Source of the DNA: Escherichia phage vB_EcoM_ULIM3 | Reading direction: 5' to 3' (one strand) | Sequence record: OQ850289 | DNA: 64,000 nt | Shown here: piece by piece, positions 1-64,000 of the stretch | How positions within the stretch are numbered: the first letter of the stretch is position 1 | How the letters are laid out: every line of letters starts with the position of its first letter | Notes under the pieces: model-generated | What the model was told of the DNA's origin: nothing | Databases searched by the model: none | Seen by the model: only the letters and a program-made list of their open reading frames with translations | Program-made: the position numbers and the translations under genes

Positions 1-34
1 AAAAAAAAAAAAAAGGCTCCCGAAGGAGCCTATG
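1..34 (-). terminator. intrinsic terminator (minus strand) 3' of endolysin
   Basis: A14 on plus strand then ggctcc-cgaa-ggagcc; on minus strand a hairpin followed by a U-tract. Confidence 0.7.
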
Positions 35-40
35 AAGATA

Positions 41-505
41 TTACTTTGGATATACACTGTCAAGATAAATGTTAGCTTCCATTCTACGTCTGTTTTTCAG
101 GCCGTTTGAAGTGACCTTCTCACCTTTGACTGTAATCTTGTTCCACCACTGCATAGCTTCTGCACAACCTACCTTATTACCATCATTGTGGCGCTTGATA
201 AATGTAGAGTCCTGCATAGCTGTGATGCCAATGTTGTATGTTTCACTTACAAGTGCATCAAACTCGTTCTGAGAAGTTGGAACCTTGATGGCTTTGTTCA
301 CTGCTGCAACGAACTTTTCAACATCTGCGAGAAGATACTGTTCAGCTTGTTCAGCGGTAATCTTCATACCCATCTTAACAGGTTTGCCAGCAATACGGAT
401 TGTCCCATACCCAATTGTGGGGATTCCAGCAGAATCTTCGTAAGCCTCCAGCTTGAGACCTTCAAAGAACTTAATAGCTTCTAAACCTTTTCTTGAGAGT
501 TGCAT
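41..505 (-). CDS. endolysin, T4-lysozyme-like (GH24) muramidase
   Basis: 154 aa; N-terminal EG..L.AY.D..GIPTIGYG signature of T4-type lysozymes; terminator hairpin immediately 3'. Confidence 0.85.
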   Translation of the reverse strand: MQLSRKGLEAIKFFEGLKLEAYEDSAGIPTIGYGTIRIAGKPVKMGMKITAEQAEQYLLADVEKFVAAVNKAIKVPTSQNEFDALVSETYNIGITAMQDSTFIKRHNDGNKVGCAEAMQWWNKITVKGEKVTSNGLKNRRRMEANIYLDSVYPK

Positions 506-1641
506 TATGCCCCTCCTGCTGGGTTAACTGTAACTGTTGCTGCATTAGATGTTACAGAGCCACCTGCACCAGTCACTACGCAAGTGTAGCTTCCTGTATC
601 AGTAGTGGTTGCACCTTCTTTGGTGTAAGTTGCAGTTGTTGCGTCTGGGATGTCTTCCTCACCCTTCTTCCACTGATAACCTGTTGCACCTGTTGCTACA
701 ACGTTGAGTGTCAATGTCTCACCTTCGGTGATTTCCTGATTGGTTGGTTGTTGAGTGATTACCGGAAGAGCATTAACAGTAACTGTCGCTGCATTAGAAG
801 TAACTGTTGTACCACCTGCACCAGTAACTACACAGGTATATGAACCAGCATCAGCAGGGGCTGCTTTAGCTTTCGTGTAAGTTGCACCAGTTGCACTAGG
901 GATGTTCACATTGTCTTTCTTCCATTGGTAACCTGTTGCACCTGTTGCAGCCACTTCCAAGTTGATATTTCCACCCTCATTGATGGTCTGACTAGAAGGT
1001 TGCTGTGTAATCACAGGTAGTGCATTAACAGTAACTGTTGCCGCGTCTGAAGTAACACTTGTCCCAGCCTCTCCAGATACAACACAAGTATATGAACCAG
1101 CATCAGAAGGTACTACAGACTGCTTTGTGTAGGTTGCAGATGTGGCGCTAGTGATATCCTCACCATCTTTTTTCCATTGATATCCAGTGGCATTAGTTGC
1201 AATAACGCTTAGGTTAAGTGTACCACCTTCATTTACTGTTTGATTGGTTGGTTGCTGAGTGATTGCTGGTGGCTTGATAGCATCCTTCAACTTAGCATTC
1301 AACATTGAGAATGGTTTAACTCTTGCCAGCCATTCACAATAAACTGTATCAACGTCTTTACCATTGATAATTGCATATTGTAAGTCCATGAAGAAGTCAG
1401 AAGTTCTCATTTGAGCACCAACGCTGTAAAGCAACTCATCACTAAATGGGACTTTGTAGTCTGGTTTGTAGTCAAACTTCTCAACTTCTGCGATATCAGC
1501 TTCAGGCCAATATGAGCTATAGGTGAGTGGTAAAATAGCCTCTTGATATGTTCTAAAATCATATCTCTTACCAGCCTTTACATTTGCAACGAAGCCCTTC
1601 ACAAACTCTTTGAAGTCTGGGTAAGTCTTTGCTTTAATCAT
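505..1641 (-). CDS. Ig-like repeat protein (N-terminal domain plus three tandem ~87-aa Ig-like repeats)
   Basis: three repeats each containing GYQWKKD...SYTCVV (I-set/Big-like); ATGA start/stop overlap with upstream gene. Confidence 0.6.
   Translation of the reverse strand: MIKAKTYPDFKEFVKGFVANVKAGKRYDFRTYQEAILPLTYSSYWPEADIAEVEKFDYKPDYKVPFSDELLYSVGAQMRTSDFFMDLQYAIINGKDVDTVYCEWLARVKPFSMLNAKLKDAIKPPAITQQPTNQTVNEGGTLNLSVIATNATGYQWKKDGEDITSATSATYTKQSVVPSDAGSYTCVVSGEAGTSVTSDAATVTVNALPVITQQPSSQTINEGGNINLEVAATGATGYQWKKDNVNIPSATGATYTKAKAAPADAGSYTCVVTGAGGTTVTSNAATVTVNALPVITQQPTNQEITEGETLTLNVVATGATGYQWKKGEEDIPDATTATYTKEGATTTDTGSYTCVVTGAGGSVTSNAATVTVNPAGGA
508..1312 (-). repeat. three tandem ~260-bp imperfect repeats encoding Ig-like domains
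   Basis: repeated peptide blocks ITQQP..Q.(I/V)NEGG..NL.V.ATGATGYQWKKD...ATYTK....DAGSYTCVV.G.GT.VTS.AATVTVN. Confidence 0.6.
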
Positions 1642-2009
1642 TTCTTTTTAGCCTCTAAATGTGCGTTTAGTCTAAAATAACCTTTGTGATGCGGAGATAC
1701 ATCACCAACAACAATGCCTTTAACCTTATAACCTTTACCAATTACATACTGGATATCCATAAGGAATCTTCCAAGTCCAACAATATGGAACATTGGATAT
1801 AATAGGTTCTCAGAATCTGGAATATTGATTTCAGGTTTGTAGGTGCGTTGTTCGATTGTTGGTGTAATATCTTCTTCAGGCCATTTACTGAGTCTCCATG
1901 TCAAAGGTGTTGGGATAACATCATTAAGGTTGTACCTTTCACCATTTCGCACGGAATTGATATAGGATTGTAGGAAGCAATAAAAGTCTTTTGCACTCTT
2001 AGCTTTCAT
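1638..2009 (-). CDS. hypothetical protein, paralogous to N-terminal domain of 505-1641
   Basis: 123 aa; shares W-PE-DI...YKP...LLY...MD-QY-I-GK pattern with the first ~110 aa of the adjacent Ig-repeat protein. Confidence 0.5.
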   Translation of the reverse strand: MKAKSAKDFYCFLQSYINSVRNGERYNLNDVIPTPLTWRLSKWPEEDITPTIEQRTYKPEINIPDSENLLYPMFHIVGLGRFLMDIQYVIGKGYKVKGIVVGDVSPHHKGYFRLNAHLEAKKK

Positions 2010-2056
2010 TAAATATCCTTATAAATAGTTAAAGGGGCATCAGCCCCTATTCACAC

Positions 2057-2647
2057 TTAAGCTTTGGTCTTAAGTAGGTTCTTAAGTTTTTTAAGATTCA
2101 TACTCTCATCAAACTTAAAACCAAATCCATTGACATAATCAATGAACTCGGATTTCTTACTGAGTGACAATGCGTAACTCATATCAAAGTTCTTACTTGT
2201 TTCTGCGTCTGGACTAGAGTTCACATCAAATGAAATTTCTGTAGGCTCTTGCTTACTTTTTCTCATATTATCAACCAACAAACATGTATAGTTTGCTGGA
2301 TAGAAATTTACACTACCATCAACGTAGCTGTACTTATTATTATGGATAAGGTTTGAAAATACCTTAAGGAATGTTTCTGAGTCGTGGCAAACAAGTTTGA
2401 ATTGGCTGCTCTCTCCAAGCGCAACTAATGAGTACGGACTTTCACTATCAAAGTCATAATTTGGATTCGATGCCGTTACTGTTACACGCATCAAATTATT
2501 AGCAATAGTCTTCTGTTTAAAAGAATTTTGAACATAGTGAAGACCTCTATCACACTGATTGACTAGCTCTTTAAGTAGGTCATTTGCATATGGCGAATTA
2601 ATTGATACAGAGCCATCACTATTGTAATTAAAACTTACTGTTAACAT
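2057..2647 (-). CDS. hypothetical protein
   Basis: 196-aa ORF in minus-strand operon; no motif recognised. Confidence 0.45.
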   Translation of the reverse strand: MLTVSFNYNSDGSVSINSPYANDLLKELVNQCDRGLHYVQNSFKQKTIANNLMRVTVTASNPNYDFDSESPYSLVALGESSQFKLVCHDSETFLKVFSNLIHNNKYSYVDGSVNFYPANYTCLLVDNMRKSKQEPTEISFDVNSSPDAETSKNFDMSYALSLSKKSEFIDYVNGFGFKFDESMNLKKLKNLLKTKA

Positions 2648-2874
2648 TTTTCAGTTCTCCTGCGATTTATAATTTTGCTGCAATAGAGAAACGAAGTAAA
2701 CTCACTGGAAGAAACCATTAAGTGTTGTTCACTAGATTGAGCCATTGCCCTGAAATACATTCCAGTCAAAGCATCATAGTGACTATTCTTTCCAATTGAG
2801 GTTATATAGCCATGACTCTTTGCAGTTTGATATAAATCTATAATATCTGCGATTTCTAATTGGGAACTACACAT
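2641..2874 (-). CDS. hypothetical protein
   Basis: 77-aa ORF, overlaps stop of next gene. Confidence 0.35.
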   Translation of the reverse strand: MCSSQLEIADIIDLYQTAKSHGYITSIGKNSHYDALTGMYFRAMAQSSEQHLMVSSSEFTSFLYCSKIINRRRTEKC

Positions 2875-3018
2875 AGATAATCCTCTTGTCTTCTGTAATT
2901 TTGAAAGAACAGGTACAGACCAATTTCAGAGGACGAATAGTAGATTAATTCTACCCTTTTTGATTCCTTACAGTGATTGGTATTCTTACCTTTCTTCGGT
3001 TTATTTGATTTTCTCATT
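2856..3018 (-). CDS. small basic protein (start moved to internal ATG with GGAG RBS)
   Basis: ATG at 3018 preceded by AAAGGAG 6 nt upstream; MRKSNKPKKGK... lysine-rich N-terminus. Confidence 0.3.
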
Positions 3019-3115
3019 AAGTCTCCTTTGTAGAACAAGGCAGACCTACAGCTTTAAGTAAGATGGTACAGTAATCCATACAACAAGTCAAGAACTATTG
3101 CAAGTTAAAAAAGTT

Positions 3116-3157
3116 GTTGACAAAGTACTTGACAAGGTGTAGGCTTATAAATACTTA
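3116..3157 (+). promoter_or_regulatory. tandem TTGACA promoter-like block at divergent junction
   Basis: gttgacaaagtacttgacaaggtgt (3116-3140), near-identical to 44996-45020; TAnnnT -10 candidates downstream. Confidence 0.5.
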
Positions 3158-3266
3158 GAAGATAACTTAAAAGGTTCCTCTAAAAAGGCTATTTAAACAG
3201 ATATCTTTCTGGATATCTATCTTTTATCTTAAAAGCCTTTTAAGAGGTCTTATAAGAGGCATACCA

Positions 3267-3638
3267 ATGAAAAACAGAACAAACAAAGGCCAGTTTAAAA
3301 AAGGCCAGTCTGGAAACCCATCTGGAAGACCGAAAGGCTCACGTAACAAAAGTTCACTCGTAAAAGCTCAACTGACCATTGATAATTCTGCTGAGTTTGC
3401 TGCAAAGTTGTTTGAAGCGATTGTTACAAGGGACGCTGCTAAGCTTGCAGAGTTCGGGTTAAACACAGACGACGTAACCATCAAGAGCATGATTGAGGTC
3501 GGTAAAACTATCATGACTCACTCAGCAGGTGAGATGAAAGCAATTGCAGCAGACACTAAGAAGACTACTGATAACGGCGGTCAGTCTCAGACAGATAACA
3601 AACCAACGTTCTCTGCTGTTGCAACCCTCAAAAAATAA
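3267..3638 (+). CDS. hypothetical protein with N-terminal GNPxGRPKG motif (putative DNA-binding)
   Basis: 123 aa; KGQSGNPSGRPKGSRN motif that I recall from small phage DNA-binding proteins (not verified). Confidence 0.45.
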   Translation: MKNRTNKGQFKKGQSGNPSGRPKGSRNKSSLVKAQLTIDNSAEFAAKLFEAIVTRDAAKLAEFGLNTDDVTIKSMIEVGKTIMTHSAGEMKAIAADTKKTTDNGGQSQTDNKPTFSAVATLKK

Positions 3639-3650
3639 TTTTAAAAGGTG

Positions 3651-3686
3651 TTGACAGACTCTACAAAGTTGCTCTAAAGTCTGTCA
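3651..3686 (+). promoter_or_regulatory. sigma70-type promoter with overlapping 9-bp inverted repeat
   Basis: TTGACA 3651-3656; TAAAGT at 3675-3680; inverted repeat tgacagact (3652-3660) / agtctgtca (3678-3686). Confidence 0.5.
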
Positions 3687-3719
3687 CATCAAACAACAAA
3701 TGAGAGAAGAGAGTAAAAT

Positions 3720-5135
3720 ATGAGCGAATTATTTAAACATGCGCACCTTCATGCAGGTCGAACTGAAAATGGTGCTGTAAACCATACTTCATCAATGTCT
3801 GCTCTTGTAGACTTTTACAAAGCTGCTGGTTCAAGCCGTAGCAACGTAGAAATCTTACCAGACCTGTTCTGCAAAGCTTTGCGTGAGGATGTTGATGTCG
3901 CAGTTCGTATTTTGCTTCATATGCGAGATGTACGAGAAGGTATGGGTGAGCGTAAAGCCTTCAGAACTGTTTTGCTTCAAGCGATTGAAGACAAAGTTTT
4001 AGAGCCTACGCAGGTTCTTCGCATTATGGATAAGATTGCAGAACTTGGTCGTTTTGATGACTTCAAAATCTTCGTAGGTACTCGTTTCGAGACAGATGCC
4101 TTCAAACATTTAGAAGCAGCATTACTAGACCCTGCAACAGCAGGTTTGGCGGCTAAGTGGTTACCACGAGTCAAACCACGTCATAAGCAGTTTGTAAAAC
4201 GTTTCTGCAAGTTTGCCAACTTAAGTGAGAAAGAGTACCGCACACTATTGTCTGCACTATCTGATACAGTTGAGCAAAAAATCTCTGCTAATGAGTTTGG
4301 TAAGATTGACTACAGTAAGATTCCTTCACTTGCTGCTGCACGTTACCAAAAACTGTTTAACCGTAAAGATGGAGAACGCTACAAAGCTTACATCGAGTCA
4401 TTATCAAAGGGTGAGGCTAAGATTAATGCTGGTGCTGTTTACCCATACGATGTGATTAAATCTGTTAAGTATGGTAATGCAGATGTTGCTAATGAGCAGT
4501 GGAAAGCACTACCAAACTGGATGGCAGAGGGTGAGAACATTTTGTGTATGACTGATGTCTCAAGCTCAATGTCTTGGGTGAATTTCGGTTCAATCACTGC
4601 TCTTGATATTGGTGTATCTCTTGCACTGTATGTAGCAGAACGCAATACTGGTTGTTTTAAAAATGAGTTAATGGTTTATTCAACAAACCCTCACTTCATC
4701 GAACTGAGTGGTGATTTACGAAACCGTCATCGTCAGGTAATGCGTTATACTGAATATGGTTCAACTAACTTACAAGCAGCTTTTGACCGTATTCTTGAGA
4801 CAGGTAAAAGAAACAACTTGACTCAGAAAGATATGCCAAGTAAGCTTATCATCTTCTCCGATATGGAGTTCAATCAGGTTGATGGAGCTAACGGTCGTAC
4901 AAACTTTGAAGCAATTCAGAGTAAGTACAAAAAAGCTGGATATGAGATGCCACAACTGGTATTCTGGTACTTAGCAAACCGTAATGGTACTTGCGAAGTA
5001 TCTGTTAAGGATAACGGTGTAGCAATGGTATCAGGGTTCTCTCCAGCCACTTTAAAAGCTCTGCTTGGTGGTGAGAAGTTTGACCCAATCAGCGTAATGC
5101 TCAAAGCAGTAATGGTTGACCGTTATATCTGGTAA
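3720..5135 (+). CDS. vWA-domain protein with MIDAS motif; helical N-terminal domain (Ro60/TROVE-like architecture, hypothesis)
   Basis: 471 aa; perfect DxSxS MIDAS (D-V-S-S-S, nt 4549-4563) in C-terminal half; N-terminal RDVREGMGER motif; own promoter at 3651. Confidence 0.65.
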   Translation: MSELFKHAHLHAGRTENGAVNHTSSMSALVDFYKAAGSSRSNVEILPDLFCKALREDVDVAVRILLHMRDVREGMGERKAFRTVLLQAIEDKVLEPTQVLRIMDKIAELGRFDDFKIFVGTRFETDAFKHLEAALLDPATAGLAAKWLPRVKPRHKQFVKRFCKFANLSEKEYRTLLSALSDTVEQKISANEFGKIDYSKIPSLAAARYQKLFNRKDGERYKAYIESLSKGEAKINAGAVYPYDVIKSVKYGNADVANEQWKALPNWMAEGENILCMTDVSSSMSWVNFGSITALDIGVSLALYVAERNTGCFKNELMVYSTNPHFIELSGDLRNRHRQVMRYTEYGSTNLQAAFDRILETGKRNNLTQKDMPSKLIIFSDMEFNQVDGANGRTNFEAIQSKYKKAGYEMPQLVFWYLANRNGTCEVSVKDNGVAMVSGFSPATLKALLGGEKFDPISVMLKAVMVDRYIW

Positions 5136-5145
5136 AAAGTTTTAA

Positions 5146-5182
5146 AAAGGGTATTGACAATGTGTTTAATACCCTTTAATAT
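5146..5182 (+). promoter_or_regulatory. sigma70 promoter within palindrome, upstream of tRNA island
   Basis: TTGACA 5154-5159, exact 17-nt spacer, TAATAT 5177-5182; inverted repeat aagggtatt/aataccctt spans -35 and spacer. Confidence 0.7.
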
Positions 5183-5244
5183 GTTCTACATAGAAACGAA
5201 ATGAGAGCTTTTCTAAGATACTGAAAAATATTTTAAAAAAGTTC

Positions 5245-5278
5245 TTGACAACCACTAAAAAATAATGTTAAAGTGGTT
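5245..5278 (+). promoter_or_regulatory. second promoter-like element upstream of first tRNA
   Basis: TTGACA 5245-5250 preceded by TTTTAAAAAA; inverted repeat aaccact/agtggtt; weak -10. Confidence 0.4.
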
Positions 5279-5300
5279 ACATAGAGTTTGAAAAGTTTAT

Positions 5301-5377
5301 CTCTGTTTAGCTCAGCTTGGTAGAGCGTTCCGTTTGGGGCGGTAAGGCCGGAGGTTCAAGTCCTCCAACAGAGACCA
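5301..5377 (+). tRNA. tRNA-Pro (TGG)
   Basis: acceptor ctctgtt/aacagag (C1-G72, disc A, CCA encoded); anticodon loop tttgggg; T-arm ggagg-ttcaagt-cctcc; one mismatch in anticodon stem. Confidence 0.6.
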
Positions 5378-5384
5378 AATTAAT

Positions 5385-5462
5385 GTTCCAGTAGACAAAA
5401 TGGTAAAGTCACCACTCTTTCAAAGTGGATATTTGAGGGTTCAAATCCCTTCTGGAACGCCA
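5385..5462 (+). tRNA. tRNA-Glu (TTC)
   Basis: acceptor gttccag/ctggaac; anticodon stem ccact/agtgg, loop ctttcaa; T-loop ttcaaat; CCA encoded. Confidence 0.7.
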
Positions 5463-5467
5463 GTTTT

Positions 5468-5544
5468 GACAGAAGACCAATTGCAGCAAACTTAATCTTA
5501 TTCATCTGAAGGTAAATCGGACAAAGAAGAGATTTGGTCTGGTC
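5468..5544 (+). ncRNA. stem-closed element A (CAGAAGACC...GGTCTGG family)
   Basis: 7-bp helix 5474-5480/5534-5540 (AGACCAA:TTGGTCT) closing a 53-nt AT-rich interior; fills the tRNA-sized spacer between two tRNAs. Confidence 0.4.
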
Positions 5545-5553
5545 ATTAAGAAT

Positions 5554-5630
5554 TGCGGGTATAGAGAAAGGGCGTCTCACATGTCTCATTAGCATGGTAT
5601 CGGCAGGTTCGACTCCTGCACCCGCCTCCA
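5554..5630 (+). tRNA. tRNA with CAT anticodon (Met or Ile2)
   Basis: anticodon stem catgt/gcatg, loop ctcatta; T-arm gcagg-ttcgact-cctgc; acceptor 6/7 paired; CCA encoded. Confidence 0.55.
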
Positions 5631-5634
5631 AATT

Positions 5635-5704
5635 TACAGAAGACCGTTTACAGCAAAATTGAATGAAATTTTTAGCGGAAAAAATTGAAAGATACGGTCT
5701 GGTA
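5635..5704 (+). ncRNA. stem-closed element B (CAGAAGACC...GGTCTGG family)
   Basis: 7-bp helix 5641-5647/5694-5700 (AGACCGT:ACGGTCT); first 28 nt identical to element D. Confidence 0.4.
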
Positions 5705-5715
5705 ATACTAAACAT

Positions 5716-5792
5716 GGTTAGGAAGCACATAAGGTATGTGCGGTCGCCTGTTAAGCGAATGGCACAGGGTTCGAATCCCTGACTAACCGCCA
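5716..5792 (+). tRNA. tRNA-Asn (GTT)
   Basis: acceptor ggttagg/actaacc; anticodon loop ctgttaa; T-arm caggg-ttcgaat-ccctg; CCA encoded. Confidence 0.65.
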
Positions 5793-5801
5793 AATTTAAA
5801 T

Positions 5802-5889
5802 GTGTCGTTATCCCGTAGATGGTAGCGGTGGGGACTGTAAATCCCTTGTCATTGAGACTCGGTAGGTTCGACTCCTACACGGCACACCA
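5802..5889 (+). tRNA. tRNA-Tyr (GTA), long variable arm
   Basis: acceptor gtgtcgt/acggcac; anticodon stem gggga/tccct, loop ctgtaaa; ~15-nt variable arm; T-arm gtagg-ttcgact-cctac. Confidence 0.7.
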
Positions 5890-5894
5890 ATAAA

Positions 5895-5971
5895 GGCTAT
5901 GTAGTTTAACTGGAGAAAATACTCCCCTGTCACGGGAGATGATGTGAGTTCAAGTCTCATCGTAGCCGCCA
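5895..5971 (+). tRNA. tRNA-Asp (GTC)
   Basis: acceptor ggctatg/cgtagcc; anticodon stem ctccc/gggag, loop ctgtcac; CCA encoded. Confidence 0.7.
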
Positions 5972-6056
5972 AATTATAATAAGTATTTCAAAATGATGTT
6001 TTGAGAGGGCTATTTAGCCCCTCCCTTAAAGGGTTCTTACGAGTATCCTTTAAAGG

Positions 6057-6134
6057 AGCAGAAGACCAAATTCAGCAAGTTACTTAAAATTTCAAGCCAA
6101 TTTAATTTTGAAAAATTTAAAACTTGGTCTGGCT
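6057..6134 (+). ncRNA. stem-closed element C (CAGAAGACC...GGTCTGG family)
   Basis: 7-bp helix 6063-6069/6124-6130 (AGACCAA:TTGGTCT); interior AT-rich hairpin. Confidence 0.4.
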
Positions 6135-6143
6135 CAACAAATT

Positions 6144-6278
6144 TACAGAAGACCGTTTACAGCAAAACTTAAACAATCTATTTCTCGGTAAAGAAAAGGC
6201 GAAGGTTCGATTCCTTCACTCGGCAGATGTCGAGTTGGTGTAATGGCAGCACTTAAGATGATAAACAACGGTCTGGTA
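6144..6278 (+). ncRNA. stem-closed element D with internal tRNA-like module
   Basis: 8-bp helix 6150-6157/6267-6274 (AGACCGTT:AACGGTCT); interior has T-arm-like gaagg-ttcgatt-ccttc (6201-6217) and D-loop-like agttggtgtaatgg (6231-6246) but no full cloverleaf. Confidence 0.4.
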
Positions 6279-6421
6279 ATTATCTTTGTAGATAAGTTAT
6301 TAAGCTTACCTGTGAGTATGCGACCACAAAGGGTGAAAGGGTAAATTCTAGATTTAAACCCAAAAAGGCACATCGCTACAGACCTTAAGCAAGTCTGGGT
6401 AGCTTATCTACAAAGATAATT
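6278..6421 (+). repeat. 19-bp perfect inverted repeat (6278-6296 / 6403-6421) enclosing 106 nt
   Basis: aattatctttgtagataag and its exact reverse complement; lies between element D and tRNA-Lys. Confidence 0.75.
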
Positions 6422-6425
6422 TAAT

Positions 6426-6501
6426 GGAAGTGTAGCAGAATGGTGATGCGGCAGACTTTTAATCTGACAGGCGATGGGTTCGAATCCCTCCACTTCTACC
6501 A
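6426..6501 (+). tRNA. tRNA-Lys (TTT)
   Basis: acceptor ggaagtg/cacttct; anticodon loop cttttaa; T-loop ttcgaat (T-stem only 3 bp); CCA encoded. Confidence 0.6.
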
Positions 6502-6505
6502 AAAT

Positions 6506-6582
6506 GGTTCAGTCGCAGATAAGGTAATGCAAGGGTCTCATAAGCCCTATGAATGTGGGTTCGATTCCCATCTGAACCTCCA
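6506..6582 (+). tRNA. tRNA-Met (CAT)
   Basis: acceptor ggttcag/ctgaacc; anticodon stem agggt/gccct, loop ctcataa; CCA encoded. Confidence 0.7.
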
Positions 6583-6584
6583 AT

Positions 6585-14617: not shown

Positions 14618-15964
14618 ATGAGTTCGAATATCTTCAGACTTGCTGATAGATTATTCAACCAACCTTTACTAGCCACTGAATCATTAGCTCACTCAGCAGC
14701 AACTTATGTGAATAACAGATTGCTGGGTGATGTCCAAGCAGCAGTAAACTTTGATAAACCTAAAGGTGAAGCAAGAAGTCTTTTAAAAGTAAAAGATGAT
14801 ATTGCTATTATCCCTATTATGGGTGGCTTAACCCATCGTATGACATTCATTGATGCAATGTGCACAGGTGGTTTAAGTTCTTATGAAGGTTTACGCAGAG
14901 GCTTTGACGAAGCTTTAGCAGATGAGTCAATTAAGACTATTGTTCTGCACATTGATTCTGGTGGTGGTGAAGCTTCAGGTTGCTTTGAATTAGCACGTCA
15001 CATTATGGCTTCAAGAGGCCAAAAGAAAATTATTGCTTATGTAGATGAGTTCGCTTGTTCCGCTGCATATGCTCTTGCATCTTCTGCTGAAGAAATTATT
15101 GCATCACCAGATGCAGATGTTGGTTCTATTGGTGTAATCATGGTTCATCAGGAATTAACTAAGGCATTTGAAAAGAATGGCGTAACAATTAACGTCATCA
15201 AAGCTGGTGAGTTTAAAGGTATGGGTTCACCATTCCAAGCACTTTCAGAAGAAAGCAAAGAAAGACTTCAAAAGAGAATTAACGATACCTACGCAACCTT
15301 TACAGGTTTTGTAGCTGAATCTCGTAATCTCTCTGAAGAAGCTGTAAAGAATACTGAGGCGAATGTTTATTCTGCTCAGGAAGCTCTTGAACTTGGTTTA
15401 ATTAATTCAATCATGTCTCAAGATGATTTCTTAAATTACTTACAAGGTTCTGAAGAGGCTCCTGTAAGTTTAAACGTTAACAATTCAGGTGAAGAAATGA
15501 CTGAACAAGAAAAGCAAGAACTAGAAGCTTTGCGTCTTCAGGTTGCTCAAATGAAAGCTAAAGAACAGGAAGCTGCTTTGTCAGATTTGACTAATAAGAT
15601 TTCTGCTTCTGCTGAAGCTTTTGGATTTGATGCAAAAGAAGCTGCAACGACTATTTTAGGTGCTGGTCTTGATAACCCTCTGAGTGTTCTGTTTATGAAT
15701 GCTATGGAAGGTGCTAACCAGAAACTTAATGAAACTATCGCGTCCCATGCTTCTGCAATGGAAGAAAAAGAATCAGAAATTACCAAGCTGAAAGAAACTG
15801 CTGGTGCTGTTCTTGAACATTCCAACGCTATGGAAGAAATGGGTAATGACGGCGAAGCTGATTTGGTTGAAGAAGAAAAAGAACCAGCTAAGAATGCTTC
15901 CGAAGACACCGCTGAACAACGCAAACTGGCTCTCCAGAATGCTCTAAAATCTCTTATCAAATAA
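14618..15964 (+). CDS. prohead protease (S49/ClpP-like) fused to scaffold-like C-terminus
   Basis: IPIMGG...LHIDSGGGEASG...AYVDEFACSAAYALAS S49-type motifs; C-terminal acidic coiled-coil region. Confidence 0.7.
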   Translation: MSSNIFRLADRLFNQPLLATESLAHSAATYVNNRLLGDVQAAVNFDKPKGEARSLLKVKDDIAIIPIMGGLTHRMTFIDAMCTGGLSSYEGLRRGFDEALADESIKTIVLHIDSGGGEASGCFELARHIMASRGQKKIIAYVDEFACSAAYALASSAEEIIASPDADVGSIGVIMVHQELTKAFEKNGVTINVIKAGEFKGMGSPFQALSEESKERLQKRINDTYATFTGFVAESRNLSEEAVKNTEANVYSAQEALELGLINSIMSQDDFLNYLQGSEEAPVSLNVNNSGEEMTEQEKQELEALRLQVAQMKAKEQEAALSDLTNKISASAEAFGFDAKEAATTILGAGLDNPLSVLFMNAMEGANQKLNETIASHASAMEEKESEITKLKETAGAVLEHSNAMEEMGNDGEADLVEEEKEPAKNASEDTAEQRKLALQNALKSLIK

Positions 15965-15975
15965 GGAACACAATA

Positions 15976-16353
15976 ATGGCATATCAAGGTTTTACTAAGT
16001 TAGGTAAAAGAGAACCTCTGAATGATATCATTCTTTGGGAACAGGTTACCCCAACAGGCCACTCTCGTAAAGAGTACACTCCACAGGCATCTACAGAATA
16101 TCGTGTAGGTGAAGTTCTGAAGGAAGACGGTACTAAAGTCGCAGCAGGGGAAGAAGCTCAGGCTGATTCTGTATGTATCGTTAACTTTTATTCAGACCTG
16201 CAACTGTCTTACCACGGTCAGTTGAAAGTTGTTGGTATTTACCGTGACGCAGAACTGAAAGACATGCTTACTCTTGAGTCTGGTGTTAATGCTGAGAACG
16301 TCAAGAAAGCTCTGGCTGCTAAAGGTATTGATTTCGTACCAACTGGCCTGTAA
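15976..16353 (+). CDS. head decoration-like protein (putative)
   Basis: 125 aa between protease and major capsid gene, the position of lambda gpD-like proteins. Confidence 0.4.
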   Translation: MAYQGFTKLGKREPLNDIILWEQVTPTGHSRKEYTPQASTEYRVGEVLKEDGTKVAAGEEAQADSVCIVNFYSDLQLSYHGQLKVVGIYRDAELKDMLTLESGVNAENVKKALAAKGIDFVPTGL

Positions 16354-16386
16354 TAACAATAATAAGACATTCTGGAGAATTTTACA

Positions 16387-17490
16387 ATGTTGACTAATTC
16401 TGAAAAAAGCAGATTTTTCCTTGCTGACCTGACTGGTGAAGTCCAGTCTATCCCAAATACTTATGGGTATATTTCCAACTTAGGTCTGTTCCGTTCAGCA
16501 CCAATCACCCAAACTACTTTCCTTATGGACTTGACTGATTGGGATGTTAGCTTGCTTGATGCGGTAGACCGTGATAGCCGTAAAGCAGAGACTAGCGCAC
16601 CTGAGCGTGTTCGTCAAATCAGCTTCCCAATGATGTACTTCAAAGAAGTTGAAAGCATCACTCCTGATGAAATTCAGGGTGTACGTCAGCCAGGCACTGC
16701 AAACGAACTGACTACTGAAGCTGTAGTACGTGCTAAGAAGCTGATGAAGATTCGTACCAAGTTCGATATTACTCGTGAGTTCCTGTTTATGCAAGCTCTG
16801 AAGGGTAAAGTTGTTGATGCTCGTGGTACTCTGTATGCTGACCTGTACAAGCAGTTCGACGTTGAGAAGAAAACTGTTTACTTCGACCTTGACAACCCTA
16901 ATGCTGACATCGACGCTTCTATTGAAGAACTGCGTATGCACATGGAAGACGAAGCTAAGACTGGCACTGTAATCAACGGTGAAGAAATTCACGTAGTTGT
17001 TGACCGTGTATTCTTCAGCAAACTGGTTAAGCATCCTAAGATTCGTGACGCTTATCTTGCACAGCAGACTCCGCTGGCTTGGCAACAGATTACTGGTTCT
17101 CTGAGAACTGGTGGTACTGACGGCGTTCAGGCTCACATGAACACCTTCTACTACGGTGGTGTTAAGTTTGTCCAGTACAACGGTAAGTTCAAAGACAAGC
17201 GTGGTAAGGTTCATACTCTGGTGAGCATTGATGGTGCTGGTGCAGAGGTTGGTGTAGGACACGCTTTCCCTAACGTTTCTATGCTTGGTGAAGCAAACAA
17301 CATCTTCGAAGTGGCTTATGGTCCATGTCCTAAGATGGGTTACGCAAATACACTTGGTCAGGAACTGTACGTATTCGAATATGAAAAAGACCGTGACGAA
17401 GGTATTGACTTCGAAGCTCACTCTTACATGCTGCCATACTGTACTCGTCCTCAGTTGCTGGTAGATGTTCGTGCTGACGCTAAAGACTAA
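16387..17490 (+). CDS. major capsid protein
   Basis: 367 aa; highly-expressed-type codon usage; position after protease and decoration genes. Confidence 0.7.
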   Translation: MLTNSEKSRFFLADLTGEVQSIPNTYGYISNLGLFRSAPITQTTFLMDLTDWDVSLLDAVDRDSRKAETSAPERVRQISFPMMYFKEVESITPDEIQGVRQPGTANELTTEAVVRAKKLMKIRTKFDITREFLFMQALKGKVVDARGTLYADLYKQFDVEKKTVYFDLDNPNADIDASIEELRMHMEDEAKTGTVINGEEIHVVVDRVFFSKLVKHPKIRDAYLAQQTPLAWQQITGSLRTGGTDGVQAHMNTFYYGGVKFVQYNGKFKDKRGKVHTLVSIDGAGAEVGVGHAFPNVSMLGEANNIFEVAYGPCPKMGYANTLGQELYVFEYEKDRDEGIDFEAHSYMLPYCTRPQLLVDVRADAKD

Positions 17491-17511
17491 TATTCTTAAG
17501 GAGGGTTATGA

Positions 17512-17961
17512 ATGTGTTATACAGGCGACCCAGCCAATAACCCTCTTGATAGAGTAAGAATCCTCTGCACAGACACCAATAATGATGAAATTCTTATTGA
17601 ACAGTCTGTGCTAGAGTGGTTCTATCTAGAATCTGGAAAGGATGAAAAGAAAGCAGCCATCAAAGCTCTTAAATATTTACTCTTTCAAGTAGCCAAGATG
17701 GGAGATGAGAAGGTTGGTGGTGTTTATTTACGTAACTCTTCCAGATTCAAATCTCTGAAAGCTGTTTATGACGACCTTGTTAAAAGCTCTGTTTCAGGAC
17801 TACCCTATGCAGGTGGTATTAATCAGTGTGACATTGATATGCGTCGTCAGAATCCTTGCTCTGTCAAGAAATACACAGAATATGGTGATGCTGCCAGATA
17901 CGAAGGCAGAGATTACTGCAACCGTGTTAATGGCGTATTTATTATCGAGCGAGATGAATAA
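17512..17961 (+). CDS. head-tail connector/completion protein (putative)
   Basis: 149-aa ORF in structural operon. Confidence 0.4.
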   Translation: MCYTGDPANNPLDRVRILCTDTNNDEILIEQSVLEWFYLESGKDEKKAAIKALKYLLFQVAKMGDEKVGGVYLRNSSRFKSLKAVYDDLVKSSVSGLPYAGGINQCDIDMRRQNPCSVKKYTEYGDAARYEGRDYCNRVNGVFIIERDE

Positions 17962-18443
17962 TGGTTAAAAGGGTTATTCACCCCGCTAGAGCAAAATTAG
18001 TCGGGGCTATGAAGAACTTGCAAACGGCTAATGCTCAAGTTGGGTATTTTCAAGAACAAGGTCAACATAGCTCTGGTTTTTCTTATCCTGCTTTAATGTA
18101 TTTACAAGAAGTTATTGGGGTTCCTTCAGCTTCTGGTAAAGTATATCGTAGGTTGTTTGAAATCACTATGATGCTAAACAGACAGACCTTGTTAGAGCAG
18201 ACTAAGAAGAATCTATATAAGCAACTTAGCAGTCTCAACGTAGACCCCTCAGATACCTTAGAAGCATTTGCAAAGAATGCTCAAAAGGCAATTAAAAGAG
18301 GTTTTGGTAATTCTGCTATCCTCCCTCCTAACGCACCTTCCACAGTCAAGAAAAAAGGCTTTAATGCACCTCTTGTTGAGACAGGTGACTTAAGGGATAA
18401 CCTTGCTTATAAAATTTCTACTAAGAAGGGTATTAAAAAATGA
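17961..18443 (+). CDS. head-tail connector/completion protein (putative)
   Basis: 160-aa ORF in structural operon. Confidence 0.4.
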   Translation: MVKRVIHPARAKLVGAMKNLQTANAQVGYFQEQGQHSSGFSYPALMYLQEVIGVPSASGKVYRRLFEITMMLNRQTLLEQTKKNLYKQLSSLNVDPSDTLEAFAKNAQKAIKRGFGNSAILPPNAPSTVKKKGFNAPLVETGDLRDNLAYKISTKKGIKK

Positions 18444-18841
18444 GGCTCTTAAACAGACACAGCTTTGTAGTAAAGCGTAAAGTCTCTGAAGACGGTTATT
18501 ATAATGACGATGGTGATTGGGTAGCTTCACAAGATATTGTAGAGGTTAACTGTAAAGGTAATATCCAGCCATATATCAAAGGTTCTGTAAAGAACGGTAC
18601 ACAGATTGCTTTACCGGAAGGTATTAGACTAACCGATACAAGAATCCTGTATACTACATATAAACTTAGAACTTCAGATGATGTAGAGTGGAATGAGTCT
18701 GATATTGTTATGATTGATGGTCATGAGTATGAAGTATTTATGACTATGGATTGGTCACAGCAATTAGCCCATACATCCCATTATGAATATATCATTATTA
18801 GAAGGGATAAAATGAATGCAGTTAGAAACAGCAGAACTTGA
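18440..18841 (+). CDS. structural protein (putative)
   Basis: 133-aa ORF, overlapping starts and stops. Confidence 0.4.
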   Translation: MRLLNRHSFVVKRKVSEDGYYNDDGDWVASQDIVEVNCKGNIQPYIKGSVKNGTQIALPEGIRLTDTRILYTTYKLRTSDDVEWNESDIVMIDGHEYEVFMTMDWSQQLAHTSHYEYIIIRRDKMNAVRNSRT

Positions 18842-19415
18842 AAAAGGTCTAGTTAGAACCTTAGTGGATGTTATTGGTCACAGATTAGCTCGTGATAAAA
18901 ATAATAGACCAAACGTAATTAGAGCTTACCCTTCTGATAACTCAAATGACAAAGGTTTAAAACCTGACCAGCCATTTATTACCGTATATTGTCAAGATGC
19001 TGCAACACCTTATGGTTGGGTTCTTGATAAGTTTGTTGAAGATGATGTAGTTTGTTACAGAATCGCTTTTCAGATTCCTGTATTGATTACGGTAAATGGT
19101 AAAGGTGCTCACAGTATTATGCTTGAGCTTAAACAAAGATTAGAGATGAGTTCAGTCAGAGGTTTAATCCTTGAAGAAACAGGAGCTACAGTATTAGACA
19201 CTGGAGCAATCCCTAACGATTACACTTATCTCAATACAGATTTCGAAAATTCTGCGCCTCTTGTTGTAACTCTTGTAAAAAACTCAGTCCTGAAAGATGA
19301 ACGTGGAAGTATTATTGAGCGTGTCATTGTTGATGGTGAGTTGGTTTATGAAGAAGGGCAAGAGCCACCAGAATATACTATCCATCTAGATGTAGACTCC
19401 AAAGGGGTAAAATAA
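18816..19415 (+). CDS. structural protein (putative)
   Basis: 199-aa ORF preceding sheath gene. Confidence 0.4.
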   Translation: MQLETAELEKGLVRTLVDVIGHRLARDKNNRPNVIRAYPSDNSNDKGLKPDQPFITVYCQDAATPYGWVLDKFVEDDVVCYRIAFQIPVLITVNGKGAHSIMLELKQRLEMSSVRGLILEETGATVLDTGAIPNDYTYLNTDFENSAPLVVTLVKNSVLKDERGSIIERVIVDGELVYEEGQEPPEYTIHLDVDSKGVK

Positions 19416-20768
19416 ATGTGGAATCCAATTGTTAATGTAGATATTACATTGAACACCGCAGGAACTACAAGAGAAGGTTTTGGTTTGCCACTATTCTTAG
19501 CTTCAACAGATAACTTTGAAGAAAGAGTGCGTGGTTATACTTCCTTAACTGAAGTTGCTGAAGATTTCGATGAGAATACTGCTGCATATAAGGCTGCTAA
19601 ACAACTTTGGAGTCAGACTCCTAAAGTAACTCAGCTTTATATTGGTAGACGCGCTATGCAGTACACTGTATCAATTCCTGATGAGGTTACTGAGAGCACG
19701 GACTACTCAATTACTGTAGCTGTCGGTGGGGGAATGTCACAACCATTCCAGTACACCTCACAAGGTGAAGATACTGCCGAGAATGTATTACAACAGTTTA
19801 AAACACAGATTGAAGCTGACCAATCAATTAAAGATAAAGTTTCAGTCAATGTTACTGGTAGCAACGGTTCTGCCACAATGGTCATCTCCAAAGCTGGTGA
19901 CAATGATTTCGTGAAGGTAACCACTACAGCACAAACTGTGTCTATTGCAAGCACAACTGCTGATACAGCGTCAACTGCTCTGGCAGCTATTGAAGCTTAT
20001 TCTACCGACTGGTATTTCATTGCAGCAGAAGACAGAACTCAACAGTTTGTCTTAGCAATGGCTTCTGAGATTCAGGCTCGTAAGAAAATCTTCTTCACAG
20101 CTAACTCTGATGTAGCAGCACTACAAGGTACAGAATTAAACAGTGCAAATGATGTTCCAGCACAGCTTGCTAAGAGTATGTATACTCGCACAGTTTGCTT
20201 GTGGCATCACACAGCGGCAGAAGATTATCCAGAGATGGCATATATTGCTTATGGTGCTCCATACGATGCAGGGTCAATTGCTTGGGGTAATGCTCAGTTG
20301 ACTGGTGTAGCTGCTTCTTTACAGCCAGCTAATAAGAGACCTCTGACAAGCATTCAGAAGTCAGCTTTAGATGTACGTCACTGTAACTTTATCGACCTTG
20401 ATGGTGGTGTTCCAGTGGTTCGTAGAGGGATTACTTCTGGTGGGGAATGGATTGATATCGTCCGTGGTGTTGACTGGTTAGAATCAGACCTGAAAACTTC
20501 TCTGAGAGACTTGCTAATTAACCAGAAGGGTGGTAAGATTACTTATGATGATACTGGTATTACCCGTATTCGTCAAGTCATTGAAACCTCTCTACAAAGA
20601 GCAGTCAACAGAAACTTCCTGTCATCTTACACAGTTAATGTTCCTAAAGCCTCTCAAGTTGCTTTGGCAGACAAGAAAGCTCGTATCCTGAAAGATGTTA
20701 CCTTCGCAGGTATCTTAGCAGGGGCTATCTTGGATGTTGACTTGAAAGGTACAGTGGCTTACGAATAA
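19416..20768 (+). CDS. tail sheath protein (putative)
   Basis: 450 aa immediately upstream of tube-sized gene, chaperone pair and tape measure. Confidence 0.55.
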   Translation: MWNPIVNVDITLNTAGTTREGFGLPLFLASTDNFEERVRGYTSLTEVAEDFDENTAAYKAAKQLWSQTPKVTQLYIGRRAMQYTVSIPDEVTESTDYSITVAVGGGMSQPFQYTSQGEDTAENVLQQFKTQIEADQSIKDKVSVNVTGSNGSATMVISKAGDNDFVKVTTTAQTVSIASTTADTASTALAAIEAYSTDWYFIAAEDRTQQFVLAMASEIQARKKIFFTANSDVAALQGTELNSANDVPAQLAKSMYTRTVCLWHHTAAEDYPEMAYIAYGAPYDAGSIAWGNAQLTGVAASLQPANKRPLTSIQKSALDVRHCNFIDLDGGVPVVRRGITSGGEWIDIVRGVDWLESDLKTSLRDLLINQKGGKITYDDTGITRIRQVIETSLQRAVNRNFLSSYTVNVPKASQVALADKKARILKDVTFAGILAGAILDVDLKGTVAYE

Positions 20769-20783
20769 TAGAGGTAAATTGGA

Positions 20784-21230
20784 ATGGCTATGTATCAGCA
20801 ATATTCCCCTAAAGACGTTGTATGTAGCTGGAATGGTATTGCCATTGAAGGCTTTGCCCCAGACTCATTTTTACGTCTACAGAGAACATCACCACTTATC
20901 ACACCAGTTGTAGGTGCAGGTGGTCAGGTTGCTCTGACAAGAAATGCAGACAAGACAGGTACTATTGAGATTGAGCTAATGCAGACTTCTCTCTCTAACC
21001 AGATGCTTTCTGCAATTCAAGCTAAACAAGACAACATGGAACTTGAAGAAGATATCTCTTCTAACTTCGTAATCTACGACCCATCAGGCTCTGTTCTGGC
21101 AACTGGTATTAATGCTTGGTTGCAGGAATTACCACAGATTGAACTTGGGCGTGACCAGAACTCTAAAACTTGGATTTTTGGTTGTGAGAAGCTAGACTAC
21201 ACTTCTACAATTCCAGCGTCAAGTGTTTAA
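20784..21230 (+). CDS. tail tube protein (putative)
   Basis: 148 aa; followed by strong terminator. Confidence 0.55.
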   Translation: MAMYQQYSPKDVVCSWNGIAIEGFAPDSFLRLQRTSPLITPVVGAGGQVALTRNADKTGTIEIELMQTSLSNQMLSAIQAKQDNMELEEDISSNFVIYDPSGSVLATGINAWLQELPQIELGRDQNSKTWIFGCEKLDYTSTIPASSV

Positions 21231-21242
21231 TAAATCCTATAA

Positions 21243-21276
21243 GGGGGAGACTTTAAAAGGTCTTCCCCTTTTTTGT
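21243..21276 (+). terminator. intrinsic terminator after tail tube gene
   Basis: gggggagac...gtcttcccc stem followed by TTTTTTG. Confidence 0.7.
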
Positions 21277-21303
21277 TTCTTTTAAAAGTATTAAGGAATC
21301 ACA

Positions 21304-21702
21304 ATGAAAACAGAATCTAAAGTAATTAATGGTAAGAAAGTAAATATCGTTCTGCTTGGGGCAAGAGATGGGATTAAGATGTCTATGAAGCTGGGTAAAA
21401 TTGTTGTTCCAACATTTGCACAGATGCTATCAAGTCTGACTGATAAAGATAAGAAAGAAGCTCCAATGGTTCCATTTAAAGACCTTGTTGAAGCTTGTTT
21501 TGACAGAATTGAAGAAATTAACCTTGAAGAAATGGCTACCCTGTTATTTCAAGGGGCAACTGTTGATGACTTCCCACTCAATATTGATACATACTTCCAA
21601 GCAAACTACGGTGAGTTTATTGATTACTTAGCATTTGCGCTGGAGGCAAACTTCGGAAGTTTTTTCGAAGCAAGCATTTTCAAAAGCCTAACTTCTCAGT
21701 AA
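21304..21702 (+). CDS. tail assembly chaperone
   Basis: 132 aa directly upstream of tape measure; slippery T_TTT_TTC at 21660-21666. Confidence 0.55.
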   Translation: MKTESKVINGKKVNIVLLGARDGIKMSMKLGKIVVPTFAQMLSSLTDKDKKEAPMVPFKDLVEACFDRIEEINLEEMATLLFQGATVDDFPLNIDTYFQANYGEFIDYLAFALEANFGSFFEASIFKSLTSQ

Positions 21703-21704
21703 AC

Positions 21705-21943
21705 ATGGGTAATACTCTACAGACACCACTAACTGATGCTGCTGTAGAGGCAACCTATGAAGAAGCAGACGAGATGAAATTTGTGCTTGCTATTTATGGT
21801 ATGGAAGGGTGTAAAGAAACACTTGACCAACTCTTTGCTATGACATTCTCTGATTTATTATCATTGAGACAATTTCTTGAAATTCAGAGGTCGTATAAAG
21901 AGGAAATTGCTTACAACGAACTTAGAAGAGCAGGAAAAATGTA

Positions 21944-21944
<1 letters not shown>
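21705..21944 (+). CDS. tail assembly chaperone extension (likely made as -1 frameshift fusion)
   Basis: ORF in -1 frame relative to 21304-21702, open from 21660 through 21941. Confidence 0.5.
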
Positions 21945-29960
<8,016 letters not shown>

Positions 29961-29962
29961 TA

Positions 29963-31135
29963 ATGGCAGTAGGTGAAATTCAAATTAGTGCCTTGCCTCA
30001 AGCATCCTTACCAATTGACCTTAGTGATATCTTCCATCTTAAGCAGGGTATTGAGGATAAGAGGTGTACTCTTGAGCAATTACTTGCTCCACACGCAAGC
30101 CTAAGAAATAACCCTCATGGTGTTACTAAAACACAAATTGGTTTAGATAATGTTATTAATGCTCTTCAGTTAGTCGCTGAAAATAACTTATCAGATATTG
30201 TTAATGTAGCTGAGGCAAGAGCAAATCTACAGATTATGTCTTCAGAAGAGGTTAATAACCTTGTCCAGCAACATATCAAGGACAAGAGTAACCCACACAA
30301 TACAACTAAGGCACAGGTTGGTTTAAGTAATGTTCAGAACTGGACAACATCTAATCTGTATAACGAAGATGCAGATAAGTATGCTACAGCAAGAGCAGTA
30401 AATAACTTGTACAAGGCTGTTCAGGCTTCTTATCCAGTAGGTACTATCCATCTTTCTATGAACTCTGCAAACCCTTCCACATACTTAATTTGTGGAGGTA
30501 CTTGGGAGTTAGTTTCAAAAGGCAGGGCATTGGTTGGCTATGACTCTGATACAAGACCAGCAGGTTCTGTATTTGGCGCTTCAACTGTCACTTTGTCAGT
30601 TAATAACATACCTCAGCACTCCCACTCTGTGTCTCTTAGCGGTGGTGGTCACACTCATAATGCAACTGTGTCAATTTCAGCTTTTGATTATGGGACTAAG
30701 ACTACAAACTCTTTTGACTATGGGACAAAAGCTACTAACACAACTGGTAACCATACACACAGTGTGTCAGGTAACACTAGCACCAATGGTACTCACAACC
30801 ATGATGTGTATCCTAGAGAAAATGATGGCACTGGTAATGCTGTGGCTGACTCTGATGGTGGTGGTGCAAGAAGGACATCAAGGACTTCTAGTGATGGTGC
30901 GCACTCACACAGCTTTAACGTCACATCTGGTGCATCAGGTGACCACAGCCACACGGTTGGTATTGGTGCTCACAGTCATACAGTTGGTATTGGTTCACAT
31001 ACGCATAGTGGCACTGTAACAGTTTCTTCTTCTGAACATACACATAGTGGCAATACAAATAGTGTTGGTGGAGGTCAGGCAGTTAATATTGAACAGCCAT
31101 CCTTCGTACTGTATGTATGGCAGAGAACAGCTTAA
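29963..31135 (+). CDS. tail fibre protein with C-terminal His-x-His repeat tip
   Basis: nine HxH motifs (HSHS, HTHN, HTHS, HNHD, HSHT...) in last ~170 aa; C-terminus similar to next gene. Confidence 0.65.
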   Translation: MAVGEIQISALPQASLPIDLSDIFHLKQGIEDKRCTLEQLLAPHASLRNNPHGVTKTQIGLDNVINALQLVAENNLSDIVNVAEARANLQIMSSEEVNNLVQQHIKDKSNPHNTTKAQVGLSNVQNWTTSNLYNEDADKYATARAVNNLYKAVQASYPVGTIHLSMNSANPSTYLICGGTWELVSKGRALVGYDSDTRPAGSVFGASTVTLSVNNIPQHSHSVSLSGGGHTHNATVSISAFDYGTKTTNSFDYGTKATNTTGNHTHSVSGNTSTNGTHNHDVYPRENDGTGNAVADSDGGGARRTSRTSSDGAHSHSFNVTSGASGDHSHTVGIGAHSHTVGIGSHTHSGTVTVSSSEHTHSGNTNSVGGGQAVNIEQPSFVLYVWQRTA

Positions 31136-31142
31136 TTTCTTT

Positions 31143-31166
31143 ACAGGGGCTTTATAGCCCCTTTTA
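31143..31166 (+). terminator. intrinsic terminator
   Basis: ggggc-tttata-gcccc followed by TTTT. Confidence 0.6.
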
Positions 31167-31181
31167 AGAGGAAAATTTATA

Positions 31182-33536
31182 ATGGCAGATTACAAATTGA
31201 GTGAGCTAAACTCAATCGACACAATCCGTTCAGATGACCTTCTTCATGTCAGAGTTAAAAAGAGACCTGAAATGCTGGGTGATGAAGACCGTCGAATGAC
31301 CTATCAAGATTTCTTAGCATCTTTTAAGCTTGAAAGATTTGTTCAGATTGCTGGTAGCACTATGACGGGTGACTTAGGAATTGTTAAGCTACTTTACGGT
31401 GGCAAGGCTGTATTCGACCCCACAGGCTCTTCTGAGATTACTGTTGGTGATGTTTTAAAGACTTTTAAAATCAACGCAAACGGCCTTAAACTAACTATTG
31501 CAGACGCTTCAAGGTCGGCAACTGTTTATCATACTTTGAATAAGCCAAGCCCTAATGAACTTGGGATGAGAACTAATGAAGAGAATGACGCAAGGTATGC
31601 AAGACTAGCCGTGAATAATACCTTTAGAGGTACTCAAGCTATCCTCTCTGACAATGAAGCGCTCATTATTAAAAATATCACTCAAGGTGCTCCACTCTAT
31701 CTTCGTGGTCAAGATGCAGATGGTACTAACAGATGGTATCTAGGTAATGATAATAGGGGTACAAATAATCTTGTATTGAAGAATGTAAAGTCTGACGTTT
31801 CAATTGCTATTTTAGAGAATTTGGTGACAGTCAACAGAACTCTTCAAATTGCTGGCCAAGTTCAGCCTTCAAGTTTTGCTAACTTAGATGCTAGGTATTT
31901 TACCCAGACAGCAGCTAATCAGAGATTTGCGCAGTTAGCTGGCAATAATACATTTAGTGGTTCTAATATTTTCACTAATTTTGTTATTAAGAAGAATGCT
32001 AATGCTATTACTATTCAAAATGTAGATACAACTGCGGCTTTGTATATCCAAGCAAGGAAATCAGATGGAACTAATAAGTGGTACATTGGTAATGATGGTG
32101 ATGAAAACATTGTAAACATCTATAACTATTTAGCAAAAACACAAATCTCATTAGGTAACACCATTACCATGAGCAGAACAGTCCAAATTGGTGGTCAAGT
32201 ACAACCTTCTGATTGGACTAACATTGATTCTAGATATATTCCGGCAGCCACTTTGAGTAATCTCCCTAAACTTAATGTGTCTAATACTTTTACAAATGTG
32301 CAAACTATTGTATCTAACAACGAGGGTTTGGTATTAAGGAACTTGACACAGGGGCAGCCACTATATATCCGTGGTGTTGATACTGAGAATGTTTCTAGAT
32401 GGTGGTTAGGTGTAGGTGGTCCAAACTCTAATGTGGTAACACTTAACAACAACTATTCTGACACTAAAATCTCACTTGGTGGCTCATCAGTAATGACTAA
32501 TAAGAGCTTAGCTATTACTGGTCAAGTACAACCTTCTGACTTCTCTAACTTAGATGCTAGATACTATACCCAAGCTGCCGCAAACGCAAGATATATGCTT
32601 GCAAGCATCACTGGTTCGGCTTCTGAAGCAGATGGTGGTGATGGTGTTGCATGGGATGCAAAAACAGGTCTTTATAAGGTTACTAACACCACTGGACAGT
32701 CTTCTTCACTTGTATATCACATGTTTTTAGGGACTAGTTCTACACCATCTGCACAATTAAAGTTTTCGTTTAAAAATGGTGGGATGTGGTATAGAACATC
32801 AAGAGATGCCTATGGCTTCGAAGTTAATTGGTCTAAAGTTTACACGGAAGCACAAAAACCAACCCCTTCAGAGATTGGTGCATACACTAAAGCTGAAACT
32901 GACCAGAAAATTGCAACAGCAATTAGTGACTCTACAGACCTTAACAAAATCTATCCAGTTGGTATTGTAACGTGGTTTAACAGTAATGTTAACCCTAATA
33001 CAGCACTCCCTGGTCTAACTTGGACGTACCTGAATAATGGTGTTGGTAGAACTATCAGAATCGCAGCAGCAAACGGTTCAGATGTTGCTACAACTGGTGG
33101 TTCAGATTCTGTGACATTAGCTGTTGGTAACTTACCATCACACACTCACAGTTTCTCTGCTACCACTTCATCTTTTGATTATGGTACGAAGAACACTAAC
33201 AGTACTGGTGCACATACCCATTCAGTTAGTGGTACTGCTGCATCTGCTGGGCAACACGCACACAGAATTTCACAGGGTGACAACGCTAACGTTTCATCAG
33301 GTAGAGTCGCATCTTCAAACTCTGCTCAGACCCATGTTGGTTGGACTGAAAATGATGGTGTTCACACCCACTCAGTTAGTGGTACTGCTGCATCTGCTGG
33401 TGGACATGCTCACTCTGTAGGTATTGGTGCTCATAGCCACACAGTTAGTGGTAACACTGGTGGTACAGGTTCTGGTTCAGCATTTAGTGTTACTAACCAG
33501 TTCTACAAGTTAATGGCTTGGGTAAGAACTGCTTAA
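31182..33536 (+). CDS. long tail fibre protein with internal repeats and His-x-His tip
   Basis: 784 aa; three repeats of GQVQPS..NLDARY.TQ.AAN; C-terminal HTHS/HAHS/HSHT motifs paralogous to 29963-31135. Confidence 0.7.
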   Translation: MADYKLSELNSIDTIRSDDLLHVRVKKRPEMLGDEDRRMTYQDFLASFKLERFVQIAGSTMTGDLGIVKLLYGGKAVFDPTGSSEITVGDVLKTFKINANGLKLTIADASRSATVYHTLNKPSPNELGMRTNEENDARYARLAVNNTFRGTQAILSDNEALIIKNITQGAPLYLRGQDADGTNRWYLGNDNRGTNNLVLKNVKSDVSIAILENLVTVNRTLQIAGQVQPSSFANLDARYFTQTAANQRFAQLAGNNTFSGSNIFTNFVIKKNANAITIQNVDTTAALYIQARKSDGTNKWYIGNDGDENIVNIYNYLAKTQISLGNTITMSRTVQIGGQVQPSDWTNIDSRYIPAATLSNLPKLNVSNTFTNVQTIVSNNEGLVLRNLTQGQPLYIRGVDTENVSRWWLGVGGPNSNVVTLNNNYSDTKISLGGSSVMTNKSLAITGQVQPSDFSNLDARYYTQAAANARYMLASITGSASEADGGDGVAWDAKTGLYKVTNTTGQSSSLVYHMFLGTSSTPSAQLKFSFKNGGMWYRTSRDAYGFEVNWSKVYTEAQKPTPSEIGAYTKAETDQKIATAISDSTDLNKIYPVGIVTWFNSNVNPNTALPGLTWTYLNNGVGRTIRIAAANGSDVATTGGSDSVTLAVGNLPSHTHSFSATTSSFDYGTKNTNSTGAHTHSVSGTAASAGQHAHRISQGDNANVSSGRVASSNSAQTHVGWTENDGVHTHSVSGTAASAGGHAHSVGIGAHSHTVSGNTGGTGSGSAFSVTNQFYKLMAWVRTA

Positions 33537-33615
33537 TCCCTTGTTGACTGATTGTTAAGATGGTGTTAATATTCTTTATGGGTATTCTCACCATCTTGGC
33601 TGATGAGGTGATTAA

Positions 33616-33813
33616 ATGCCTACAATCCTAGCAATTCTTCTAAAAAATCTAGGCAGCTTCTTCTGGAAACTCATTTTATCCCTTCTAAGTGAATACATGA
33701 TTGAGAAAGTGTTCTTTAAGCTTGCAAGATACCTTGCGAGTAAAACAGACACACCTATTGATGATGAGTTCGTAGATAACTTAGAAAAAGCTTTTAAGGG
33801 GGAGAATAAATGA
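33616..33813 (+). CDS. small membrane protein (holin-like, speculative)
   Basis: 65 aa; N-terminal hydrophobic segment, charged C-terminus. Confidence 0.35.
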   Translation: MPTILAILLKNLGSFFWKLILSLLSEYMIEKVFFKLARYLASKTDTPIDDEFVDNLEKAFKGENK

Positions 33814-34181
33814 AGTGGCTAGAGGAAGCTTTTAAAAATAATATTGGTGCAATTGTAGTTGGTATTTTTAGTGTTATTGGGATGTATACCACGATGCAAG
33901 TTTCAAGTGGTAAACAAGAAGTGTCTGTCACAACAAAGTTACAGCAGCTAGATAATTATTCCAAAAGTAACTATTCAGCTATTCGTGATTTACAGTCTGA
34001 CATGAGACTGATTCAGCTAGGGATGGAGAACCAGAAAGTTCAGTTAGAGAATGTTAAGGGTGAAAACGCAAAACTTACCAAAACTCTTGATAAATTCTCT
34101 GACAGTGTGAACAATCTGGCTCAATCAGTATCAGCCTTGCAAGCTATTACTGAGAAGAACACAAAGAATACTGAAAAATAA
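33810..34181 (+). CDS. membrane-anchored coiled-coil protein
   Basis: 123 aa; N-terminal TM helix then coiled-coil heptads. Confidence 0.35.
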   Translation: MKWLEEAFKNNIGAIVVGIFSVIGMYTTMQVSSGKQEVSVTTKLQQLDNYSKSNYSAIRDLQSDMRLIQLGMENQKVQLENVKGENAKLTKTLDKFSDSVNNLAQSVSALQAITEKNTKNTEK

Positions 34182-34185
34182 AATT

Positions 34186-34217
34186 TTAAGGCTCCTTTTT
34201 ACGGGAGCCTTTTTTGT
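34186..34217. terminator. bidirectional intrinsic terminator at convergent gene junction
   Basis: ggctcc...ggagcc hairpin flanked by A-tract upstream and T-tract downstream. Confidence 0.7.
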
Positions 34218-34218
34218 T

Positions 34219-35118
34219 TTACTTGCCTACTGACAGAGGTGCTTCAATCTTCCCTGCATGTTGGTAGTTGTTAATACCACCAATAAAGTCACTTGCAGTA
34301 AGGTGTTTTAGGTCACTTAGTGTGTTAAGCTGCACACCAATCTCAAAAGTAGGTGCATGGAACTCTTTATTGTTCATCAGTTCATAAACCTGCTTCATAT
34401 GATTCTGATAAATCTGAGTGTCTCCAAAGACACCTATCAAGTATCGTGGAGTGTATCCAGTCATCTTACAAAGAACTTCTAAGATGAAGCCATAAGACGC
34501 AATATTAAACGGAAGCCCTAAAAAGGTGTCTACAGAACGTTGATACCATTGCAAATCCACTTCACCTTCGTTAGTGATATAAATCTGAAACAGTACATGA
34601 CAAGGTGCTAAAGCCATCGAATTAGCTGCAATATCTGCTGCATTCCAAGCATTAACAAGCATGTAGCGGTCTGTGATATCACCTTTCATCTTCGTTACTA
34701 AGGTTTCTAACTGGTCTACAACACAACCATTATGACCTTCAAAGTTTCTCCACTGAACCCCGTAGATTCTCCCACCTGCATCTTCTAACCAGTCTTGTTC
34801 AGAAGAATAGTTAGAGCTTAACCAGCGTTTAAAATCATCTGACCAGATAGTCCAGCGTTCCCCATCATTTTCACCCCAAGTACGGTAACGGAGTTCACCA
34901 AGTTTATTCTCACCGTTCAGGAACCATAAAGCTTCCCCAATAACTTGCCGTGTAAACACCTGTTTAGATGTTAAGAGTGGGAAACCAGTTCTCATATCAA
35001 AACGAAATTGTGGTGGAGCAAATGCAGAGATAACGTCTCCAGTTCGTGTAGTACGCAGTTCACCAACGGATAGAACATGGTTCAGAATATTTTTGTAACT
35101 TGAATCTGCTTGTGACAT
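34219..35118 (-). CDS. thyA: thymidylate synthase (ThyA family)
   Basis: ALAPCH catalytic-Cys motif, RSVDTFLGLPFNIASY, GDTQIYQNH; collinear with the E. coli ThyA sequence as I recall it. Confidence 0.85.
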   Translation of the reverse strand: MSQADSSYKNILNHVLSVGELRTTRTGDVISAFAPPQFRFDMRTGFPLLTSKQVFTRQVIGEALWFLNGENKLGELRYRTWGENDGERWTIWSDDFKRWLSSNYSSEQDWLEDAGGRIYGVQWRNFEGHNGCVVDQLETLVTKMKGDITDRYMLVNAWNAADIAANSMALAPCHVLFQIYITNEGEVDLQWYQRSVDTFLGLPFNIASYGFILEVLCKMTGYTPRYLIGVFGDTQIYQNHMKQVYELMNNKEFHAPTFEIGVQLNTLSDLKHLTASDFIGGINNYQHAGKIEAPLSVGK

Positions 35119-35119
35119 A

Positions 35120-35665
35120 TCAAAAGTGTCCTTTTACTTGTGGAACATAAATTTCAAAGGTTGCTTTACCATCATCTGAGGGTCTTGACTGCACCTTTGC
35201 AAATACACGGCTATCATACAATTTATCGAAGAAGTTTTCAAAAGGTAAATACACAGTGGCCTCTTCAGTGACTTTATGGAAAACTGTATGGAAAACCACA
35301 CCAGCATACGGCAAAGCATCGACAAGAACACCTGCACCACCAATTACAAAGACATCTTCATCAATAGAGCTGTCAAGATACTTCAAAAATGCTCCAAAGG
35401 ATTCTTTACTAGCCTTAGCATACATTACATCGTCTTTGTCAAAGTCTATACCCAAATATGGAACAGAGTTCGTTAAGACGAGGTTTGTACGTTCTGGTAA
35501 TGGTTTGCTACCCAGAGTCTTAAAAGTTTCATTACCCATGACTACTAAGTTATCTTTAGTGAGTCTCTTAAACTCTTGCATATCCTGTTTATGTCGAGGC
35601 CACGGCATACCAGTTGGAGTACCAAACTCCCCATTTTCACCACTTGCAAAGATTAATTTAATCAT
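35120..35665 (-). CDS. folA: dihydrofolate reductase
   Basis: MIKLIFA...GMPWP N-terminal motif; 181 aa; adjacent to thyA. Confidence 0.8.
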   Translation of the reverse strand: MIKLIFASGENGEFGTPTGMPWPRHKQDMQEFKRLTKDNLVVMGNETFKTLGSKPLPERTNLVLTNSVPYLGIDFDKDDVMYAKASKESFGAFLKYLDSSIDEDVFVIGGAGVLVDALPYAGVVFHTVFHKVTEEATVYLPFENFFDKLYDSRVFAKVQSRPSDDGKATFEIYVPQVKGHF

Positions 35666-35922
35666 TTTGTAAATCCTTTCTTAATGAACCAGTTGATAAC
35701 ACTCTTCACAGCTTTATTGCTATGGTAGATTAAGTGTGGTGTAGGTTGGTATGAACCATAAGCCCAGAAAGCAATGATTTCATTACATCCTGTACACCTT
35801 GTACTCTCTTCAGCAATATGACCGTTGACTATTTCACTTACCTCGCCTTGTAAGTCTGTACACCCACAATGTGGACATCGGATAGGTGTTCCATCAGACT
35901 CATAGCAGTGTTCAATTTTCAT
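35662..35922 (-). CDS. Cys-rich zinc-ribbon protein
   Basis: CPHCGC...CTGC paired CxxC motifs, 86 aa. Confidence 0.45.
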   Translation of the reverse strand: MKIEHCYESDGTPIRCPHCGCTDLQGEVSEIVNGHIAEESTRCTGCNEIIAFWAYGSYQPTPHLIYHSNKAVKSVINWFIKKGFTK

Positions 35923-36438
35923 CTATTTAACCTCAAAAACTGGCTCAAGAACCAATATAAAGTCTACACAGTCATCTTCTTCATCCAGAATACCATCAAA
36001 GTTCTTAGGAACGAAGTCGAAGAGGCTCATAACAAAACAGTCAGAAGTGACCTTAATAGTTCCTCCCATGTTCTCTACAGTTAACACTGTACGACTTTCT
36101 TTTACCTCCCTCAGAAGATTACCCACAAAGTCATCTAAGAAATACTTCATCAGTGACTTGAAACCTTTAGGGTAATCTGTACCAGAGTATGTTTCAATCT
36201 GAGGAACAAGTTTAACATTTATACTCGTCTTTGTTAAGAACGTGCTAGAGAACATACTATCAGGTAACTTACAAACAGTCTTTCCAGTACCTTCATGCTC
36301 AATCTCAACAAAACCAGCTTCATCGCCACATGTAACTATTTTAAAAGATGCTTCATTCTCATACTGTGAAGCCATAAACTTTTTAAGCATCTCTTTAAGG
36401 AAATCTGCATGAGCATCTTGTAAGTAGATATCAATCAT
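35923..36438 (-). CDS. hypothetical protein
   Basis: start moved to internal ATG 36438 (AGGTG RBS) to remove overlap with upstream gene. Confidence 0.4.
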   Translation of the reverse strand: MIDIYLQDAHADFLKEMLKKFMASQYENEASFKIVTCGDEAGFVEIEHEGTGKTVCKLPDSMFSSTFLTKTSINVKLVPQIETYSGTDYPKGFKSLMKYFLDDFVGNLLREVKESRTVLTVENMGGTIKVTSDCFVMSLFDFVPKNFDGILDEEDDCVDFILVLEPVFEVK

Positions 36439-36451
36439 AGTTAAACACCTA

Positions 36452-36811
36452 TTATGGGAACAGACACTTAATGTCATCGTTTTTGAAAACGAAGCTTGTG
36501 TAGTTGTGACCATCAACATCCAACCAAACAGCCTGAACATCTACACCATCAAGATTCTGGTAAAGCTCTTTGATGAAGTGGTCTTTCACAATCTGACTGC
36601 TAGTTGTTTCCAGCTTAATGTTCGAGATTGCTGAACCTACAGCCATATAGCCCATGACACGTTTCTTCTCAGTATGCTTAATCTTACCATCTTTGTAAGC
36701 CATAATGAGATTGGAGAGAATCTTCACACCATAATACTTTTCAAGGTGAGTTGGTACGCCATAAAAGCCTAATGCGAAGTTTTCAGAGTGGATAATGTTT
36801 TCACGTTTCAT
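36452..36811 (-). CDS. hypothetical protein
   Basis: 119-aa ORF. Confidence 0.4.
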   Translation of the reverse strand: MKRENIIHSENFALGFYGVPTHLEKYYGVKILSNLIMAYKDGKIKHTEKKRVMGYMAVGSAISNIKLETTSSQIVKDHFIKELYQNLDGVDVQAVWLDVDGHNYTSFVFKNDDIKCLFP

Positions 36812-36812
36812 A

Positions 36813-37142
36813 TTAATCTGCCAACCTTAAATTGAAATTAACACCAAATTTTTCACATACTTCCAACATATACTCAAGGGAGACGTTACCAGTGAGATGG
36901 ATTATGTTGGATACACGAGCCTGAGAGATACCACAAATTTTAGCAACTTGCTCTTGAGAAAGGCCTCTGGATTTAATCTCTCTCTTAAAACGATGTGCAA
37001 CGAAGTCTCTCATTTCGTCTACATCCATTGGACAAATATAACTCTCCATTTCAGCCTCTCTATCAGCCTCCCAATCATCTTGTGGGGCATAAGGGTCAAA
37101 AACCTCATTCATCTTTCTTCTTCCGTTTGCGTGAAGTGTCAA
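36813..37142 (-). CDS. XRE-family helix-turn-helix transcriptional regulator
   Basis: LSQEQVAKICGISQARVSNI helix-turn-helix signature. Confidence 0.6.
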   Translation of the reverse strand: MTLHANGRRKMNEVFDPYAPQDDWEADREAEMESYICPMDVDEMRDFVAHRFKREIKSRGLSQEQVAKICGISQARVSNIIHLTGNVSLEYMLEVCEKFGVNFNLRLAD

Positions 37143-37317
37143 TCAATGAATCTATGTTTGTAGCCCTAACCTTTTCACGTTCATCATTAAGATAATCATC
37201 AAGAGCCTTTTCAATCTGTGAATCATCTTGACAGATAACTGTAAAGACTGTAAATCCGTCTGTATCGTCAATTATCTTACCATAACCGCTTCTGGGATGT
37301 AACTTTTTAAGAGCCAT
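37105..37317 (-). CDS. hypothetical protein
   Basis: 70-aa ORF. Confidence 0.35.
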   Translation of the reverse strand: MALKKLHPRSGYGKIIDDTDGFTVFTVICQDDSQIEKALDDYLNDEREKVRATNIDSLIDTSRKRKKKDE

Positions 37318-37318
37318 A

Positions 37319-37702
37319 TCAAATACCTGTGCAGCTTCTGTTTTCTAAGAAATACTCCACACCATACATAGCTTTTTGCATTAAATCTTCTTTAAACTGG
37401 ATACGATGATTGAGCATAGCCTGTACATCAATATCATCAGGGTGCTTCTCTTTAATGTTTGCAGATTGCAGGAAGTACTCTGCAAGAACGCGATACTGGT
37501 AGTCAGTCACCTTATCAGTCATCTCTGTCAAAGACTCTTCAGAGATGGGTTTAAGTAACTCACCATTAGCTAGAGCAACACCTTTTACAATCTGGCAAGT
37601 GTCTTCTGGAACACCTGATAAGTCCACATTTGGAAGTTCTGTTGCATTGACTGGTAAATTCATTGCCATAACCATTGCAGCAGCTAATAAAATCTTTTTC
37701 AT
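37319..37702 (-). CDS. secreted/periplasmic protein (signal peptide)
   Basis: MKKILLAAAMVMAMNLPVNA signal-peptide-like N-terminus; own promoter in repeat region R1. Confidence 0.5.
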   Translation of the reverse strand: MKKILLAAAMVMAMNLPVNATELPNVDLSGVPEDTCQIVKGVALANGELLKPISEESLTEMTDKVTDYQYRVLAEYFLQSANIKEKHPDDIDVQAMLNHRIQFKEDLMQKAMYGVEYFLENRSCTGI

Positions 37703-37746
37703 AATGACCTCAAAGTTATATTAAATTTTGTATTACATTGAGTATA

Positions 37747-37775
37747 AAAATAAGCTATAACACCTGACTTGTCAA
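37747..37775 (-). promoter_or_regulatory. sigma70-type promoter (minus strand) for 37319-37702
   Basis: minus-strand TTGACA (37775-37770), 17-nt spacer, TATTTT (37752-37747); flanked by 9-bp inverted repeat taagctata/tatagctta. Confidence 0.5.
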
Positions 37776-38140
37776 CAGATTTTATAGCTTATTTGGCAGA
37801 TTTTTTATAAGGCTACTGCCATCCTTCCATACCAAACCTCACCTGACCTCGCCTAACCCTACCTTACTCCACCATACAGCACCTTATTAAAACACCCTGT
37901 TTAAAGACCTTTTAAAAAGGTAAGTCTCATTTTAATGTAGCTGAGACTAACTACCCATACCTCACCCTACCAGACCCTACCGAACATCACTTAAAAACCC
38001 TCTTAGAAGACTCTTAAGTGATGTAATCGAATTTTAATGTAGCTCCGATTAACTACCCATACCTCACCTCACCCAACCATACCATGCCTTGCCAGACCGC
38101 ACCTTACCTCATTAAAAGACCCTCTTAAAAGACCTTTTAA

Positions 38141-38166
38141 AAAGGAGCCTCCGAAGAGGCTACCTA
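38141..38166 (-). terminator. intrinsic terminator (minus strand) after 38173-38613
   Basis: minus-strand ggtagcctc-ttcg-gaggct(a)cc hairpin followed by TTTTT. Confidence 0.7.
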
Positions 38167-38172
38167 GTCAAC

Positions 38173-38613
38173 TTAGAAAGGTTTTCTACGTTGCTTGTTA
38201 ATGTTAGCTTTCATAGCAGCTAAATGGTTTTGCTGTTCAATCAGTCGTGAACGTTCTTGATGACTAAGCGCCATAGTGTTCACATTCTCAATTGCTTGAG
38301 TGGCTTGCTTTAAAGCTCGACCAATCTTACCAGACATTTTGCGTTTTGCAATAGTTGCTTGATGCTTAGGTTCAACCACACGATAACCAACACCCATTGA
38401 AGCAACCAGATAAATCTTCTCTTCTTTAAGAAGCTTTTCAATAAACTTCTCAAGTCGGTTTAGACGTGTAAGTGCATAAGCCTTCATTTCATCTTCGTAC
38501 TTAACAATGTCACCTTGATAAGTTGGCTTCACAATACCTAAGAAGGTGTCCATCTCGGAATGTGATACAGTGTCGCCGTAACTAAACTTTGCTGCTAATG
38601 CTTTTGTATTCAT
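38173..38613 (-). CDS. hypothetical protein (cassette gene 2)
   Basis: 146-aa ORF, basic C-terminus. Confidence 0.5.
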   Translation of the reverse strand: MNTKALAAKFSYGDTVSHSEMDTFLGIVKPTYQGDIVKYEDEMKAYALTRLNRLEKFIEKLLKEEKIYLVASMGVGYRVVEPKHQATIAKRKMSGKIGRALKQATQAIENVNTMALSHQERSRLIEQQNHLAAMKANINKQRRKPF

Positions 38614-38615
38614 AA

Positions 38616-39638
<1,023 letters not shown>

Positions 39639-40739
39639 TTACTCATAATCCCTAATAACTAACCCAACAGGGAACTGTAAAGACCCCTTACGAGTCATCT
39701 TCTGGAACTGAACCGTTAAAGGCTTCCCGATAAACTCTTCAGGATGCTCAGCCAGATACTGCTTTTTCTCATGAGTGGTTTTCCATGAGACATCTACAAA
39801 GACGTTAGGAAGAGTCTCTACAACGAACTTACCATGACCACGTTTATCAGTCTTTACACCAGTTACTTTAAACTCTTCAGTGTGCATCTTCTTGTGCTTA
39901 ATCAAGAAGTATGAACGGTGACAACACTCATAGAAGGAGTCTTCAGAGATTGAACGGTACATTGCACCTTCAAACTTAGCTTCAACCCACTTATCATGAG
40001 CTTCATCAAATTCTTCCCAAGAATTTACACGGATAGTCTGCACAGGAACAACTCTACAGGTATCCCCAAGCTCAACAATAGGTGAGTTATCAATAACTTC
40101 ACGACGCTCAGGCCAAGATTTTGAATTGTCACAGATATCATACCAGTAGAATTTAAGAAGGTGACGGTCTGGATTGTCAGCATTCTTAATCATAGACACA
40201 ATATCTTCTAAGTCCCAACCATGAGCATAAATCTCTCCATCAAAGTCTTCAACTTGCGGATGTAATTTAAGCAACAAAAGTAAGTCTGGTATTAGTTCTG
40301 CTGGAACGTTGTAAACAGTATTCTCACGAGAATAAGCTGTGAAACCGACTGAATCAGCATCTCTTGAAATTCTACAACGTACACCATCCAGTTTCGGTTG
40401 AGCATCAGCAGGGAACTTCAGATACTTTGCATGACTAACCTTTGCAGCATCATGAGCAAGCTGTACACCTACCTTCTCAGTATTCTGTGCAGACTCTTTT
40501 GTGTAAGCATACCCTTTACGGTCAACTTGCTTTTTATACTTAGCAGCAACTTCAAAGAGAGCTTGCTGTTCAGCATTACGCTCATTCTTTTTACCGATGT
40601 TTTTAGGTTCTGCTGTATACTCTTCAAACATCATCTTGCCATTTTCTTTGCCATAGGTTGTAATAACCTTGTCACCTACAGCAGTACATGACCAGATGTT
40701 AAAAGAGCCATCTTTATTTTGTTTGTACAGTATTGTCAT
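39639..40739 (-). CDS. ATP-dependent DNA ligase
   Basis: KLDGVRC motif I (adenylation lysine); start set at ATG 40739 with AGGAA RBS. Confidence 0.8.
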   Translation of the reverse strand: MTILYKQNKDGSFNIWSCTAVGDKVITTYGKENGKMMFEEYTAEPKNIGKKNERNAEQQALFEVAAKYKKQVDRKGYAYTKESAQNTEKVGVQLAHDAAKVSHAKYLKFPADAQPKLDGVRCRISRDADSVGFTAYSRENTVYNVPAELIPDLLLLLKLHPQVEDFDGEIYAHGWDLEDIVSMIKNADNPDRHLLKFYWYDICDNSKSWPERREVIDNSPIVELGDTCRVVPVQTIRVNSWEEFDEAHDKWVEAKFEGAMYRSISEDSFYECCHRSYFLIKHKKMHTEEFKVTGVKTDKRGHGKFVVETLPNVFVDVSWKTTHEKKQYLAEHPEEFIGKPLTVQFQKMTRKGSLQFPVGLVIRDYE

Positions 40740-40740
40740 T

Positions 40741-40932
40741 TTATTCCTCTGAGTGATACCAAGTATTGCAAGCATTACATGCGTAAAGCTCTAAATCATT
40801 TTTATCTGGTTTATGAAAACAGTTTGCTCCGCAGTGGCAACGAAACGGTTTTCCACCAACTGTCAGGATGAAGGATTGAACCTTTCCATCAGGAGTTCGT
40901 ACAGCATTTTTATGCTTATCTTCTTTGTTCAT
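40741..40932 (-). CDS. zinc-finger protein
   Basis: CHCGANC...CNAC Cys4 pattern, 63 aa. Confidence 0.45.
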   Translation of the reverse strand: MNKEDKHKNAVRTPDGKVQSFILTVGGKPFRCHCGANCFHKPDKNDLELYACNACNTWYHSEE

Positions 40933-41135
40933 TTTCTCTTACCACCAATCTCTACGTCAATCACTTGAACATCACCAGCAACATCGAACTTATGAATGAT
41001 GCTTTCCACAGTGTAAGTCCAACCCTCGATTCGAACCAACTCACCTTCTCGTGGAACTATTGGATTACGTTGAGCTACGGTTGTAGTGGAGTGAACAACA
41101 TCATAACAGTAGATATAGTTTACTAGGACTTCCAT
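40929..41135 (-). CDS. hypothetical protein
   Basis: start moved to ATG 41135 with GGTGAGGTG RBS. Confidence 0.4.
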   Translation of the reverse strand: MEVLVNYIYCYDVVHSTTTVAQRNPIVPREGELVRIEGWTYTVESIIHKFDVAGDVQVIDVEIGGKRK

Positions 41136-41145
41136 CTTGAGCACC

Positions 41146-41403
41146 TCACCCAATAACAGTAGTGTGTGATTGACCATTTTTGCCATAGCTATAAGATGTT
41201 GTTGTTTGAGAGTTTGGACACCTGACAACAACAATGTCTCTGCTTATGGCATCACCATGTAACTTATAGACTCTGCAATCTTGCATCTCTGGTGGGAGGC
41301 TATAAGAAGCGTTTTTGTCCTCGTAAGAGGGATTACAGCCAGATAGAAAAATTACTCCAAGTGCAACCATTGCTTTCACACAACTCTCAACCTTATTGTT
41401 CAC
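41146..41403 (-). CDS. lipoprotein (putative)
   Basis: signal peptide with LSGC lipobox; GTG start. Confidence 0.45.
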   Translation of the reverse strand: MNNKVESCVKAMVALGVIFLSGCNPSYEDKNASYSLPPEMQDCRVYKLHGDAISRDIVVVRCPNSQTTTSYSYGKNGQSHTTVIG

Positions 41404-41535
41404 GATAGTCTACCTCTCTGTATGTTTTTAAATAGTGAGTGATGAGTTCTGGTAATTCACTACGTTTAACGTTTGAACGAAGAAGTGTCCAGTCAAAACC
41501 TTTACCAACCCTTCCCCAGAGACTGTACATTTTCT

Positions 41536-41769
41536 TCATAGCAACTCCAGAATATCAATACGTTCACCTTTGAGTACTCCAGTACGGTCTTTTGCAATCT
41601 TACCTTCAACAATAAGAATGTGTGCAGACCTTAAAGTGTCACTGTTAAAGGCTTTTACGAACTTGCTAGGCATCACTACAATACACATCTCCTGAATCAA
41701 CTCTGGAGTATAGCAATTGTCGTGAAGTTGCTGAATAACGTCTGCAAGTGTCATTTTTGATGTCTCCAA
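41536..41769 (-). CDS. hypothetical protein, paralogue of 41957-42175
   Basis: shared C-terminal GKIAKD.TG.LKGER..I..LL motif. Confidence 0.5.
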   Translation of the reverse strand: METSKMTLADVIQQLHDNCYTPELIQEMCIVVMPSKFVKAFNSDTLRSAHILIVEGKIAKDRTGVLKGERIDILELL

Positions 41770-41960
41770 TACTCAATATCAATAAGTTCTTGTGCAATGC
41801 TTTTCAGATTACCTTTCAAGAAAACCTTCTCAGAACCTGAAAGAGATGAATTGTCAATTAACCTGTTCATTCTCTCAAACAACTTCTGCTTACGATTCTT
41901 GATAGTTTCCTTTGAAGCACCTTTCATCATCGCTGCATGGGTTCTTCCACGGTGGCTCAT
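41751..41960 (-). CDS. hypothetical basic protein
   Basis: 69-aa ORF between the two paralogues. Confidence 0.4.
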   Translation of the reverse strand: MSHRGRTHAAMMKGASKETIKNRKQKLFERMNRLIDNSSLSGSEKVFLKGNLKSIAQELIDIEYWRHQK

Positions 41961-42175
41961 AGTAAACTCTCAATATTTACACGCTCACCTTTCAAGTATC
42001 CTGTCTTATCTTTTGCGATTTTGCCTCCAGCGATAAAGATATCTACTCTACGTAGAACTTCAGGGTTTACCTTCAAATTCCTACAGCTACTGCAAAGAAC
42101 AATAAACAGCCCTTCAATCTCTTTTTGAGAGTAACCAGCACATTGCAACTGGACTTCAATTTCTGAAAGTGTCAT
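41957..42175 (-). CDS. hypothetical protein, paralogue of 41536-41769
   Basis: shared C-terminal GKIAKD.TG.LKGER motif. Confidence 0.5.
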   Translation of the reverse strand: MTLSEIEVQLQCAGYSQKEIEGLFIVLCSSCRNLKVNPEVLRRVDIFIAGGKIAKDKTGYLKGERVNIESLL

Positions 42176-42236
42176 GTGACCTCCTATACAAGATACAGTA
42201 TAAGGTACTCTTCCATGAGCACCTTGTCAATACTAA

Positions 42237-44936
42237 TTAGTGTACTTCAAGCCAGCTTTTACCAACCTTACCAGTACCTGTAACAAGCGTTTCTTTCTTA
42301 AGGCCTAAGTTCTTAGAAGCTTGTCCATAATACCAGTCAGTAACTGCTTTCACTTCTGCCGTCATACTTTCTGGGCATTCCCAACTCGTCTCATCGTGAT
42401 ATGCGCAGAGTAAGCGAGCACCAATAGCTGGTTGACGACCATTCAACTTCATCAAACCTTCGTCAATCATACGACGACAAGCAAGGTTAATTGCCTCATT
42501 TTGAATCTGAGCCTCTGAACCCATCAAAAGATAGTTCAATAATTTGTGTGGAGATTTACACCACAACCAAGCTCCAGCAACCTTTACAAAGCCCCCTTTA
42601 GAAATTGCAGCAGTCTTACCAAACACCTCTTCAAGAGCCTTTTTAGTTGCTTTGTAGTCAGCTTCCAAGTCATCTAGTAGCTTCTTAATTTTAGGCAAAC
42701 GGATAAAGTAAGTCTGTTTAGTCAGCGCACCTTCCTGAGTAGTCGCAGCTTTAATCGTCTTAGCAAACTTCTCATCACCTGCACCGAATAGCAGTGCATA
42801 GATACCATTCTTAGCTTTCTTACGACCTTTGCTAATCTCATGAAGAAGATTCTCATCCTGAGTAGCTCGACAAGTCAAGATGTCCTGCTCATCGTTCAAG
42901 CTAAAGTAGATACTGTTCAGTGTATGTGCATCAGTCCCTGAATAGACAACGTACAGGTCATTCTCAGAGTCATAGCGAAGGTACTTATCAATCTCTGGGT
43001 TTAGGTACTCATCAAAATGTTTGCAGTAATAGCGTCCATCTTCTTGACGAATGAACTCAATCTCTTCTTTACCTTGCGTTACCGCTTTGGTGAAGTCTTT
43101 GTCACCCATAAAGTTACAAAGGAGAACTAGCTGGGCTGAGTTCATGTCTACAGAGACAACGTTAGTACCTTCTTCACAAATCCACACTGCCCTCATTGGT
43201 TCCCCATAGACAGCAGCACCAGATGGTACGTTTACAATACCATATTGTGTCATACGTCCAGTTGAAGTACCAAACACCATTGCACCAGCACTAAGGCGAC
43301 CATCGGGACGAATCTGGTTCAACCAACCTTTTTCATCATCCTTTGAGTTCTCAATAGTTCTGCGTCGGTGCATCAAAGTATAGTACTTAGCAATCTTCTG
43401 TCCAAGTTCACCTTCAATCGTATCATAAGATGATTCAGTAAGTTTTGGTGAAGTACGGATTAAGCAAGGCTCAAGCAAATCTGTGTATTTCTTCACAGAC
43501 CAGTTATGCTCAATGTACTGGACACCTTCATGTTCAACATAACTTAAACCACATCGTTCCACCATTTCCTGCCACTTAGGATGTTTTGTAATCATCTTTT
43601 TATTGTCTTTGAAACGACAAACTTTGACAGGGCGACCGTCTGAGTCTTTCTTGTAGTTCCAGTCATCTGGAATCCAACCAACTGATTTCAAGTAGTCTTT
43701 AACAACTGCTACCTGAGTCATACGAGAAACTTCAAACTCAATTGGTGTATATGGTGCATCAATCAAACCTGTGTAGCGACTTGACTCAAGTTCAAAGTGG
43801 TTAACAACGTGGCTGTTATAGTACTTCACAGTTTTGACTGTTTTTACTGGCTTCCAGTCTTTGCACTTCTTACCAATCTTTGCATTCAACTCATTGCAAA
43901 TTGCACGAGCATCCTTCATTGCTACAAAACCTTCCTTGTACTCTTCACCAGTTACAGAGTTGGTTGGTGTATAGCAATTTCTCTTTTCAATGTTAAAAAT
44001 CTTCGTAGTTGGCTTACCAAATGGTTTGATTTCGTATGTCTGCATCTCACCATTACGTACCTGCTGACGATACTTTGTCTTAGGGTACTTGGTAATTCTT
44101 TTCAGTCCATCTGCATGACCAAATGTTTCAACATACTCATTCCAAGCTTTTGCAAACTCTTCTCCAGTGACTTTACCTTTGGTCTTAATAGTTGGAGGTA
44201 GATGTGGTTCAACCTCTGAAGCAAGCTCATTAGTCAACTTGTCAAGTTCCTTTACATGGAACTCCATAAGCTCTTTATCAGCTTTCCAACCATTGATAGC
44301 TTGCTGGCTCATCCAGAAAGATGTCTCTTTAGCTCGCATGTAGGTTTCATAAGTGTCTATGCCACACTTCTTAAGCTTGAGATACTCGTTATCAAGTGCC
44401 CGTTTAGTTTTGGCGTTAATACGGATATCTTCTACAACACGAGTGAAGATTTCTGCATTCCACACACCCCAATGCTCAATCTCTGGCTTACGAACACCAA
44501 CACGAGCACCCCATGCAGCCAAGCCATGAGCACCTTTATAACCCTTTGGAGTTGGTCTATCCATCCACTGAACACGAGACTGGATAAGAGAATCCTGAAA
44601 GAAATTACTCCACGGCTTACACTTTGGATTATCAAAGTTCCATAAATCAGGTGCAATGTGATTAAAAACCCACCAGTCATAACCGAGACCGTTATGGATG
44701 CAAAGACGTTTCGCCTTTAATGCAAACTCAATACCTTCACGCAAACCACCCTTAATGTACTTGGTGTACTTGTGACCGAGGATAGGCTCATCTGTAAAAA
44801 CCCATACAGGTGGCTCTTCATCATCAGATTTATAGTCTGCGAAAGCCATTACGTGCACTTTAGTGAACTCAAGGAGTAAACCATCAGTTTCTGTATCACC
44901 AACTAAATGTAAGTTTTTAAAATCTACGTTTTCCAT
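42237..44936 (-). CDS. DNA polymerase, family A, with 3'-5' exonuclease domain
   Basis: exo motif VGDTETDGL; motif B-like KGRKKAKNGIYALLFGAG; motif C YHDE; start set at ATG 44936 with AGAGGGAG RBS. Confidence 0.85.
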   Translation of the reverse strand: MENVDFKNLHLVGDTETDGLLLEFTKVHVMAFADYKSDDEEPPVWVFTDEPILGHKYTKYIKGGLREGIEFALKAKRLCIHNGLGYDWWVFNHIAPDLWNFDNPKCKPWSNFFQDSLIQSRVQWMDRPTPKGYKGAHGLAAWGARVGVRKPEIEHWGVWNAEIFTRVVEDIRINAKTKRALDNEYLKLKKCGIDTYETYMRAKETSFWMSQQAINGWKADKELMEFHVKELDKLTNELASEVEPHLPPTIKTKGKVTGEEFAKAWNEYVETFGHADGLKRITKYPKTKYRQQVRNGEMQTYEIKPFGKPTTKIFNIEKRNCYTPTNSVTGEEYKEGFVAMKDARAICNELNAKIGKKCKDWKPVKTVKTVKYYNSHVVNHFELESSRYTGLIDAPYTPIEFEVSRMTQVAVVKDYLKSVGWIPDDWNYKKDSDGRPVKVCRFKDNKKMITKHPKWQEMVERCGLSYVEHEGVQYIEHNWSVKKYTDLLEPCLIRTSPKLTESSYDTIEGELGQKIAKYYTLMHRRRTIENSKDDEKGWLNQIRPDGRLSAGAMVFGTSTGRMTQYGIVNVPSGAAVYGEPMRAVWICEEGTNVVSVDMNSAQLVLLCNFMGDKDFTKAVTQGKEEIEFIRQEDGRYYCKHFDEYLNPEIDKYLRYDSENDLYVVYSGTDAHTLNSIYFSLNDEQDILTCRATQDENLLHEISKGRKKAKNGIYALLFGAGDEKFAKTIKAATTQEGALTKQTYFIRLPKIKKLLDDLEADYKATKKALEEVFGKTAAISKGGFVKVAGAWLWCKSPHKLLNYLLMGSEAQIQNEAINLACRRMIDEGLMKLNGRQPAIGARLLCAYHDETSWECPESMTAEVKAVTDWYYGQASKNLGLKKETLVTGTGKVGKSWLEVH

Positions 44937-44995
44937 TTTTACTCCCTCTAAAATCATTAACCTCATACATTACTGCAAAAAATTATAAAAAGCAA

Positions 44996-45037
44996 GTTGA
45001 CAATGTACTTGACAAGGTGTTAATCTTTGCGAAGTGG
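44996..45037 (+). promoter_or_regulatory. tandem TTGACA promoter-like block at divergent junction
   Basis: gttgacaatgtacttgacaaggtgt (44996-45020); upstream of first plus-strand replication-block gene. Confidence 0.5.
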
Positions 45038-45193
45038 GTTTTTACTTAAAAGGTTACTTAACAGTTTAACTATACAGATACTTTAAAACTCTTAAAAGAT
45101 TATTTAATAGCTTTTAAAAAGCTTTAAAGTATAACGTATAGAATACGTTAAGATAAAAGATTAAAACTTAATAGTTACTTAAAAGAGGCTTAC

Positions 45194-45616
45194 ATGCAGA
45201 AAATGTTTGTTCACCCAGACATAGCTGACTTTGTTAGAGCTTTGCAGAAGTTGGAAGAACTTGACATTGCTGCTCAACGGGAATATGCTCACCATCACAG
45301 GAGAATGGTTGATATACAACATGAAATAGAGTTGTCTGAAAACTATGAAGATGACTTAAAATGCTCTGTATTTGAGCATATGAAAGATGTTGCTACAGCT
45401 AGACGTAAAGCTAAAGACACAGTTGCTTTACTAGATTCTCTTAAAAAGAGGTTGCAAAGTGGTACAGACCTGTGTAATCTAGCGTCACTGATTAATGATG
45501 TTGAAACTTCTTGGGATAGACATTACTATCCACGTTCTGAAAAGACACTTGACTTTTCTTCATCCGAAAACTTAAAATGTTCTAGAAAGAAACTTAACCA
45601 ACTGAGAGAGAAATAA
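45194..45616 (+). CDS. hypothetical protein
   Basis: 140-aa ORF, first gene after divergent promoter region. Confidence 0.45.
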   Translation: MQKMFVHPDIADFVRALQKLEELDIAAQREYAHHHRRMVDIQHEIELSENYEDDLKCSVFEHMKDVATARRKAKDTVALLDSLKKRLQSGTDLCNLASLINDVETSWDRHYYPRSEKTLDFSSSENLKCSRKKLNQLREK

Positions 45617-45617
45617 T

Positions 45618-46430
45618 ATGAATATCAATGTAGAACAAATGCTTGAAGAAAAAGGTATTGACGAAGCATTCTTAATCAATGCCGTAGAAAGCATGGCTAT
45701 GATTCTTCGTGGAAACAACTATACAGAACAGTTTATGCCTGCAAGCTATAACCTGCCTAAAGACAAGTCTGATAACGGTGCTTTTGCAGAACAGGTTAAT
45801 ATGATGCTGTGTGACAAAACACTTGCTTTAGCATCTATTGTTGTAGGTGTTGATGCTCTTGCAGAGTTCATTTTTTATGAGATGCAGAAAAATGACTATA
45901 TCGCCATGACCTCTGAAGAAAAAGACTCGCTACTGCTCTTAGGTTATGATGAGCTAGTTAACCTATTAATTTCGTCAACGAGTGCTGTTATGGCTGCTCT
46001 TGAGAAGCGCATGGAAGAGAAGCTGTCACGATATGGAAAACTTGATTGGGGTGTAGAGGAATTAAACCCACGAATCAAAGAGATTATCCAGCAAACCAAA
46101 GATTCTTTGGAAGAAGCTGTAAAAAATGATTCTGTAGCTGACATAGAGCCACTTCAGGTGAAAGTTGCATTGATGATTCCAGCCATCTCCACGATGATGA
46201 ATATCGTTGCACTAATCCAGCTTTCACAGATGATGGGCACAAGCATTGAGTTCATTGAGAGTATGACTGGTGGTGTGAGTATGCAAGCAATCAATGATGT
46301 TCTGGTGAGCATTGGTGCTTCAATCATTGAAGAGAAGCTGCGCATTAACTTTGGTGATGATTTTGTGAAGCAAATCTCAGCTATGGCTGAAAAAGAGTAT
46401 TCACAGACTAATACTGACCAACTGCACTAA
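45618..46430 (+). CDS. hypothetical protein
   Basis: 270-aa ORF. Confidence 0.45.
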   Translation: MNINVEQMLEEKGIDEAFLINAVESMAMILRGNNYTEQFMPASYNLPKDKSDNGAFAEQVNMMLCDKTLALASIVVGVDALAEFIFYEMQKNDYIAMTSEEKDSLLLLGYDELVNLLISSTSAVMAALEKRMEEKLSRYGKLDWGVEELNPRIKEIIQQTKDSLEEAVKNDSVADIEPLQVKVALMIPAISTMMNIVALIQLSQMMGTSIEFIESMTGGVSMQAINDVLVSIGASIIEEKLRINFGDDFVKQISAMAEKEYSQTNTDQLH

Positions 46431-46447
46431 GTCTTTATAAACCTTAC

Positions 46448-46472
46448 AAGCCTCCTTAGTTGGGGGCTTTTT
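46448..46472 (+). terminator. intrinsic terminator
   Basis: aagcctcc-ttagtt-gggggctt 8-bp stem followed by TTT. Confidence 0.6.
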
Positions 46473-46491
46473 AGTAATTAAGGGAGATAGA

Positions 46492-47235
46492 ATGAGTAAT
46501 ATTATCGCATTTACTGGAAAGGCACGTTCTGGAAAAGACACCTCATGTTCTATTGTTAAGAATATCCTAGAAGATGAGTATGGCTACAATGTTGCAGTAA
46601 TGGCCTATGCAGACAACCTTAAACTCTCTGCATCAAGGATATTTGACTTGACTTGGAATGACCTGTACGGTGAAACTAAAGAGACTCCACAGGTTTTTGA
46701 TTTATCATACTCTGAACTGATGTTCAAGGTCACAGAAGCTATGGAGTTTACCTTCAGAGGCGAACGTTATCATACGGACTTCAAACTCATGTCAGAGTTA
46801 ACCGGACGATTAATTATGGAACTAAAGAAGGTTGCTAAACCGACTCTATTAACACGTCTGGGATTTAGTAAAAAGTATAAATTTTCATCAAGACAGATTC
46901 AACAGATTTGGGGTACTGAAGTTATCCGTAAAGTTATGGGTGACAAATTCTGGGCTAAAGACCTCGAAAAACGAATGGTAAATTTCTTTGACGTTTGCTC
47001 ACTTAAGAATCAGGACGGTGTTGTTTTAATCAGTGACTTAAGGTTTGACTCTGAAGCTGAGTGGCTGAGCAGATTTGCACACCAAACTATTGAAGTAAAA
47101 AGAGACAATGTGGATAAGGTTTCGTCACATGTTTCAGAAAATGGGATTTCTACCAAATATGCGCGTGACATTATTCATAATAATGGTACTCTTGCAGACC
47201 TTGAAAGCAAGTTAAGAGCTATCCTGAAAATTTAA
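46492..47235 (+). CDS. P-loop kinase, dNMP-kinase-like
   Basis: N-terminal IIAFTGKARSGKDT resembles the T4 dNMP kinase P-loop as I recall it. Confidence 0.55.
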   Translation: MSNIIAFTGKARSGKDTSCSIVKNILEDEYGYNVAVMAYADNLKLSASRIFDLTWNDLYGETKETPQVFDLSYSELMFKVTEAMEFTFRGERYHTDFKLMSELTGRLIMELKKVAKPTLLTRLGFSKKYKFSSRQIQQIWGTEVIRKVMGDKFWAKDLEKRMVNFFDVCSLKNQDGVVLISDLRFDSEAEWLSRFAHQTIEVKRDNVDKVSSHVSENGISTKYARDIIHNNGTLADLESKLRAILKI

Positions 47236-47243
47236 AAGAGAGA

Positions 47244-47444
47244 ATGAAGATGAGAGTAAAAGATAATTTTAAAGTTATTGACCATCGTTTAGTGGAACTC
47301 TCATCTCTTTCCAATGAGGTAATGATTGAACGTCTTAAGAGAGTTGAATCACGAAGGAAAGAGATTGCAGATGAGATTCATGAACTGGACAAGATTGAAA
47401 ATGGATTGAAGGCAGAACTACAACGAAGAGGTGCTAATGTCTAA
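47244..47444 (+). CDS. hypothetical coiled-coil protein
   Basis: 66-aa ORF. Confidence 0.35.
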   Translation: MKMRVKDNFKVIDHRLVELSSLSNEVMIERLKRVESRRKEIADEIHELDKIENGLKAELQRRGANV

Positions 47445-49422
47445 AGGTCGTAAATTGAAAGAGGCTGGTCAGTTTGTTGGTCATTGTGCATGTCCACGTT
47501 GTGGTTCATCAGATGCTGGTTCAATCTACCATCACGACGATGATTCTTATTCAATGACTTGCTTTAGTTGTAATAAAGGTTTCCCAGAGTGGGATTTTGA
47601 TAAAGGACAAATTGTGAGCACTTATTCTACTGGTTCAGATAATAAAAACCGTACTTTCCGTGGGATGGATTTAGACGATGTAAAAGAAAACCTTGAAGCA
47701 ATGGACTTGAAAGACAGGAAGATTCCTGCAAAAGTTCTTGAACGCTTAGGTATCAAGGTTGACATTGACAGTGATGGTGAAATTGATGCACATTTCTATC
47801 CGACTTACAAACGTAATGAAGATGGCAAACTAGAACATGTTGGCTACCGTGTTCGTCACCGTTACCCAGAGGACCATCCAAAAGAACACCTACGTGGTAA
47901 GCTAAAAGACTTTTCAGGTGGTGTTGGAGACATTAAAGGTGAACTGGCAATGTTCGGTTCATGGATTGCTCCAGAAGGTGGCAACCGTCTATTCATCTGG
48001 GAAGGTGAGATGGAATGTGCTACGGCAATCTACATGACTTCTCTGGCAATTAAAGATAAGTCTCGTCGTAAGAACTACTGTCACGTATCTGTTCCATCAG
48101 GTGCAAACATTAAGTCTATCAAAGACAACTATCAGTACATTACATCATTTGATGAGATTTACTTGTGCTTTGATAACGATGAAGCAGGTGCTAAAGCAAC
48201 AAAAGAGGCTGCTGGCATCCTACCTATTGAGAAGGTTCGTTTATTCCAGTATCCAGAAGGTGTAAAAGACCTTAATGAATGGTGGACAAAGTTCTATAAA
48301 GAGAAAGATACAGTTCTGGAAGGGTTTAAGCAGCGTATCTACAATGCACCTCGTTACTGCCCTGCTGGTATCAAGAACTTTGCAGACGGTTTTGAGGCAA
48401 TGAAGAATCGTGGTCAGATTCCATTGATTCCTTTTCCAGAATCTTTCGGAGACTTGAACAGGCTAACTTACGGTGGTTACGGTTTAGGTGAGATTACGAC
48501 TATTGCAGCACCATCTTCAGTAGGTAAGTCAGCTTACACTCGTGAGATGATTTATTCAGCTTGGAAAGAAACTGATTATAATATCGGTGTAATTCCTGTA
48601 GAAGATACCTATGAAGAGTTGATGGAAATGCTCTGTGCAATCCACCTGAGCAAACAGATTTCTGAGATTCCTTATGATGAACGGGATTGGGATGAATTAA
48701 AGGGAGCACACGCAGAGCTTTCAAAAGGTCGTCGCATCCATATCGTTGACCATCAAGGGGCGATTGACCAAGATAACCTGCTGGAGTTTGTTGACTATCT
48801 TGTTAACAGTTTAGACTGTAAGATTATTATTCTTGACCCTATTACATTGGCTCTGTCACGTTCTGATACGGATGAAGAGGAAGTCTTGTCTGAACTATTG
48901 CGTCGTTGCAAACGCTACCAGTATGCACAGGTAAACGTTTGTCACGTTCGTAAGAGTGCAGGTGGTCAGAAAGCTAACTCTGAAGGTGGAGATATCTCTG
49001 AAGAGGATATTAAGGGTTCTGGTGCGTATTTCCAGATTTCCATGAACAACATTCTGTTAATGCGTAACAAGGTTGACCCAGACCCTGTTAAGAAAAACTT
49101 GACAAAAATCAAGTTAACTAAGTGTCGTCGTCATGGTAAGTCAACAGGTATTGCTGGTCATACTTGGTACAATCCAGACACAGGACGTCTTATCAAAGCT
49201 TCTGGATGTGGTGTTGACATTGATGGTGCAGCAGAAAATATTCGTCAACAGTTTGGTATTGGTGAAGCTGAAGACCATTATGACGACTCTTTACCTCATT
49301 ATGAGGATGAAGTGTTTGACCGTGAGACTGGTGAAGTCTATACTGAAGAACAGCGTCAAAGCTCAACGATTCCACCTGTATTAAGTGAGGATGCAGATGA
49401 CTGCCCGTTTGAAACTGAGTGA
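47431..49422 (+). CDS. bifunctional primase-helicase (T7 gp4-like)
   Basis: N-terminal Cys4 zinc ribbon (CPRCGSSD...CFSCNKGF); helicase Walker A APSSVGKS and Walker B IIILDP. Confidence 0.85.
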   Translation: MLMSKGRKLKEAGQFVGHCACPRCGSSDAGSIYHHDDDSYSMTCFSCNKGFPEWDFDKGQIVSTYSTGSDNKNRTFRGMDLDDVKENLEAMDLKDRKIPAKVLERLGIKVDIDSDGEIDAHFYPTYKRNEDGKLEHVGYRVRHRYPEDHPKEHLRGKLKDFSGGVGDIKGELAMFGSWIAPEGGNRLFIWEGEMECATAIYMTSLAIKDKSRRKNYCHVSVPSGANIKSIKDNYQYITSFDEIYLCFDNDEAGAKATKEAAGILPIEKVRLFQYPEGVKDLNEWWTKFYKEKDTVLEGFKQRIYNAPRYCPAGIKNFADGFEAMKNRGQIPLIPFPESFGDLNRLTYGGYGLGEITTIAAPSSVGKSAYTREMIYSAWKETDYNIGVIPVEDTYEELMEMLCAIHLSKQISEIPYDERDWDELKGAHAELSKGRRIHIVDHQGAIDQDNLLEFVDYLVNSLDCKIIILDPITLALSRSDTDEEEVLSELLRRCKRYQYAQVNVCHVRKSAGGQKANSEGGDISEEDIKGSGAYFQISMNNILLMRNKVDPDPVKKNLTKIKLTKCRRHGKSTGIAGHTWYNPDTGRLIKASGCGVDIDGAAENIRQQFGIGEAEDHYDDSLPHYEDEVFDRETGEVYTEEQRQSSTIPPVLSEDADDCPFETE

Positions 49423-49674
49423 TAGTTACAAAAGAGAGGGGTTCATACCCTTCTTTGAAGAAAAAAGTTTAAATGAATTTCAGGAAGAGTGTTTGACAAA
49501 GGTTGATAGGTTCTATAGAATGCTCTACATGAAATGTGATGGAGGCGTTGAGGTAGAAGAAAAGTTCCATCACAGTATGATAACAGTCACTATTACTATA
49601 CCTCGACATAATATTGGTTGGCTGTTTATAATTAAAGAAAATGTGTTTGAATATCAAGTATATCGGAGAATATC

Positions 49675-49824
49675 ATGAAACACTCTAAAGCATTTGAACA
49701 AGTTTTTGGGGATTCCTTAAAAGCCACTGCTGGTAAACCAGCAAAATACTATGAAGAGAAGCGTGTAAGAACTGGAAAAACTGCACGTAAAGCAGCTTCT
49801 AAAGATAAGCACAACTTCCAGTAA
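49675..49824 (+). CDS. small basic protein (below ORF-track cutoff)
   Basis: 49-aa ORF MKHSKAFEQVF... with GGAG RBS 7 nt upstream. Confidence 0.3.
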   Translation: MKHSKAFEQVFGDSLKATAGKPAKYYEEKRVRTGKTARKAASKDKHNFQ

Positions 49825-49896
49825 TTAATGTTTGACAATAGAGTATCAACAAATTAGAATTGGTACTCTTCATAAATTGAGATAGAGGTTTAAATA

Positions 49897-50754
49897 ATGT
49901 CTAAAGTTGTTAAAATGAAAGCTCCGGTAGAGAAGTACAACGGCACTGAACGTCAAACTCTGCGTTACCTTCTGAAAGATGTCTGGTTTTATTACCTGAA
50001 CACTTCACCACGTCCGGGAAAAGGTAAATCTATTGATAAGAAATTCCCAGGCAAAGACTGTAACTACAGCGTATCAATTCTGGCAGAAGACGGTAACAAA
50101 CTTTTTAAAGAGTTTACTAAGTCTAAGAAAAATCCAGAAGGCTGGGATAAAGTTACTACTGAAGCAGTTGATGCAGATGACTTCGAAGAGAAGTTTGGTT
50201 GTAAACCACCTTTTGAAGCAGACACTTACTACATCTTGAAAGTAAGTCGTGCAGCAGCTTATAAAGATGGTGCTGTATGGACAGCTAAACAGTCATTCCC
50301 TGTAATGCTGATTGAAGAAGTAAATGGTAAGCGTGTAGCTGTTAAACAGCCGATGAAGAAAATCAAAGCTCAAGCATCTGATAAACATGAAGATGACAAG
50401 AACTATGATGTAATTCATCCAGATATTGCAGTTGGTAACGGTTCTTTCGGTAGTGTGATTCTCTCTACTCACTTCTACACTTTTGAGAACAATGTTCTGA
50501 CAAAACCTATTCAGGAACAGTTTATCATTGATACTCTTGTACCTTACACTGGTGGTAACGGTGCTAATGGTGAACCTGAACTGGATGAAGATGAACTGGC
50601 TATGCTTGGCCTTGACGGTGTTGAAGATAACGGTGAAATCACTGAAGAAGACGCAACAGACCACAAACCTTCGAATAATTCTGATGATGGTGACGATGAA
50701 GACTTGCCAGACCCAGATGACGAAGAAGATGAAGACTTCGATACAGAAGACTAA
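49897..50754 (+). CDS. single-stranded DNA-binding protein (T7 gp2.5-like, putative)
   Basis: position between helicase and exonuclease; strongly acidic C-terminal tail ending DEEDEDFDTED. Confidence 0.55.
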   Translation: MSKVVKMKAPVEKYNGTERQTLRYLLKDVWFYYLNTSPRPGKGKSIDKKFPGKDCNYSVSILAEDGNKLFKEFTKSKKNPEGWDKVTTEAVDADDFEEKFGCKPPFEADTYYILKVSRAAAYKDGAVWTAKQSFPVMLIEEVNGKRVAVKQPMKKIKAQASDKHEDDKNYDVIHPDIAVGNGSFGSVILSTHFYTFENNVLTKPIQEQFIIDTLVPYTGGNGANGEPELDEDELAMLGLDGVEDNGEITEEDATDHKPSNNSDDGDDEDLPDPDDEEDEDFDTED

Positions 50755-50772
50755 TCTCTAAAAAGTTACTTT

Positions 50773-50802
50773 AAAGCCCTGTACTTAGTATGGGGCTTTT
50801 TC
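50773..50802 (+). terminator. intrinsic terminator
   Basis: aaagccc...gggcttt stem with trailing T-tract. Confidence 0.5.
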
Positions 50803-50817
50803 ATATGGAGAGCCATA

Positions 50818-51858
50818 ATGGAGAAGTACACATTAACAAAACTTCCCGATTCAGTTACACATGTTTTTATTGACTCTGACAGTATTGCCTATAAAGGTGC
50901 TTGTGTAGTTGAGAAAGCAAAATATAAATATGTCAATAAACTCACAGCAGAGGAATCTGATTCGTTTGATAATGCAAAAGATGCTGCAAGATGGTTAGCA
51001 GACCAGAGAATCCTTGTGGAAGAGCTTGGCCTGACATTTGATGAAGATGAATGGGAAAGACAGACTTGGAAAGAAGCTAAGAGTGAGAAAGAAGCTATCA
51101 TGGCGACTCAACAGGTGCTTCAGGAATGGCTTAAGGTTGTTGGTAAAGAAAGAACTTGGGTGGGTTATTTAACAGAGAAAGGTGTGCATAAGCATAAAGA
51201 CATTAAAGGTCTTGAGCACCAATATCAAGGTAACCGTAAAGATGCTGTCACACCAACACACTTAGTTGCTTGTCGTGAATATCTTCTGTCAAGACCAGAG
51301 TTCAAACTCTTAAGGGGTGGCTTCGAAGCCGATTCAATCGTAATTGCTAAAGCTGAAAAGATGGGTAAGAAAGCTGCTCTTATGAGTATTGACAAAGACC
51401 TTCGACAAGCTGAAGGGACTTATTGTATTGATATGACTTATGAAAAGTCACCACTGATTTTTATTGCTGACAACAATGTTGGTGATATCTGGGATTGCCC
51501 TATCAAATCAAAACCAAAAGCTGCAAAAACAGTTGGTGTAGGTTTTAAATTCTTGTGTTATCAGGCTGTTGCTGGAGATAATGCAGACAACTACTTTGGC
51601 CTTAAAGGTGCTGGTAAAGTAGCTGTGATGAATGCTTTAGATGGTAAAGAGACCTACAAAGAGTGTCTTGATGCTATCTATGAACTCTATGCTAAAAAAG
51701 AGTCTTACACCTATGTGTCATGGGATGGACAGACTGTTACCAAAACACCATTAGAGTTAATGGAACAACATTTCTGGGTAGCATATCAAGAGAGAAATCC
51801 AAAAGATAATTTCTCTTTTAAGAAATATAATTGGGAGCCGTGTATGAATGAAGATTAA
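50818..51858 (+). CDS. 5'-3' exonuclease / flap endonuclease
   Basis: N-terminal VFIDSDSIAYKGA (PIN-like) and ADSIVIA...SIDKDLRQ motifs typical of FEN/Pol I 5' nuclease. Confidence 0.65.
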   Translation: MEKYTLTKLPDSVTHVFIDSDSIAYKGACVVEKAKYKYVNKLTAEESDSFDNAKDAARWLADQRILVEELGLTFDEDEWERQTWKEAKSEKEAIMATQQVLQEWLKVVGKERTWVGYLTEKGVHKHKDIKGLEHQYQGNRKDAVTPTHLVACREYLLSRPEFKLLRGGFEADSIVIAKAEKMGKKAALMSIDKDLRQAEGTYCIDMTYEKSPLIFIADNNVGDIWDCPIKSKPKAAKTVGVGFKFLCYQAVAGDNADNYFGLKGAGKVAVMNALDGKETYKECLDAIYELYAKKESYTYVSWDGQTVTKTPLELMEQHFWVAYQERNPKDNFSFKKYNWEPCMNED

Positions 51859-52345
51859 AGGATTTGGCAATTGCCCCACCTATGGTCATTGGGTATCTTT
51901 GTGTGGGGAAGTTGACCCCACTAAACATTTTGGCTTTGTCTATTTAGTATACTGTAAGAAAACCGGACAATATTATATCGGAAAGAAACAGCTTAATAGT
52001 GTGACCAAAAGAAAAGTTGCTGGCAAGACTCGGAAGAAGGTAGTCACTAAGGAAAGTGATTGGATGACTTATGAGACTTCTTCTGAGTATATTAAAAAAG
52101 ATATTGAGAGCTTTGGAAAAGAATTTTTTGACTTTTATATTATTCAAACCTACCACACAAAAGGTGGTCTAGTTTATGGTGAAGCAAACCTTCAACATAA
52201 ATTCGATGTAATGACAAAAAGGATTGACTCTAAGCTCAGACTCTTCTACAATGCCAATATTGCAGCAATTAAGTTTATTACTAAAGAAACTTATGAAGAT
52301 GCTGAAAAAAGAATCCATAAGGTAATGAAAGCAAACTGTGCTTGA
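51848..52345 (+). CDS. GIY-YIG-like nuclease domain protein
   Basis: FGFVYLVYCKKTGQYYIGKK resembles the GIY...YIG motif; 165 aa, free-standing. Confidence 0.45.
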   Translation: MKIKGFGNCPTYGHWVSLCGEVDPTKHFGFVYLVYCKKTGQYYIGKKQLNSVTKRKVAGKTRKKVVTKESDWMTYETSSEYIKKDIESFGKEFFDFYIIQTYHTKGGLVYGEANLQHKFDVMTKRIDSKLRLFYNANIAAIKFITKETYEDAEKRIHKVMKANCA

Positions 52346-52351
52346 TAACTA

Positions 52352-52615
52352 TTGAGAGAGAATAAAATGTTTAACAAAAGTAAAGCTGTGAGTCATGTAG
52401 CAAAAGTTGACAGCAAGATTGAAGAACTTGAGCGCATTCTTGCAAATGCCAGAGAGTCAATAATTAAAGAGGTTGAAGCTGTTGAATCTCAAATGCAGCA
52501 CCTAATGCTTAAACGTCAAGAGCTACGTGAGCATCTGGAATATATTGAAACACGAGAGCTAAAGGTTAACAGATATTTTAAGGAGTCAGAATGTTTAACT
52601 CAAGAGAATCAGTAA
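52352..52615 (+). CDS. hypothetical coiled-coil protein
   Basis: 87-aa ORF. Confidence 0.35.
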   Translation: MRENKMFNKSKAVSHVAKVDSKIEELERILANARESIIKEVEAVESQMQHLMLKRQELREHLEYIETRELKVNRYFKESECLTQENQ

Positions 52616-53346
52616 AAAACTGGAATCTTCGTTGTGGAAACACTCAAAAGCAACCCTACAGCAATGAGTATTGGGAATCTTTGAAATCTCAATCTCTATG
52701 TATGCTTGAAGAAGCAAAAGAGCTTGTAAAAGCAATTGAAGAGAAAGACCCCATTGAGACACTGGATGCTCAGGCAGATTTGCAATATGTTCTTGACGGT
52801 TTGATTTACCTGTCACAACATGACCATAATGGTGCTATGGAAGCTGTTTGCCATAACAATGACCTAAAATACACAGACAACTATGAAGAAGCTTTAAAAC
52901 GTCTTGCAGATATTGAGAAGCGTACTGGTCAAGAGTGTATCATCAGAATGTCAGTAGTTGATGGCAAAGAATGGTATGCAATTGTTCGTGCAGCCGATGG
53001 GAAGATTATGAAGCAATCTAATCTCCCTAAAGTTCAGCTTGGTGAATACATTGTAGAACTTGAAAGCCAAGAACTTTTTGTGGTAGTATCTGAGACATGC
53101 GTTATCTGCAAAGGTATTGTATGTAGCTTAAAGGATTTGGGTGTAGATGGTTTTGTAGAAGTTAATCCAATTACCTCTAAAGCAGATAAAGATTTCTGTA
53201 AAGAGAATGGACTATGGATTGCAGATATTGTCTACTATGATGGTGAGCAGTTCCATGTAACCTCATACCCAAAACTGAATTATGATGCTAATAACCTGAA
53301 GTGCTGGTTAAAAGGGGTTGGTTATAATGGATTCACAGAACATTAA
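52591..53346 (+). CDS. MazG-like nucleotide pyrophosphohydrolase domain protein
   Basis: EEAKE ... ETLD spacing matches the EExxE-x(12-28)-ExxD all-alpha NTP-PPase motif. Confidence 0.45.
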   Translation: MFNSRESVKNWNLRCGNTQKQPYSNEYWESLKSQSLCMLEEAKELVKAIEEKDPIETLDAQADLQYVLDGLIYLSQHDHNGAMEAVCHNNDLKYTDNYEEALKRLADIEKRTGQECIIRMSVVDGKEWYAIVRAADGKIMKQSNLPKVQLGEYIVELESQELFVVVSETCVICKGIVCSLKDLGVDGFVEVNPITSKADKDFCKENGLWIADIVYYDGEQFHVTSYPKLNYDANNLKCWLKGVGYNGFTEH

Positions 53347-53650
53347 TAAAGAAGGTGTGGCTCAGAAGAGCCACTTCTCAAACTACAATATCTCTATGAC
53401 GGTGTTTATGAATGACCCGTTACTTGAGAAGTATGGTGAGACTCCAGATACACTTCTGGATAATGAACAAGTTTTAAAAGCAGTTCTGTACAAATACGGG
53501 ATTGATATTGAGAAAGAGTATTCTTTTGAAATCTGTCAACACAGGAATACTTTTGGTAAAGTTGTAATGGCTCCACTCTTCATGGGTGTAGAAAGAACTG
53601 ACTATGGTTGGTTATATCTAAAAAGAAACTTGGAGAAATACCGTGTCTAA
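53318..53650 (+). CDS. hypothetical protein
   Basis: 110-aa ORF. Confidence 0.35.
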   Translation: MVIMDSQNINKEGVAQKSHFSNYNISMTVFMNDPLLEKYGETPDTLLDNEQVLKAVLYKYGIDIEKEYSFEICQHRNTFGKVVMAPLFMGVERTDYGWLYLKRNLEKYRV

Positions 53651-53975
53651 AGCAAAAAAGCTATCTTATGATGACATTATCTCAGGTGCTAAATTAGGTG
53701 TTGATAGTATCGGACAAGATGTTAAGCACGGGGACACAGTCATGTACTGTGACGACAGAAGAGGCAGAAGTGCAATCTTGTTTGGAAGAGTTGTGTGCAA
53801 GATGCGAGGTAATTACGTTGTTGAAGACATGAATGTGGATGTCACAAAACAGCTTGAAATAATTATGAATAGTAATATATCATGGTTCGTGAATTGTATG
53901 CACACCTCTTCAGTCACAAAGGTAAGTGATAAGTTTTACGATATGTGGCAGAATGAGCAAATTTTCAAGATTTAA
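53643..53975 (+). CDS. hypothetical protein
   Basis: 110-aa ORF. Confidence 0.35.
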   Translation: MSKAKKLSYDDIISGAKLGVDSIGQDVKHGDTVMYCDDRRGRSAILFGRVVCKMRGNYVVEDMNVDVTKQLEIIMNSNISWFVNCMHTSSVTKVSDKFYDMWQNEQIFKI

Positions 53976-53978
53976 ACT

Positions 53979-54005
53979 AGGGAGCCTCTTCGGAGGCTCT
54001 TTTCA
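53979..54005 (+). terminator. intrinsic terminator
   Basis: ggagcctc-ttcg-gaggctc hairpin followed by TTTTC. Confidence 0.75.
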
Positions 54006-54021
54006 TCTGTAGGATTCAAAA

Positions 54022-56256
54022 ATGATTAAGACAATTAAAAAATCAAACGGTACAGTAGTAAGCTTTGACCCAGAAAGACTGAATAAGTGGGCATCATGGG
54101 CAGATAAGCGTGGAATCATCTGGTCAGAAGTCACTATGGAAGCCATGAAACGTGTCTATGAAGGTTGCACTACAAAAGAGATGCACCAAGCTATGATTGA
54201 TGTTTGTGTTGATAAACAAACTCAAGAGTACTCAGACATGGCTGGGCGGCTACTTCTGGGGATTATCTACAAAGAAGCCTTTGGGGGCTTTACTAAGGTT
54301 CCTACGCTGATTACCTTCGTTAAAAATATGGAGAGAGCAGGACTTTGGGAGAAGATGGATTATTCACAGGAAGAGCTTGAATACCTGCAAGGTTACATCG
54401 TGCACTCAAAAGATATCTCTTACGGTTATGCAGTCTTGAAACAGTTCAGAGACAAGTACGGCATCCGTGATATTAAAACGGGAAGACTGTTTGAGTCACC
54501 ACAATTTATGTTTATGGGTATGGCTATGAAAGCCTTTGAGAAGCAACCAAAGCACCGTAGACTGCAAGATGTTATCAAGCTGTACACTTACCTATCTGAC
54601 CTGAAGATTAACGCTCCTACGCCTTATTTAAACGGTTTAAGAGCCACCAAGTCAGGCTATGCGTCATGCTGTTTGATTAAGGCAAATGATACTGCTGAAT
54701 CACTTGGTATTGCTGCAAAGGTTGCTTATGATATGACTACAAAGCAAGCTGGTATTGGTATGCTGATGGAGACTCGCACTATTGGTGATGGTATCCGTCA
54801 AAATACTATTGAGCACATGGGTAAACTACCTTATTACAAGCTTGTACGTTCATCTGTAGAGGCAAACAAACAGAAGAGTCGTGGTGGTTCAGCTAATAAC
54901 TTCTACACTGCTCTAGACCCGCAGATTGAAGATTTACTGCGTTTGAAGCACCCTACAACGGTTCCTTCTAAACGTATTAATGAGATGGACTACTCATTCG
55001 GCACAAACGATTATTTCTGGCAGTGTGTTCAGTATGATACAGATTGGTTGCTATTCTCTTACAAAGATGCACCAAAACTCTATGATATGTTCTACACAGC
55101 ATCTGCTGATGAGTTTGCTATGGCAGTTGGTCACGCAGTACATTCAGGAGTTAAGCACAGACGAGTCAAGGCTCGTGAAATTGCTAAGCTGTTTATTCAA
55201 CAGCGTTATGCTACAGGTCGTGTGTATCCATTCTTCACTAACAACGCAAACACACATACACCATTTAAAGAACCATTGAAGATGTCAAATCTTTGTATGG
55301 AAATTGTATTGCCAGTGTATGGTTTTGAGAAAGAGACAGACCTTTACAGAGACGATGCTGTGAAAGAGGATGGTGAGGTGGCTCTTTGCTTCCTAGCTAG
55401 TTTGGTTGCAGGGAGAATTTCAGAAGATGAATACGCTGACGTTGCTTATTATGCTCTTGCAATGGTTGACTCCGTTATTGACCTTATGGATTATCCGTAT
55501 CCGTCGATGCGTAACCATGTTCAGAAGCGTCGTTCTGTTGGGATTGGCCTTACAAATGTGGCTCATTACCTTGCGAAGAACTACGTGAACTACTCTTCAC
55601 GAGCAGGTAAAACGAAACTTCATGAACTTGCAGAGATGCACTCTTACTATCTGCATGAAGCCTCGCTGAGACTTGCTAAAGAACGTGGCGTGCCAGAGTA
55701 CATGAAGTTCACTAAGTATCCTGAAGGCTGGGTTCCTCCAAAGACAGCTAACAAGAAGATTGATGAAAAGCATGATGCAAAACTACGATATGATTGGGAT
55801 GACTTAGCACAACGTATCAAAGAAAATGGTGGAATCCGAAACTCTGTATTAGAAGCTTACATGCCTAATGAGAGTTCTTCACTAGCAACTAATACGACAA
55901 ATGGCTTGTACCCAATTCGTGACTTTATTTTAACTAAAAAGTCTGCAACTGGTAACGTGCTGTTTATTGTTCCAGATTATGAAGAGTTGAAGTATGTCTA
56001 TGAAATTGCTTGGGGTATTGACACCTTTGACCTGATTGATTGTTATGCAATTGTTCAAAAGTTCACTGGTCAAGCTATCTCTTCAGATTTCTATGTTGAC
56101 TACGCAAAAGCTAAGAAGGTATCATTGGCTCAAGCTTTGAAGTACATGATTTATGCCAACTCGGTAGGTATGAAAACCATGTACTACCTTAACAGTCGCA
56201 TTGGTGTAGGTAAATCTGCACTGCAAGATGCTTATTGCGAGGGTTGTGGTGTTTAG
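54022..56256 (+). CDS. nrdA: ribonucleotide reductase class I alpha subunit
   Basis: 744 aa; C-terminal CEGCGV redox cysteine pair; followed by beta subunit. Confidence 0.85.
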   Translation: MIKTIKKSNGTVVSFDPERLNKWASWADKRGIIWSEVTMEAMKRVYEGCTTKEMHQAMIDVCVDKQTQEYSDMAGRLLLGIIYKEAFGGFTKVPTLITFVKNMERAGLWEKMDYSQEELEYLQGYIVHSKDISYGYAVLKQFRDKYGIRDIKTGRLFESPQFMFMGMAMKAFEKQPKHRRLQDVIKLYTYLSDLKINAPTPYLNGLRATKSGYASCCLIKANDTAESLGIAAKVAYDMTTKQAGIGMLMETRTIGDGIRQNTIEHMGKLPYYKLVRSSVEANKQKSRGGSANNFYTALDPQIEDLLRLKHPTTVPSKRINEMDYSFGTNDYFWQCVQYDTDWLLFSYKDAPKLYDMFYTASADEFAMAVGHAVHSGVKHRRVKAREIAKLFIQQRYATGRVYPFFTNNANTHTPFKEPLKMSNLCMEIVLPVYGFEKETDLYRDDAVKEDGEVALCFLASLVAGRISEDEYADVAYYALAMVDSVIDLMDYPYPSMRNHVQKRRSVGIGLTNVAHYLAKNYVNYSSRAGKTKLHELAEMHSYYLHEASLRLAKERGVPEYMKFTKYPEGWVPPKTANKKIDEKHDAKLRYDWDDLAQRIKENGGIRNSVLEAYMPNESSSLATNTTNGLYPIRDFILTKKSATGNVLFIVPDYEELKYVYEIAWGIDTFDLIDCYAIVQKFTGQAISSDFYVDYAKAKKVSLAQALKYMIYANSVGMKTMYYLNSRIGVGKSALQDAYCEGCGV

Positions 56257-56569
56257 TTTTAACAACTATGAGGGTCGTAAAAGACCCTCTAAAAATAACT
56301 TTGGAGAGACCATGAAAGATTTAATAGAAAAACATGAGCGACCAATATACTTGCTCTACAAACCCCGCAAAACATTGTACTATGTGAGCAGCACAGGTAT
56401 CATGATAAAGCAGAATGATGACTTATGGGTCACTGGAGCATCTTACATCTCTACAGCAGATGGTAAAATCTACGCAAGACCTTATGAGATGTTTAACAAA
56501 GAGAATTGGGAAGTTTTAGACAGAAAACAAGCCTTAGAAATGATAAAGAAAGGAGAAATCACGCTATGA
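56228..56569 (+). CDS. hypothetical protein between nrdA and nrdB
   Basis: 113-aa ORF; stop overlaps nrdB start (ATGA). Confidence 0.4.
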   Translation: MLIARVVVFSFNNYEGRKRPSKNNFGETMKDLIEKHERPIYLLYKPRKTLYYVSSTGIMIKQNDDLWVTGASYISTADGKIYARPYEMFNKENWEVLDRKQALEMIKKGEITL

Positions 56570-57639
56570 TTAACCAGCACCCAATCTTTTTAGGTGGTGA
56601 GAGAAAAACTTTTGACTCACTTAATAAGCACTACCCAAAAATCTTCGAACTTTATAAACAACAAAAAGCACAAGACTGGTCAGAAGATGAGTTCCCTTTT
56701 GAACAATCACGTCTTGATTTTGAGAGTGTCCCAGCATCAATGTCAGGTGTAATGCTTGAGATTCTTAAGTGGCAGTGGGAAGCAGACACTCAAGTTGCTA
56801 AGAGCTTGGCATTTGCCTTTGCACCCTTTATCTCTGATGACATCTATGCAACTGCAATTATGAAGCAGTCTGAGATTGAAAACCTACACGCTCTTACTTA
56901 CTCAGAGATTGTAAGACAATGTATTAAAAACCCTGAAACAATCTTAGATGAGATTAACCAGAATGTTGCTGTACAAGACCGATTAAAAACTGTGAATCGT
57001 GTTCTTGAAGAATTACTGGATGAAGGTATAAACTATCGTCTGAGTTATGTGCGTGACTCACTTCTGGACAAAGACCCTTTACACTTCCATAAAGTGATTC
57101 TAAAAGGTCTATTTGCAGTGACTGCACTTGAAGGTATTTCTTTTATGGCATCTTTTGCATGTACTTTTGCACTTGATGCTCAAGATAAATTTCAAGGTAT
57201 TGCTCAAGCTGTCCAGAAAATTATGCTTGACGAAATCCTTCACACTAAAATTGATATTGAAGTTTTAAAAGAAACTTTAAGAGATGATGAGTGGCAAAAA
57301 GCTTTCCAACAAATTCTTCCAGAGATTAAAGTAATCTTAGATGAAGTAGTTGAAAGTGAAGAGAAATGGTCGTATTATATCTTCTCCGAAGGACGTGCTG
57401 TAGTTGGGTTAAATACAAAGCTTCTTCATGAGTGGGTTTACTATAATGCTGCCCCACTGTATGATATGTTTGGCATTCCCAGAGATTTTGTAGCTCCTAA
57501 AGAACCACCTTTGAAGTATATGATTAAGAAGATGGAAATTGATAAAGAGCAGAATGCTAATCAGGAGCAACAGAACGGTGCGTATTTATTGAATACTATT
57601 GTAGATGATTTGAATAGTGGATTTTTAGAGGTTCCTTAA
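56566..57639 (+). CDS. nrdB: ribonucleotide reductase class I beta subunit
   Basis: 357 aa; start set at ATG 56566 with AAGGAG RBS rather than 56506; immediately downstream of nrdA. Confidence 0.8.
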   Translation: MINQHPIFLGGERKTFDSLNKHYPKIFELYKQQKAQDWSEDEFPFEQSRLDFESVPASMSGVMLEILKWQWEADTQVAKSLAFAFAPFISDDIYATAIMKQSEIENLHALTYSEIVRQCIKNPETILDEINQNVAVQDRLKTVNRVLEELLDEGINYRLSYVRDSLLDKDPLHFHKVILKGLFAVTALEGISFMASFACTFALDAQDKFQGIAQAVQKIMLDEILHTKIDIEVLKETLRDDEWQKAFQQILPEIKVILDEVVESEEKWSYYIFSEGRAVVGLNTKLLHEWVYYNAAPLYDMFGIPRDFVAPKEPPLKYMIKKMEIDKEQNANQEQQNGAYLLNTIVDDLNSGFLEVP

Positions 57640-57881
57640 TGACTTATGTAATTTACTCCAAAACTGGATGCCCTCAGTGTGAGACTGCAAAGAATTTTGC
57701 GAAAGCTCGTGGTATTGACCATGTTGTGAGAATGTTAGGGCAGGATTATGAACTGCCAGACCTGATGGATATTGCACAGATGCCAGTTCGTCAGATGCCA
57801 TTCATCATGAAAACTGACGGTCAAAACCTAAAACCTGTTGGGACGCTACAGAATTTTATGGCAGAGGTGAATAATGCTTAA
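57639..57881 (+). CDS. glutaredoxin/NrdH-like redoxin
   Basis: 80 aa with CPQC active-site motif. Confidence 0.7.
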   Translation: MTYVIYSKTGCPQCETAKNFAKARGIDHVVRMLGQDYELPDLMDIAQMPVRQMPFIMKTDGQNLKPVGTLQNFMAEVNNA

Positions 57882-58080
57882 ACGCATTTGGGAAGGTTTG
57901 GTTGTTGATGCACCAGCTATTGTGATTGGTATGCTGATTGTTAACCTATTTACTGACTTTGAACAAGGTTCATTGTTTGGAGCCATGTTACTATGGGTTA
58001 TCTTCGAAATATTAGAGATACAGCTAGGCATCACTGAAAAACTAAGAAAACTCGTTTCAAAGTTTTCTAAAAAGATTTAA
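57874..58080 (+). CDS. small membrane protein
   Basis: 68 aa, hydrophobic. Confidence 0.3.
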   Translation: MLKRIWEGLVVDAPAIVIGMLIVNLFTDFEQGSLFGAMLLWVIFEILEIQLGITEKLRKLVSKFSKKI

Positions 58081-58085
58081 AATGA

Positions 58086-58110
58086 AAGGGTCTCTTCGGA
58101 GACCTTTTTA
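58086..58110 (+). terminator. intrinsic terminator
   Basis: gggtctc-ttcg-gagacc hairpin followed by TTTTTA. Confidence 0.75.
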
Positions 58111-58128
58111 GCATGTAAAGGTGCAATA

Positions 58129-60273
58129 ATGAACAAAGTACAGATTATTAAAAAGAATGGCTCACTTGAAGAACCTGATATCAAAAAAGTTTTAGCAGCA
58201 GTAACTAAGTCAGCTAACAGGGTTGGATATAAAGAACTCCCACCAGATGTTACCCAAGCTCTTGAGTCAGCATTCATGAGGATTCTGGTAAAGTCCACTA
58301 AGCAGAATAATTTACTCATCTCAGTCAATGATATTCACAGCATTGTTGAGGGTGCTTTGGCAGAAGTCAATCACGAGATTTATGAGTCTTACTCAACATA
58401 CAGAAATTACCGGAAAGAGGTTGCTCAAAATTGGGATGAGCTTTACCAAAAGACTAGAGACACGCTCTTCTTAGGTGACCGTGAAAACGCTAACTTTGAC
58501 AGCAGTTTAATTTCTACAAAAGGTTCAATTATTCGTGGTTACCTGACTAAAGAAATCTTTAAGCAGTACCATTTAACACCAGAGGAACTTGAAGCCATTG
58601 AAAAAGGGTTTATCTACATCCATGACTTAAGAGACCTGATTTTTGGCGGCATTAACTGTTGCTTGTTTGACATTGGTAAAGTACTGAAAGGTGGCTTTGA
58701 AATGTCTGGCATCGAATACTGTGAACCGAAGTCTGTACTGTCAGCCTTACAGGTTATTGGTGATGTAGTTCTTTCAGCAACTGCACAGCAATTTGGCGGC
58801 TTTACTTTAGCAGAGATTGATAAGGTACTTGTACCGTATGCTAAGAAGTCTCTACGCTACCATGCTGAGAAAGCAGCATCTTATGGTATTCCTAAAGAAC
58901 ATTACCATAATTATATCATGGAGCAGCTACAGATTGAATTAACTCAAGGTTTTCAGTCACTTGAAATGAAACTGAACACTGTACCTTGCAGCCGTGGTGA
59001 TTTCGCATTCACAACTTTAACATTTGGTTTACTTGACTCAGATATGTCTAATGAAGACAACCGACTACAATACATGATTGCAAGTACTCTCCTAGATGTT
59101 CGTATGAATGGACAAGGTAAGAGCAAAAAACCTGTTGTATTCCCTAAACTTGTTTATATCTACGACCAGAAGAGACATGATGAAAATATCTGTCAAGGTC
59201 ACCTGTACAGTAAAGCTATTGAGTGTTGCTCTAAAGCAATGTATCCAGATTTCTTAAGTGTATCTGGTCATGGTGCTGTAGCAGAGGCTTTTGAGCGTTC
59301 TGGTAAGGTGATTTCACCGATGGGTTGCAGAGCCTTCTTATCTCCATATCTTAATGAGGATGGGGAAGAGTTCTATGTTGGTCGTGCTAACATTGGTGCT
59401 GTATCTTTGAACTTGCCAATGATTTACCAGTATTCTAAAGAGAATGGTTTAGATTTCTGGAAAGAGCTTGATAAGTACCTAGAGATGATTCGCAGCTTCC
59501 ACAAGAAACGCTACGAAATGATTGCTAATATGCCAGCAAGTTCTAACCCTCTTGCATTCACACAAGGTGGTTTGTACAAAGGTATTAAGAAACCTACTGA
59601 TAAGGTTGGTTGGGATATTGTGAAGTCCTTCACAGCTTCTTTTGGGGTTACCGCACTGGATGAGTTATCTGTTCTTGCTGAAGGTAAACGGCTGCATGAA
59701 GCTGGGAGCTATAGTTTTGCATACGATGTTCTGGCATACATTAACATGAAAACTGAAGAGTTTAAAAATGAAGATGGCTTCTTATATGCTGTCTATGGTA
59801 CTCCAGCAGAATCACTTTGTGGAACTCAGCTAAAACAGTTCAGAGAAATGTTTGGTGTTATTAAAGGCGTTTCTGACAAGGAATACTTTACAAACAGTTT
59901 CCATATGAATGTTACGGCAGACATCTCACCATTTGAGAAGCAGGACTTAGAAGAGCCATTCTTCCATATCTGTAGAGGTGGCAGAATCCAGTATGTAAGG
60001 GTAGCTAACCCAGAAAACTTAACAGCACTTAAAAGTTGTATTACCAGAGGGATGTTGAAGGGTTTTTATCAGGGACTTAACTTTGACTTAGCAATCTGTG
60101 AGCATTGTGGTAACAGACCAAAGGCTGATGTTGAAGAATGTGAGGTTTGCCATTCACATGATATCTCTGTGATTAACAGGGTGTGTGGGTATCTTGGGTG
60201 GACTAAGATTAAAGGCGAATCCCGAATGAACGATGCAAAAATTGCTGAGATTCGTGACAGAATCTCTATGTAA
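58129..60273 (+). CDS. nrdD: anaerobic ribonucleoside-triphosphate reductase (class III)
   Basis: 714 aa; C-terminal Zn-ribbon CEHCG...CEVC and glycyl-radical motif RVCGYLG. Confidence 0.85.
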   Translation: MNKVQIIKKNGSLEEPDIKKVLAAVTKSANRVGYKELPPDVTQALESAFMRILVKSTKQNNLLISVNDIHSIVEGALAEVNHEIYESYSTYRNYRKEVAQNWDELYQKTRDTLFLGDRENANFDSSLISTKGSIIRGYLTKEIFKQYHLTPEELEAIEKGFIYIHDLRDLIFGGINCCLFDIGKVLKGGFEMSGIEYCEPKSVLSALQVIGDVVLSATAQQFGGFTLAEIDKVLVPYAKKSLRYHAEKAASYGIPKEHYHNYIMEQLQIELTQGFQSLEMKLNTVPCSRGDFAFTTLTFGLLDSDMSNEDNRLQYMIASTLLDVRMNGQGKSKKPVVFPKLVYIYDQKRHDENICQGHLYSKAIECCSKAMYPDFLSVSGHGAVAEAFERSGKVISPMGCRAFLSPYLNEDGEEFYVGRANIGAVSLNLPMIYQYSKENGLDFWKELDKYLEMIRSFHKKRYEMIANMPASSNPLAFTQGGLYKGIKKPTDKVGWDIVKSFTASFGVTALDELSVLAEGKRLHEAGSYSFAYDVLAYINMKTEEFKNEDGFLYAVYGTPAESLCGTQLKQFREMFGVIKGVSDKEYFTNSFHMNVTADISPFEKQDLEEPFFHICRGGRIQYVRVANPENLTALKSCITRGMLKGFYQGLNFDLAICEHCGNRPKADVEECEVCHSHDISVINRVCGYLGWTKIKGESRMNDAKIAEIRDRISM

Positions 60274-60282
60274 AACTTGACA

Positions 60283-60323
60283 AGGTGATGTGGGTGTTGA
60301 TAGGCTTACATCACCTTTTTTAT
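60283..60323 (+). terminator. intrinsic terminator after nrdD
   Basis: aggtgatgt...acatcacct 9-bp stem followed by TTTTTT. Confidence 0.7.
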
Positions 60324-60427
60324 TGGATGTTAGACATGGCAGAGAGTATTATTGGGTTGTTCATAGGTTCTGTCTTACTAGGGTTCTTTTTAGGACTCTC
60401 TTATTGTGAGTTGAGAGATAAGTTAAA

Positions 60428-60628
60428 ATGTTTAAAATACCAAAAACGTTGATATACATACTACATATTCTAGTCTTCTTCTTTGGGGTTAGTGTTATGG
60501 TATGGGGTTTCTCAGACCCACAATGGAGTTTTGCATATCATGGTCAGATGGATTTATGGTCATGCTTCAAACCATTTTTAGGGTTAGCTATAGCATTCAG
60601 TGCATTGCCAACTAAGGTGAAATTATGA
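60428..60628 (+). CDS. small membrane protein
   Basis: 66 aa, hydrophobic. Confidence 0.3.
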   Translation: MFKIPKTLIYILHILVFFFGVSVMVWGFSDPQWSFAYHGQMDLWSCFKPFLGLAIAFSALPTKVKL

Positions 60629-61020
60629 TTAAGTTGAACCAAAAACAGTTAGAGTGGATTAAAGATTATGCCTCAGAGTGTGGCTCTTATGAAAAGAATC
60701 ACGTAAGATACTCAACATTCCACACGACCTTTACATTGTACATTAGTGACAACGTTCTAAGTGATTCCGTAGAAGATTGTGCAGCGTTGCCTAATGAGTT
60801 GCTTGACAAATTAGTTGTAGTCACTGGAACTTGGTCTGAAGAAGACGGCCATGAATTATCTAACGATGTTGTCTTCTACAGTATTGATAACATTATGAAT
60901 CCAGAGTACATTATGTTAATGACTTGTGCACAAGACTGTGTGCCATTGCAAAACTTCATTAAAGAGCACTGTGAAGAGTTTATTACTAAACTGGTTCCTT
61001 ATCAGGTGGTATTTGAATGA
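60625..61020 (+). CDS. hypothetical protein
   Basis: 131-aa ORF. Confidence 0.4.
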   Translation: MIKLNQKQLEWIKDYASECGSYEKNHVRYSTFHTTFTLYISDNVLSDSVEDCAALPNELLDKLVVVTGTWSEEDGHELSNDVVFYSIDNIMNPEYIMLMTCAQDCVPLQNFIKEHCEEFITKLVPYQVVFE

Positions 61021-61079
61021 GTAAAACAATTCGAAGAAAAGGTTTAAATAATATTTATATGTATTGGTGAGGTAACTAG

Positions 61080-61565
61080 ATGAATTACATGGAGATTAGG
61101 CCATTTGACACAGCTAATGGTGAAGGGGTTCGTGTAAGCCTCTTTGTAGCTGGTTGTAAGCACCACTGTGAAGGCTGCTTCAACAGGGAGTCTTGGAAGT
61201 TTAATGCTGGTAAAGAGTTTACTTATGCAAACCTCTACGGCATCATTAAGTTAATGGATGATGAGGCCATCAGTGGGTTGTCAATACTCGGTGGAGAACC
61301 TCTGGATGATAGAAATATTCGGGAGGTCACCAACATTTGTAAACGTATTAAAACTGTTTACCCAGAAAAGTCTATCTGGCTCTGGACAGGGTTTCAACTA
61401 CACGAAAAAATTCACTTAGATGTGATGAAATATGTTGACGTGGTGATTGATGGTAAGTATGATTCATCTAAACCAACAGTCAAACCTTATCGTGGTTCTG
61501 ATAACCAAAACCTCTGGAGAAAAGAGTATGGGTGGCAAGGTGATTGTCAATGGCGAGCAGAATAA
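61080..61565 (+). CDS. nrdG: anaerobic RNR activating enzyme (radical SAM)
   Basis: CKHHCEGC (CxxxCxxC) radical-SAM cluster motif near N-terminus; 161 aa; follows nrdD. Confidence 0.8.
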   Translation: MNYMEIRPFDTANGEGVRVSLFVAGCKHHCEGCFNRESWKFNAGKEFTYANLYGIIKLMDDEAISGLSILGGEPLDDRNIREVTNICKRIKTVYPEKSIWLWTGFQLHEKIHLDVMKYVDVVIDGKYDSSKPTVKPYRGSDNQNLWRKEYGWQGDCQWRAE

Positions 61566-61646
61566 ATTTAAATGTTGGTGACAGTATTGTTGGTGTCACT
61601 GAAAAGAACTTAAAACATTTTGTGAAAAGATTGAGAGAGATATGAA

Positions 61647-61904
61647 ATGGGACTCTGGAATAGTTTTAAATCAAAAGTAAAAGCAGCACTAGCTTCATTA
61701 GGTATGCTCACTGGTGTTGATGTGGCTCATCTTATGCAGAACTTCAAGATGGATGAGAAGCTGGCTAATGAGATTATGAAAAGTATCTATGTAGGCCGTG
61801 GTAAAGGTGGTAAGAAACAAGCACATCGACCAACTGGTGCAGCAGCTATTAAACGGGCAGCTAAGAAAGCTCGTAACCGTAAACGTAATAAGAAGGCTAA
61901 ATAA
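61647..61904 (+). CDS. hypothetical protein with basic C-terminus
   Basis: 85-aa ORF. Confidence 0.35.
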   Translation: MGLWNSFKSKVKAALASLGMLTGVDVAHLMQNFKMDEKLANEIMKSIYVGRGKGGKKQAHRPTGAAAIKRAAKKARNRKRNKKAK

Positions 61905-61906
61905 TC

Positions 61907-62227
61907 ATGAGCAAAGTTTATAACACTCGTAAATTACAGATTTTCGTACTGTGCCAGTTTATGGCTAAAGAGTATAACTACTACTACTGTGGCACAGGGT
62001 TCATCAGTGACAATGACGGCTCATATCTACCGTTCAAAGAGGCTGTAAAACTCTTCAATGAAGAAGTAAGCTCTAAGAAAGATATCGAAAAGGTTAAGCT
62101 AACCTACAGTAAGAAAGATAAGAAGATTATCTGCCTAGATAACTTTGTAAAAGTTACTGGAGAAGCAAAAGAGTTTATGGATGAGAGTGAGATTTCATTC
62201 ACAAGCATCTTGAAAGTAGCTCAGTAA
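61907..62227 (+). CDS. hypothetical protein
   Basis: 106-aa ORF. Confidence 0.35.
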   Translation: MSKVYNTRKLQIFVLCQFMAKEYNYYYCGTGFISDNDGSYLPFKEAVKLFNEEVSSKKDIEKVKLTYSKKDKKIICLDNFVKVTGEAKEFMDESEISFTSILKVAQ

Positions 62228-62238
62228 ACAGATACTAT

Positions 62239-62270
62239 AAGGGAACTGTAAAGGTTCCCTTTTTATTTTG
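62239..62270 (+). terminator. intrinsic terminator
   Basis: gggaac-tgtaaag-gttccc hairpin followed by TTTTTATTTT. Confidence 0.7.
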
Positions 62271-62278
62271 GAGATAAC

Positions 62279-62629
62279 ATGTATCTGTCAAACCTGAAAC
62301 GTTCTGCTGCAATGTCAGTGTTAAGACTCAGTTTTGATGAGCGTCAAGAGTTTATAGACTCCCACAAATATGACCCTTCAAATTCTAATCACATGGTTCT
62401 TTGGAATCGTGATAACTTCCGTGAAAGAGCACTTGTCCGTTATTACCCACACTACACAATAGATAACCTGTATGAATGGTGTGTTGTGAAGAACACCATT
62501 GCAACACTGAACAATCTTTGCAGGTATACGGGTAAGCAAACATTTACATTAGGTCATCACAAACCTGTTACAAAAGGTGGTGAACATCACTGTGCAAACT
62601 GGTTTATCCAAACTAAAGCTGATAACTAG
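62279..62629 (+). CDS. hypothetical protein
   Basis: 116-aa ORF. Confidence 0.35.
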   Translation: MYLSNLKRSAAMSVLRLSFDERQEFIDSHKYDPSNSNHMVLWNRDNFRERALVRYYPHYTIDNLYEWCVVKNTIATLNNLCRYTGKQTFTLGHHKPVTKGGEHHCANWFIQTKADN

Positions 62630-62786
62630 AAGCAAGGAGATAGCCTCCTAAGTATCCCTAAGATGACCTATGAAGAGCAAGAGAAATATATCAAAAATAA
62701 TATGCCAGATGTGCTTGACAACAACTATACAGATTTGGCAATATCTCTCCTGTTGAAGTTCGAGACAGTTTATAGGGCAACTTATA

Positions 62787-63065
62787 ATGGCTAAAGAAAA
62801 GTGGGAGATTTTACCATTAGTCAGTGAAGGAGGTAATGGTTGTGAAATGTACATGATACGTGGTCATGTTCCAGAGCCAATTGCACTTGAGATGGTAAAC
62901 AACTTTACAGATGGTTCTTACAAAGACTTAGGCGAACCAACTGTCAAGCAACAATGGGTTAAACCTGTACCAGACAGCACAGGTAACTGTAGTGTACTTT
63001 ATCACGTTGTAGACCCTGCAAAATGCAAATCTGCAATGGCAGTAACAAACGTAACTTTTGATTGA
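62787..63065 (+). CDS. hypothetical protein
   Basis: 92-aa ORF. Confidence 0.35.
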   Translation: MAKEKWEILPLVSEGGNGCEMYMIRGHVPEPIALEMVNNFTDGSYKDLGEPTVKQQWVKPVPDSTGNCSVLYHVVDPAKCKSAMAVTNVTFD

Positions 63066-63958
63066 GAGAGAAAACTATGAAAACATCTATCCGTGTCACA
63101 ATTCATTCACCGACTAAAGGAACTCATGAAGAAGAGTTTAACATAATCCAATTCCCTTCTGGTGAGATTGGTGGCCACTTTTCACAAGAGCTTGTTGATT
63201 TTACTGCTTATGCAGCATCATCTATTAACAATGTGGTTATGATTGTAAAGGGTTATGACAAAGACACACTGTTTGCTGTGGCACTGGCTAAAGAAGCAAT
63301 TGACGATTTAGTTCCTCATGATTATGCCCTGAAGACTGTCATTTTTTACTACTTGCCAAATGCACGATACGACCGTCACATGTTTAAAGGCGACGCAGCA
63401 GCTTTAAAGGTTTTTGCTAAACAGGTAAATGCAATGGGATTTGGTGCAGTCTGTGCAGTTGACCCTCACAGTTATGTACCAGATAACCTGTTTAACTGCT
63501 TCCAAAGTATTCCTCAAAAGGAGATTGCAGTCCACTATGCAAATGACCCTCTAATTGATTACTTAGTAGCCCCAGATGCAGGTGCTTCTAAGAAGATTGC
63601 AGAGACTGCTAAAGAGGTGGATAAACCATATATCACAATGTCTAAGGTGCGAAATCTTAAGACTGGAGAAATCACTGGTATGCGAATCCTTGACGATGTT
63701 GATTTGACCGATAAAACCGTCATGATTCTTGATGATATCTGTGATGGTGGTCGAACCTTCGTAGAGGCAGCTAAACACCTACGTGAAGCAGGTGCAAAAC
63801 GTGTTGAGCTTTATGTAACACATGGTATCTTCTCTAAAGGTGTTGAAAACCTTCTTGACAACGGTATCGACCATATTTACACTACAAACTCTTTAGGCGA
63901 AGCTAAAGACCGTGGCTTAACACATTATGGTCAAGTTACTGTAGCAAACATTGATTAG
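63062..63958 (+). CDS. prs: ribose-phosphate pyrophosphokinase-like (PRPP synthetase family; could be Prs or an ADP-ribose-specific paralogue)
   Basis: FPSGEI, NARYDRH, VDPHS and DDICDGGRT motifs line up with the E. coli Prs motifs FSDGEV, YARQDRR, VDLHA and DDMIDTGGT as I recall them. Confidence 0.8.
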   Translation: MREKTMKTSIRVTIHSPTKGTHEEEFNIIQFPSGEIGGHFSQELVDFTAYAASSINNVVMIVKGYDKDTLFAVALAKEAIDDLVPHDYALKTVIFYYLPNARYDRHMFKGDAAALKVFAKQVNAMGFGAVCAVDPHSYVPDNLFNCFQSIPQKEIAVHYANDPLIDYLVAPDAGASKKIAETAKEVDKPYITMSKVRNLKTGEITGMRILDDVDLTDKTVMILDDICDGGRTFVEAAKHLREAGAKRVELYVTHGIFSKGVENLLDNGIDHIYTTNSLGEAKDRGLTHYGQVTVANID

Positions 63959-64000
63959 GTAACAGTATGAATAAGGGTTATTTTGAAAGATACCTAATAT

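Follow-up and report, generated by a model that had tools for sequence, protein, structure and literature searches.

Gene for a capsid-binding-domain-only paralog beside the Hex-Dec decoration gene of a Felix O1-like phage

The window, which is the whole 64,000-nucleotide stretch of Escherichia phage vB_EcoM_ULIM3 (OQ850289) that was analysed, was assigned to Felixounavirus (Felix O1-like myophage). Three overlapping genes were located at one end of it on the minus strand, as were the other features described below for this locus. They encode a 123-aa protein (1638..2009, phrog_4463), a 378-aa protein related to the Hex-Dec decoration proteins (505..1641, stop codon at 505-507) and an endolysin of the phage lysozyme type (41..505; PF00959, E 3.9e-40; phrog_7), which is the final gene of the unit. 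The stop of the 123-aa gene and the start of Hex-Dec overlap as ATGA (1638..1641, 'tcat' on the plus strand), and the Hex-Dec stop shares TAATG (503-507) with the start codon of the endolysin. A predicted GAGG Shine-Dalgarno sequence for Hex-Dec (1652..1655) lies within the C-terminal Leu-Glu-Ala codons of the 123-aa gene. An intrinsic-terminator-like hairpin with a T-run was found past the endolysin (14..31), at the same place as a terminator annotated in wV8, and a second hairpin, GGGGCTGATGCCCC (2034..2047), lies between the 123-aa gene and a conserved 196-aa gene upstream of it (2057..2647, phrog_4034). The second hairpin was missed by a simple terminator scan of the window; its position is that of a rho-independent terminator in the wV8 annotation and the Felix O1 terminator table includes an identical sequence. 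A candidate major capsid gene (367-aa ORF, 16387-17490) is about 15 kb away from Hex-Dec and the endolysin.

The 378-aa protein was matched from residue 1 in phmmer searches of the PDB to Bas63 Hex-Dec (9ncf_S, E 6.7e-280) and Sf14 gp20 (9c2d_S, E 4.3e-170), and to phrog_3995 (E 1.4e-211). Residues 1-118 (1288..1641) correspond to the capsid-binding domain (CapBD) by alignment to 9ncf_S, with the boundary as described for Sf14 (PMC11821841), and are approximately 97% identical to Bas63 Hex-Dec (about 3 mismatches per 118 residues over the modelled part of 9ncf_S). The domain is followed by three Ig-like repeats (Pfam Ig_3/I-set) at residues 125-208 (1018..1269), 209-292 (766..1017) and 293-378 (508..765). 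Ig_3 was detected in three stretches (E 5.5e-32) and the units, with limits set at the protein level, are 84 aa each and approximately 70% identical among themselves; the number of repeats among Hex-Dec relatives ranges from 1 to 4. The repeats of the window escaped Tandem Repeats Finder because their nucleotide identity of approximately 68% is under its threshold.

Cryo-EM has placed the homologues Bas63 Hex-Dec and Sf14 gp20 on capsid hexamers (PMC12609058, PMC11821841) and the Felix O1 protein gp36 was detected in virions with 44% coverage (PMC3185647). In Sf14, R79 and R107 of Hex-Dec form salt bridges with Asp221 of the major capsid protein (PMC11821841), and both arginines are present in the 378-aa protein and do not vary among the eight Hex-Dec sequences that were compared. 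The protein is predicted from these near-identical solved homologues, which supply its capsid location, to be a Hoc-like hexamer decoration protein. The CapBD, the N-terminal 118 or so residues, would plug as a monomer the centres of the 60 pentamer-proximal hexamers of a T=9 capsid, the contact of Arg79 and Arg107 with Asp221 would be part of the anchoring, and the three flexible Ig-like domains would point outward from the capsid. The preliminary description, which was made from the sequence without database searches, had noted the three repeats and had remarked that Ig-like domains of phage proteins usually decorate the virion or bind carbohydrate, and virion decoration agrees with the close homology to two decoration proteins seen by cryo-EM. 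The long gene is already known in the sense that it is one more three-Ig member of a solved family.

The same description had proposed that the N-terminal domain of the long gene is duplicated as the short one, based on a spaced motif set common to the two proteins, and pairwise alignment upholds this. BLASTP aligned residues 2-100 of the 378-aa protein with residues 1-99 of the 123-aa protein (36/101 identities, 36%, E 2e-17), the two proteins match each other's PHROG (phrog_4463 and phrog_3995 at 5e-17 and 3e-15, respectively), and the WPExDI, YxP, LLY and FxMDxQY motifs are among the 23-30 columns of the family alignment that are invariant over both paralogs. Matches of the 123-aa protein to the PDB by phmmer were to CapBDs only and involved the N-terminal 117 residues of two chains (9ncf_S, residues 3-117, E 4e-12; the other chain, 1.6e-11). 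An AF2 model of moderate confidence (pLDDT 73) was matched by Foldseek to 9ncf_S and 9c2d_S (TM 0.70 and 0.71, probability 1.00, 33-35% identity to these solved CapBDs) and to no other structure. The protein stops 3-5 residues past the CapBD and has no match in Pfam, so that the Ig-like display domains are absent from it, and NCBIfam has no model for either the 378-aa or the 123-aa protein. The shared N-terminal domain is specifically the capsid-binding anchor, and the 123-aa protein, as judged by alignment and the predicted model, is paralogous over its full length to the CapBD and nothing else, with the fold retained. Such an anchor-only paralog appears to be undescribed, with no role reported for it, and it was neither modelled nor mentioned in the structural papers on Bas63 and Sf14 (PMC12609058, PMC11821841). 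The counterpart of Hex-Dec Arg79 is an invariant glycine (Gly78) in all of the paralogs compared, and at position 107 seven of eight paralog sequences have His or Gln, the Arg being present only in that of the metagenomic contig L010. Arg79 is also not conserved among the single-copy outgroups described below, and its loss therefore counts only weakly against a capsid role of the short protein.

Equivalents of the 123-aa gene are Felix O1 ORF37, wV8 gp42, Bas63 bas63_0125 and SUSP1 agp126, and the same gene order was observed in wV8, Felix O1, Moogle, SUSP1, Sf13, EC6, PK6, Bas63 and L010. The two genes, the overlap between them and the endolysin that follows were kept in three genera of Ounavirinae and in a distant relative from metagenomic data. 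In relatives the overlap takes the form of ATGA, ATGATTAA or TAATG, and the embedded Shine-Dalgarno sequence is TTAGAGG in Felix O1, wV8, EC6, PK6, Moogle, Sf13 and SUSP1 and CTAGAGG in the distant L010. The translational coupling of the 123-aa gene to Hex-Dec and the endolysin adjacency, both noted in the preliminary description, are conserved across genera. Purifying selection acts on the paralog, with dN/dS of 0.05-0.17. Paralogs and Hex-Dec CapBDs formed separate clades in a neighbour-joining tree for which no bootstrap support was obtained, and the single duplication behind them is older than the divergence of Felixounavirus, Mooglevirus, Suspvirus and the more distant metagenomic lineage.

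Two further ideas on the gene pair were considered and rejected. An AAAAAG motif is located 6 nt ahead of the ATGA, with Hex-Dec in the -1 frame, but since wV8, Moogle, Sf13, SUSP1 and L010 lack the motif, a paralog/Hex-Dec fusion made by programmed -1 frameshifting was rejected. Net charge in the window is +4.8 for the paralog, a basic protein with a pI of 9.3, and -1.5 for the acidic Hex-Dec CapBD. Charge complementarity, by which the paralog would bind an acidic hexamer centre or Hex-Dec itself, was abandoned, as Moogle, Sf13, SUSP1 and L010 have acidic paralogs.

Relatives with a single CapBD gene were found by an exhaustive HMM search of the whole library (E <= 0.001), whereas word-indexed homologue searches returned close relatives only. 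Twelve of the 13 HMM matches carry a CapBD, the weakest match being an unrelated repeat protein. In the single-copy relatives the domain is fused to Big_2, an I-set Ig, a Big-like domain or a Lys-rich tail. Linkage of the CapBD gene with a lysozyme was found in these relatives too and is ancestral. The family of the 196-aa gene also precedes the CapBD gene in distant single-copy relatives, the neighbour on the upstream side of the lone CapBD gene of L012 being 26% identical to it (E 8e-20); the 196-aa gene is given as context, with no functional link shown. The CapBD would therefore be a portable module in which one anchor carries Big_2, Ig or Lys-rich tails, and for which there is so far no Pfam or NCBIfam model.

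Felix O1 ORF36 and ORF37 both belong to the 60-min (late) RT-PCR class. No paralog match above 60% identity was found in 19 of 252 phage records, which suggests that the gene is missing or decayed in these records, and in REP10 and Z31, the two that were examined, it is a decayed pseudogene that has lost its start and approximately 220 bp. The 123-aa paralog is dispensable. Knockdown of SUSP1 agp126 and agp125 was scored 'Not Fit' for both genes in a CRISPRi-ART screen, although this is weak evidence because the endolysin was scored 'Not Fit' too. The paralog was not among the virion proteins of Felix O1 identified by mass spectrometry (ORF37; PMC3185647) nor, as far as can be inferred from the main text of the VpaE1 study, among those of VpaE1 (gp40), although lower-copy proteins such as the portal were detected. 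The Bas63 genome encodes the paralog, and the 3.1 A map of the Bas63 capsid has no density on the hexamers without Hex-Dec (PMC12609058), as was likewise the case in the cryo-EM of Sf14 (PMC11821841).

Taken together, Hex-Dec and the CapBD-only paralog probably constitute a two-gene decoration module of this Felix O1-like phage. The short protein may still target the centres of capsid hexamers, and do so transiently, weakly or at low occupancy, which we infer with some reserve. In such a scheme it would not be a stable structural component. Being without Ig domains, it would occupy these sites or compete for them and so tune the places at which Hex-Dec is displayed, or the density of the display. 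A stronger version, in which the anchor-only paralog is a dedicated decoration regulator that holds hexamer centres, one capsomer class or a maturation state, is speculative and on the whole unlikely. If true, it would help to set why Hex-Dec sits on just 60 of 80 hexamers, or the number of Ig fibres per virion. We know of no built-in paralogous competitor described for Hoc, pb10 or other hexamer-centre decoration proteins.

Other roles for the short protein were weighed against the same observations. It could be a genuine second hexamer decoration protein for the 20 true three-fold-axis hexamers that Hex-Dec does not occupy, as it has the CapBD fold, is late co-transcribed and translationally coupled with Hex-Dec, and has an invariant Gly in place of Arg79, which would be expected if its binding site differs; the Sf14 authors ascribed the exclusion of Hex-Dec from these hexamers to a shifted Asp221 geometry (PMC11821841). 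However, neither cryo-EM study saw density there even though Bas63 encodes the paralog (PMC12609058, PMC11821841), and the protein was undetected in the virion proteome of Felix O1 and, by inference from the main text, in that of VpaE1, unlike lower-copy proteins such as the portal. We therefore consider a stable occupant of the three-fold hexamers improbable. Absence from the same proteomes would suit a non-virion partner or chaperone that caps or solubilises the Hex-Dec CapBD before docking, and so would the tight translational coupling of a gene directly upstream of Hex-Dec; a homologous fold could also associate with the CapBD of Bas63, which is described as pseudo-two-fold (PMC12609058). 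Yet in REP10 and Z31 the paralog is a pseudogene while the Hex-Dec CapBD is under strong purifying selection (15 synonymous against 2 non-synonymous differences between these two phages), more distant relatives have one CapBD gene and no partner, and the opposite net charges of the two domains in the window were not kept in other genera. The REP10/Z31 lineage, which does without the paralog, speaks against an obligate chaperone in particular, and a non-virion partner or chaperone is improbable.

The short gene is located two genes upstream of the endolysin with no holin identified nearby, and no holin adjoining the lysin was reported for Felix O1 (PMC3185647), so that a lysis accessory of the holin or spanin type was considered, which we regard as very improbable. 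The linkage of CapBD genes to lysozyme is seen in single-copy relatives also, and a lysis role was rejected on the full-length homology of the short protein to a soluble capsid-binding domain and the lack, by inspection, of an uncharged hydrophobic stretch of membrane-spanning length. That the pair encodes tail proteins, as implied by the 'tail protein' label of phrog_3995 and of many GenBank records and by 'major tail protein' labels on the long gene, has almost no likelihood: close homologues were built into the hexamer density of capsids in two cryo-EM structures determined independently, the Bas63 authors explicitly rejected the tail annotation as wrong (PMC12609058), and the PHROG matches named 'major tail protein' or 'Hoc-like' span the Ig repeats only. 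The 'tail protein' label of the long gene is a misannotation, and confirming this is all that the long gene adds beyond a further three-Ig member.

The interest of the locus is therefore in the short gene, a conserved, selected and late-expressed putative capsid anchor without cargo that is present in the same phages whose capsids were solved. Should its product bind capsids, as under the preferred reading of a transient or low-occupancy hexamer ligand, it would bear on how a decoration protein chooses among quasi-equivalent hexamers, and a natural competitor of this kind could lower the occupancy of a CapBD display anchor in phage engineering.

Among known systems, gp24 of T4, a paralog of the major capsid protein gp23, is specialised for the vertices. 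This is a pure analogy, in that both cases have adjacent paralogous structural genes and the copy might be used at another class of capsomer, but there is no evidence of the short copy in the virion here. In T4, inh adjoins hoc; an inh-hoc-like arrangement was considered from a faint precomputed Phage_Inh_N match upstream of the single CapBD gene of L012 and was discarded, as hmmscan (E <= 1) did not reproduce it. To our knowledge, no anchor-only paralog of Hoc has been reported in T4. The Ig domain of T5 pb10 (5lxk_A, 8zvi_a) matches Hex-Dec residues 215-291 (7e-12), although pb10 carries just one Ig domain, the similarity does not extend beyond the Ig part and the anchors have no detectable homology. 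Hex-Dec resembles T4 Hoc more broadly as a monomeric and non-essential protein of hexamer centres with an outward string of Ig-like domains, and its Ig part is recognised by the PHROG families labelled 'Hoc-like head decoration'. The capsid-binding domain is C-terminal in Hoc and N-terminal here, however, and that of Hoc is topologically distinct with no sequence similarity (PMC12609058). In our PHROG and PDB searches no Hoc match was found over residues 1-120, and the Hoc-like PHROG matches covered residues ~130-375 only. The closest systems are Bas63 Hex-Dec (9ncf chain S) and Sf14 gp20 (9c2d/9c3a chain S), of which the long gene is an orthologue with the same N-terminal anchor followed by Ig repeats (three here, three in Sf14 and four in Bas63) and the same position upstream of the endolysin. 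The short gene, although without the Ig domains and Arg79, would share with both of them the fold of the capsid-binding domain.

At the nucleotide level, window positions 1-3200 matched 252 phage records, almost all of them from Felix O1-like myophages (Ounavirinae), with the best at 95-96% identity. Four minus-strand genes follow one another in this region: a 196-aa gene (2647..2057; phrog_4034, function unassigned), a 123-aa gene (2009..1638), a 378-aa gene (1641..505) and a 154-aa lysozyme, the endolysin (505..41), after which comes a terminator-like hairpin on the same strand (31..14). Counterparts are found in the same order in Felix O1 (ORF38, ORF37, ORF36, ORF35) and wV8 (gp43-gp40). 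A second minus-strand hairpin, GGGGCTGATGCCCC (2034-2047), lies at the position corresponding to an annotated wV8 terminator, and its sequence is included in the Felix O1 terminator table. The start codon of the 123-aa gene is only ~25 nt downstream of this hairpin and a promoter scan found no sigma-70-like promoter between the two; transcription of the late unit of the 123-aa, 378-aa and endolysin genes could involve read-through or an unrecognised late promoter. Elsewhere, a 471-aa ORF (3720-5135, plus strand) corresponds to a wV8 gene labelled RNA-binding protein, which is followed in wV8 by a large tRNA cluster; its counterparts are annotated as DUF2828 in Sf13 and match DUF2828/DUF7788 in a distant relative. 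The small gene adjoining it in SUSP1, agp130, is a counterpart of the DUF5681 gene at 3267-3638 and was 'Fit' in a CRISPRi-ART screen (PMC11879866 supplement). A 308-aa ORF (16495-17421, minus strand) antisense within the 367-aa candidate major capsid protein gene (16387-17490) is probably spurious.

The 378-aa product is almost certainly Hex-Dec, the Hoc-like protein already known to decorate capsid hexamers in Ounavirinae. It matched Bas63 Hex-Dec (PDB 9ncf_S; E 6.7e-280), with about three differences in the first 120 residues, and Sf14 gp20 (PDB 9c2d_S; E 4.3e-170). By cryo-EM, the first ~118 residues make up a capsid-binding domain (CapBD) that sits as a monomer at the hexamer centre of the T=9 capsid and is confined to the 60 pentamer-proximal hexamers; the 20 that lie on true three-fold axes are unoccupied, and the flexible Ig-like domains are unresolved (PMC12609058, PMC11821841). 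In the Sf14 protein, Arg79 and Arg107 form salt bridges to the major capsid protein at Asp221 (PMC11821841), and both arginines are present in the window's Hex-Dec. Felix O1 gp36 was found in virions at 44% coverage (PMC3185647), and the widespread 'tail protein' label is wrong according to the Bas63 authors (PMC12609058). Helix 1 (DFKEFVKGFVANVKAGKRYD) and helix 2 (DFFMDLQYAIINGKDVDTVY) of the CapBD (1288-1641) align weakly as an internal repeat (hhalign P ~0.003, probability 11%), not significant alone but compatible with the two pseudo-two-fold lobes, L1 and L2, reported in Bas63.

The preliminary description had proposed that the N-terminal domain of the 378-aa protein is duplicated as the adjacent 123-aa gene, and a proper pairwise alignment bore this out (36% identity over 101 residues, E 2e-17). 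Each protein also matched the other's PHROG family, and the short protein matched the N-terminal 117 residues of the two PDB chains (E about 1e-11). The three Ig-like repeats were recovered as three stretches of Pfam Ig_3 (5.5e-32), being 84-residue units of ~70% mutual identity, while the ATGA overlap is legible at 1638-1641 and the endolysin start overlaps the Hex-Dec stop as TAATG (503-507). Virion decoration by the Ig-like protein, also anticipated there, agrees with the orthology of the long gene to two hexamer decoration proteins of solved structure. The observation was confirmed in full and its interpretation is likewise supported.

The short gene is very probably a conserved, selected and non-essential paralog consisting of a full-length CapBD alone. 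Pfam, NCBIfam and the annotated PHROG families contained no model covering the 123-aa protein. An AF2 model built from 25 family sequences had moderate confidence (pLDDT 73, pTM 0.74), and its only significant Foldseek matches in the PDB were the CapBDs of 9ncf_S (TM 0.70) and 9c2d_S (TM 0.71), all others having E > 1. Across genera the paralog dN/dS was 0.05-0.17, indicating purifying selection of much the same strength as on the adjacent endolysin but roughly threefold weaker than on the Hex-Dec CapBD (0.02-0.06). Three genera, Felixounavirus, Mooglevirus and Suspvirus, keep the order paralog, Hex-Dec, endolysin, and so does L010, a distantly related metagenomic contig of 87 kb; the start/stop overlap was kept in all of these lineages, and a Shine-Dalgarno sequence, TTAGAGG, inside the last codons of the paralog was kept everywhere except L010 (CTAGAGG). 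Two candidate features were discarded for lack of conservation, namely the basic charge of the window's paralog (pI 9.3), not shared by other genera, and an AAAAAG motif immediately upstream of the ATGA, which could have allowed a -1 frameshift fusion to Hex-Dec. The Felix O1-like paralog is also present, nearly unchanged (99% identity to VpaE1 gp40), in a record named 'Staphylococcus phage SA1', which looks misattributed or contaminated rather than the result of a host jump.

An exhaustive HMM search with a profile of both paralogs against 1.84 billion representative proteins (E <= 0.001) returned 13 matches, 12 of which contained the CapBD; the weakest, P0106 (E 9e-4), was rejected as an unrelated repeat protein. 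In a neighbour-joining tree, built without bootstrap values, the paralogs and the Hex-Dec CapBDs fell into two separate clades, each with an L010 member, which points to one duplication older than the separation of those lineages. Since then the paralog has diverged faster (45% identity between the window and L010, against 58% for the Hex-Dec CapBD). More distant family members have one CapBD gene per locus, and in one such lineage (L012) it still lies between a lysozyme and a homologue of the 196-aa gene (2057-2647, minus strand; 26% identity, E 8e-20), so this three-gene cassette is old. A faint hint of Inh_N in the gene preceding the single CapBD gene of a distant relative was not reproduced. 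The SUSP1 counterpart of the 196-aa gene, agp127, was 'Not Fit' in the CRISPRi-ART screen (PMC11879866 supplement).

The preferred but tentative reading is that the paralog, lacking Ig domains, would bind hexamer centres transiently or at low occupancy and would modulate decoration. A capsid-related role is favoured by the modelled fold, which is that of the CapBD, by translational coupling to Hex-Dec, and by the 60-min RT-PCR class that Felix O1 ORF36 and ORF37 share with portal, sheath and fibre genes. The same evidence would suit a genuine second decoration protein that occupies the three-fold hexamers, but such a role is improbable since the paralog is encoded in Bas63 too (bas63_0125, 85% identity to that of the window) and yet no density was seen on hexamers that lack Hex-Dec (PMC12609058). 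Virion proteomes also speak against the paralog as a stable structural component. Felix O1 virions yielded no gp37 among their identified proteins (PMC3185647), and the 22 proteins of VpaE1 virions depart from the Felix O1 set, according to the main text of that study, at gp54, gp58 and gp68 alone, so the VpaE1 paralog, gp40, would not be among those found. Loss of capsid binding is weakly suggested by the Arg79 position, an invariant Gly in all paralogs compared, and by Arg107, replaced mostly by His or Gln; the evidence is weak because Arg79 is not conserved in single-copy outgroups either.

The paralog is dispensable. In REP10 and Shigella phage Z31 it is a decayed copy that has lost its start codon and carries frameshifts and an internal deletion of ~220 bp; these phages were the two examined among 19 of the 252 records without a match above 60% identity, which suggests that it is likewise missing or decayed in the others. 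In the SUSP1 screen both agp126 (paralog) and agp125 (Hex-Dec) were 'Not Fit' (PMC11879866 supplement), although these negatives are weak because the endolysin was also 'Not Fit'. A Hex-Dec partner or chaperone, to which the coupling would also lend itself, is similarly unlikely: the Hex-Dec CapBDs of the paralog-less REP10 and Z31 differ by 15 synonymous and 2 non-synonymous changes, and such strong purifying selection argues against an obligate chaperone. The remaining probability falls to some unrelated acquired function. In Z31 the Hex-Dec ORF (2498-2902) ends 12 residues past the CapBD (134 aa) and is followed by a separate 55-aa ORF, so this phage, in which the paralog is also a pseudogene, would make an Ig-less Hex-Dec; a sequencing error could equally account for it. 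Similar truncated forms of 121-149 aa were seen in metagenome assemblies (P0058, P0081, P0088).

Novelty is confined to the paralog, which was mentioned in neither structural paper (PMC12609058, PMC11821841) and for which no description was found anywhere in the searchable literature. Being orthologous to the solved Bas63 and Sf14 proteins, the long gene is already known, and it adds one more three-Ig member to a family in which Hex-Dec carries one repeat in EC6, two in Felix O1, Moogle and REP10, three in the window, wV8 and Sf14, and four in PK6 and Bas63. Among single-copy relatives the CapBD is fused to Big_2, an I-set Ig domain, a weak Big-like domain or a Lys-rich low-complexity tail. 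With such varied partners the CapBD behaves as a portable capsid anchor, and the short gene would be that anchor without cargo.

Follow-up and report, generated by a model that had tools for sequence, protein, structure and literature searches.

A conserved second TTGACA hexamer in the spacers of three predicted sigma-70 promoters of Felixounavirus and related phages

We analyzed a 64-kb stretch of DNA from Escherichia phage vB_EcoM_ULIM3 (the window) and found that the block shared by its two divergent gene junctions consists of two 6-bp elements, both TTGACA, held in a fixed register with free filler between them. TTGACA is the −35 consensus of the host sigma-70, as the host is E. coli or Salmonella. 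By sequence, the simplest classification of the element is as a sigma-70 promoter whose spacer contains a conserved second −35. Our preferred reading, which we hold tentatively, is that the second hexamer of these sigma-70 promoters (hexamer 2) would act as a further docking site for sigma region 4, one promoter-escape step downstream of the first (hexamer 1). See Table 1 for the positions of all features discussed.

Gene layout and conservation of the hexamer pair

Megablast of the window identified the source genome as a Felixounavirus of the Felix O1/wV8/VpaE1 type, with the region at ~42–47 kb being 100% identical to Escherichia phage VpaE1_ev035 (LR699048.1). The gene blocks of the window change strand three times, running on the minus strand at 1–3038, on the plus strand at 3267–34181, on the minus strand at 34219–44936, and on the plus strand from 45194 to the window end. 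Junction 1 is divergent, with minus-strand genes ending near 3017–3038 and a plus-strand gene running from 3267. It heads a DUF5681 gene, a Ro60-like gene, and 26 plus-strand tRNA genes, followed by the packaging and structural genes. Junction 2 is also divergent and lies between the leftward DNA polymerase gene, which starts at 44936 on the minus strand, and a rightward operon for replication and nucleotide metabolism (primase-helicase), with the plus-strand gene starting at 45194. We found no paralogy between the first genes after junctions 1 and 2. Intrinsic terminators, each a hairpin plus a T-run, lie within the downstream operons at 21231–21303, 31136–31181, 46431–46491, 53976–54021, and 58081–58128, as well as after nrdD (Table 1); further Felix O1 terminators are given in Table 2 of PMC3185647. 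None of the annotated records of wV8, VpaE1_ev035, ULIM8, and Moogle marks a promoter or a regulator site at these loci.

A sequence-only reading of the window had described a 25-nt block, GTTGACAAnGTACTTGACAAGGTGT, as shared by the two junctions with a difference of one base. This was confirmed, as the block occurs exactly at 3116–3140 and with one mismatch at 44996–45020, both intergenic; these are the 2 matches at up to three mismatches in the window, and 100 shuffles gave none. The gene map likewise bears out the placement of both copies at divergent minus/plus junctions. The 12-mer CTTGACAAGGTG has 6 matches at up to one mismatch vs 0.34 expected, and exact pairs of TTGACA at an offset of 11–14 bp occur 3 times in the whole genome vs 0.21 expected. 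Global alignment of the whole intergenic regions of junctions 1 and 2 scored 158.5 vs 116.5 ± 7.4 for shuffles, a score owed mostly to the block and the ribosome-binding region.

Next, we gathered orthologous junctions of Felixounavirus, Suspvirus (SUSP1/2), and Mooglevirus (Moogle, Michonne, Sf13) from GenBank and from IMG/VR contigs. Neither TTGACA hexamer of junction 1 varies among 13 distinct sequences spanning these three genera, and the 6-nt filler reads aagtac, aaggac, aagcac (Felix O1), ttcctc, agggga, agcctc, or aatgac. Both hexamers of junction 2 are invariant in 21 distinct sequences, with four of the six filler bases varying. The near identity of the filler at the two junctions (aagtac vs atgtac) is a feature within Felixounavirus. 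The 25-nt block had been taken for the conserved unit; since the filler differs between genera, that unit is instead the two 6-bp hexamers.

A third tandem pair, aaaaaagtgTTGACAataccccTTGACAttggTAACTT, is located outside the window (Table 1). The third site precedes Felix O1 ORF22 and lies inside a co-directional gene block, so the architecture is not tied to strand-switch regions as had been suggested. Its hexamers are invariant and its filler variable in 17 distinct Felixounavirus sequences. The filler stays C-rich because it pairs with the downstream GAGGGGG. With the three sites pooled, variable columns number 0 of 36 in the hexamers vs 14 of 19 between them (Fisher p = 2.7e-9). On such alignments, the tandem hexamers are evidently under strong selection. 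Citrobacter phage Moogle has exactly three pairs genome-wide, and these are the orthologues of the three described here, in registers of 12, 12, and 13 bp. As far as comparison of genomes can speak to function, this match in Moogle is the strongest evidence for a functional architecture specific to three promoters.

The Erwinia and Pectobacterium Ounavirinae examined as outgroups carry a single TTGACA-N16-18-TAnnnT at both junctions. At junction 2, four outgroup phages (L081, L135, L136, L137) have one TTGACA, followed after N17 by TACATT or TAGGCT; see Table 1 for individual examples. Because the examined outgroups carry one hexamer, hexamer 1 and the −10 would be ancestral and hexamer 2 would have been added. 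By this comparison, hexamer 2 appears as an addition specific to the Felixounavirus/Suspvirus/Mooglevirus clade.

Promoter anatomy, leaders, and single-hexamer copies

Hexamer 1 matches the −35 consensus at six of six positions at both junctions and is invariant in relatives. Its context at the two junctions (ttaaaaaagttgTTGACA; ataaaaagcaagTTGACA) matches the usual promoter type of this phage, which has an A-tract, a G plus about 3 nt (aaaaaGnnn), TTGACA, N16–18, and TAnnnT, and of which there are at least 12 others in the phage. Within the window, near-consensus promoters are found at 3651, 5154, 5245, 6675, 49832, and 60277 on the plus strand and at 37770, 39626, and 42225 on the minus strand. 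The aaaaaGnnn-TTGACA context was noted at 3651, 5154, 5245, and 6675 (plus) and at 39626 (minus), and more such promoters are present in LR699048.1 and in Moogle.

The −10 elements have the form TAnnnT and match three of six consensus positions, which is below the threshold of the consensus scanner, so both promoters went uncalled. This is a real weakness of the promoter prediction, and a poor −10 is also a trait of this promoter class. Among the junction-1 variants TAGGCT, TAGCCT, TAGTGT, and TAAGTT, the first two positions and the last are constant (T, A, and T) and the inner three bases vary. The junction-2 hexamer is TA(A/G)TCT (TAATCT, TAGTCT), with the preceding TGn conserved. Because the T, the A, and the last T stay fixed while the inner bases change, a working −10 is predicted. 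The best explanation of hexamer 1 plus TAnnnT, going by these features, is the core of a predicted host sigma-70 promoter that fires rightward. The sequence-only reading had offered the block as a promoter-type element with tandem −35s. Its promoter part stands, in that there is rightward promoter anatomy and the hexamers are selected; its second promoter has no −10 at two of the three sites. Like the ordinary sigma-70 promoters that virulent coliphages carry, these have an A-tract, TTGACA, a spacer of 17–18 bp, and TAnnnT, with TGn at junction 2 and the third site. Unlike them, they carry a second perfect −35 in the spacer that is equally conserved, and the −10 is unusually poor.

Several other candidate elements were considered and rejected. 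A leftward promoter on the reverse complement of hexamer 1 (TTGTCA-N18-AATAGT) is unconserved in other genera and missing at junction 2. A T4-like late promoter, TATAAATA, at 3146–3153 is also unconserved and reads TAATAAAAC in other genera. A palindromic operator within the block (AAGTACTT) is present in some Felixounavirus genomes only and is variable elsewhere. Comparison by eye with consensus sequences gave no convincing fit to sigma-32, sigma-24, sigma-28, or sigma-54, nor to sites for PhoB, PhoP, FNR, CRP, IHF, or DnaA.

Table 1. Positions of hexamers, predicted promoter elements, leader features, and other features. Positions are those of the window unless another record is named.
Feature	Position	Strand	Remarks
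Predicted leftward divergent promoter, junction 1 (TTGACT-N17-TACCAT)	3063–3091	−	Scanner match; segment invariant in alignment
A-tract before hexamer 1, junction 1	3107–3112	+	UP-element-like; aaaaaGnnn-TTGACA context as at other phage promoters
Hexamer 1 TTGACA, junction 1	3117–3122	+	Predicted −35; 17 bp before TAGGCT; invariant
Hexamer 2 TTGACA, junction 1	3129–3134	+	In spacer, about −23 to −18; invariant
Predicted −10 TAGGCT, junction 1	3140–3145	+	3/6 consensus; predicted start ~3152–3153
AATACT, junction 1 only	3150–3155	+	Possible −10 for hexamer 2; 15-bp spacer; 4/6 consensus
First leader repeat ACTTAAAAGGTT, junction 1	3165–3176	+	5′ arm of junction-1 leader hairpin
Interrupted hairpin of junction-1 leader	3166–3256	+	~33 pairs; minimum free energy −28.4 kcal/mol, z = −2.6
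Cro/CI-type HTH regulator gene	36813–37139	−	Candidate trans-factor; Pfam HTH_3 E = 5.9e-10; phrog_1373
Probable single-hexamer promoter TTGACAAGGTG...TACCTT	42202–42230	−	TTGACAAGGTG at 42220–42230; just downstream of polymerase gene
A-tract before hexamer 1, junction 2	44987–44991	+	String aaaaagcaag invariant
Hexamer 1 TTGACA, junction 2	44997–45002	+	Predicted −35; invariant, 21 distinct sequences
Hexamer 2 TTGACA, junction 2	45009–45014	+	In spacer, about −24 to −19; invariant
Predicted extended −10 TGtTAATCT, junction 2	45018–45026	+	Hexamer at 45021–45026; 18-bp spacer; predicted start ~45033–45034
First leader repeat ACTTAAAAGGTT, junction 2	45044–45055	+	First of five CTTAA(A/C/T)AG repeats in leader 45034–45193
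Single-hexamer promoter TTGACA-N18-TGaTAGGCT	60277–60306	+	Nested in terminator after nrdD
Intrinsic terminator after nrdD	60282–60323	+	14-pair stem then T-run; scanner match (hairpin 60282–60317)
Third tandem pair aaaaaagtgTTGACAataccccTTGACAttggTAACTT	LR699048.1, 13312–13330		Outside window; 13-bp register; extended −10 TGgTAACTT 17 bp past hexamer 1
Pectobacterium phage Arno162			Single hexamer, TTGACA-N17-TAGGCT
Erwinia phages			Single hexamer, TTGACA-N17-TACATT
Pectobacterium phage Wc4-1			Single hexamer, TTGACA-N18-TGaTACCCT
phiEa21-4			Single hexamer, TTGACA-N16-TAGAAT

The three promoters head untranslated leaders that are predicted to be about 115, 160, and 150 nt long at junction 1, junction 2, and the third site, respectively. 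In each leader, CT(T)AAAAGG begins 11–14 nt past the predicted start, a second repeat (CTAAAAAGG, CTTAACAG, or CTTAAAAG) comes about 14 nt further on, and (A/T)ACAGATA or ATAGATA follows. The first of these repeats accounts for a 12-mer, ACTTAAAAGGTT, that the sequence-only reading had listed at both junctions; it is indeed present at both, at positions 1–3 nt from those reported, and lies outside the promoter. We found 4 matches to ACTTAAAAGGTT at up to one mismatch vs 0.88 expected, a marginal excess given that 2 of 100 shuffles reach 4. Its core, CTTAAAAG, has 33 copies in the 88-kb genome vs about 5.4 expected, and these are mostly intergenic, co-oriented with the genes, and reach into ribosome-binding sites. 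The Pectobacterium relatives have TTAACAG repeats instead in the leaders of both junctions. Such lineage-specific leader repeats suggest that a trans-acting factor co-evolved with them.

The junction-1 leader is predicted to fold into a long interrupted hairpin (Table 1). It contains a conserved palindrome, CTTAAAAG-C-CTTTTAAG, near 3229–3245, its consensus fold has one compensatory pair, and it is 91–93% identical between genera vs 78–82% for the adjacent coding sequence. A conserved palindrome, AGCTTTTAAAAAGCT, is also present in the junction-2 leader. Predicted folds of the junction-2 and third-site leaders are likewise more stable than those of shuffled sequences (z = −2.3 and −2.0). The predicted start of junction 2 is the 5′ base of leader stem GUGGGUUUUU, and the predicted starts of junction 2 and the third site are the first base of leader stems AGUGGGUUU and AGGGGGUUU. 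A search of the leaders with Rfam covariance models gave chance-level matches only, far under the gathering scores.

The core of the block was said to recur at 60277–60289, overlapping a terminator stem. The recurrence and the overlap hold, with CTTGACAAGGTG placed at 60276–60287, but this copy is a promoter with one hexamer that lies within the terminator following nrdD, and we treat it as a separate element. Its −35 adjoins the left arm of the terminator and its −10 lies in the loop. Transcripts from this promoter would escape termination because they would be made without the left arm. The terminator stem shows compensatory changes in other genera, at two loci (L105 and L110), and the loop string TTGATAGGCTT is invariant in the sequences carrying the element; six loci (L098–L102, L106) hold unrelated sequence. 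This copy has TTGACAAGGTG in common with the blocks, but AGGTG there belongs to the terminator stem. From its sequence, TTGACAAGGTG...TACCTT on the minus strand is probably also a single-hexamer promoter, which the scanner did not call.

Possible roles of the second hexamer

Under region-4 docking, hexamer 1 would be the −35 behind an UP-like A-tract and would work with a weak TAnnnT −10, giving starts near 3152 and 45033. Sigma-70 region 4 would then bind hexamer 2, 12–13 bp past the true −35, and a polymerase that has just escaped while retaining sigma would be trapped or delayed at this site. Another possibility is that polymerase lands straight on hexamer 2 and forms a non-productive competing complex unable to open the DNA. 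By either route, output from three weak −10 promoters, which head long leaders with structure and repeats, would be tuned or gated by hexamer 2. Binding by region 4 is suggested because hexamer 2 is identical to the −35 consensus and just those 6 bp are fixed, with the flanks free, and docking is suggested because 12–13 bp is the distance that polymerase moves on leaving a promoter. Furthermore, loose docking fits better than a rigid dimeric regulator because both the register (12 vs 13 bp) and the −10 distance (4–6 bp) differ between sites. The work of Devi et al. 2010 is reportedly a precedent for sigma region 4 on an extra −35-like hexamer after initiation and is, like Perdue and Roberts 2010 and Nickels et al. 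2006, a primary paper on −35-like pause elements.

At lambda PR′, region 4 of sigma re-binds a −35-like element in early elongation complexes, including the Q-loading complex (PMC9388147), and sigma recapture follows after 13 nt of RNA (PMC9191641). At phage 82 PR′, there is a region-4-dependent pause at +14/+15 (PMC3326312). A step of 12–13 bp would leave region 4 on the flap because it is RNA longer than about 15 nt that displaces region 4 (PMC3326312). The three promoters are like the lambdoid PR′ promoters (lambda, 82, 21) in having an extra −35-like hexamer and in heading long operons that contain intrinsic terminators. Sigma recapture at PR′ takes place about 13 bp downstream of the promoter position, and hexamer 2 is 12–13 bp past hexamer 1. 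However, the extra hexamer of lambda PR′ lies at −7 to −2, beside a pause element (sequence in PMC4604602), whereas hexamer 2 lies at −23 to −18. Also unlike PR′, junction 2 and the third site are missing the pause element, and this phage is a virulent one outside the lambdoid group. Early in the predicted transcript of junction 2, no xAxxxT hexamer is conserved before about +9, and the first such hexamer in the window is at +16; none is conserved in that of the third site. At junction 1, AATACT lies at about −2 to +4. With two sites lacking a −10-like pause element, any hold would rest on region 4 alone, which is a weaker and less-documented kind of pause. No Q-family antiterminator was found among the ~14 proteins scanned with Pfam and PHROGs or in the annotation of the four records.

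Counting against the docking reading are the −10 elements, at three of six consensus positions in promoters that the scanner did not call, and the fact that the clade with hexamer 2 is also the clade with an HTH regulator. In addition, RT-PCR of Felix O1 has ORF41, 42, and 97–99 peaking at 25 min and ORF22 at 5 min, which counts against docking because the three downstream genes are not grouped in time.

It is possible, though doubtful, that the hexamers are instead a direct-repeat operator for a trans-acting protein, likeliest the HTH regulator of the phage, that covers −35 to −18, represses the three promoters or activates them with their weak −10s, and so times their expression. The interval from −35 to −10 is a classical operator position, the pair is present on just three of about 15 consensus promoters, and the 25-min peak of ORF41, 42, and 97–99 comes despite a perfect −35. 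In the Q21 binding element, two protomers occupy a tandem direct repeat (PMC9388147). A tblastn search detected the gene of the Cro/CI-type regulator in the 258 records with the junction-2 block (Felixounavirus, Suspvirus, and Mooglevirus) and did not detect it in the Erwinia and Pectobacterium relatives, which is the same distribution as that of the tandem hexamers. However, phylogeny confounds this co-occurrence, which comes down to a single clade. The usual targets of Cro/CI-type HTH proteins are inverted repeats, and no palindrome is conserved in the block. Moreover, all other TTGACA promoters of the phage would likewise match a half-site that equals the host −35 consensus, and the register is not uniform (12, 12, and 13 bp). 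Sequence identity to the sigma-70 −35, together with the varied registers, argues for region 4 over a dedicated regulator. The Pfam and PHROGs scan of ~14 proteins gave no other DNA-binding protein.

Known operators of this general kind were compared as well. The lambda CII and P22 C1 activator sites (TTGC-N6-TTGC), whose repeats straddle the −35, are similar in that direct repeats separated by 6 bp occupy the −35 region of phage promoters with poor −10s. They differ in that the register here is 12–13 bp and not 10, the repeat is a full −35 consensus, and its second copy comes after the −35. We identified no CII-like gene in this phage. An operator of the OmpR/PhoB or CII type would have repeats 10–11 bp apart and a cognate regulator, and the registers found here are 12, 12, and 13 bp.

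Two overlapping functional promoters, with each TTGACA serving as its own −35 and with starts 12 bp apart, are improbable. At junction 1, AATACT lies 15 bp past hexamer 2, and its equivalent in other genera is AACACT at 16 bp, with the A at position 2 and the T at position 6 conserved. However, no −10-like hexamer is found 15–19 bp past hexamer 2 at junction 2, where the invariant string AAGTGGG has no xAxxxT, or at the third site, where an invariant GGGGGT is present. The promoter pairs lambda pL1/pL2, gal P1/P2, and lac P1/P2 are mutually exclusive polymerase registers, each with its own −10 and start. The likeness to these pairs lies in competing polymerase registers within one promoter region; the difference is that the second register here is without a −10 at two of the three sites.

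We consider it very improbable that the hexamer pairs and the AT-rich repeats form a replication origin or other DNA-level elements, with iterons and an unwinding region. Such a role would suit junction 2, flanked by the DNA polymerase gene and the primase-helicase operon, as well as the AT-rich leaders with four to five direct copies of a lineage-specific 8-mer (CTTAAAAG; TTAACAG in the Pectobacterium phages). It fits poorly with an exact match of hexamer 1 to the promoter context, with repeats that are co-oriented with the genes and reach into ribosome-binding sites, and with a third site far from any replication gene. Finally, it is scarcely credible that the similarity of the blocks is left over from a recent duplication or gene conversion and that hexamer 2 is functionless: the filler is nearly alike at both junctions within Felixounavirus, but across three genera the filler diverges between hexamers that do not change, and the three orthologous sites of Moogle keep their registers.

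Earlier descriptions and significance

The Felix O1 genome paper lists a promoter, P41, as TTGACA(N15)TATAGG at 21515–21541 (PMC3185647), which combines hexamer 1 of junction 1 with another choice of −10. The same paper saw no other homologous sequence in the 40–41 or 96–97 regions, and the second hexamer is unreported there. In the literature searched, neither the doubled hexamer nor its conservation nor its reappearance at junction 2 and before ORF22 was found described, and we found no start-site or RNA-seq study of any Felixounavirus. The control of timing and the passage of polymerase through many terminators were left unexplained in Felix O1 (PMC3185647).

An extension of region-4 docking bears on the terminators. 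By analogy, hexamer 2 and the leader hairpins could together make up a promoter-proximal loading module, in which a hold by region 4 would be followed by a phage factor or by the leader RNA itself (Q- or HK022 put-like) conferring terminator resistance. We regard this as a long shot. The loading-module reading takes the phage to be a virulent myovirus without a polymerase or sigma factor of its own. If true, it would explain how terminators are read through in multi-gene operons that span tens of kilobases.

Salmonella typing and biocontrol make wide use of Felix O1-type phages, whose transcription program is essentially unmapped. A second, strictly conserved −35 box in exactly three promoters, each followed by a structured leader of unusual conservation, is a concrete, mutable handle on the question of timing and terminators. 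Docking by region 4 would make hexamer 2 a natural example, from outside the lambdoid phages, of a −35-like element controlling early elongation or promoter occupancy. Binding by a phage protein would instead reveal the target of the only recognizable regulator of the clade. For phage engineering, the three promoters also offer candidate regulated parts.

Promoter layouts and overlapping hairpins

In Erwinia phage phiEa21-4, the promoter at divergent gene junction 1 (~540–590) reads TTGACA-N16-TAGAAT-taatac-TTGACA-g-AAGAAT, such that its start site carries a -35-like hexamer, 1 base, and a -10-like hexamer. This is the same layout as in the pause and Q-loading region of phage λ PR'. In three Erwinia relatives (L081, L136, and L137), an HNH homing-endonuclease gene insertion separates the polymerase gene from junction 2.

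A further predicted promoter lies inside the nrdD terminator hairpin, with its -10 within the loop, and the stem of this hairpin shows compensatory substitutions. A comparable overlap between a hairpin and a promoter spacer was found at 2305 of Escherichia phage VpaE1_ev035 (LR699048.1), as TTGACA-aggggctttgaagcccct-TAGAAT. The leftward element downstream of the polymerase gene is probably an internal promoter. Coordinates are listed in the table.

Features in the window unless another genome is named
Feature	Position	Strand	Location
Junction-1 5' leader	3153–3256		
8-mer direct repeats	3165–3260; 45044–45190; LR699048.1 13360–13420; also genomes L135 and L139		leaders
Ro60-like "RNA-binding protein" gene (DUF2828/DUF7788, phrog_850)	3720–5135		second gene after junction 1
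TTGACAAGGTG-N12-TACCTT	42202–42230	minus	between polymerase stop codon and next leftward gene
TTGACA-N18-TGaTAGGCT	60277–60323		inside nrdD terminator hairpin

tRNA cluster and Ro60-like gene

ARAGORN identified 26 tRNA genes at 5301–10245, all on the plus strand and downstream of the junction-1 promoter, with additional consensus promoters at 5154, 5245, and 6675. LR699048.1 has them annotated in the opposite orientation, seemingly by mistake. Directly upstream of the cluster is the Ro60-like gene. A Bas63 preprint reports a host defense countered by gp130, a homolog of this Ro60-like protein, and proposes that some of these "tRNAs" may be Y RNAs.

Conserved leader and lineage-specific repeats

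The junction-1 leader is 91–93% identical between genera vs 78–82% for neighboring coding sequence. Its predicted fold is a long interrupted hairpin of ~33 pairs, and it matched no family in Rfam.

The leaders contain 4–5 copies of an 8-mer in direct orientation, the sequence of which differs by lineage. The Felix clade version is CTTAAAAG, present at 33 copies per genome vs 5.4 expected, while the leader repeat in Pectobacterium relatives is TTAACAG. Separately, ~1.6 kb without annotated genes at a convergent junction of LR699048.1 (14676–16322, outside the window) is dense in CTTAAAAG, CTTATAAAG, and CTATAAAG-type repeats. In the junction-2 leader of Citrobacter phage Moogle, the copies at both ends are altered jointly, to CTTAATAG. 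The lineage-specific sequence of the leader repeat and this joint change suggest a trans factor, binding RNA or DNA, that co-evolves with the leader repeats.

What the first reader, a model, noticed from the sequence alone, without database searches (positions are those of the whole stretch)
3651..3686. Promoters embedded in their own inverted repeats
At least four promoter-like TTGACA sites sit inside distinct inverted repeats: tgacagact/agtctgtca (3652-3686), aagggtatt/aataccctt (5147-5176), aaccact/agtggtt (5250-5278), and on the minus strand taagctata/tatagctta (37750-37794). The repeats differ in sequence, so they are not one operator family; each may be a gene-specific regulator site or a structure affecting initiation.
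Basis: seen in the sequence. Interest (0 to 1): 0.3.

Follow-up and report, generated by a model that had tools for sequence, protein, structure and literature searches.

The report
Phage promoters built inside RNA hairpins
In this Felix O1-like E. coli phage, most host-type promoters that sit just after another gene are built inside a hairpin that folds only in RNA read through from upstream, a compact promoter-plus-terminator design already known from T4-like phages rather than a set of regulator binding sites.

Summary
The window is a Felixounavirus genome. All four inverted repeats (IRs) are where stated. Six more promoter-like sites share the design: four strong (33544, 39631-, 42230-, 60277) and two weaker (6675, 49832). 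Of 8 intergenic promoter-like sites, four carry perfect stems of 9-13 bp (null P about 0.008 per site). None of 36 intragenic look-alikes exceeds 7 bp. Seven of the ten longest IRs in the window overlap such sites. Site 3 (7 bp) is not significant alone.

The operator reading is not supported. Across about 25 relatives, arm substitutions give 13 G.U states on the gene-sense strand, 0 A.C and 2 compensated pairs. Chance IRs in coding DNA give 59:75 (Fisher p = 5e-5). So the arms pair in one strand, most simply sense-strand RNA read through from upstream. Promoters in the two divergent regions, with no upstream co-directional gene, have only 5-bp IRs. The 5' arm always lies upstream of the predicted start, so locally started RNA cannot fold it.

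Best reading: composite promoter/hairpin cassettes (terminator, attenuator or 3'-end hairpin). They resemble the PeSLs of T4-like phages and promoter-coupled terminators. This is a new member of a known kind, of modest interest. RNA ends are unmapped.

The parts
3651..3686 (+). S1: -35 TTGACA 3651-56, -10 TAAAGT 3675-80, IR arms 3652-60 / 3678-86 (9 bp, loop 17). Lies 13 nt after the stop of the DUF5681 gene (3267-3638), upstream of the 471-aa gene 3720-5135 (Pfam DUF2828/DUF7788; 'RNA-binding protein'/'vWFA protein' in relatives).
   Evidence: The promoter is annotated at the equivalent place in AYO145A. Arms vary at 3/18 columns and the loop at 14/17; variants A>G and C>T both give sense G.U.
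5146..5182 (+). S2: hairpin 5146-5177 (10 bp perfect, 12 with G.U, 8-nt terminal loop) carrying -35 TTGACA 5154-59; the CCCTTT 3' arm runs into -10 TAATAT 5177-82. Lies 10 nt after the stop of gene 3720-5135. Terminator-like.
   Evidence: flagged terminator-like; dG -13.5, z -4.2. Two variant pair states, both sense G.U.
5245..5278 (+). S3: -35 TTGACA 5245-50, -10 TAAAGT 5269-74, IR 5250-56 / 5272-78 (7 bp, loop 15). Last promoter before the tRNA array (5301 onward).
   Evidence: z -2.1; not significant alone. Three sense G.U variants. In L019-22 the IR is broken, but a new compact IR AACACTA-5-TAGTGTT appears in the spacer.
37747..37794 (-). S4: 13-bp IR 37794-82 / 37760-48 plus an inner 5-bp helix. 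-35 TTGACA 37775-70 is in the terminal loop. -10 TATTTT 37752-47 overlaps a U-rich tail. Upstream of gene 37319-37702.
   Evidence: dG -17.8, z -4.7. Invariant in all 15 distinct relatives while the downstream sequence diverges. Promoter annotated in AYO145A.
33544..33597 (+). Same design, not in the finding: -35 TTGACT 33544-49, -10 TAATAT 33567-72, arms 33557-65 / 33589-97 (9 bp plus a 7-bp inner helix). Lies after the tail-fibre gene stop (33536).
   Evidence: dG -23.7, z -8.2. Arms invariant; loop variable at 9/24 columns.
39574..39631 (-). Same design: -35 TTGACA 39631-26, -10 TATACT 39609-04, arms 39617-08 / 39583-74 (10 bp). Lies 21 nt after the DNA ligase stop.
   Evidence: z -3.4. One sense G.U variant. 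The upstream flank is non-homologous in 9 of 19 contexts. Promoter annotated in AYO145A.
42202..42230 (-). Same design: TTGACA 42230-25 runs into hairpin 42225-17 / 42210-02 (9 bp including one G.U, loop 6). Lies 11 nt after the DNA polymerase stop. The -10 assignment is uncertain (TACCTT at 17 nt or TATACT at 22 nt).
   Evidence: (dG -12.9, z -4.3). Promoter annotated in AYO145A.
60277..60323 (+). Same design and a canonical intrinsic terminator: TTGACA 60277-82, stem 60282-91 / 60308-17 (10 bp), T6 tail. Putative -10 TAGGCT 60301-06 in the conserved loop. Lies 8 nt after the nrdD stop.
   Evidence: dG -20.6, z -5.6. Four G.U variants and two fully compensated pairs (G-C>A-T, A-T>G-C) in L069/L073.
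6666..6703 (+). Weaker case: -35 TTGACA 6675-80, -10 TATAGT 6698-6703, IR ATAAAGT 6666-72 / ACTTTAT 6694-6700 (7 bp). Lies 6 nt after tRNA-Ile.
   Evidence: z -1.4; not significant alone.
49832..49869 (+). Weaker case: -35 TTGACA 49832-37, -10 TAGAAT 49855-60, stem 49840-49 / 49860-69 (6 bp perfect, 10 bp with G.U).
   Evidence: dG -9.6, z -4.2. Promoter annotated in AYO145A.

Best explanation
These are composite promoter/hairpin cassettes.

A host sigma-70-type promoter (TTGACA, 16-18 nt, TAnnnT, with an A-rich upstream tract) is squeezed into the short spacer after a co-directional gene or RNA gene. It is interleaved with an inverted repeat. That repeat folds as a hairpin in the sense-strand RNA arriving from upstream.

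On that read-through RNA the hairpin acts as a terminator or attenuator. This is clear for 60282-60323, which has a U6 tail, and plausible for S2 and S4, which have U-rich tails. Where no U tract follows (S1, S3, 33557, 39574), it may instead act as a pause, processing or 3'-end-protecting hairpin.

RNA started at the embedded promoter begins 3' of the 5' arm. It therefore never contains the complete hairpin and is unaffected. The cassette thus insulates neighbouring early/middle transcription units in minimal space.

Shown: the repeats, their excess at promoter-like sites, single-strand sense-specific pairing constraint, and geometry relative to the predicted start. Inferred: that the sites are active promoters, that the strand that folds is RNA, and what the hairpin does to that RNA.
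For: (1) Excess. 4 of 8 intergenic promoter-like sites have perfect stems >=9 bp, against P = 0.008 per site. 0 of 36 intragenic look-alikes exceed 7 bp. 7 of the 10 IRs >=9 bp in the whole window overlap promoter-like sites.

(2) Strand-specific pairing. Variant pair states in relatives are 13 sense G.U, 0 A.C, 2 compensated and 5 mismatches. Chance IRs in coding DNA give G.U 59, A.C 75, mismatch 97. Canonical terminators of the same genome give G.U 5, A.C 1, compensated 2. Fisher p = 5e-5, or 9e-4 without the obvious terminator; binomial 7/7 for S1-S3 alone, p = 0.016.

(3) Arms are conserved while loops vary (S1: 3/18 against 14/17 columns).

(4) Position. The hairpins start 8-21 nt after the stop codon of a co-directional upstream gene at S1, S2, 33557, 39574, 42230 and 60282, as the canonical terminators do.

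(5) Internal control. Promoters in the two divergent intergenic regions (3117/3129, 44997/45009), which have no co-directional gene just upstream, have only 5-bp IRs.

(6) One member, 60282, is a textbook terminator with covariation.

(7) The same design recurs as a repeated ~88-nt cassette between small early ORFs of the relative AYO145A: TTTACA, 17 nt, TAAAGT inside GGGGCTTA/TAAGCCCC.

(8) Published precedents. PeSLs have stem-loops between or overlapping the -35/-10 boxes and tested terminator and promoter activity (PMC2839356). Promoter-coupled terminators have the stem-loop coinciding with -35 (bioRxiv 10.64898/2026.08.19.745784).
Against: No RNA 5' or 3' ends are mapped for any Felix O1-like phage in the literature I could search, so promoter activity and termination are predictions.

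Five of the eight strong hairpins lack a U tract, and the gap between perfect arms is 12-24 nt at seven of the eight (6 nt at 42230), though inner pairs shorten several terminal loops. They would be poor intrinsic terminators. The genome uses compact GC-rich, U-tailed terminators elsewhere.

Full compensatory changes are seen only at 60282. S4 and 33557 are invariant and carry no covariation information.

The sense-only G.U pattern would also fit a hairpin in the non-template DNA strand.

S3 and 6675 are within chance on stem length alone.
Confidence: 0.6

Rival explanations
1. DNA operators: each inverted repeat is the binding site of a different dimeric regulator (for example the XRE/HTH protein 36813-37142) that represses or activates its own promoter.
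For: The repeats overlap the -35/-10 elements, where repressors usually bind. An HTH_3 protein is encoded in the window. S4 and its upstream ~90 nt are invariant across relatives, which would suit a protein site.
Against: At least eight unrelated arm sequences would need many regulators, and only one small HTH protein is evident. Arm spacings vary widely (loops 6-24 nt). Substitutions keep wobble pairing on one strand only (13 G.U, 0 A.C), which has no meaning for a duplex-DNA site. Arm changes are not mirrored symmetrically in both half-sites. Promoters without upstream co-directional transcription lack repeats.
Confidence: 0.05
2. DNA structure acting on initiation: supercoiling-driven cruciform extrusion, or a hairpin in the non-template strand, exposes or hides the -10/-35 elements and tunes promoter strength.
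For: The hexamers lie in the arms or loops. The sense strand is the non-template strand, so sense-only G.T tolerance is formally compatible with a one-strand DNA hairpin. Hairpin promoters exist in phage N4 (own knowledge).
Against: Loops of 12-24 nt make extrusion energetically and kinetically very unfavourable (established DNA biophysics, own knowledge). A cruciform needs both strands, so each G.T would be matched by an A.C on the other strand and no asymmetry is expected. The arm positions relative to -35/-10 differ from site to site, so there is no common effect on RNA polymerase contacts. Absence of repeats at the divergent-region promoters is explained by read-through logic, not by initiation logic.
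Confidence: 0.08
3. Transcript-origin switch for translation, as in T4 genes e, soc, 49 and I-TevI: the hairpin in read-through RNA hides the ribosome binding site of the next gene, while RNA started inside the hairpin is translated.
For: The geometry is the same as in T4: the promoter lies within or upstream of the DNA encoding the 5' strand of the structure (PMC3014915). At 33544-33597 the minimum-energy fold extends to pair the stop-codon region with the Shine-Dalgarno GAGGTG of gene 33616.
Against: At S1, 42230 and 60282 the Shine-Dalgarno and start codon lie 15-30 nt beyond the hairpin and are unpaired. S2, S3 and 6675 precede tRNAs, and 39574 precedes a 385-nt non-coding stretch. The outer helix at 33544 is not conserved in L050/L052.
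Confidence: 0.07
4. Recombination modules: the cassettes matter mainly as conserved sequences at which homologous recombination swaps neighbouring genes (the PeSL 'modular shuffling' idea), and the hairpin is secondary.
For: Three elements (39574, 42230, 60282) keep >=86% identity while one or both 150-nt flanks are non-homologous in many relatives. None of five canonical terminators shows this. The early-region cassettes of AYO145A are near-identical direct repeats (noted as 57-bp repeats in PMC3185647).
Against: S1-S4, 33557 and 49840 have homologous flanks in all relatives. Inside the window the elements share only the promoter hexamers and the A-rich tract, too little for homologous exchange. 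Recombination does not explain sense-strand wobble conservation. This reading is compatible with, not exclusive of, the best explanation.
Confidence: 0.12
5. Chance or mutational by-product (for example quasi-palindrome correction) with no function.
For: Stems of 7 bp (S3, 6675) are expected in about 10% of such spans. Overall the window has only a mild excess of 8-bp IRs (44 against 32 expected).
Against: Four stems of 9-13 bp among 8 sites is about 3e-7 under the null (derived). Arms are conserved, loops vary, and the wobble-only substitution pattern indicates selection.
Confidence: 0.05

Closest known systems
PeSLs (promoter-early stem-loops) of T4-like phages RB49/phi1, PST/T4 and nt-1/KVP40 (Arbiol et al. 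2010, PMC2839356; Comeau et al. 2014, PMC4122927)
   Same: An intergenic sigma-70-like promoter with an AT-rich upstream tract is combined with a stem-loop. [quoted passage not shown] It is interpreted, and for one element tested, as a terminator/attenuator for upstream transcription. PeSLs are placed between the stop codon and the next Shine-Dalgarno. Some sit at gene-replacement junctions. Repeated near-identical copies lie between small early ORFs, as seen here in the relative AYO145A.
   Different: The phage subfamily is different (Ounavirinae, not T4-like). Inside the window the stems are unrelated in sequence, mostly AT-rich, with long loops that contain a promoter hexamer, instead of compact polyG/polyC stems. 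Only 3 of 9 elements sit at mosaic junctions. No mini-circle or recombination evidence was obtained, and terminator and promoter activity are untested.
Promoter-coupled terminators of bacteria (Fletcher et al., bioRxiv 10.64898/2026.08.19.745784)
   Same: The terminator stem-loop DNA doubles as the -35 region and the T tract abuts the -10. They occur between tandem genes in short spacers. S2 and S4 fit this layout closely.
   Different: That class is defined by mapped 3' ends 8-11 nt upstream of the start site, and no ends are mapped here. In S1, S3, 33557 and 39574 the 3' arm reaches or passes the -10/+1 and no T tract follows. At 60282 the predicted 3' end would lie downstream of the predicted start.
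T4 inhibitory leader structures with an internal promoter (genes e, soc, 49, I-TevI; review PMC3014915)
   Same: A promoter lies within the DNA that encodes the 5' strand of an RNA structure. Long upstream-initiated RNAs therefore fold, and locally initiated RNAs cannot.
   Different: In T4 the internal promoters are late (gp55) promoters and the structure hides the ribosome binding site. Here the promoters are sigma-70-type and the ribosome binding site is generally not in the hairpin.
Canonical Rho-independent terminators of the same genome (for example 21240-21290, 53980-54001, 58085-58108, 62239-62261)
   Same: Same position after stop codons. Same evolutionary signature (G.U tolerated on the sense strand, compensatory changes).
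   Different: The canonical ones are GC-rich, have 4-7-nt loops and a U tract, and carry no promoter hexamers.

Membership tests
PeSL (promoter-early stem-loop) cassettes | Sigma-70-like promoter (-35, about 17 nt, -10) with an AT-rich tract upstream, in an intergenic spacer | tested here: met
   Consensus matches >=10/12 at S1-S4, 6675, 39631 and 49832; 33544 matches 9/12, and 42230 and 60277 have a perfect TTGACA but an uncertain -10. A-rich tracts such as TTTTAAAAAG lie 4-6 nt upstream of -35 at most sites, absent or weak at 42230, 49493 and 49832. The hexamers are invariant in relatives. Activity not measured.
PeSL (promoter-early stem-loop) cassettes | Stable stem-loop between, overlapping or next to the -35/-10 boxes | tested here: met
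   stems of 7-13 bp, dG -6.7 to -23.7 kcal/mol, z-scores -2.1 to -8.2.
PeSL (promoter-early stem-loop) cassettes | Stem-loop works as a terminator/attenuator and the promoter is active (reporter assays in the original paper) | not testable with these tools
   Only indirect evidence: sense-strand wobble conservation, a U tract at 60282, and U-rich tails at S2 and S4.
PeSL (promoter-early stem-loop) cassettes | Conserved repeated motif (~100 bp) present many times in one genome, allowing homologous exchange | tested here: not met
   Within the window the arms are unrelated; only the hexamers, the A tract and TAAAGT recur. The feature is met outside the window, in the early region of the relative AYO145A: five near-identical ~88-nt cassettes.
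PeSL (promoter-early stem-loop) cassettes | Preferential association with insertions, deletions and gene replacements between close relatives | tested here: inconclusive
   Non-homologous flanks at 39574, 42230 and 60282, but not at S1-S4, 33557 or 49840. 0 of 5 canonical terminators show them. Numbers are too small to decide.
Promoter-coupled terminators (Fletcher et al. 2026 preprint) | Mapped RNA 3' end within 35 bp, typically 8-11 bp, upstream of a mapped same-strand start site | not testable with these tools
   No RNA-end data. Predicted geometry is close only for S2 and S4.
Promoter-coupled terminators (Fletcher et al. 2026 preprint) | Stem-loop DNA coincides with -35, and the T tract sits just upstream of -10 | tested here: inconclusive
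   Met at S2 (CCCTTT then TAATAT) and S4 (TTATTTTT overlapping the -10). Not met at S1, S3, 33557 or 39574, which have no T tract.
Repressor operators (XRE/Cro-type dimer sites) | Two half-sites at a fixed helical spacing, shared by the promoters that one regulator controls; conservation independent of strand | tested here: not met
   The arm sequences are unrelated, the loops range from 6 to 24 nt, and substitutions are strand-asymmetric (13 G.U, 0 A.C).
Intrinsic (Rho-independent) terminators | GC-rich stem, short loop, followed by a U tract | tested here: inconclusive
   Met at 60282-60323. Borderline at S2 (flagged) and S4. Not met at S1, S3, 33557 or 39574.

The most novel reading that the evidence does not exclude
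Felix O1-like phages may systematically build their sigma-70 promoters inside sense-strand RNA hairpins as a transcript-origin filter. Any RNA entering from upstream folds the hairpin and is stopped, cut or stabilised there. RNA born at the embedded promoter is structurally 'clean'. This would work even without U tracts, for example through collision with promoter-bound polymerase or an unidentified hairpin-recognising factor. It would be a genome-wide insulation principle that helps set the still unknown temporal programme of these phages.
Probability: 0.25. Interest if true: 0.55.

Novelty: new member of a known kind. Interest (0 to 1): 0.35.

Why it matters
The Felix O1 genome paper states that it is unknown how transcription gets past the phage's many terminators and how it is timed (PMC3185647). 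It lists the early-region cassette only as a 57-bp direct repeat.

Recognising these sites as promoter/hairpin cassettes gives a concrete, testable map of transcription-unit boundaries for a phage group widely used in typing, biocontrol and therapy. It would extend the PeSL idea beyond T4-like phages. It would also add phage examples to the recent claim that promoters and terminators are commonly coupled. For phage engineering, it warns that these promoters cannot be lifted out without carrying, or breaking, an RNA element that acts on the upstream gene.

Tried and rejected
(1) Rfam, at gathering threshold on the whole window and at E<=1 on 3000-10600, found no known RNA family at any site. 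In particular no Y RNA lies next to the gene that relatives annotate as 'RNA-binding protein'.

(2) More distant relatives (L028-L032, L053-L058, L086-L087; 29-51% protein identity) have different intergenic architecture and gave no usable comparison.

(3) Ribosome-binding-site sequestration was considered as a general role. It is predicted only at 33544-33597, and that outer helix is not conserved.

(4) I looked for published start-site or transcriptome data on Felix O1-like phages and found none in the library.

(5) The operator hypothesis with the XRE protein was rejected on arm diversity and strand-asymmetric substitutions.

(6) Treating all sites as plain intrinsic terminators was rejected because five of the eight strong hairpins lack a U tract.

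(7) The first flank-identity tally used a 60% cut-off close to the random baseline of the scoring scheme (~0.55-0.62). It was re-read locus by locus.

Full report
**What the window is.** Megablast of 3000-9000 finds 313 phage records, most at 90-99% identity. They are Escherichia, Salmonella and Shigella Felix O1-like myophages such as wV8, AYO145A and JH2. The window holds 26 tRNA genes, a structural module, and replication and nucleotide-metabolism genes. By comparison with the annotated relative AYO145A and Pfam:
- 39639-40775 is DNA ligase.
- 42237-44966 is DNA polymerase.
- 58129-60273 is anaerobic ribonucleotide reductase.
- 36813-37142 is a small HTH_3 protein.
- 3720-5135 is the protein annotated 'RNA-binding protein' or 'vWFA protein' in relatives.

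**Check of the observation.** All four repeats are present at the stated places.
- S1: TTGACA 3651-56, arms 3652-60 / 3678-86 (9 bp), -10 TAAAGT 3675-80.
- S2: arms 5146-55 / 5168-77 (10 bp, 12 with G.U), TTGACA 5154-59, -10 TAATAT 5177-82.
- S3: TTGACA 5245-50, arms 5250-56 / 5272-78 (7 bp), -10 TAAAGT 5269-74.
- S4 (minus strand): a 13-bp repeat 37794-82 / 37760-48 with TTGACA 37775-70 in its loop.

TTGACA as a word is not enriched (70 against 68 expected). The promoter calls rest on the -10 element, the spacing, an A-rich tract upstream, the intergenic position and invariance of the hexamers in relatives. The AYO145A record independently annotates promoters at the equivalents of S1, S4, 39631, 42230 and 49832, by pattern only.

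**Is it more than chance?** I scanned both strands for promoter-like sites with at least 10 of 12 consensus matches. For each I asked for the longest perfect inverted repeat (loop 3-30) overlapping the promoter span.
- The 8 intergenic sites give stems of 6, 6, 7, 7, 9, 10, 10 and 13.
- The 36 intragenic sites never exceed 7.
- A Markov null on intergenic composition gives P(>=9) = 0.008 and P(>=7) = 0.10.

Four of eight at 9 bp or more is about 3e-7 under that null. Seen from the other side, the window has ten perfect repeats of 9 bp or more, and seven overlap a promoter-like site: S1, S2, S4, 33557-97, 39574-617 and 60282-317 directly, and 49535-74 just downstream of the promoter-like site at 49493. 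With one G.U allowed, 42202-25 joins them. So the finding is real and understated. S3 and 6675 (7 bp each) are not significant alone.

**Two classes of intergenic hairpin.** Folding every co-directional spacer separates two classes.
- Compact GC-rich hairpins with 4-7-nt loops and U tails, which carry no promoter (2034-47, 21240-90, 31150-70, 46450-67, 50773-99, 53980-54001, 58085-108, 62239-61).
- Promoter-bearing hairpins with longer loops holding a -35 or -10 hexamer. Of these, only 60282-323 has a full U tract. S2 and S4 have U-rich tails, and the rest have none.

**DNA site or RNA structure?** I collected about 25 distinct relatives per site from IMG/VR using three flanking proteins. I then aligned each site and listed every variant state of every arm pair.
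- Promoter-embedded repeats: 13 states that are G.U on the gene-sense strand, 0 that are A.C (which would be G.U on the other strand), 2 fully compensated Watson-Crick changes (both at 60282: G-C to A-T and A-T to G-C in L069/L073), and 5 transversion mismatches.
- Negative control, 46 chance repeats of 7 bp or more inside coding sequence, same loci and same procedure: G.U 59, A.C 75, mismatch 97.
- Positive control, the canonical terminators: G.U 5, A.C 1 (in the bidirectional one), compensated 2.

Fisher's test of 13:0 against 59:75 gives p = 5e-5, or 9e-4 without 60282. For S1-S3 alone, 7 of 7 gives p = 0.016. Arms are also more conserved than loops (S1: 3 of 18 against 14 of 17 variable columns). 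A protein site on duplex DNA, or a cruciform that needs both strands, predicts no such asymmetry. The arms pair in one strand, the strand with the sense of the flanking genes, on both orientations of the genome. RNA is the simplest carrier. A non-template-strand DNA hairpin cannot be formally excluded.

**Which RNA?** The predicted start (about 7 nt after the -10) lies 3' of the 5' arm at every site; the arm positions relative to -35 are listed. RNA made from the embedded promoter therefore cannot form the hairpin. Only RNA arriving from upstream can.

Position agrees with this. Six hairpins begin 8-21 nt after the stop codon of a co-directional gene, where terminators sit. The promoters in the two divergent intergenic regions (3117/3129 and 44997/45009) have no co-directional gene just upstream, and they carry only 5-bp repeats, which is chance level.

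In the Mooglevirus-like relatives L019-22 the S3 repeat is broken. A new compact repeat, AACACTA-5 nt-TAGTGTT, appears in the spacer instead. That looks like maintenance of a hairpin rather than of a sequence.

**A family-wide design.** Outside the window, the early region of AYO145A has five near-identical ~88-nt spacers between small ORFs: CTTTACAAGGGGCTTA..TAAAGTAAGCCCCAGATAAAG. That is TTTACA, 17 nt, TAAAGT, with the -10 in the loop of a GGGGCTTA/TAAGCCCC stem. The layout is the same as in S1 and S3. The Felix O1 genome paper lists this sequence only as a 57-bp direct repeat. It also says that the way transcription passes the terminators, and its timing, are unknown. In the window, TT[GT]ACA-N18-TAAAGT occurs 4 times against 0.05 expected.

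**Comparison with known systems.** PeSLs of T4-like phages are sigma-70-like promoters with an AT-rich tract and a stem-loop. [quoted passage not shown] One such stem-loop was tested as an effective terminator, and PeSLs are linked to gene shuffling. A 2026 preprint describes promoter-coupled terminators in bacteria, in which the stem-loop DNA serves as -35, the T tract abuts the -10, and promoter-bound polymerase raises termination at weak hairpins. T4 genes e, soc, 49 and I-TevI have promoters inside the 5' strand of an RNA structure, so that only long transcripts fold.

The present elements work like these. Membership is partial:
- The repeated-motif criterion of PeSLs is not met inside the window, though it is met in the relative's early region.
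- Association with mosaic junctions holds for 3 of 9 elements (39574, 42230, 60282) and for none of 5 plain terminators, which is too few to decide.
- The end-distance criterion of coupled terminators cannot be tested without RNA data.

**Limits.** No promoter or terminator here has been measured. The U-less, long-loop hairpins would be weak intrinsic terminators, so their action is inferred, not shown. It could be pausing, collision-assisted termination, processing or 3'-end protection. S4 and 33557 are invariant and give no covariation evidence. The variant states I counted are distinct states, not events placed on a tree.

**Verdict.** The 'gene-specific operator' reading is not supported. 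The best explanation is PeSL-like promoter/RNA-hairpin cassettes that insulate adjacent transcription units (confidence 0.6). This is a new member of a known kind and of modest interest.

Noticed in passing
window 37800-38170 and 39290-39570 (minus-strand sense): Two long non-coding regions hold 4-5 copies of a degenerate ~100-125-nt repeat. Each copy has a G/T-rich run with (ATGGT)n-like pentamers, then a small hairpin (ttagtctcagctacattaaaatgagact), then 'cctttttaaaaggtctttaaacagggt.ttttaataaggt'. S4 sits at the downstream edge of the first region and P39631 at the upstream edge of the second. Possibly iterons, an origin or non-coding RNA genes.
   Followed up: partly
window 37984-38024 and about 39535-39575: An 11-bp-stem inverted repeat, ACATCACTTAA-N19-TTAAGTGATGT, recurs with one mismatch immediately downstream of the P39631 hairpin. 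It is conserved in relatives.
   Followed up: no
window 3117-3139, 44997-45019, 42230-42220 (-), 60277-60287: The 11-mer TTGACAAGGTG occurs four times. At both divergent intergenic regions it is the second of two TTGACA boxes 12 nt apart (TTGACAa.gtacTTGACAAGGTG), with no convincing -10 for the second box. This may be a distinct promoter class or a factor site.
   Followed up: partly
window 3227-3245 and 45132-45150: About 100-120 nt downstream of each divergent-region promoter pair lies an 8-bp stem with a 3-nt loop (TCTTAAAAgccTTTTAAGA; TAACGTATagaATACGTTA), apparently in the 5' leaders.
   Followed up: no
window 3720-5135 next to the tRNA array 5301-10245: The 471-aa protein (Pfam DUF2828 + DUF7788; 'RNA-binding protein'/'vWFA protein' in relatives) lies directly before 26 tRNA genes. 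No Y-RNA-like or other Rfam family was found in 5136-5300.
   Followed up: partly
window 6602-6906: Sub-threshold Rfam hits to permuted tmRNA (6602-6785; 32.5 bits, gathering score 47) and tmRNA (6717-6906; 16 bits) fall in the 247-nt non-coding gap downstream of P6675. ARAGORN calls no tmRNA there. This is probably driven by tRNA-like parts, but the gap is structured (dG -69).
   Followed up: no
window 14003-14032 (+) and 39248-39219 (-): Two further exact matches to TT[GT]ACA-N18-TAAAGT (4 in the window against 0.05 expected). One lies inside a coding region of the structural module. The other lies just upstream of gene 38616-39218.
   Followed up: no
window 49535-49574: A 9-bp-stem hairpin starts about 8 nt after the predicted start of the promoter-like site 49493-49521. 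It lies inside a doubtful 97-aa ORF (49385-49678) and could be a 5' stabilising hairpin.
   Followed up: no
L078-L084, L088, L089 (relatives), nrdD homologue of window 58129-60273: In several relatives the tblastn match to the anaerobic ribonucleotide reductase spans 2884 or 2458 nt instead of 2142 nt. This indicates an intervening sequence (intron, intein or homing-endonuclease insertion) that the window lacks.
   Followed up: no
L034 (AYO145A) 10885-14565: A second repeated intergenic cassette has no promoter-like hexamers: 'atcaacGGGGAGGGAATGACCTTCCCCactaaataaagtcctaaactggagattcaaaaATG'. It alternates with the promoter/hairpin cassette between small early ORFs.
   Followed up: no

What the first reader, a model, noticed from the sequence alone, without database searches (positions are those of the whole stretch)
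3720..5135. vWA/MIDAS protein with helical N-domain directly upstream of the tRNA island: Ro60-like architecture
Seen: 471-aa ORF with a perfect MIDAS motif DVSSS (DxSxS) at nt 4549-4563, the hallmark of von Willebrand A domains, in the C-terminal half; the N-terminal ~270 aa has no motif I can assign and includes RDVREGMGER. Established: Ro60/Rsr proteins combine an N-terminal helical TROVE ring with a C-terminal vWA/MIDAS domain and bind structured Y RNAs; bacterial and phage Y-RNA-like genes are tRNA-like and lie near rsr and tRNA genes. Inference: this protein plus the adjacent stem-closed and tRNA-mimic elements may form an undescribed phage ribonucleoprotein module. My recollection that the N-domain resembles a DUF2828-type domain is unverified.
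Basis: partly seen in the sequence, partly recalled or inferred. Interest (0 to 1): 0.65.

Follow-up and report, generated by a model that had tools for sequence, protein, structure and literature searches.

The report
Phage Ro60-like protein with Y-RNAs
This Felix O1-type phage gene encodes a distant, ring-shaped relative of the RNA-chaperone Ro60 (already reported for a 97%-identical orthologue that disarms a bacterial defence), and next to it lie previously undescribed small RNAs, one a rearranged tRNA look-alike, that accompany this gene family across many unrelated phages and are probably its RNA partners.

Summary
ORF 3720-5135 (+) encodes a 471-aa protein with Pfam DUF2828 and DUF7788 (vWA) domains and a complete, invariant MIDAS motif, 166 nt upstream of a 26-tRNA island in a Felixounavirus.

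It is not new as stated. The 97%-identical Bas63 gp130 was reported (PhageMaP preprint, 2024) as Ro60-like, tRNA-adjacent, possibly Y-RNA-binding, and an experimentally shown counter to Ppl defence.

What I found no description of is the likely RNA partner. Four same-strand elements (5474-5540, 5641-5700, 6063-6130, 6150-6274) share a closing stem followed by UUACAGCAA. The longest encloses a circularly permuted tRNA-like domain (T-arm, closed acceptor hairpin, D-arm), as in bacterial YrlA.

The same module flanks homologues in unrelated phages: 87 hits on the gene strand against 3 on the opposite strand, 64 of them within 500 nt, with strong stem covariation. An independent genome set replicates this (51 against 7).

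Binding itself is inferred, not shown.

The parts
3720..5135 (+). Gene for the 471-aa Ro60-like protein, orthologue of Bas63 gp130. The N-terminal helical domain (about aa 1-270, DUF2828) is followed by a C-terminal vWA domain (aa 275-455, DUF7788).
4554..4568 (+). MIDAS DxSxS (D279-V-S281-S-S283). The remaining MIDAS residues are T349 (nt 4764-4766) and D381 (nt 4860-4862).
   Evidence: Translation. All five residues are invariant in alignment A1. They align with DVSGSM, GGTD and TDNE of phage Ro60 in hhalign.
5146..5177 (+). 12-bp hairpin immediately after the stop codon. It overlaps a promoter-like site (5154-5182), and a second promoter-like site (5245-5274) lies before tRNA-Pro.
   Evidence: Consensus scans only. 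Function not tested.
5474..5540 (+). Short Y-RNA-like element 1. P1 is AGACCAA/UUGGUCU followed by UUG-CAGCAA, with an A/U-rich interior. An outer 4-bp helix (UGAC/GUCA) lies across an AGA/G bulge, extending the element to about 5467-5547.
   Evidence: Motif search, fold, strict pattern scan. Conserved at the same position in Bas63, ST11 and Moogle.
5641..5700 (+). Short Y-RNA-like element 2. P1 is AGACCGU/ACGGUCU followed by UUA-CAGCAA, with outer helix UUAC/GUAA.
   Evidence: Also found as a full-model hit by covariance model R1 (22 bits).
6063..6130 (+). Short Y-RNA-like element 3. P1 is AGACCAA/UUGGUCU followed by AUU-CAGCAA, with outer helix GAGC/GCUC.
6150..6274 (+). Long Y-RNA-like element of YrlA type. 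P1 (AGACCGUU/AACGGUCU) is followed by UA-CAGCAA, then P2 (CUUAA/UUAAG), a long variable hairpin and a T-arm (GAAGG-UUCGAUU-CCUUC, 6201-6217). Next come a closed 7-bp acceptor-like hairpin (ACUCGGC-AGAU-GUCGAGU) and a D-arm (GUGU-AAUGGCA-GCAC). The outer helix UUAC/GUAA extends it to about 6143-6281.
   Evidence: Covariation over 11 homologous elements. R1 hit at 40.1 bits, E 5e-5. No Rfam family matches beyond a local T-arm hit.
5301..10245 (+). tRNA island of 26 tRNA genes in which the four elements are embedded. Elements 1-4 lie among the first nine tRNAs, upstream of a strong promoter-like site at 6675-6703.
   Evidence: ARAGORN, Rfam, promoter scan.
3267..3638 (+). Co-oriented upstream gene (DUF5681, PHROG 4114). 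It is context only and does not travel with the Ro60-like gene outside the subfamily.
   Evidence: tblastn finds it in 1 of 155 distant loci.

Best explanation
The ORF encodes a highly diverged, compact (471 aa) Ro60-type protein: a helical N-terminal ring domain closed by a C-terminal vWA/MIDAS domain. It belongs to a very large, mostly phage-borne family (Pfam DUF2828 + DUF7788, PHROG 850). I propose that it forms ribonucleoprotein particles with small RNAs encoded beside it on the same strand.

These RNAs share a module that parallels the Ro60-binding site of Y RNAs: a 7-10-bp helix formed by the RNA's 5' and 3' ends, with a conserved single-stranded (U)UACAGCAA immediately 3' of the 5' strand. 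In this phage there are three short versions and one long version. In the long version the loop holds a circularly permuted tRNA-like domain (T-arm, closed acceptor stem, D-arm), the layout of bacterial YrlA. They are embedded in the first tRNA transcription unit and are presumably released by tRNA-processing enzymes.

By analogy with Rsr/Y RNA and with Thermus phage phiLo Ro60/Yrl, the particle would bind structured or damaged RNA ends, or tether or inhibit a host RNA-handling enzyme such as PNPase, during infection. One demonstrated output of the protein is protection from the host Ppl defence (ATPase + PHP phosphoesterase).

Shown: fold similarity; orthology to the anti-Ppl protein gp130; existence, covariation and gene linkage of the RNA module. 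Inferred: that the protein binds these RNAs, what the particle does, and how Ppl is blocked.

For: Remote sequence homology. hhalign against three phage Ro60 proteins gives 85% probability, E 6e-6, over 213 columns with matching MIDAS motifs.

Orthologue function. Bas63 gp130 is 97% identical and syntenic. Its deletion sensitises the phage to Ppl, complementation rescues it, and the gene transfers protection to T7 (PMC11482910).

RNA module.
- Four copies lie in the window, against 0.32 expected by chance.
- In 11 long elements from 9 distant phage loci plus the window, 97.8% of cells are paired against 38-44% in slid controls. 26 of 31 pairs change on both sides, and there are 140 compensatory cells against <=29.
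- tRNA core nucleotides are kept: U8 and G10 are invariant, A14 is present in 10 of 11, and GG and a terminal A are in every D-loop.
- 49 of 50 hits of model R1 are on the gene's strand. Many lie 20-35 nt after the stop codon in loci that have no tRNAs.
- A fixed pattern scan gives 87 hits on the gene strand, 3 on the opposite strand and 2-4 in shuffles. 64 of the 87 lie within 500 nt of the gene, and 43 of 75 loci have one that close.
- The scan replicates in 80 genome/MAG loci: 51 against 7, with 31 within 500 nt.
- No protein-coding neighbour co-travels with the gene.

Link to YrlA. Model R1 finds full-length permuted tRNA-like RNAs (54 and 38 bits) upstream of a canonical TROVE Ro60 gene in Streptomyces phage Jada, and the T-AS-D core upstream of a mycobacteriophage Ro60 gene. 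The layout matches Chen et al. 2014 (PMC4201824). A precedent for a phage Ro60 binding adjacent phage-encoded Y-like RNAs is PMC12135203.
Against: - No binding, expression or processing data exist for these RNAs. The link is purely comparative.
- gp130 alone, on a plasmid or inserted in T7 (which has none of these RNAs), restores plaquing on Ppl. The phage RNAs are therefore not required for that activity.
- The N-domain does not match Pfam TROVE, and hhalign of the N-domain alone gives 0.4% probability.
- The canonical GNCGAA/CGAA Y-RNA motif is absent.
- The strict motif is missing from 22 of 75 viral loci and from most of the 33-36%-identity Clostridia group.
- The seed alignment was built by searching for pairing, which inflates the paired percentages, though not the strand and position statistics.
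- Ring closure and the central hole were inferred from superposition scores. I did not inspect coordinates.
Confidence: 0.7

Rival explanations
1. The protein is a stand-alone protein inhibitor of the Ppl defence, or of another host enzyme. On this view its Ro60-like fold is an evolutionary leftover, and the neighbouring RNA elements serve something else and are not bound by it.
For: gp130 expressed alone from a plasmid or from the T7 genome counters Ppl, and even raises plating above the no-defence control. A complete, invariant MIDAS site is typically a protein- or ligand-binding site. No RNA-binding experiment exists for the family.
Against: The RNA module follows the gene across very different phages, and no protein neighbour does. 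It often starts 20-35 nt after the stop codon. It has the same design as known Ro60 ligands, namely an end-to-end stem, an adjacent single-stranded motif and an optional tRNA-like domain. The two functions are not mutually exclusive, and the protein could use host RNAs when expressed in T7.
Confidence: 0.2
2. The elements are cis-acting processing or stability signals of the tRNA and gene transcripts, for example RNase entry or stop sites or 3'-UTR stabilisers. On this view they are not trans-acting partner RNAs.
For: In the window they lie between tRNAs within one apparent transcription unit. In other phages they lie directly 3' of the gene and, in one lineage, are followed by an intrinsic terminator.
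Against: They occur beside the gene in loci with no tRNAs at all. This explanation does not account for a conserved single-stranded CAGCAA, or for a full tRNA-like core with conserved tertiary-contact nucleotides. The elements are not terminator-like: the loops are 40-110 nt and there is no U-tract.
Confidence: 0.07
3. The repeated stem-closed elements are remnants of a small mobile element (inverted-repeat, MITE-like) or chance repeats within the tRNA island, unrelated to the gene.
For: There are four similar copies within 800 nt, with imperfect terminal inverted repeats.
Against: Strand bias is strict: 87 against 3 and 51 against 7. The elements cluster next to the gene in unrelated genomes, and their stems covary while the single-stranded motif stays constant. 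A DNA-level inverted repeat would score on both strands.
Confidence: 0.03

Closest known systems
Bas63 (Escherichia phage JohannRWettstein) gp130, the anti-Ppl counter-defence protein (PhageMaP preprint, PMC11482910)
   Different: Nothing at the protein level. The preprint guessed that some annotated tRNAs might be Y RNAs and did not identify the CAGCAA-module elements. In Bas63 the long element lies under a small opposite-strand 'hypothetical protein' annotation (bas63_0137).
Ro60 / Rsr (TROVE + vWA) with Y RNAs, including bacterial YrlA/YrlB (Chen et al. 2014, PMC4201824)
   Same: The protein has the same two-domain architecture and MIDAS motif. The partner RNAs are encoded within a few kb on the same strand. 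Each RNA has a stem formed by its two ends next to a conserved motif. One long form has a T-arm, closed acceptor stem and D-arm, and there are also shorter hairpin forms.
   Different: The protein is about 70-80 residues shorter (471 aa against 538-552 aa). There is no Pfam TROVE match and no sequence similarity in the N-domain. The motif is (U)UACAGCAA rather than GNCGAA(N)G or GGUCCGA. The usual context is a phage tRNA island, or the gene alone, rather than an rsr-rtcBA operon.
Thermus phage phiLo Ro60 with Yrl1/Yrl2 (PMC12135203; PDB 9KOP, 9L5Y)
   Different: phiLo Ro60 is a recognised TROVE protein. Its RNAs carry CGAA in an internal bulge and lie upstream of the gene. It was shown to bind them and to attenuate host PNPase. 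None of that has been tested for this protein.
Pfam DUF2828 (PF11443) + DUF7788 (PF25043); PHROG 850 'RNA-binding protein'
   Same: This protein is a direct member: both Pfam domains score far above their gathering thresholds, and it covers the whole PHROG profile.
   Different: These entries carry no mechanism and no RNA partner. The family has about 8,800 clusters at 50% identity with E <=1e-3, and 4,059 with E <=1e-30.
Permuted (two-piece) tmRNA genes and permuted tRNA genes
   Same: In the DNA, the 3' half (T-arm plus acceptor 3' strand) precedes the 5' half (acceptor 5' strand plus D-arm). In three distant elements the acceptor loop contains N-CCA.
   Different: There is no tag reading frame or pseudoknots. 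ARAGORN does not call the elements, and the Rfam permuted-tmRNA model does not cover them. The window's element has a 4-nt acceptor loop without CCA. The short forms lack any tRNA-like part.

Membership tests
Ro60 / TROVE-vWA proteins | Helical (HEAT-like) repeat ring plus a C-terminal vWA domain in one toroidal fold | tested here: met
Ro60 / TROVE-vWA proteins | Sequence match to the Pfam TROVE domain (PF05731) | tested here: not met
   No TROVE hit in the query or in any of 36 homologues, even at E <=10. hhalign of the N-domain against the phage Ro60 N-domain gives 0.4% probability.
Ro60 / TROVE-vWA proteins | vWA domain with a MIDAS motif (DxSxS...T...D), related to the Ro60 vWA domain | tested here: met
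   D279, S281, S283, T349 and D381 are invariant. hhalign to phage Ro60 gives 85% probability, E 6e-6, over the vWA domain plus the preceding helices. Pfam vWA_Ro60 matches weakly in 4 of 36 members and VWA_2 in 22 of 36.
Ro60 / TROVE-vWA proteins | Cognate Y RNA encoded nearby on the same strand | tested here: met
   Four elements lie 340-1140 nt downstream on the + strand. The same module is linked to homologues in two independent locus sets. The motif differs from canonical Y RNAs.
Ro60 / TROVE-vWA proteins | Binds Y RNA on the outer ring surface and misfolded RNA ends in the central hole | not testable with these tools
   Needs EMSA, CLIP or a structure of the complex.
Pfam DUF2828 + DUF7788 / PHROG 850 | Scores above the curated thresholds for both domains, in the N-to-C order DUF2828 then DUF7788 | tested here: met
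   DUF2828 scores 102.2 bits (cut-off 29). DUF7788 scores 149.5 bits (cut-off 27.1). PHROG 850 gives E 8e-183 over positions 1-476 of 476.
YrlA-type bacterial/phage Y RNA (applied to element 6150-6274) | Encoded within about 4 kb of the Ro60 gene on the same strand | tested here: met
   It starts 1,015 nt after the stop codon on the + strand. Criterion from PMC4201824.
YrlA-type bacterial/phage Y RNA (applied to element 6150-6274) | tRNA-like domain in the order (V) - T-arm - closed acceptor-like stem - D-arm, with tRNA tertiary-contact nucleotides | tested here: met
   Segmentation. The T, AS and D helices are 100% paired with compensatory changes across 11 elements. U8, G10, A14, the D-loop GG and its terminal A are conserved. 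Model R1 cross-detects such RNAs beside canonical TROVE Ro60 genes.
YrlA-type bacterial/phage Y RNA (applied to element 6150-6274) | Stem formed by the 5' and 3' ends | tested here: met
   P1 is 100% paired, 9 of its 10 pairs change on both sides, and there are up to 5 pair types per position. Within the window, an outer 4-bp helix also covaries among the four copies (UUAC/GUAA, UGAC/GUCA, GAGC/GCUC).
YrlA-type bacterial/phage Y RNA (applied to element 6150-6274) | GNCGAA(N0-1)G motif near the 5' end | tested here: not met
   The conserved motif is (U)UACAGCAA. Canonical Ro60 loci lack the CAGCAA module, and R1 alignments to them delete that segment.
YrlA-type bacterial/phage Y RNA (applied to element 6150-6274) | Bound by the Ro60 protein; carries pseudouridine-55 and dihydrouridine | not testable with these tools
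   Requires immunoprecipitation and modification mapping.
Anti-Ppl counter-defence protein (Bas63 gp130) | Orthology to the experimentally tested protein | tested here: met
   457 of 471 residues identical, no gaps, same gene order. The function itself comes from PMC11482910 and was not tested for this phage.

The most novel reading that the evidence does not exclude
The DUF2828/DUF7788 family (thousands of clusters, mostly in large phages, including Felix O1, KVP40-like vibriophages and many uncultured lineages) is a hidden major branch of Ro60. It has its own class of Y RNAs, defined by an end-to-end stem plus a UUACAGCAA motif, with or without a permuted tRNA-like domain. These gene-plus-RNA cassettes would be a widespread phage counter-defence or RNA-surveillance module. 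The genetically tractable Bas63/Felix O1 system, with its known Ppl phenotype, would then offer a direct way to find out what Ro60-Y RNA particles do.
Probability: 0.6. Interest if true: 0.75.

Novelty: new variant of a known kind. Interest (0 to 1): 0.62.

Why it matters
Ro60 and Y RNAs are conserved from bacteria to humans and are clinically important as autoantigens, yet their core function remains debated. In bacteria they are known from only about 5% of genomes and a few phages.

If this reading is right, a much larger and sequence-invisible branch of Ro60 exists in phages, each member carrying its own recognisable partner RNA. At least one member has a clean genetic phenotype, protection from the Ppl defence, in a phage with knockout tools.

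That makes several questions directly testable. What does the RNA contribute? Why is a tRNA-like domain attached? Why does the module sit in tRNA islands? How does an RNA-chaperone fold defeat an ATPase-phosphoesterase defence?

It also corrects annotation. The elements lie in apparently non-coding gaps, or under spurious small ORFs, in hundreds of Felixounavirus records.

Tried and rejected
- Sequence search of the protein and of profile A1 against PDB gave only non-significant hits. Ro60 appeared at E 0.4 through the MIDAS segment.
- NCBIfam gave nothing, so the source of RefSeq's 'RNA-binding protein' name was not traced.
- A literature search for DUF2828 returned only incidental plant papers.
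- Rfam, at both gathering and permissive thresholds, has no Y-RNA or other family for the elements. The sub-threshold tmRNA-like hits lie elsewhere in the island.
- The Chen et al. YrlA seed alignment is not held, so I could not score the element with the original YrlA model. I used canonical Ro60 phage loci as a substitute control.
- MAFFT alone could not align the elements, so I registered them by segment instead.
- My first pattern scan was too loose (642 against 407 against 364) and was replaced with a stricter one before I looked at the replication set.
- Co-travelling protein neighbours: DUF5681, DUF7338 and DUF7217 do not follow the gene. RNA-repair genes recur in only a few loci by single-query tblastn: Rnl1 in 3, a metallophosphoesterase in 4, Band_7 in 8, PNK in 0, out of 155. 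A general RNA-repair operon context was therefore rejected.
- The fifth pattern hit in the window (58764-58931) lies inside a 714-aa ORF and was dismissed as chance.
- 'tRNA-OTHER' in phage ST11 turned out to be the tRNA-Tyr position, not the long element.
Full report
**1. What is there**

The window is a Felix O1-like myovirus (Felixounavirus). The 2.2 kb around the finding is 97% identical to wV8, Felix O1 and about 250 other records. RDVREGMGER is at aa 69-78. Twenty-six tRNA genes follow on the same strand from 5301 to 10245.

The protein matches Pfam DUF2828 (N-terminal part) and DUF7788 (aa 275-455), both far above threshold. It covers PHROG 850, labelled 'RNA-binding protein', end to end at E 8e-183. 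RefSeq already names the gene 'RNA-binding protein', and several depositors call it 'vWFA protein'.

**2. Prior knowledge**

The PhageMaP preprint (PMC11482910) studied Bas63, a Felixounavirus (MZ501086). Its gene 130 is the orthologue: 457 of 471 residues are identical, there are no gaps, and the order is the same (DUF5681 gene, this gene, tRNA-Pro).

The authors report the following:
- It lies directly upstream of the tRNA genes.
- Deleting g130 makes Bas63 sensitive to the Ppl defence (ATPase + PHP domain), and complementation rescues it.
- gp130 expressed from a plasmid or from the T7 genome restores T7 plaquing on Ppl.

A phage Ro60 that binds adjacent phage-encoded Y-like RNAs has also been solved, for Thermus phage phiLo (PMC12135203).

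**3. Is it really Ro60-like?**

I built an alignment of 36 homologues at 40-88% identity (A1) and obtained a confident AlphaFold model (pLDDT 86.8, pTM 0.86).

- Foldseek against the PDB: the top 12 hits are all Ro60/TROVE structures, aligned over about 520-560 columns at E 4.5e-9 to 5e-7 and TM 0.49-0.66. They include Xenopus and human Ro60, Deinococcus Rsr and phage phiLo Ro60. The next hits cover the vWA domain only, at E >=1.5e-3 and TM about 0.22.

At the sequence level the relationship is remote. Pfam TROVE never matches the query or any of the 36 homologues, even at E 10. The Ro60-specific vWA model matches 4 of 36 weakly. Profile-profile comparison with three actinophage Ro60 proteins gives 85% probability (E 6e-6) over the vWA domain and the helices before it, with matching DVSGSM, G(S/G)T(N/D) and (S/T)D(M/N)E motifs. 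The N-domain alone gives no signal.

The full MIDAS set (D279, S281, S283, T349, D381) is invariant.

My conclusion is that the protein shares the fold and very probably the ancestry of Ro60, but it is not a TROVE member by the family's own sequence model. The family is large: 8,842 clusters at 50% identity with E <=1e-3, and 4,059 with E <=1e-30.

**4. Linkage to tRNAs**

Among 60 distant viral loci (39-47% identity), 25 carry tRNA or tmRNA genes within 6 kb, every one on the gene's strand, in several different tRNA arrangements. Canonical actinophage Ro60 genes also sit among tRNAs.

**5. The RNA elements in the window**

The gaps of the tRNA island contain four copies of CAGAAGACCNNUUNCAGCAA, against 0.32 expected by chance. 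Each copy is paired with a downstream GGUCUGG, so that the two ends form a helix.

Within the window the four copies also share an outer 4-bp helix across an AGA/G bulge. That helix covaries between copies: UUAC/GUAA, UGAC/GUCA and GAGC/GCUC.

Three copies are short, with P1-to-P1 spans of 60-68 nt and A/U-rich interiors. The fourth (6150-6274) encloses, in this order:
- a 5-bp P2 helix
- a long variable hairpin
- a perfect T-arm
- a 7-bp hairpin in the acceptor position, closed by a 4-nt loop
- a D-arm

This is a tRNA circularly permuted at the anticodon loop, with the anticodon loop replaced by the P1 extension. It is the layout that Chen et al. 2014 defined for YrlA: T, then AS, then D, with a 5'/3' stem, encoded within 4 kb of Ro60 on the same strand.

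Rfam 15 has no family for any of these elements.

**6. The same RNA beside homologues elsewhere**

Scanning the distant loci for T-arms that are not part of ordinary tRNAs found permuted elements in many unrelated phages. Each has a 7/7-bp closed acceptor hairpin followed by a canonical D-arm. Some are directly next to the gene.

Their flanks all form a closing stem. The stem sequence differs in every phage, but it is always followed by UUYCAGCAA.

I registered 11 such elements segment by segment and counted pairs:
- 97.8% of cells are paired, against 38-44% when the partners are slid.
- 26 of 31 pairs change on both sides.
- There are 140 compensatory cells, against <=29 in slid controls.
- P1, T, AS and D are each 100% paired.
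- U8 and G10 are invariant, A14 is present in 10 of 11, and every D-loop has GG and ends in A.

The paired percentages are inflated because I chose the segments by their pairing, so I relied on independent tests.

(a) A covariance model (R1) returned 50 hits at E <=1 in 971 kb, 49 of them on the gene's strand. They include new full-length elements flanking the gene, and a class of short elements (P1 plus UACAGCAA, no tRNA domain) that start 20-35 nt after the stop codon in loci with no tRNAs at all.

(b) A fixed, explicit pattern gave 87 hits on the gene strand, 3 on the opposite strand and 2-4 in shuffles. The pattern was: P1 of at least 7 bp, a short A/U spacer, C[AC]GCA, 20-170 nt, then the complementary strand ending C[U/A] and followed by G. 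Of the 87 hits, 64 lie within 500 nt of the gene, a zone that is about 8% of each locus. 43 of 75 loci have a hit that close. In the 64-kb window the pattern finds the four island elements plus one hit inside a long ORF, which I dismissed as chance.

(c) Replication on 80 loci from a different collection (bacterial and archaeal genomes and MAGs, 33-42% identity) gave 51 against 7 against 0-6, with 31 hits within 500 nt. The signal is concentrated in the 36-42% identity group and largely absent from a Clostridia group.

(d) No protein-coding neighbour travels with the gene.

(e) All four elements are syntenic in Bas63, ST11 and Moogle (about 80% identity). A 47%-identity relative (L007) has two short elements and one long one with different P1 sequences.

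**7. Relation to genuine Y RNAs**

Model R1 was built only from DUF2828-linked elements. It nonetheless finds full-length permuted tRNA-like RNAs at 54 and 38 bits upstream of the canonical TROVE Ro60 gene of Streptomyces phage Jada. It also finds the T-AS-D core just upstream of a mycobacteriophage Ro60 gene. In these alignments the CAGCAA segment is deleted, and the strict CAGCAA pattern is absent from all three canonical loci.

The tRNA-like module is therefore shared with YrlA, whereas the stem-adjacent motif is specific to this protein branch. That is what one would expect if the motif is the protein's recognition site and has co-diverged with it. [quoted passage not shown]

**8. Mechanism**

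Most likely (about 0.7): the protein is a compact Ro60 that assembles with these RNAs through the P1/CAGCAA module. In the long form, the tRNA-like domain either stabilises the RNA or recruits tRNA-binding host factors. The particle would then act on host or phage RNA metabolism during infection.

The only demonstrated activity is protection from Ppl, by the orthologue. That activity does not need the phage RNAs, because it works in T7. Either the protein moiety alone blocks Ppl, or host RNAs substitute for the phage ones.

The steps from 'linked' to 'bound', and from 'bound' to 'function', are inference.

An RNA-repair context is present only in some lineages: T4-type RNA ligase 1, a metallophosphoesterase and Band_7 lie beside the gene there. 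It is not general.

**9. Rivals**

- The protein acts purely as a protein inhibitor, and the RNAs are unrelated to it (0.2).
- The elements are cis-acting processing or stability signals (0.07).
- The elements are mobile-element remnants or chance repeats (0.03).

The strand bias, the position bias, the covariation with a constant single-stranded motif, and the presence of the elements in tRNA-free loci argue against the last two.

**10. Verdict**

The Ro60-like interpretation is supported, but it was already published for the orthologue and is implicit in database names.

The part I found no prior description of, within the literature and Rfam copies I could search, is a conserved Y-RNA-like family. 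It has short forms and permuted-tRNA forms, and it accompanies this protein family across phages.

I rate the finding a new variant of a known kind, of moderately high interest.

Noticed in passing
window 7976-8072 (+): The 97-nt gap between tRNA-Thr and tRNA-Val folds unusually well (-29.9 kcal/mol, z = -3.7, 0 of 200 shuffles as stable). It is not a tRNA and lacks the CAGCAA module.
   Followed up: no
window about 7130-7212 (+): A tRNA-like sequence with a T-arm motif (GGTTCAACTCC at 7185-7195) and complementary ends (GGGACG...CGTCCC), ending in CCA. ARAGORN did not call it and Rfam tRNA did not hit it. It may be a degenerate or atypical tRNA.
   Followed up: no
window 6602-6906 (+): Sub-threshold Rfam matches to permuted tmRNA (32.5 bits, 6602-6785) and tmRNA (16.1 bits, 6717-6906) fall in the 247-nt gap after tRNA-Ile. 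That gap also holds the best promoter-like site of the region (6675-6703, 11 of 12 matches).
   Followed up: no
L032, L034, L036, L052 (about 4.4-5.3 kb downstream of the gene); L027:1317-1767: ARAGORN calls tmRNA genes on the gene's strand a few kb from the Ro60-like gene in several distant phage loci, including one permuted tmRNA. This is another tRNA-mimic RNA in the same neighbourhood.
   Followed up: no
L055:7524-7639, L081:7791-7922, L081:10481-10611: In three distant long elements the loop closing the acceptor-like stem reads N-CCA followed by 2-5 nt (GCCAAUU, ACCAACUAU, CCCAAU). RNase P cleavage there would leave a two-piece RNA with a CCA 3' end, as reported for M. smegmatis YrlA. The window's element has only AGAU.
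   Followed up: partly
L168:7432-7842 (also the L010 group): After the short element, the conserved 3' tail GGAUCGG-UA-CAGCAA opens a second, roughly 270-nt element. It is closed by CGAUCC, has no T-arm inside, and is followed by a clear intrinsic terminator (GCCACUUCGGUGGC plus a U-tract). This suggests a transcription unit of gene, RNA, RNA and terminator, and a third type of insert.
   Followed up: partly
window 6143-6373 (-); Bas63 bas63_0137/0138 (L001:32748-33022): Small opposite-strand ORFs (76 aa here; 50 and 36 aa annotated in Bas63) overlap the Y-RNA-like elements. They are probably spurious gene calls over a structured RNA.
   Followed up: partly
L085 (Citrobacter phage Moogle, KM236239): The record annotates the island's tRNAs on the strand opposite to the Ro60-like gene. 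The homologous tRNAs in the window and in Bas63 are on the gene's strand, so this is probably a strand error in the record.
   Followed up: no
L168/L169:794-8555: In one widespread uncultured lineage (protein P0090, on at least 14 contigs) the gene lies between a T4-type RNA ligase 1 and a metallophosphoesterase, with a Band_7 protein nearby. This RNA-repair-like neighbourhood recurs in only a few of the 155 loci.
   Followed up: partly
window 8328-8885 and 9274-10071 (+): Two protein genes (DUF7338; DUF7217, which also resembles the C-terminal part of a PHROG annotated 'GTP-binding domain') are embedded inside the tRNA island. They do not accompany the Ro60-like gene in other phages.
   Followed up: partly

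What the first reader, a model, noticed from the sequence alone, without database searches (positions are those of the whole stretch)
5468..6278. Family of four stem-closed, tRNA-sized elements with compensatory base changes inside the tRNA island
Four inter-tRNA spacers (A 5468-5544, B 5635-5704, C 6057-6134, D 6144-6278) share a bipartite signature: 5' ACAGAAGACC and 3' GGTCTGG. The halves pair into a 7-8 bp helix, and its distal two pairs co-vary: AGACCAA:TTGGTCT in A and C versus AGACCGT:ACGGTCT in B and D. The enclosed interior (46-109 nt) is unrelated between copies apart from a short conserved CAGCAA block after the 5' strand. Variable spacing between half-sites argues against a dimeric-protein operator and for a base-paired RNA (or DNA hairpin). 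A-C are each the size of a tRNA and sit exactly where a tRNA would. The AGACC/GGTCT core also recurs as a simple hairpin at 7462-7485 and as half-copies at 7998-8022. I do not recognise this as a known RNA family.
Basis: partly seen in the sequence, partly recalled or inferred. Interest (0 to 1): 0.8.

Follow-up and report, generated by a model that had tools for sequence, protein, structure and literature searches.

The report
Phage Y-RNA-like RNAs beside a Ro60-like gene
The four stem-closed spacers in this Felix O1-type phage's tRNA island are most likely small non-coding RNAs of the Y-RNA kind, one of them a tRNA mimic. They share a conserved "handle" that is probably bound by the Ro60-like protein encoded just upstream, and the same handle marks a large, apparently undescribed RNA family in many phages.

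Summary
Four plus-strand elements (A 5467-5545, B 5634-5705, C 6056-6135, D 6143-6279) share one architecture. It consists of a covarying outer 4-bp helix, an AGA/G internal loop, a 7-8 bp helix AGACCNN:NNGGUCU, and CAGCAA exactly 10 nt after the helix start.

- D's interior is a circularly permuted tRNA-like module (T arm, loop-closed 7-bp acceptor stem, D arm), as in bacterial YrlA Y RNAs.
- The same handle flanks DUF2828 genes in distant phages. It occurs 126 times on the gene strand, once on the opposite strand, and about 2 times in shuffles, at a median 264 nt from the gene.

Covariance models built only from distant phages recover D (E=7e-10) and exactly A, B and C (E about 1e-4) in the 64-kb window. 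Rfam assigns nothing to A-D, although its YrlA model gives sub-threshold hits on D-type relatives.

Best reading: Y-RNA-like scaffolds for a divergent phage Ro60, released by tRNA processing. Binding and function are inferred, not shown. This is a new variant of a known kind.

The parts
3720..5135 (+). Gene for a 471-aa Ro60-like protein: an N-terminal helical-repeat ring plus a C-terminal vWA domain with a MIDAS motif. It is the presumed protein partner of the RNAs and the orthologue of Bas63 gp130.
5154..5274 (+). Two sigma-70-like promoters (5154-5182 and 5245-5274) that would drive the tRNA/Y-like RNA transcription unit.
   Evidence: Consensus scan gives 10/12 matches for each. No terminator-like site lies on the + strand between them and about 6660.
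5467..5545 (+). Element A (79 nt). Outer helix 5467-5470/5542-5545; loop AGA 5471-5473 / G 5541; handle helix 5474-5480/5534-5540; CAGCAA 5484-5489; short hairpin cargo.
   Evidence: Fold. R2 hit 5469-5545, 33.0 bits, E=8.3e-5. R1 E=0.0056. Conserved in 16 Ounavirinae genomes.
5634..5705 (+). Element B (72 nt). Outer helix 5634-5637/5702-5705; AGA 5638-5640 / G 5701; handle helix 5641-5647/5694-5700; CAGCAA 5651-5656.
   Evidence: Fold. R2 hit 5636-5705, 35.4 bits, E=2.6e-5. The outer helix changes UUAC:GUAA <-> UUGC:GCAA among relatives.
6056..6135 (+). Element C (80 nt). Outer helix 6056-6059/6132-6135; AGA 6060-6062 / G 6131; handle helix 6063-6069/6124-6130; CAGCAA 6073-6078; cargo hairpin with loop GCCAAU.
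   Evidence: Fold. R2 hit 6058-6135, 32.8 bits, E=9.4e-5. The cargo hairpin is conserved in distant loci L059, L073 and L006 while the handle helix differs.
6143..6279 (+). Element D (137 nt), a YrlA-like tRNA mimic. Outer helix 6143-6146/6276-6279; AGA 6147-6149 / G 6275; handle helix 6150-6157/6267-6274; CAGCAA 6160-6165.
   Evidence: Fold z=-2.2 with a cloverleaf-like interior. R1, built from 17 distant elements with none from this phage group, hits 6146-6278 full length at 59.2 bits, E=7.1e-10.
6168..6257 (+). Permuted tRNA-like module inside D. 'Anticodon-stem' pairs 6168-6172/6253-6257; long variable-arm-like hairpin about 6176-6199; T arm 6201-6217 (GAAGG UUCGAUU CCUUC); acceptor 3' strand 6218-6224; closing loop AGAU 6225-6228; acceptor 5' strand 6229-6235; U8-G9 6236-6237; D arm 6238-6252 with GG in the loop.
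   Evidence: Read directly from the sequence. T arm plus closed acceptor found by an independent scan. Alignment to R1. The same arm order is in Rfam YrlA, as aligned to relative L087.
5385..6501 (+). Flanking tRNAs whose processing would release the elements: tRNA-Glu 5385-5462, tRNA-Met 5554-5630, tRNA-Asn 5716-5792, tRNA-Asp 5895-5971, tRNA-Lys 6426-6501.
   Evidence: ARAGORN and Rfam tRNA hits. Release by RNase P and 3' trimming is inferred, not shown.

Best explanation
A, B, C and D are four small non-coding RNAs of the Y-RNA kind.

Production. They are co-transcribed with the phage tRNAs from the promoters at about 5154-5274. They are set free as discrete species of about 72-137 nt when RNase P and the tRNA 3'-end nucleases cut out the neighbouring tRNAs.

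The handle. Each RNA is closed by the same module: an outer 4-bp helix, an AGA/G internal loop, a 7-8 bp helix, and a single-stranded CAGCAA placed exactly 10 nt from the first helix base. This handle is the docking site for the Ro60-like ring protein encoded immediately upstream (3720-5135, the Bas63 gp130 orthologue).

The cargo. The variable interior is an effector module. In D it is a circularly permuted tRNA mimic (T arm, acceptor stem closed by a loop, D arm, with the elbow preserved), like bacterial YrlA. In A-C it is a short hairpin with a loop that is conserved within each subtype. As with bacterial Ro60-Y RNA-PNPase complexes, the cargo would tether the Ro-like ring to particular partners or substrates: tRNA-binding or tRNA-cleaving enzymes for D, and others for A-C. 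That would adapt host RNA metabolism, or a defence response, to the phage's benefit.

Shown here: the sequence anatomy, the covariation, the family-wide linkage to the gene, and the protein fold.

Inferred: that the RNAs accumulate, that the protein binds the handle, the processing route, and the downstream function.
For: 1. RNA structure.
- All four elements fold to the same closed architecture.
- In 16 Ounavirinae genomes all four are kept in order and no helix substitution breaks a pair. There is one compensatory change and at least five changes that create G.U pairs.
- In 17 distant D-type elements 89% of cells pair, against 59% in shuffles and 34-44% when the partners are slid. 22 of 23 pairs show changes on both sides.

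2. Family membership, tested without circularity.
- R1 (distant D-type elements only) finds D at E=7e-10.
- R2 (37 distant short elements) finds only A, B and C in 64 kb on both strands. The next hit has E=0.37.

3. Linkage to the protein gene.
- The strict handle signature occurs 126 times on the gene strand, once on the opposite strand, and on average 2.25 times in 20 shuffles of 80 loci.
- 106 of the 126 lie within 1.5 kb of the gene and none lies inside it.
- Outside the Ounavirinae the median distance is 264 nt to the gene and 2.8 kb to the nearest tRNA. 28 loci have elements but no tRNA at all.
- The handle is also present next to the mycobacteriophage Samty 'Ro-like RNA binding protein' gene and next to the Klebsiella phage FBKp34 gene.

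4. In at least 12 distant loci a minimal handle ends 0-5 nt before the Shine-Dalgarno sequence of the Ro-like gene. This is the arrangement expected for autoregulation by a protein that binds the handle.

6. Similarity to YrlA. The Rfam YrlA model aligns full length, below threshold but significantly, to D-type relatives: L087 at 39.6 bits (E=1.4e-5) and L081 at 37.9 bits. Known Y RNAs are encoded next to Ro60 and mimic tRNA (PMC4201824).

7. Literature. Bas63 gp130 was noted as Ro60-like and as a counter to the ppl defence system. Y RNAs were only guessed at among the tRNA genes (PMC11482910; orthology).
Against: - There is no expression, processing or binding evidence for these RNAs from any source I could reach.
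- The protein matches Ro60 only at the level of fold. There is no Pfam TROVE hit and no PDB sequence hit, even with a profile.
- The motif held to mark Ro60 binding in known bacterial Y RNAs (GNCGAAN0-1G; PMC4201824) is absent, so the recognition mode cannot simply be carried over.
- Rfam YrlA does not hit window D even at E<=10.
- ARAGORN does not accept a re-permuted D as a tRNA.
- Gene-RNA adjacency is correlative. A different protein, or a host RNase, could be what reads the handle.
Confidence: 0.72

Rival explanations
1. The handle is a processing or stability signal read by host ribonucleases (an RNase III/E-type stem, or a protective terminal helix) in polycistronic tRNA and leader transcripts. 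The Ro60-like protein has nothing to do with it.
For: The elements sit between tRNAs that must be processed. A bulged terminal helix is a common RNase III or protective motif (general knowledge). No binding data exist.
Against: The elements follow the DUF2828 gene and not tRNAs: median 264 nt against 2.8 kb, and 28 loci have no tRNA. The invariant part is a single-stranded CAGCAA at a fixed 10-nt register, which is typical of a sequence-specific protein site and not of an RNase III substrate. The motif spans phages of Proteobacteria and Actinobacteria, whose RNases differ.
Confidence: 0.1
2. They are cis-acting regulatory structures (attenuators, or translational operators) and not free-standing RNAs.
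For: Minimal handles abut the Shine-Dalgarno sequence of the Ro-like gene in at least 12 distant loci, so some family members probably do act in cis.
Against: In this window the four copies lie downstream of the gene, between tRNAs, with no ORF to regulate. There are no U-tracts or alternative pairings of the attenuator type. Cargo modules, namely the tRNA mimic and the conserved loops, have no role in such a scheme.
Confidence: 0.06
3. They are DNA-level repeats: recombination or homing-endonuclease sites, miniature inverted-repeat elements, or cruciform signals.
For: Inverted-repeat termini flank a variable interior. Gene content differs between related phages in this region (pieces and gaps).
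Against: There is a strict strand bias of 126 to 1. G.U pairs in the helices would be mismatches in DNA. Compensatory changes preserve pairing and not sequence. The asymmetric AGA/G loop and the one-sided CAGCAA are not palindromic.
Confidence: 0.03
4. They are decayed or rearranged tRNA pseudogenes left over from turnover in the tRNA island.
For: They are tRNA-sized and lie in tRNA slots. D contains tRNA arms.
Against: A-C have no tRNA arm at all. D's permuted order, closed acceptor and handle are conserved in phages whose proteins are only 33-47% identical. D's halves are no closer than about 50% to any tRNA of this phage. The handle is more conserved than the flanking spacers.
Confidence: 0.02

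Closest known systems
Bacterial YrlA-type Y RNAs (Rfam RF02553; Chen et al. 2014, PMC4201824)
   Same: They are encoded next to, and on the same strand as, a Ro60-type gene. The 5' and 3' ends pair into a bulged stem. The interior is a tRNA-like domain in the order T arm, loop-closed acceptor stem, D arm (D). Several paralogous RNAs occur per locus, only one of which is tRNA-like (YrlA plus YrlB; here D plus A-C).
   Different: The partner protein is a DUF2828/DUF7788 protein that resembles Ro60 only in fold. The GNCGAAN0-1G motif is absent. The conserved recognition elements here are an (A/U)G...CU|G helix end and CAGCAA at +10. Rfam YrlA scores relatives at 38-40 bits against a gathering score of 69, and does not hit window D. 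Here the RNAs are interleaved with tRNAs.
Phage Ro60 with Y-RNA-like RNAs: Thermus phage phiLo phiRo60 with Yrl1/Yrl2 (PMC12135203), and the TROVE-annotated phage genomes searched in PMC4201824 (22 bacteriophages, among them several mycobacteriophages known to encode Ro60)
   Same: A phage encodes its own Ro60-like ring and neighbouring stem-closed RNAs. The suggested role is in hijacking host RNA metabolism or evading defence.
   Different: Those systems use canonical TROVE proteins and a CGAA-containing internal loop. The present family has a different protein family and a different handle. It is far more widespread in the phage records searched: 709 GenBank phage records carry the protein.
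Bas63 gp130 (PhageMaP preprint, PMC11482910)
   Same: It is the orthologous protein in the same genomic position. It was reported there as structurally Ro60-like and as counteracting the ppl defence system.
   Different: The preprint only speculates that some annotated tRNA genes might be Y RNAs. The candidates found here are the non-tRNA spacers, which are unannotated or covered by dubious minus-strand ORFs.
Metazoan Y RNAs (RF00019)
   Same: They have a modular design: a conserved bulged terminal stem for Ro60 plus a variable loop that recruits other factors, with 2-4 paralogues per genome.
   Different: There is no sequence or model similarity (no Rfam hit). Metazoan Y RNAs have no tRNA-like domain.

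Membership tests
Bacterial Y RNA / YrlA (RF02553) | Encoded within about 2 kb of, and on the same strand as, a Ro60 orthologue | tested here: met
   A-D lie 330-1140 nt downstream of 3720-5135 on the + strand. That protein is Ro60-like by fold, though not by Pfam TROVE.
Bacterial Y RNA / YrlA (RF02553) | The 5' and 3' ends pair into a long bulged stem | tested here: met
   4 bp + AGA/G loop + 7-8 bp in all four elements. Pairing is kept in 16 relatives.
Bacterial Y RNA / YrlA (RF02553) | GNCGAAN0-1G motif near the 5' end (proposed Ro60 contact; PMC4201824) | tested here: not met
   The 5' strand reads ACAGAAGACC, with no CGAA. Across the family the conserved block is CAGCAA/CCGCAA/CUGCAA at +10.
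Bacterial Y RNA / YrlA (RF02553) | tRNA-like domain: T arm, loop-closed acceptor stem, D arm | tested here: met
   Met for D only (6168-6257). A-C lack it, as do YrlB/Yrn2-type Y RNAs.
Bacterial Y RNA / YrlA (RF02553) | Reaches the Rfam gathering score (69 bits) | tested here: not met
   No YrlA hit on A-D at E<=10. D-type relatives score 39.6, 37.9 and 24.7 bits.
Bacterial Y RNA / YrlA (RF02553) | Physically bound and stabilised by the Ro60 protein | not testable with these tools
   Needs RIP/EMSA and a deletion of the gene.
tRNA (RF00005 / ARAGORN) | Cloverleaf in normal order with an anticodon arm, called by the tRNA models | tested here: not met
   ARAGORN and Rfam and 24 tRNAs in the window but none in A-D. 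Only D's T arm gives a 14.9-bit fragment. A re-permuted D with an added anticodon loop is not called by ARAGORN.
CAGCAA-handle RNAs next to DUF2828 genes (family defined here) | Closing helix of 7-10 bp beginning (A/U)G, CNGCAN exactly 10 nt after the first helix base, an unpaired G after the 3' strand, same strand as and near a DUF2828 gene | tested here: met
   All four elements meet every item. Independent models R1 and R2 recover them.
Ro60/TROVE proteins (partner gene 3720-5135) | Helical-repeat ring plus a vWA domain with MIDAS | tested here: met
Ro60/TROVE proteins (partner gene 3720-5135) | Sequence membership (Pfam TROVE, or a hit to solved Ro60 sequences) | tested here: not met
   Pfam finds only DUF2828 + DUF7788. 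phmmer and profile hmmsearch against PDB sequences find no Ro60.

The most novel reading that the evidence does not exclude
DUF2828 proteins and CAGCAA-handle RNAs form a widespread, so far undescribed class of modular phage ribonucleoproteins. This would be a second Ro-Y system with its own recognition code. One protein ring is loaded with interchangeable RNA cargos: permuted tRNA mimics, tRNA bodies without an acceptor stem, 200-250-nt structured RNAs, and short conserved hairpins. The protein also autoregulates through a mini-handle at its own ribosome-binding site. In Felix O1-type phages this RNP would be the actual agent behind gp130's anti-defence activity.
Probability: 0.5. Interest if true: 0.85.

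Novelty: new variant of a known kind. Interest (0 to 1): 0.72.

Why it matters
Ro60-Y RNA particles are conserved from bacteria to humans, yet what the tRNA-like domain of bacterial Y RNAs does is still open.

- These results turn a vague suggestion (that some tRNA genes of Bas63 may be Y RNAs) into four defined candidate RNAs with coordinates, a predicted binding module and testable mutations. The phage is one whose Ro60-like gene already has a phenotype, counteracting the ppl defence system.
- They indicate that a large family of unknown function (DUF2828/DUF7788, in 709 GenBank phage records including Felix O1-, KVP40-, Campylobacter-, Listeria-, Staphylococcus- and mycobacteriophage-type genomes) is an RNA-binding Ro paralogue with its own RNA partners.
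- They give a simple sequence-structure signature by which hundreds of unannotated phage ncRNAs can be found.
- The variety of cargos on one handle gives a natural series for asking what Y-RNA modules recruit.

Tried and rejected
- Rfam at gathering and at E<=10 on the island gave nothing for A-D. YrlA appears only for relatives, and below threshold.
- ARAGORN on native D and on a re-permuted D with an artificial anticodon loop found no tRNA. D is therefore a partial mimic (acceptor/T/D elbow) and not a hidden or permuted functional tRNA gene.
- I checked whether D was recently derived from one of the phage's own tRNAs. The best combined identity is about 50%, so I rejected this.
- A loose handle scan with variable spacing gave 495 hits on the + strand and 456 on the - strand, so it was uninformative. 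The signal appeared only after fixing the 10-nt register and the 3' G.
Its only use was as a control: 15 of 128 occurrences have the closing helix, and 12 of those 15 lie in four contigs (L146, L157, L161, L189) that each carry two or more handle copies, as the Ounavirinae loci do.
- Sequence searches of the protein against PDB, both single-sequence and profile, found no Ro60. Only the fold comparison shows the relationship.
- Promoter reading of TTGACA/TTTACA at the 5' ends of A, B and D: there is no acceptable -10 hexamer and they are not in the promoter scan. Rejected.
- The 7462-7485 hairpin and the 7998-8022 repeats as family members: rejected.
- Reviews on bacterial Y RNAs (PMC10870794, PMC6047535) and Burroughs & Aravind 2016 were not held. 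I therefore cannot exclude that DUF2828 was already called Ro-like there.
- The supplementary tables of PMC4201824 were not held. I therefore cannot exclude that some DUF2828-type phage loci were in that survey.
Full report
**1. What the window is.** The 64-kb window comes from a Felix O1-type myophage (Felixounavirus, Ounavirinae). The region 5100-8400 is 94-97% identical to many E. coli and Salmonella phages. It carries a plus-strand island of 26 tRNA genes at 5301-10245 (Rfam confirms 24).

**2. Checking the observation.**
- The exact 9-mer CAGAAGACC occurs four times in the window, only at the four sites named. GGTCTGG occurs at the four matching 3' positions.
- RNAfold gives all four the same closed shape. 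Then comes the 7-8 bp helix AGACCAA:UUGGUCU (A, C) or AGACCGU(U):(A)ACGGUCU (B, D). After 2-3 nt comes CAGCAA.
- Refined coordinates are A 5467-5545, B 5634-5705, C 6056-6135 and D 6143-6279.

**3. D is a tRNA mimic in permuted order.** Read 5' to 3', D's interior contains the following:
- a 5-bp 'anticodon-stem' remnant (6168-6172 with 6253-6257);
- a long variable-arm-like hairpin;
- a canonical T arm, GAAGG-UUCGAUU-CCUUC (6201-6217);
- the acceptor 3' strand ACUCGGC, a closing loop AGAU, and the acceptor 5' strand GUCGAGU (7 bp, one G.U);
- U8-G9 and a D arm with the GG of the D loop (6238-6252).

This is the arm order of bacterial YrlA Y RNAs, in which the acceptor stem is closed by a loop and the anticodon side opens into the protein-binding stem (PMC4201824; compare the Rfam YrlA consensus). 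It is not a tRNA gene. ARAGORN and Rfam do not call it. A re-permuted version with an artificial anticodon loop is not called either. It is no closer than about 50% to any tRNA of the same phage.

**4. The gene next door is a Ro60-like protein.**
- The 471-aa ORF at 3720-5135 ends 165 nt before the first tRNA. Pfam sees only DUF2828 and DUF7788. Sequence searches against solved structures find nothing relevant.
- The MIDAS residues (D279, S281, S283, T349, D381) are invariant in the family.
- The orthologue in phage Bas63 is bas63_0130, in the identical position. A 2024 preprint reported gp130 as structurally Ro60-like and as counteracting the ppl defence system. It speculated that some of the downstream tRNA genes might be Y RNAs, but identified none (PMC11482910).

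**5. The handle is a family-wide signature tied to this gene.**
- I fetched 80 viral contigs that encode relatives of the protein, most of them 39-47% identical.
- A scan that knew nothing about the handle (T arm followed by a short closed acceptor hairpin) found permuted tRNA-like modules beside the gene in a dozen distant loci. On inspection each was enclosed by a helix of a different sequence, followed by the same CAGCAA (or CCGCAA/CUGCAA) block.
- The rule that emerged has three parts. The closing helix is 7-10 bp and begins (A/U)G. CNGCAN starts exactly 10 nt after the first helix base. An unpaired G follows the 3' strand.
- With that rule there are 126 hits on the gene strand, 1 on the opposite strand, and a mean of 2.25 in 20 composition-preserving shuffles of the 1.06 Mb. 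106 of the 126 lie within 1.5 kb of the gene (0.4-0.5 per kb against 0.03 per kb elsewhere), and none lies inside it. 58 of 80 loci have at least one within 1.5 kb.
- The elements follow the gene and not tRNAs. Outside the Ounavirinae the median distance is 264 nt to the gene and 2.8 kb to the nearest tRNA, and 28 loci have elements but no tRNA in the DNA held.
- The same handle lies directly downstream of the 'Ro-like RNA binding protein' gene of mycobacteriophage Samty (three copies, the middle one tRNA-like). It also lies downstream of the gene in Klebsiella phage FBKp34. The protein itself is present in 709 GenBank phage records from many host phyla.

**6. Non-circular tests that A-D belong to the family.**
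- Model R1 was built from 17 D-type elements of distant phages, with no Ounavirinae sequence. It hits D full length at 59.2 bits, E=7.1e-10. It also picks up A and B through the handle alone. Its remaining weak hits are junctions between adjacent tRNAs, which is expected for a permuted-tRNA model.
- Model R2 was built from 37 short elements of distant phages. It finds exactly B, A and C in the whole window on both strands (E=2.6e-5 to 9.4e-5). The next hit has E=0.37.
- On the R1 seed alignment the named structure (handle, T arm, acceptor, D arm) has 89% of cells paired, against 59% in shuffles and 34-44% with slid partners. 22 of 23 pairs change on both sides. Part of the handle signal in that set is selected for. 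The elements first found through their T arm and acceptor were not selected for it.

**7. Evolution among close relatives.**
- All four elements are kept, in the same order, in 16 Ounavirinae genomes from Felixounavirus, Suspvirus and Mooglevirus. The C+D region is present in 252 GenBank phage records, where it is unannotated or overlapped by small minus-strand 'hypothetical protein' ORFs.
- Every helix substitution keeps pairing. B's outer helix switches UUAC:GUAA to UUGC:GCAA. C's outer helix becomes GGAGC:GUUCC. Five further transitions create G.U pairs, for example AGGCC:GGUCU and AGACUGU:ACGGUCU. G.U pairs and the 126:1 strand bias place the function at the RNA level on the plus strand.
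- D's acceptor stem is ACUCGGC/GUCGAGU here and ACACG/CGUGU in Mooglevirus and Suspvirus relatives.
- Cargo is conserved within subtypes. C's hairpin AAAAUUUCAA-GCCAAU...-UUGAAA recurs in loci L059, L073 and L006 under handle helices of quite different sequence.

**8. Relation to known families.**
- Rfam holds a YrlA model (RF02553). It does not hit A-D.
- It does align full length to D-type relatives, at 39.6 bits (L087, E=1.4e-5), 37.9 bits (L081) and 24.7 bits (L012), against a gathering score of 69. The alignment matches T arm, closed acceptor and D arm, while the CAGCAA handle falls outside the matched 5' end.
- The motif considered to mark Ro60 binding in known bacterial Y RNAs, GNCGAAN0-1G (PMC4201824), or the CGAA loop of phage phiLo Yrl RNAs (PMC12135203), is absent.
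- The elements therefore work like Y RNAs and are plausibly distant relatives of YrlA, but they fail two membership criteria for that family. I file them as a new variant: Y-RNA-like RNAs with a different handle, partnered with a Ro60 paralogue recognisable only by fold.

**9. How it most likely works.** Two promoter-like sites (5154-5182, 5245-5274) precede the island. No plus-strand terminator-like site lies between them and about 6660. A-D are therefore co-transcribed with tRNA-Pro through tRNA-Ile.

Inferred steps:
- RNase P and the tRNA 3'-end nucleases that excise the flanking tRNAs release A (between tRNA-Glu and tRNA-Met), B (between tRNA-Met and tRNA-Asn), and C and D (between tRNA-Asp and tRNA-Lys). 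The terminal helices protect the ends.
- The Ro60-like protein binds the handle.
- The cargo recruits partners or substrates. D presents a tRNA elbow and acceptor to tRNA-recognising proteins.

Support for protein-handle binding beyond adjacency comes from distant loci. In at least 12 of them the last handle, often a minimal 32-40-nt hairpin, ends 0-5 nt before the Shine-Dalgarno sequence of the Ro-like gene. That is the classic layout for translational autoregulation by an RNA-binding protein. The link to anti-defence activity rests on the Bas63 gp130 phenotype (PMC11482910) and is not tested for the RNAs.

**10. Rivals.**
- A host-RNase processing signal, at about 0.10. Against it: the linkage to the gene, the sequence-specific single-stranded block, and the host range.
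- Purely cis-regulatory elements, at about 0.06. This is likely true for the leader mini-handles, but not for the copies in this window.
- DNA-level repeats, at about 0.03. Against it: the strand bias, the G.U pairs and the compensatory changes.
- tRNA pseudogenes, at about 0.02. Against it: conservation of the permuted order in distant phages, and the absence of tRNA features in A-C.

**11. Limits.**
- Nothing here shows expression, processing or binding.
- The handle statistics use a signature derived from the same loci, although the strand, shuffle and leave-out-model controls are independent of that.
- E-values from the session's models are rough because calibration was shortened.
Prior description of this handle elsewhere cannot be fully excluded. 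In the searchable library only the Bas63 preprint connects Felixounavirus with Y RNAs.

Noticed in passing
window 6276-6425 (+): Immediately after D lies a 150-nt spacer that folds into a very stable structure closed by a helix of about 24 bp (MFE -48.3 kcal/mol, z=-6.3, 0 of 200 shuffles as stable). It has no CAGCAA handle and no Rfam hit. In Bas63 it is covered by a small minus-strand 'hypothetical protein' ORF (bas63_0138). It is probably another ncRNA.
   Followed up: partly
window 5972-6058 (+) and 7976-8072 (+): Two more non-tRNA spacers fold much better than shuffles (z=-4.3 and z=-3.7). Neither belongs to the handle family.
   Followed up: partly
window 7462-7485 (+): AAAGACC-UUUU-GGUCUUU hairpin followed by a U run. 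It looks like a weak intrinsic terminator and not a relative of A-D. The terminator scan did not list it because it has too few G-C pairs.
   Followed up: partly
window 6602-6906 (+): Sub-threshold Rfam hits to permuted tmRNA (6602-6785, 32.5 bits, gathering 47) and tmRNA (6717-6906, 16.1 bits), in a spacer that also holds the best promoter-like site of the island (6675-6703, 11/12). These may be just tRNA-like fragments.
   Followed up: no
L007 5840-6064, L008 2843-3060, L011 4973-5184, L016 628-833, L028 6409-6659: Structured RNAs of 200-250 nt share internal motifs (for example GGACGAUGUAAAAGGUUCGAAC ... CCCUUACA) and are closed by the same CAGCAA handle (helix AGAGUGG/A). This is a large-cargo class of the family with no Rfam match.
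   Followed up: partly
L059 6758-6853 and L049 6734-6833: Handle-closed elements whose cargo is a tRNA body in normal order (D arm, anticodon arm, T arm) with no acceptor stem. The handle helix takes the acceptor's place. Rfam tRNA scores L059 6778-6843 at 41.3 bits. This is a second way of mimicking tRNA within the same family.
   Followed up: partly
L007 6954-6986, L011 6952-6986, L012 1764-1795, L016 2859-2890, L028 6950-6985, L032 6903-6937, L043 6906-6945, L055 6907-6943, L060 2150-2189: Minimal handle hairpins (32-40 nt, with CAGCAA in the loop) whose 3' strand ends right at the Shine-Dalgarno sequence of the DUF2828 gene. This suggests translational autoregulation. No such leader hairpin is present in this window (3639-3719).
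   Followed up: partly
L081 4462-4719 (Mycobacterium phage Samty, MH727559.1 about 42308-42565): Three handle RNAs lie downstream of gp54 'Ro-like RNA binding protein'. They overlap the annotated ORF gp55 (hypothetical protein), which may therefore be a mis-annotation.
   Followed up: no
L212 2911-3063 (Bas63 bas63_0137), and similar small ORFs in other records: Small minus-strand 'hypothetical protein' ORFs are annotated across element D in several GenBank records. Given the plus-strand RNA signature they are probably spurious.
   Followed up: no
L024 8605-9054; L025 12696-12922: A phage-encoded tmRNA (75 bits) and a group I intron (71.5 bits) lie near the DUF2828 gene in two metagenomic phage contigs.
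   Followed up: no
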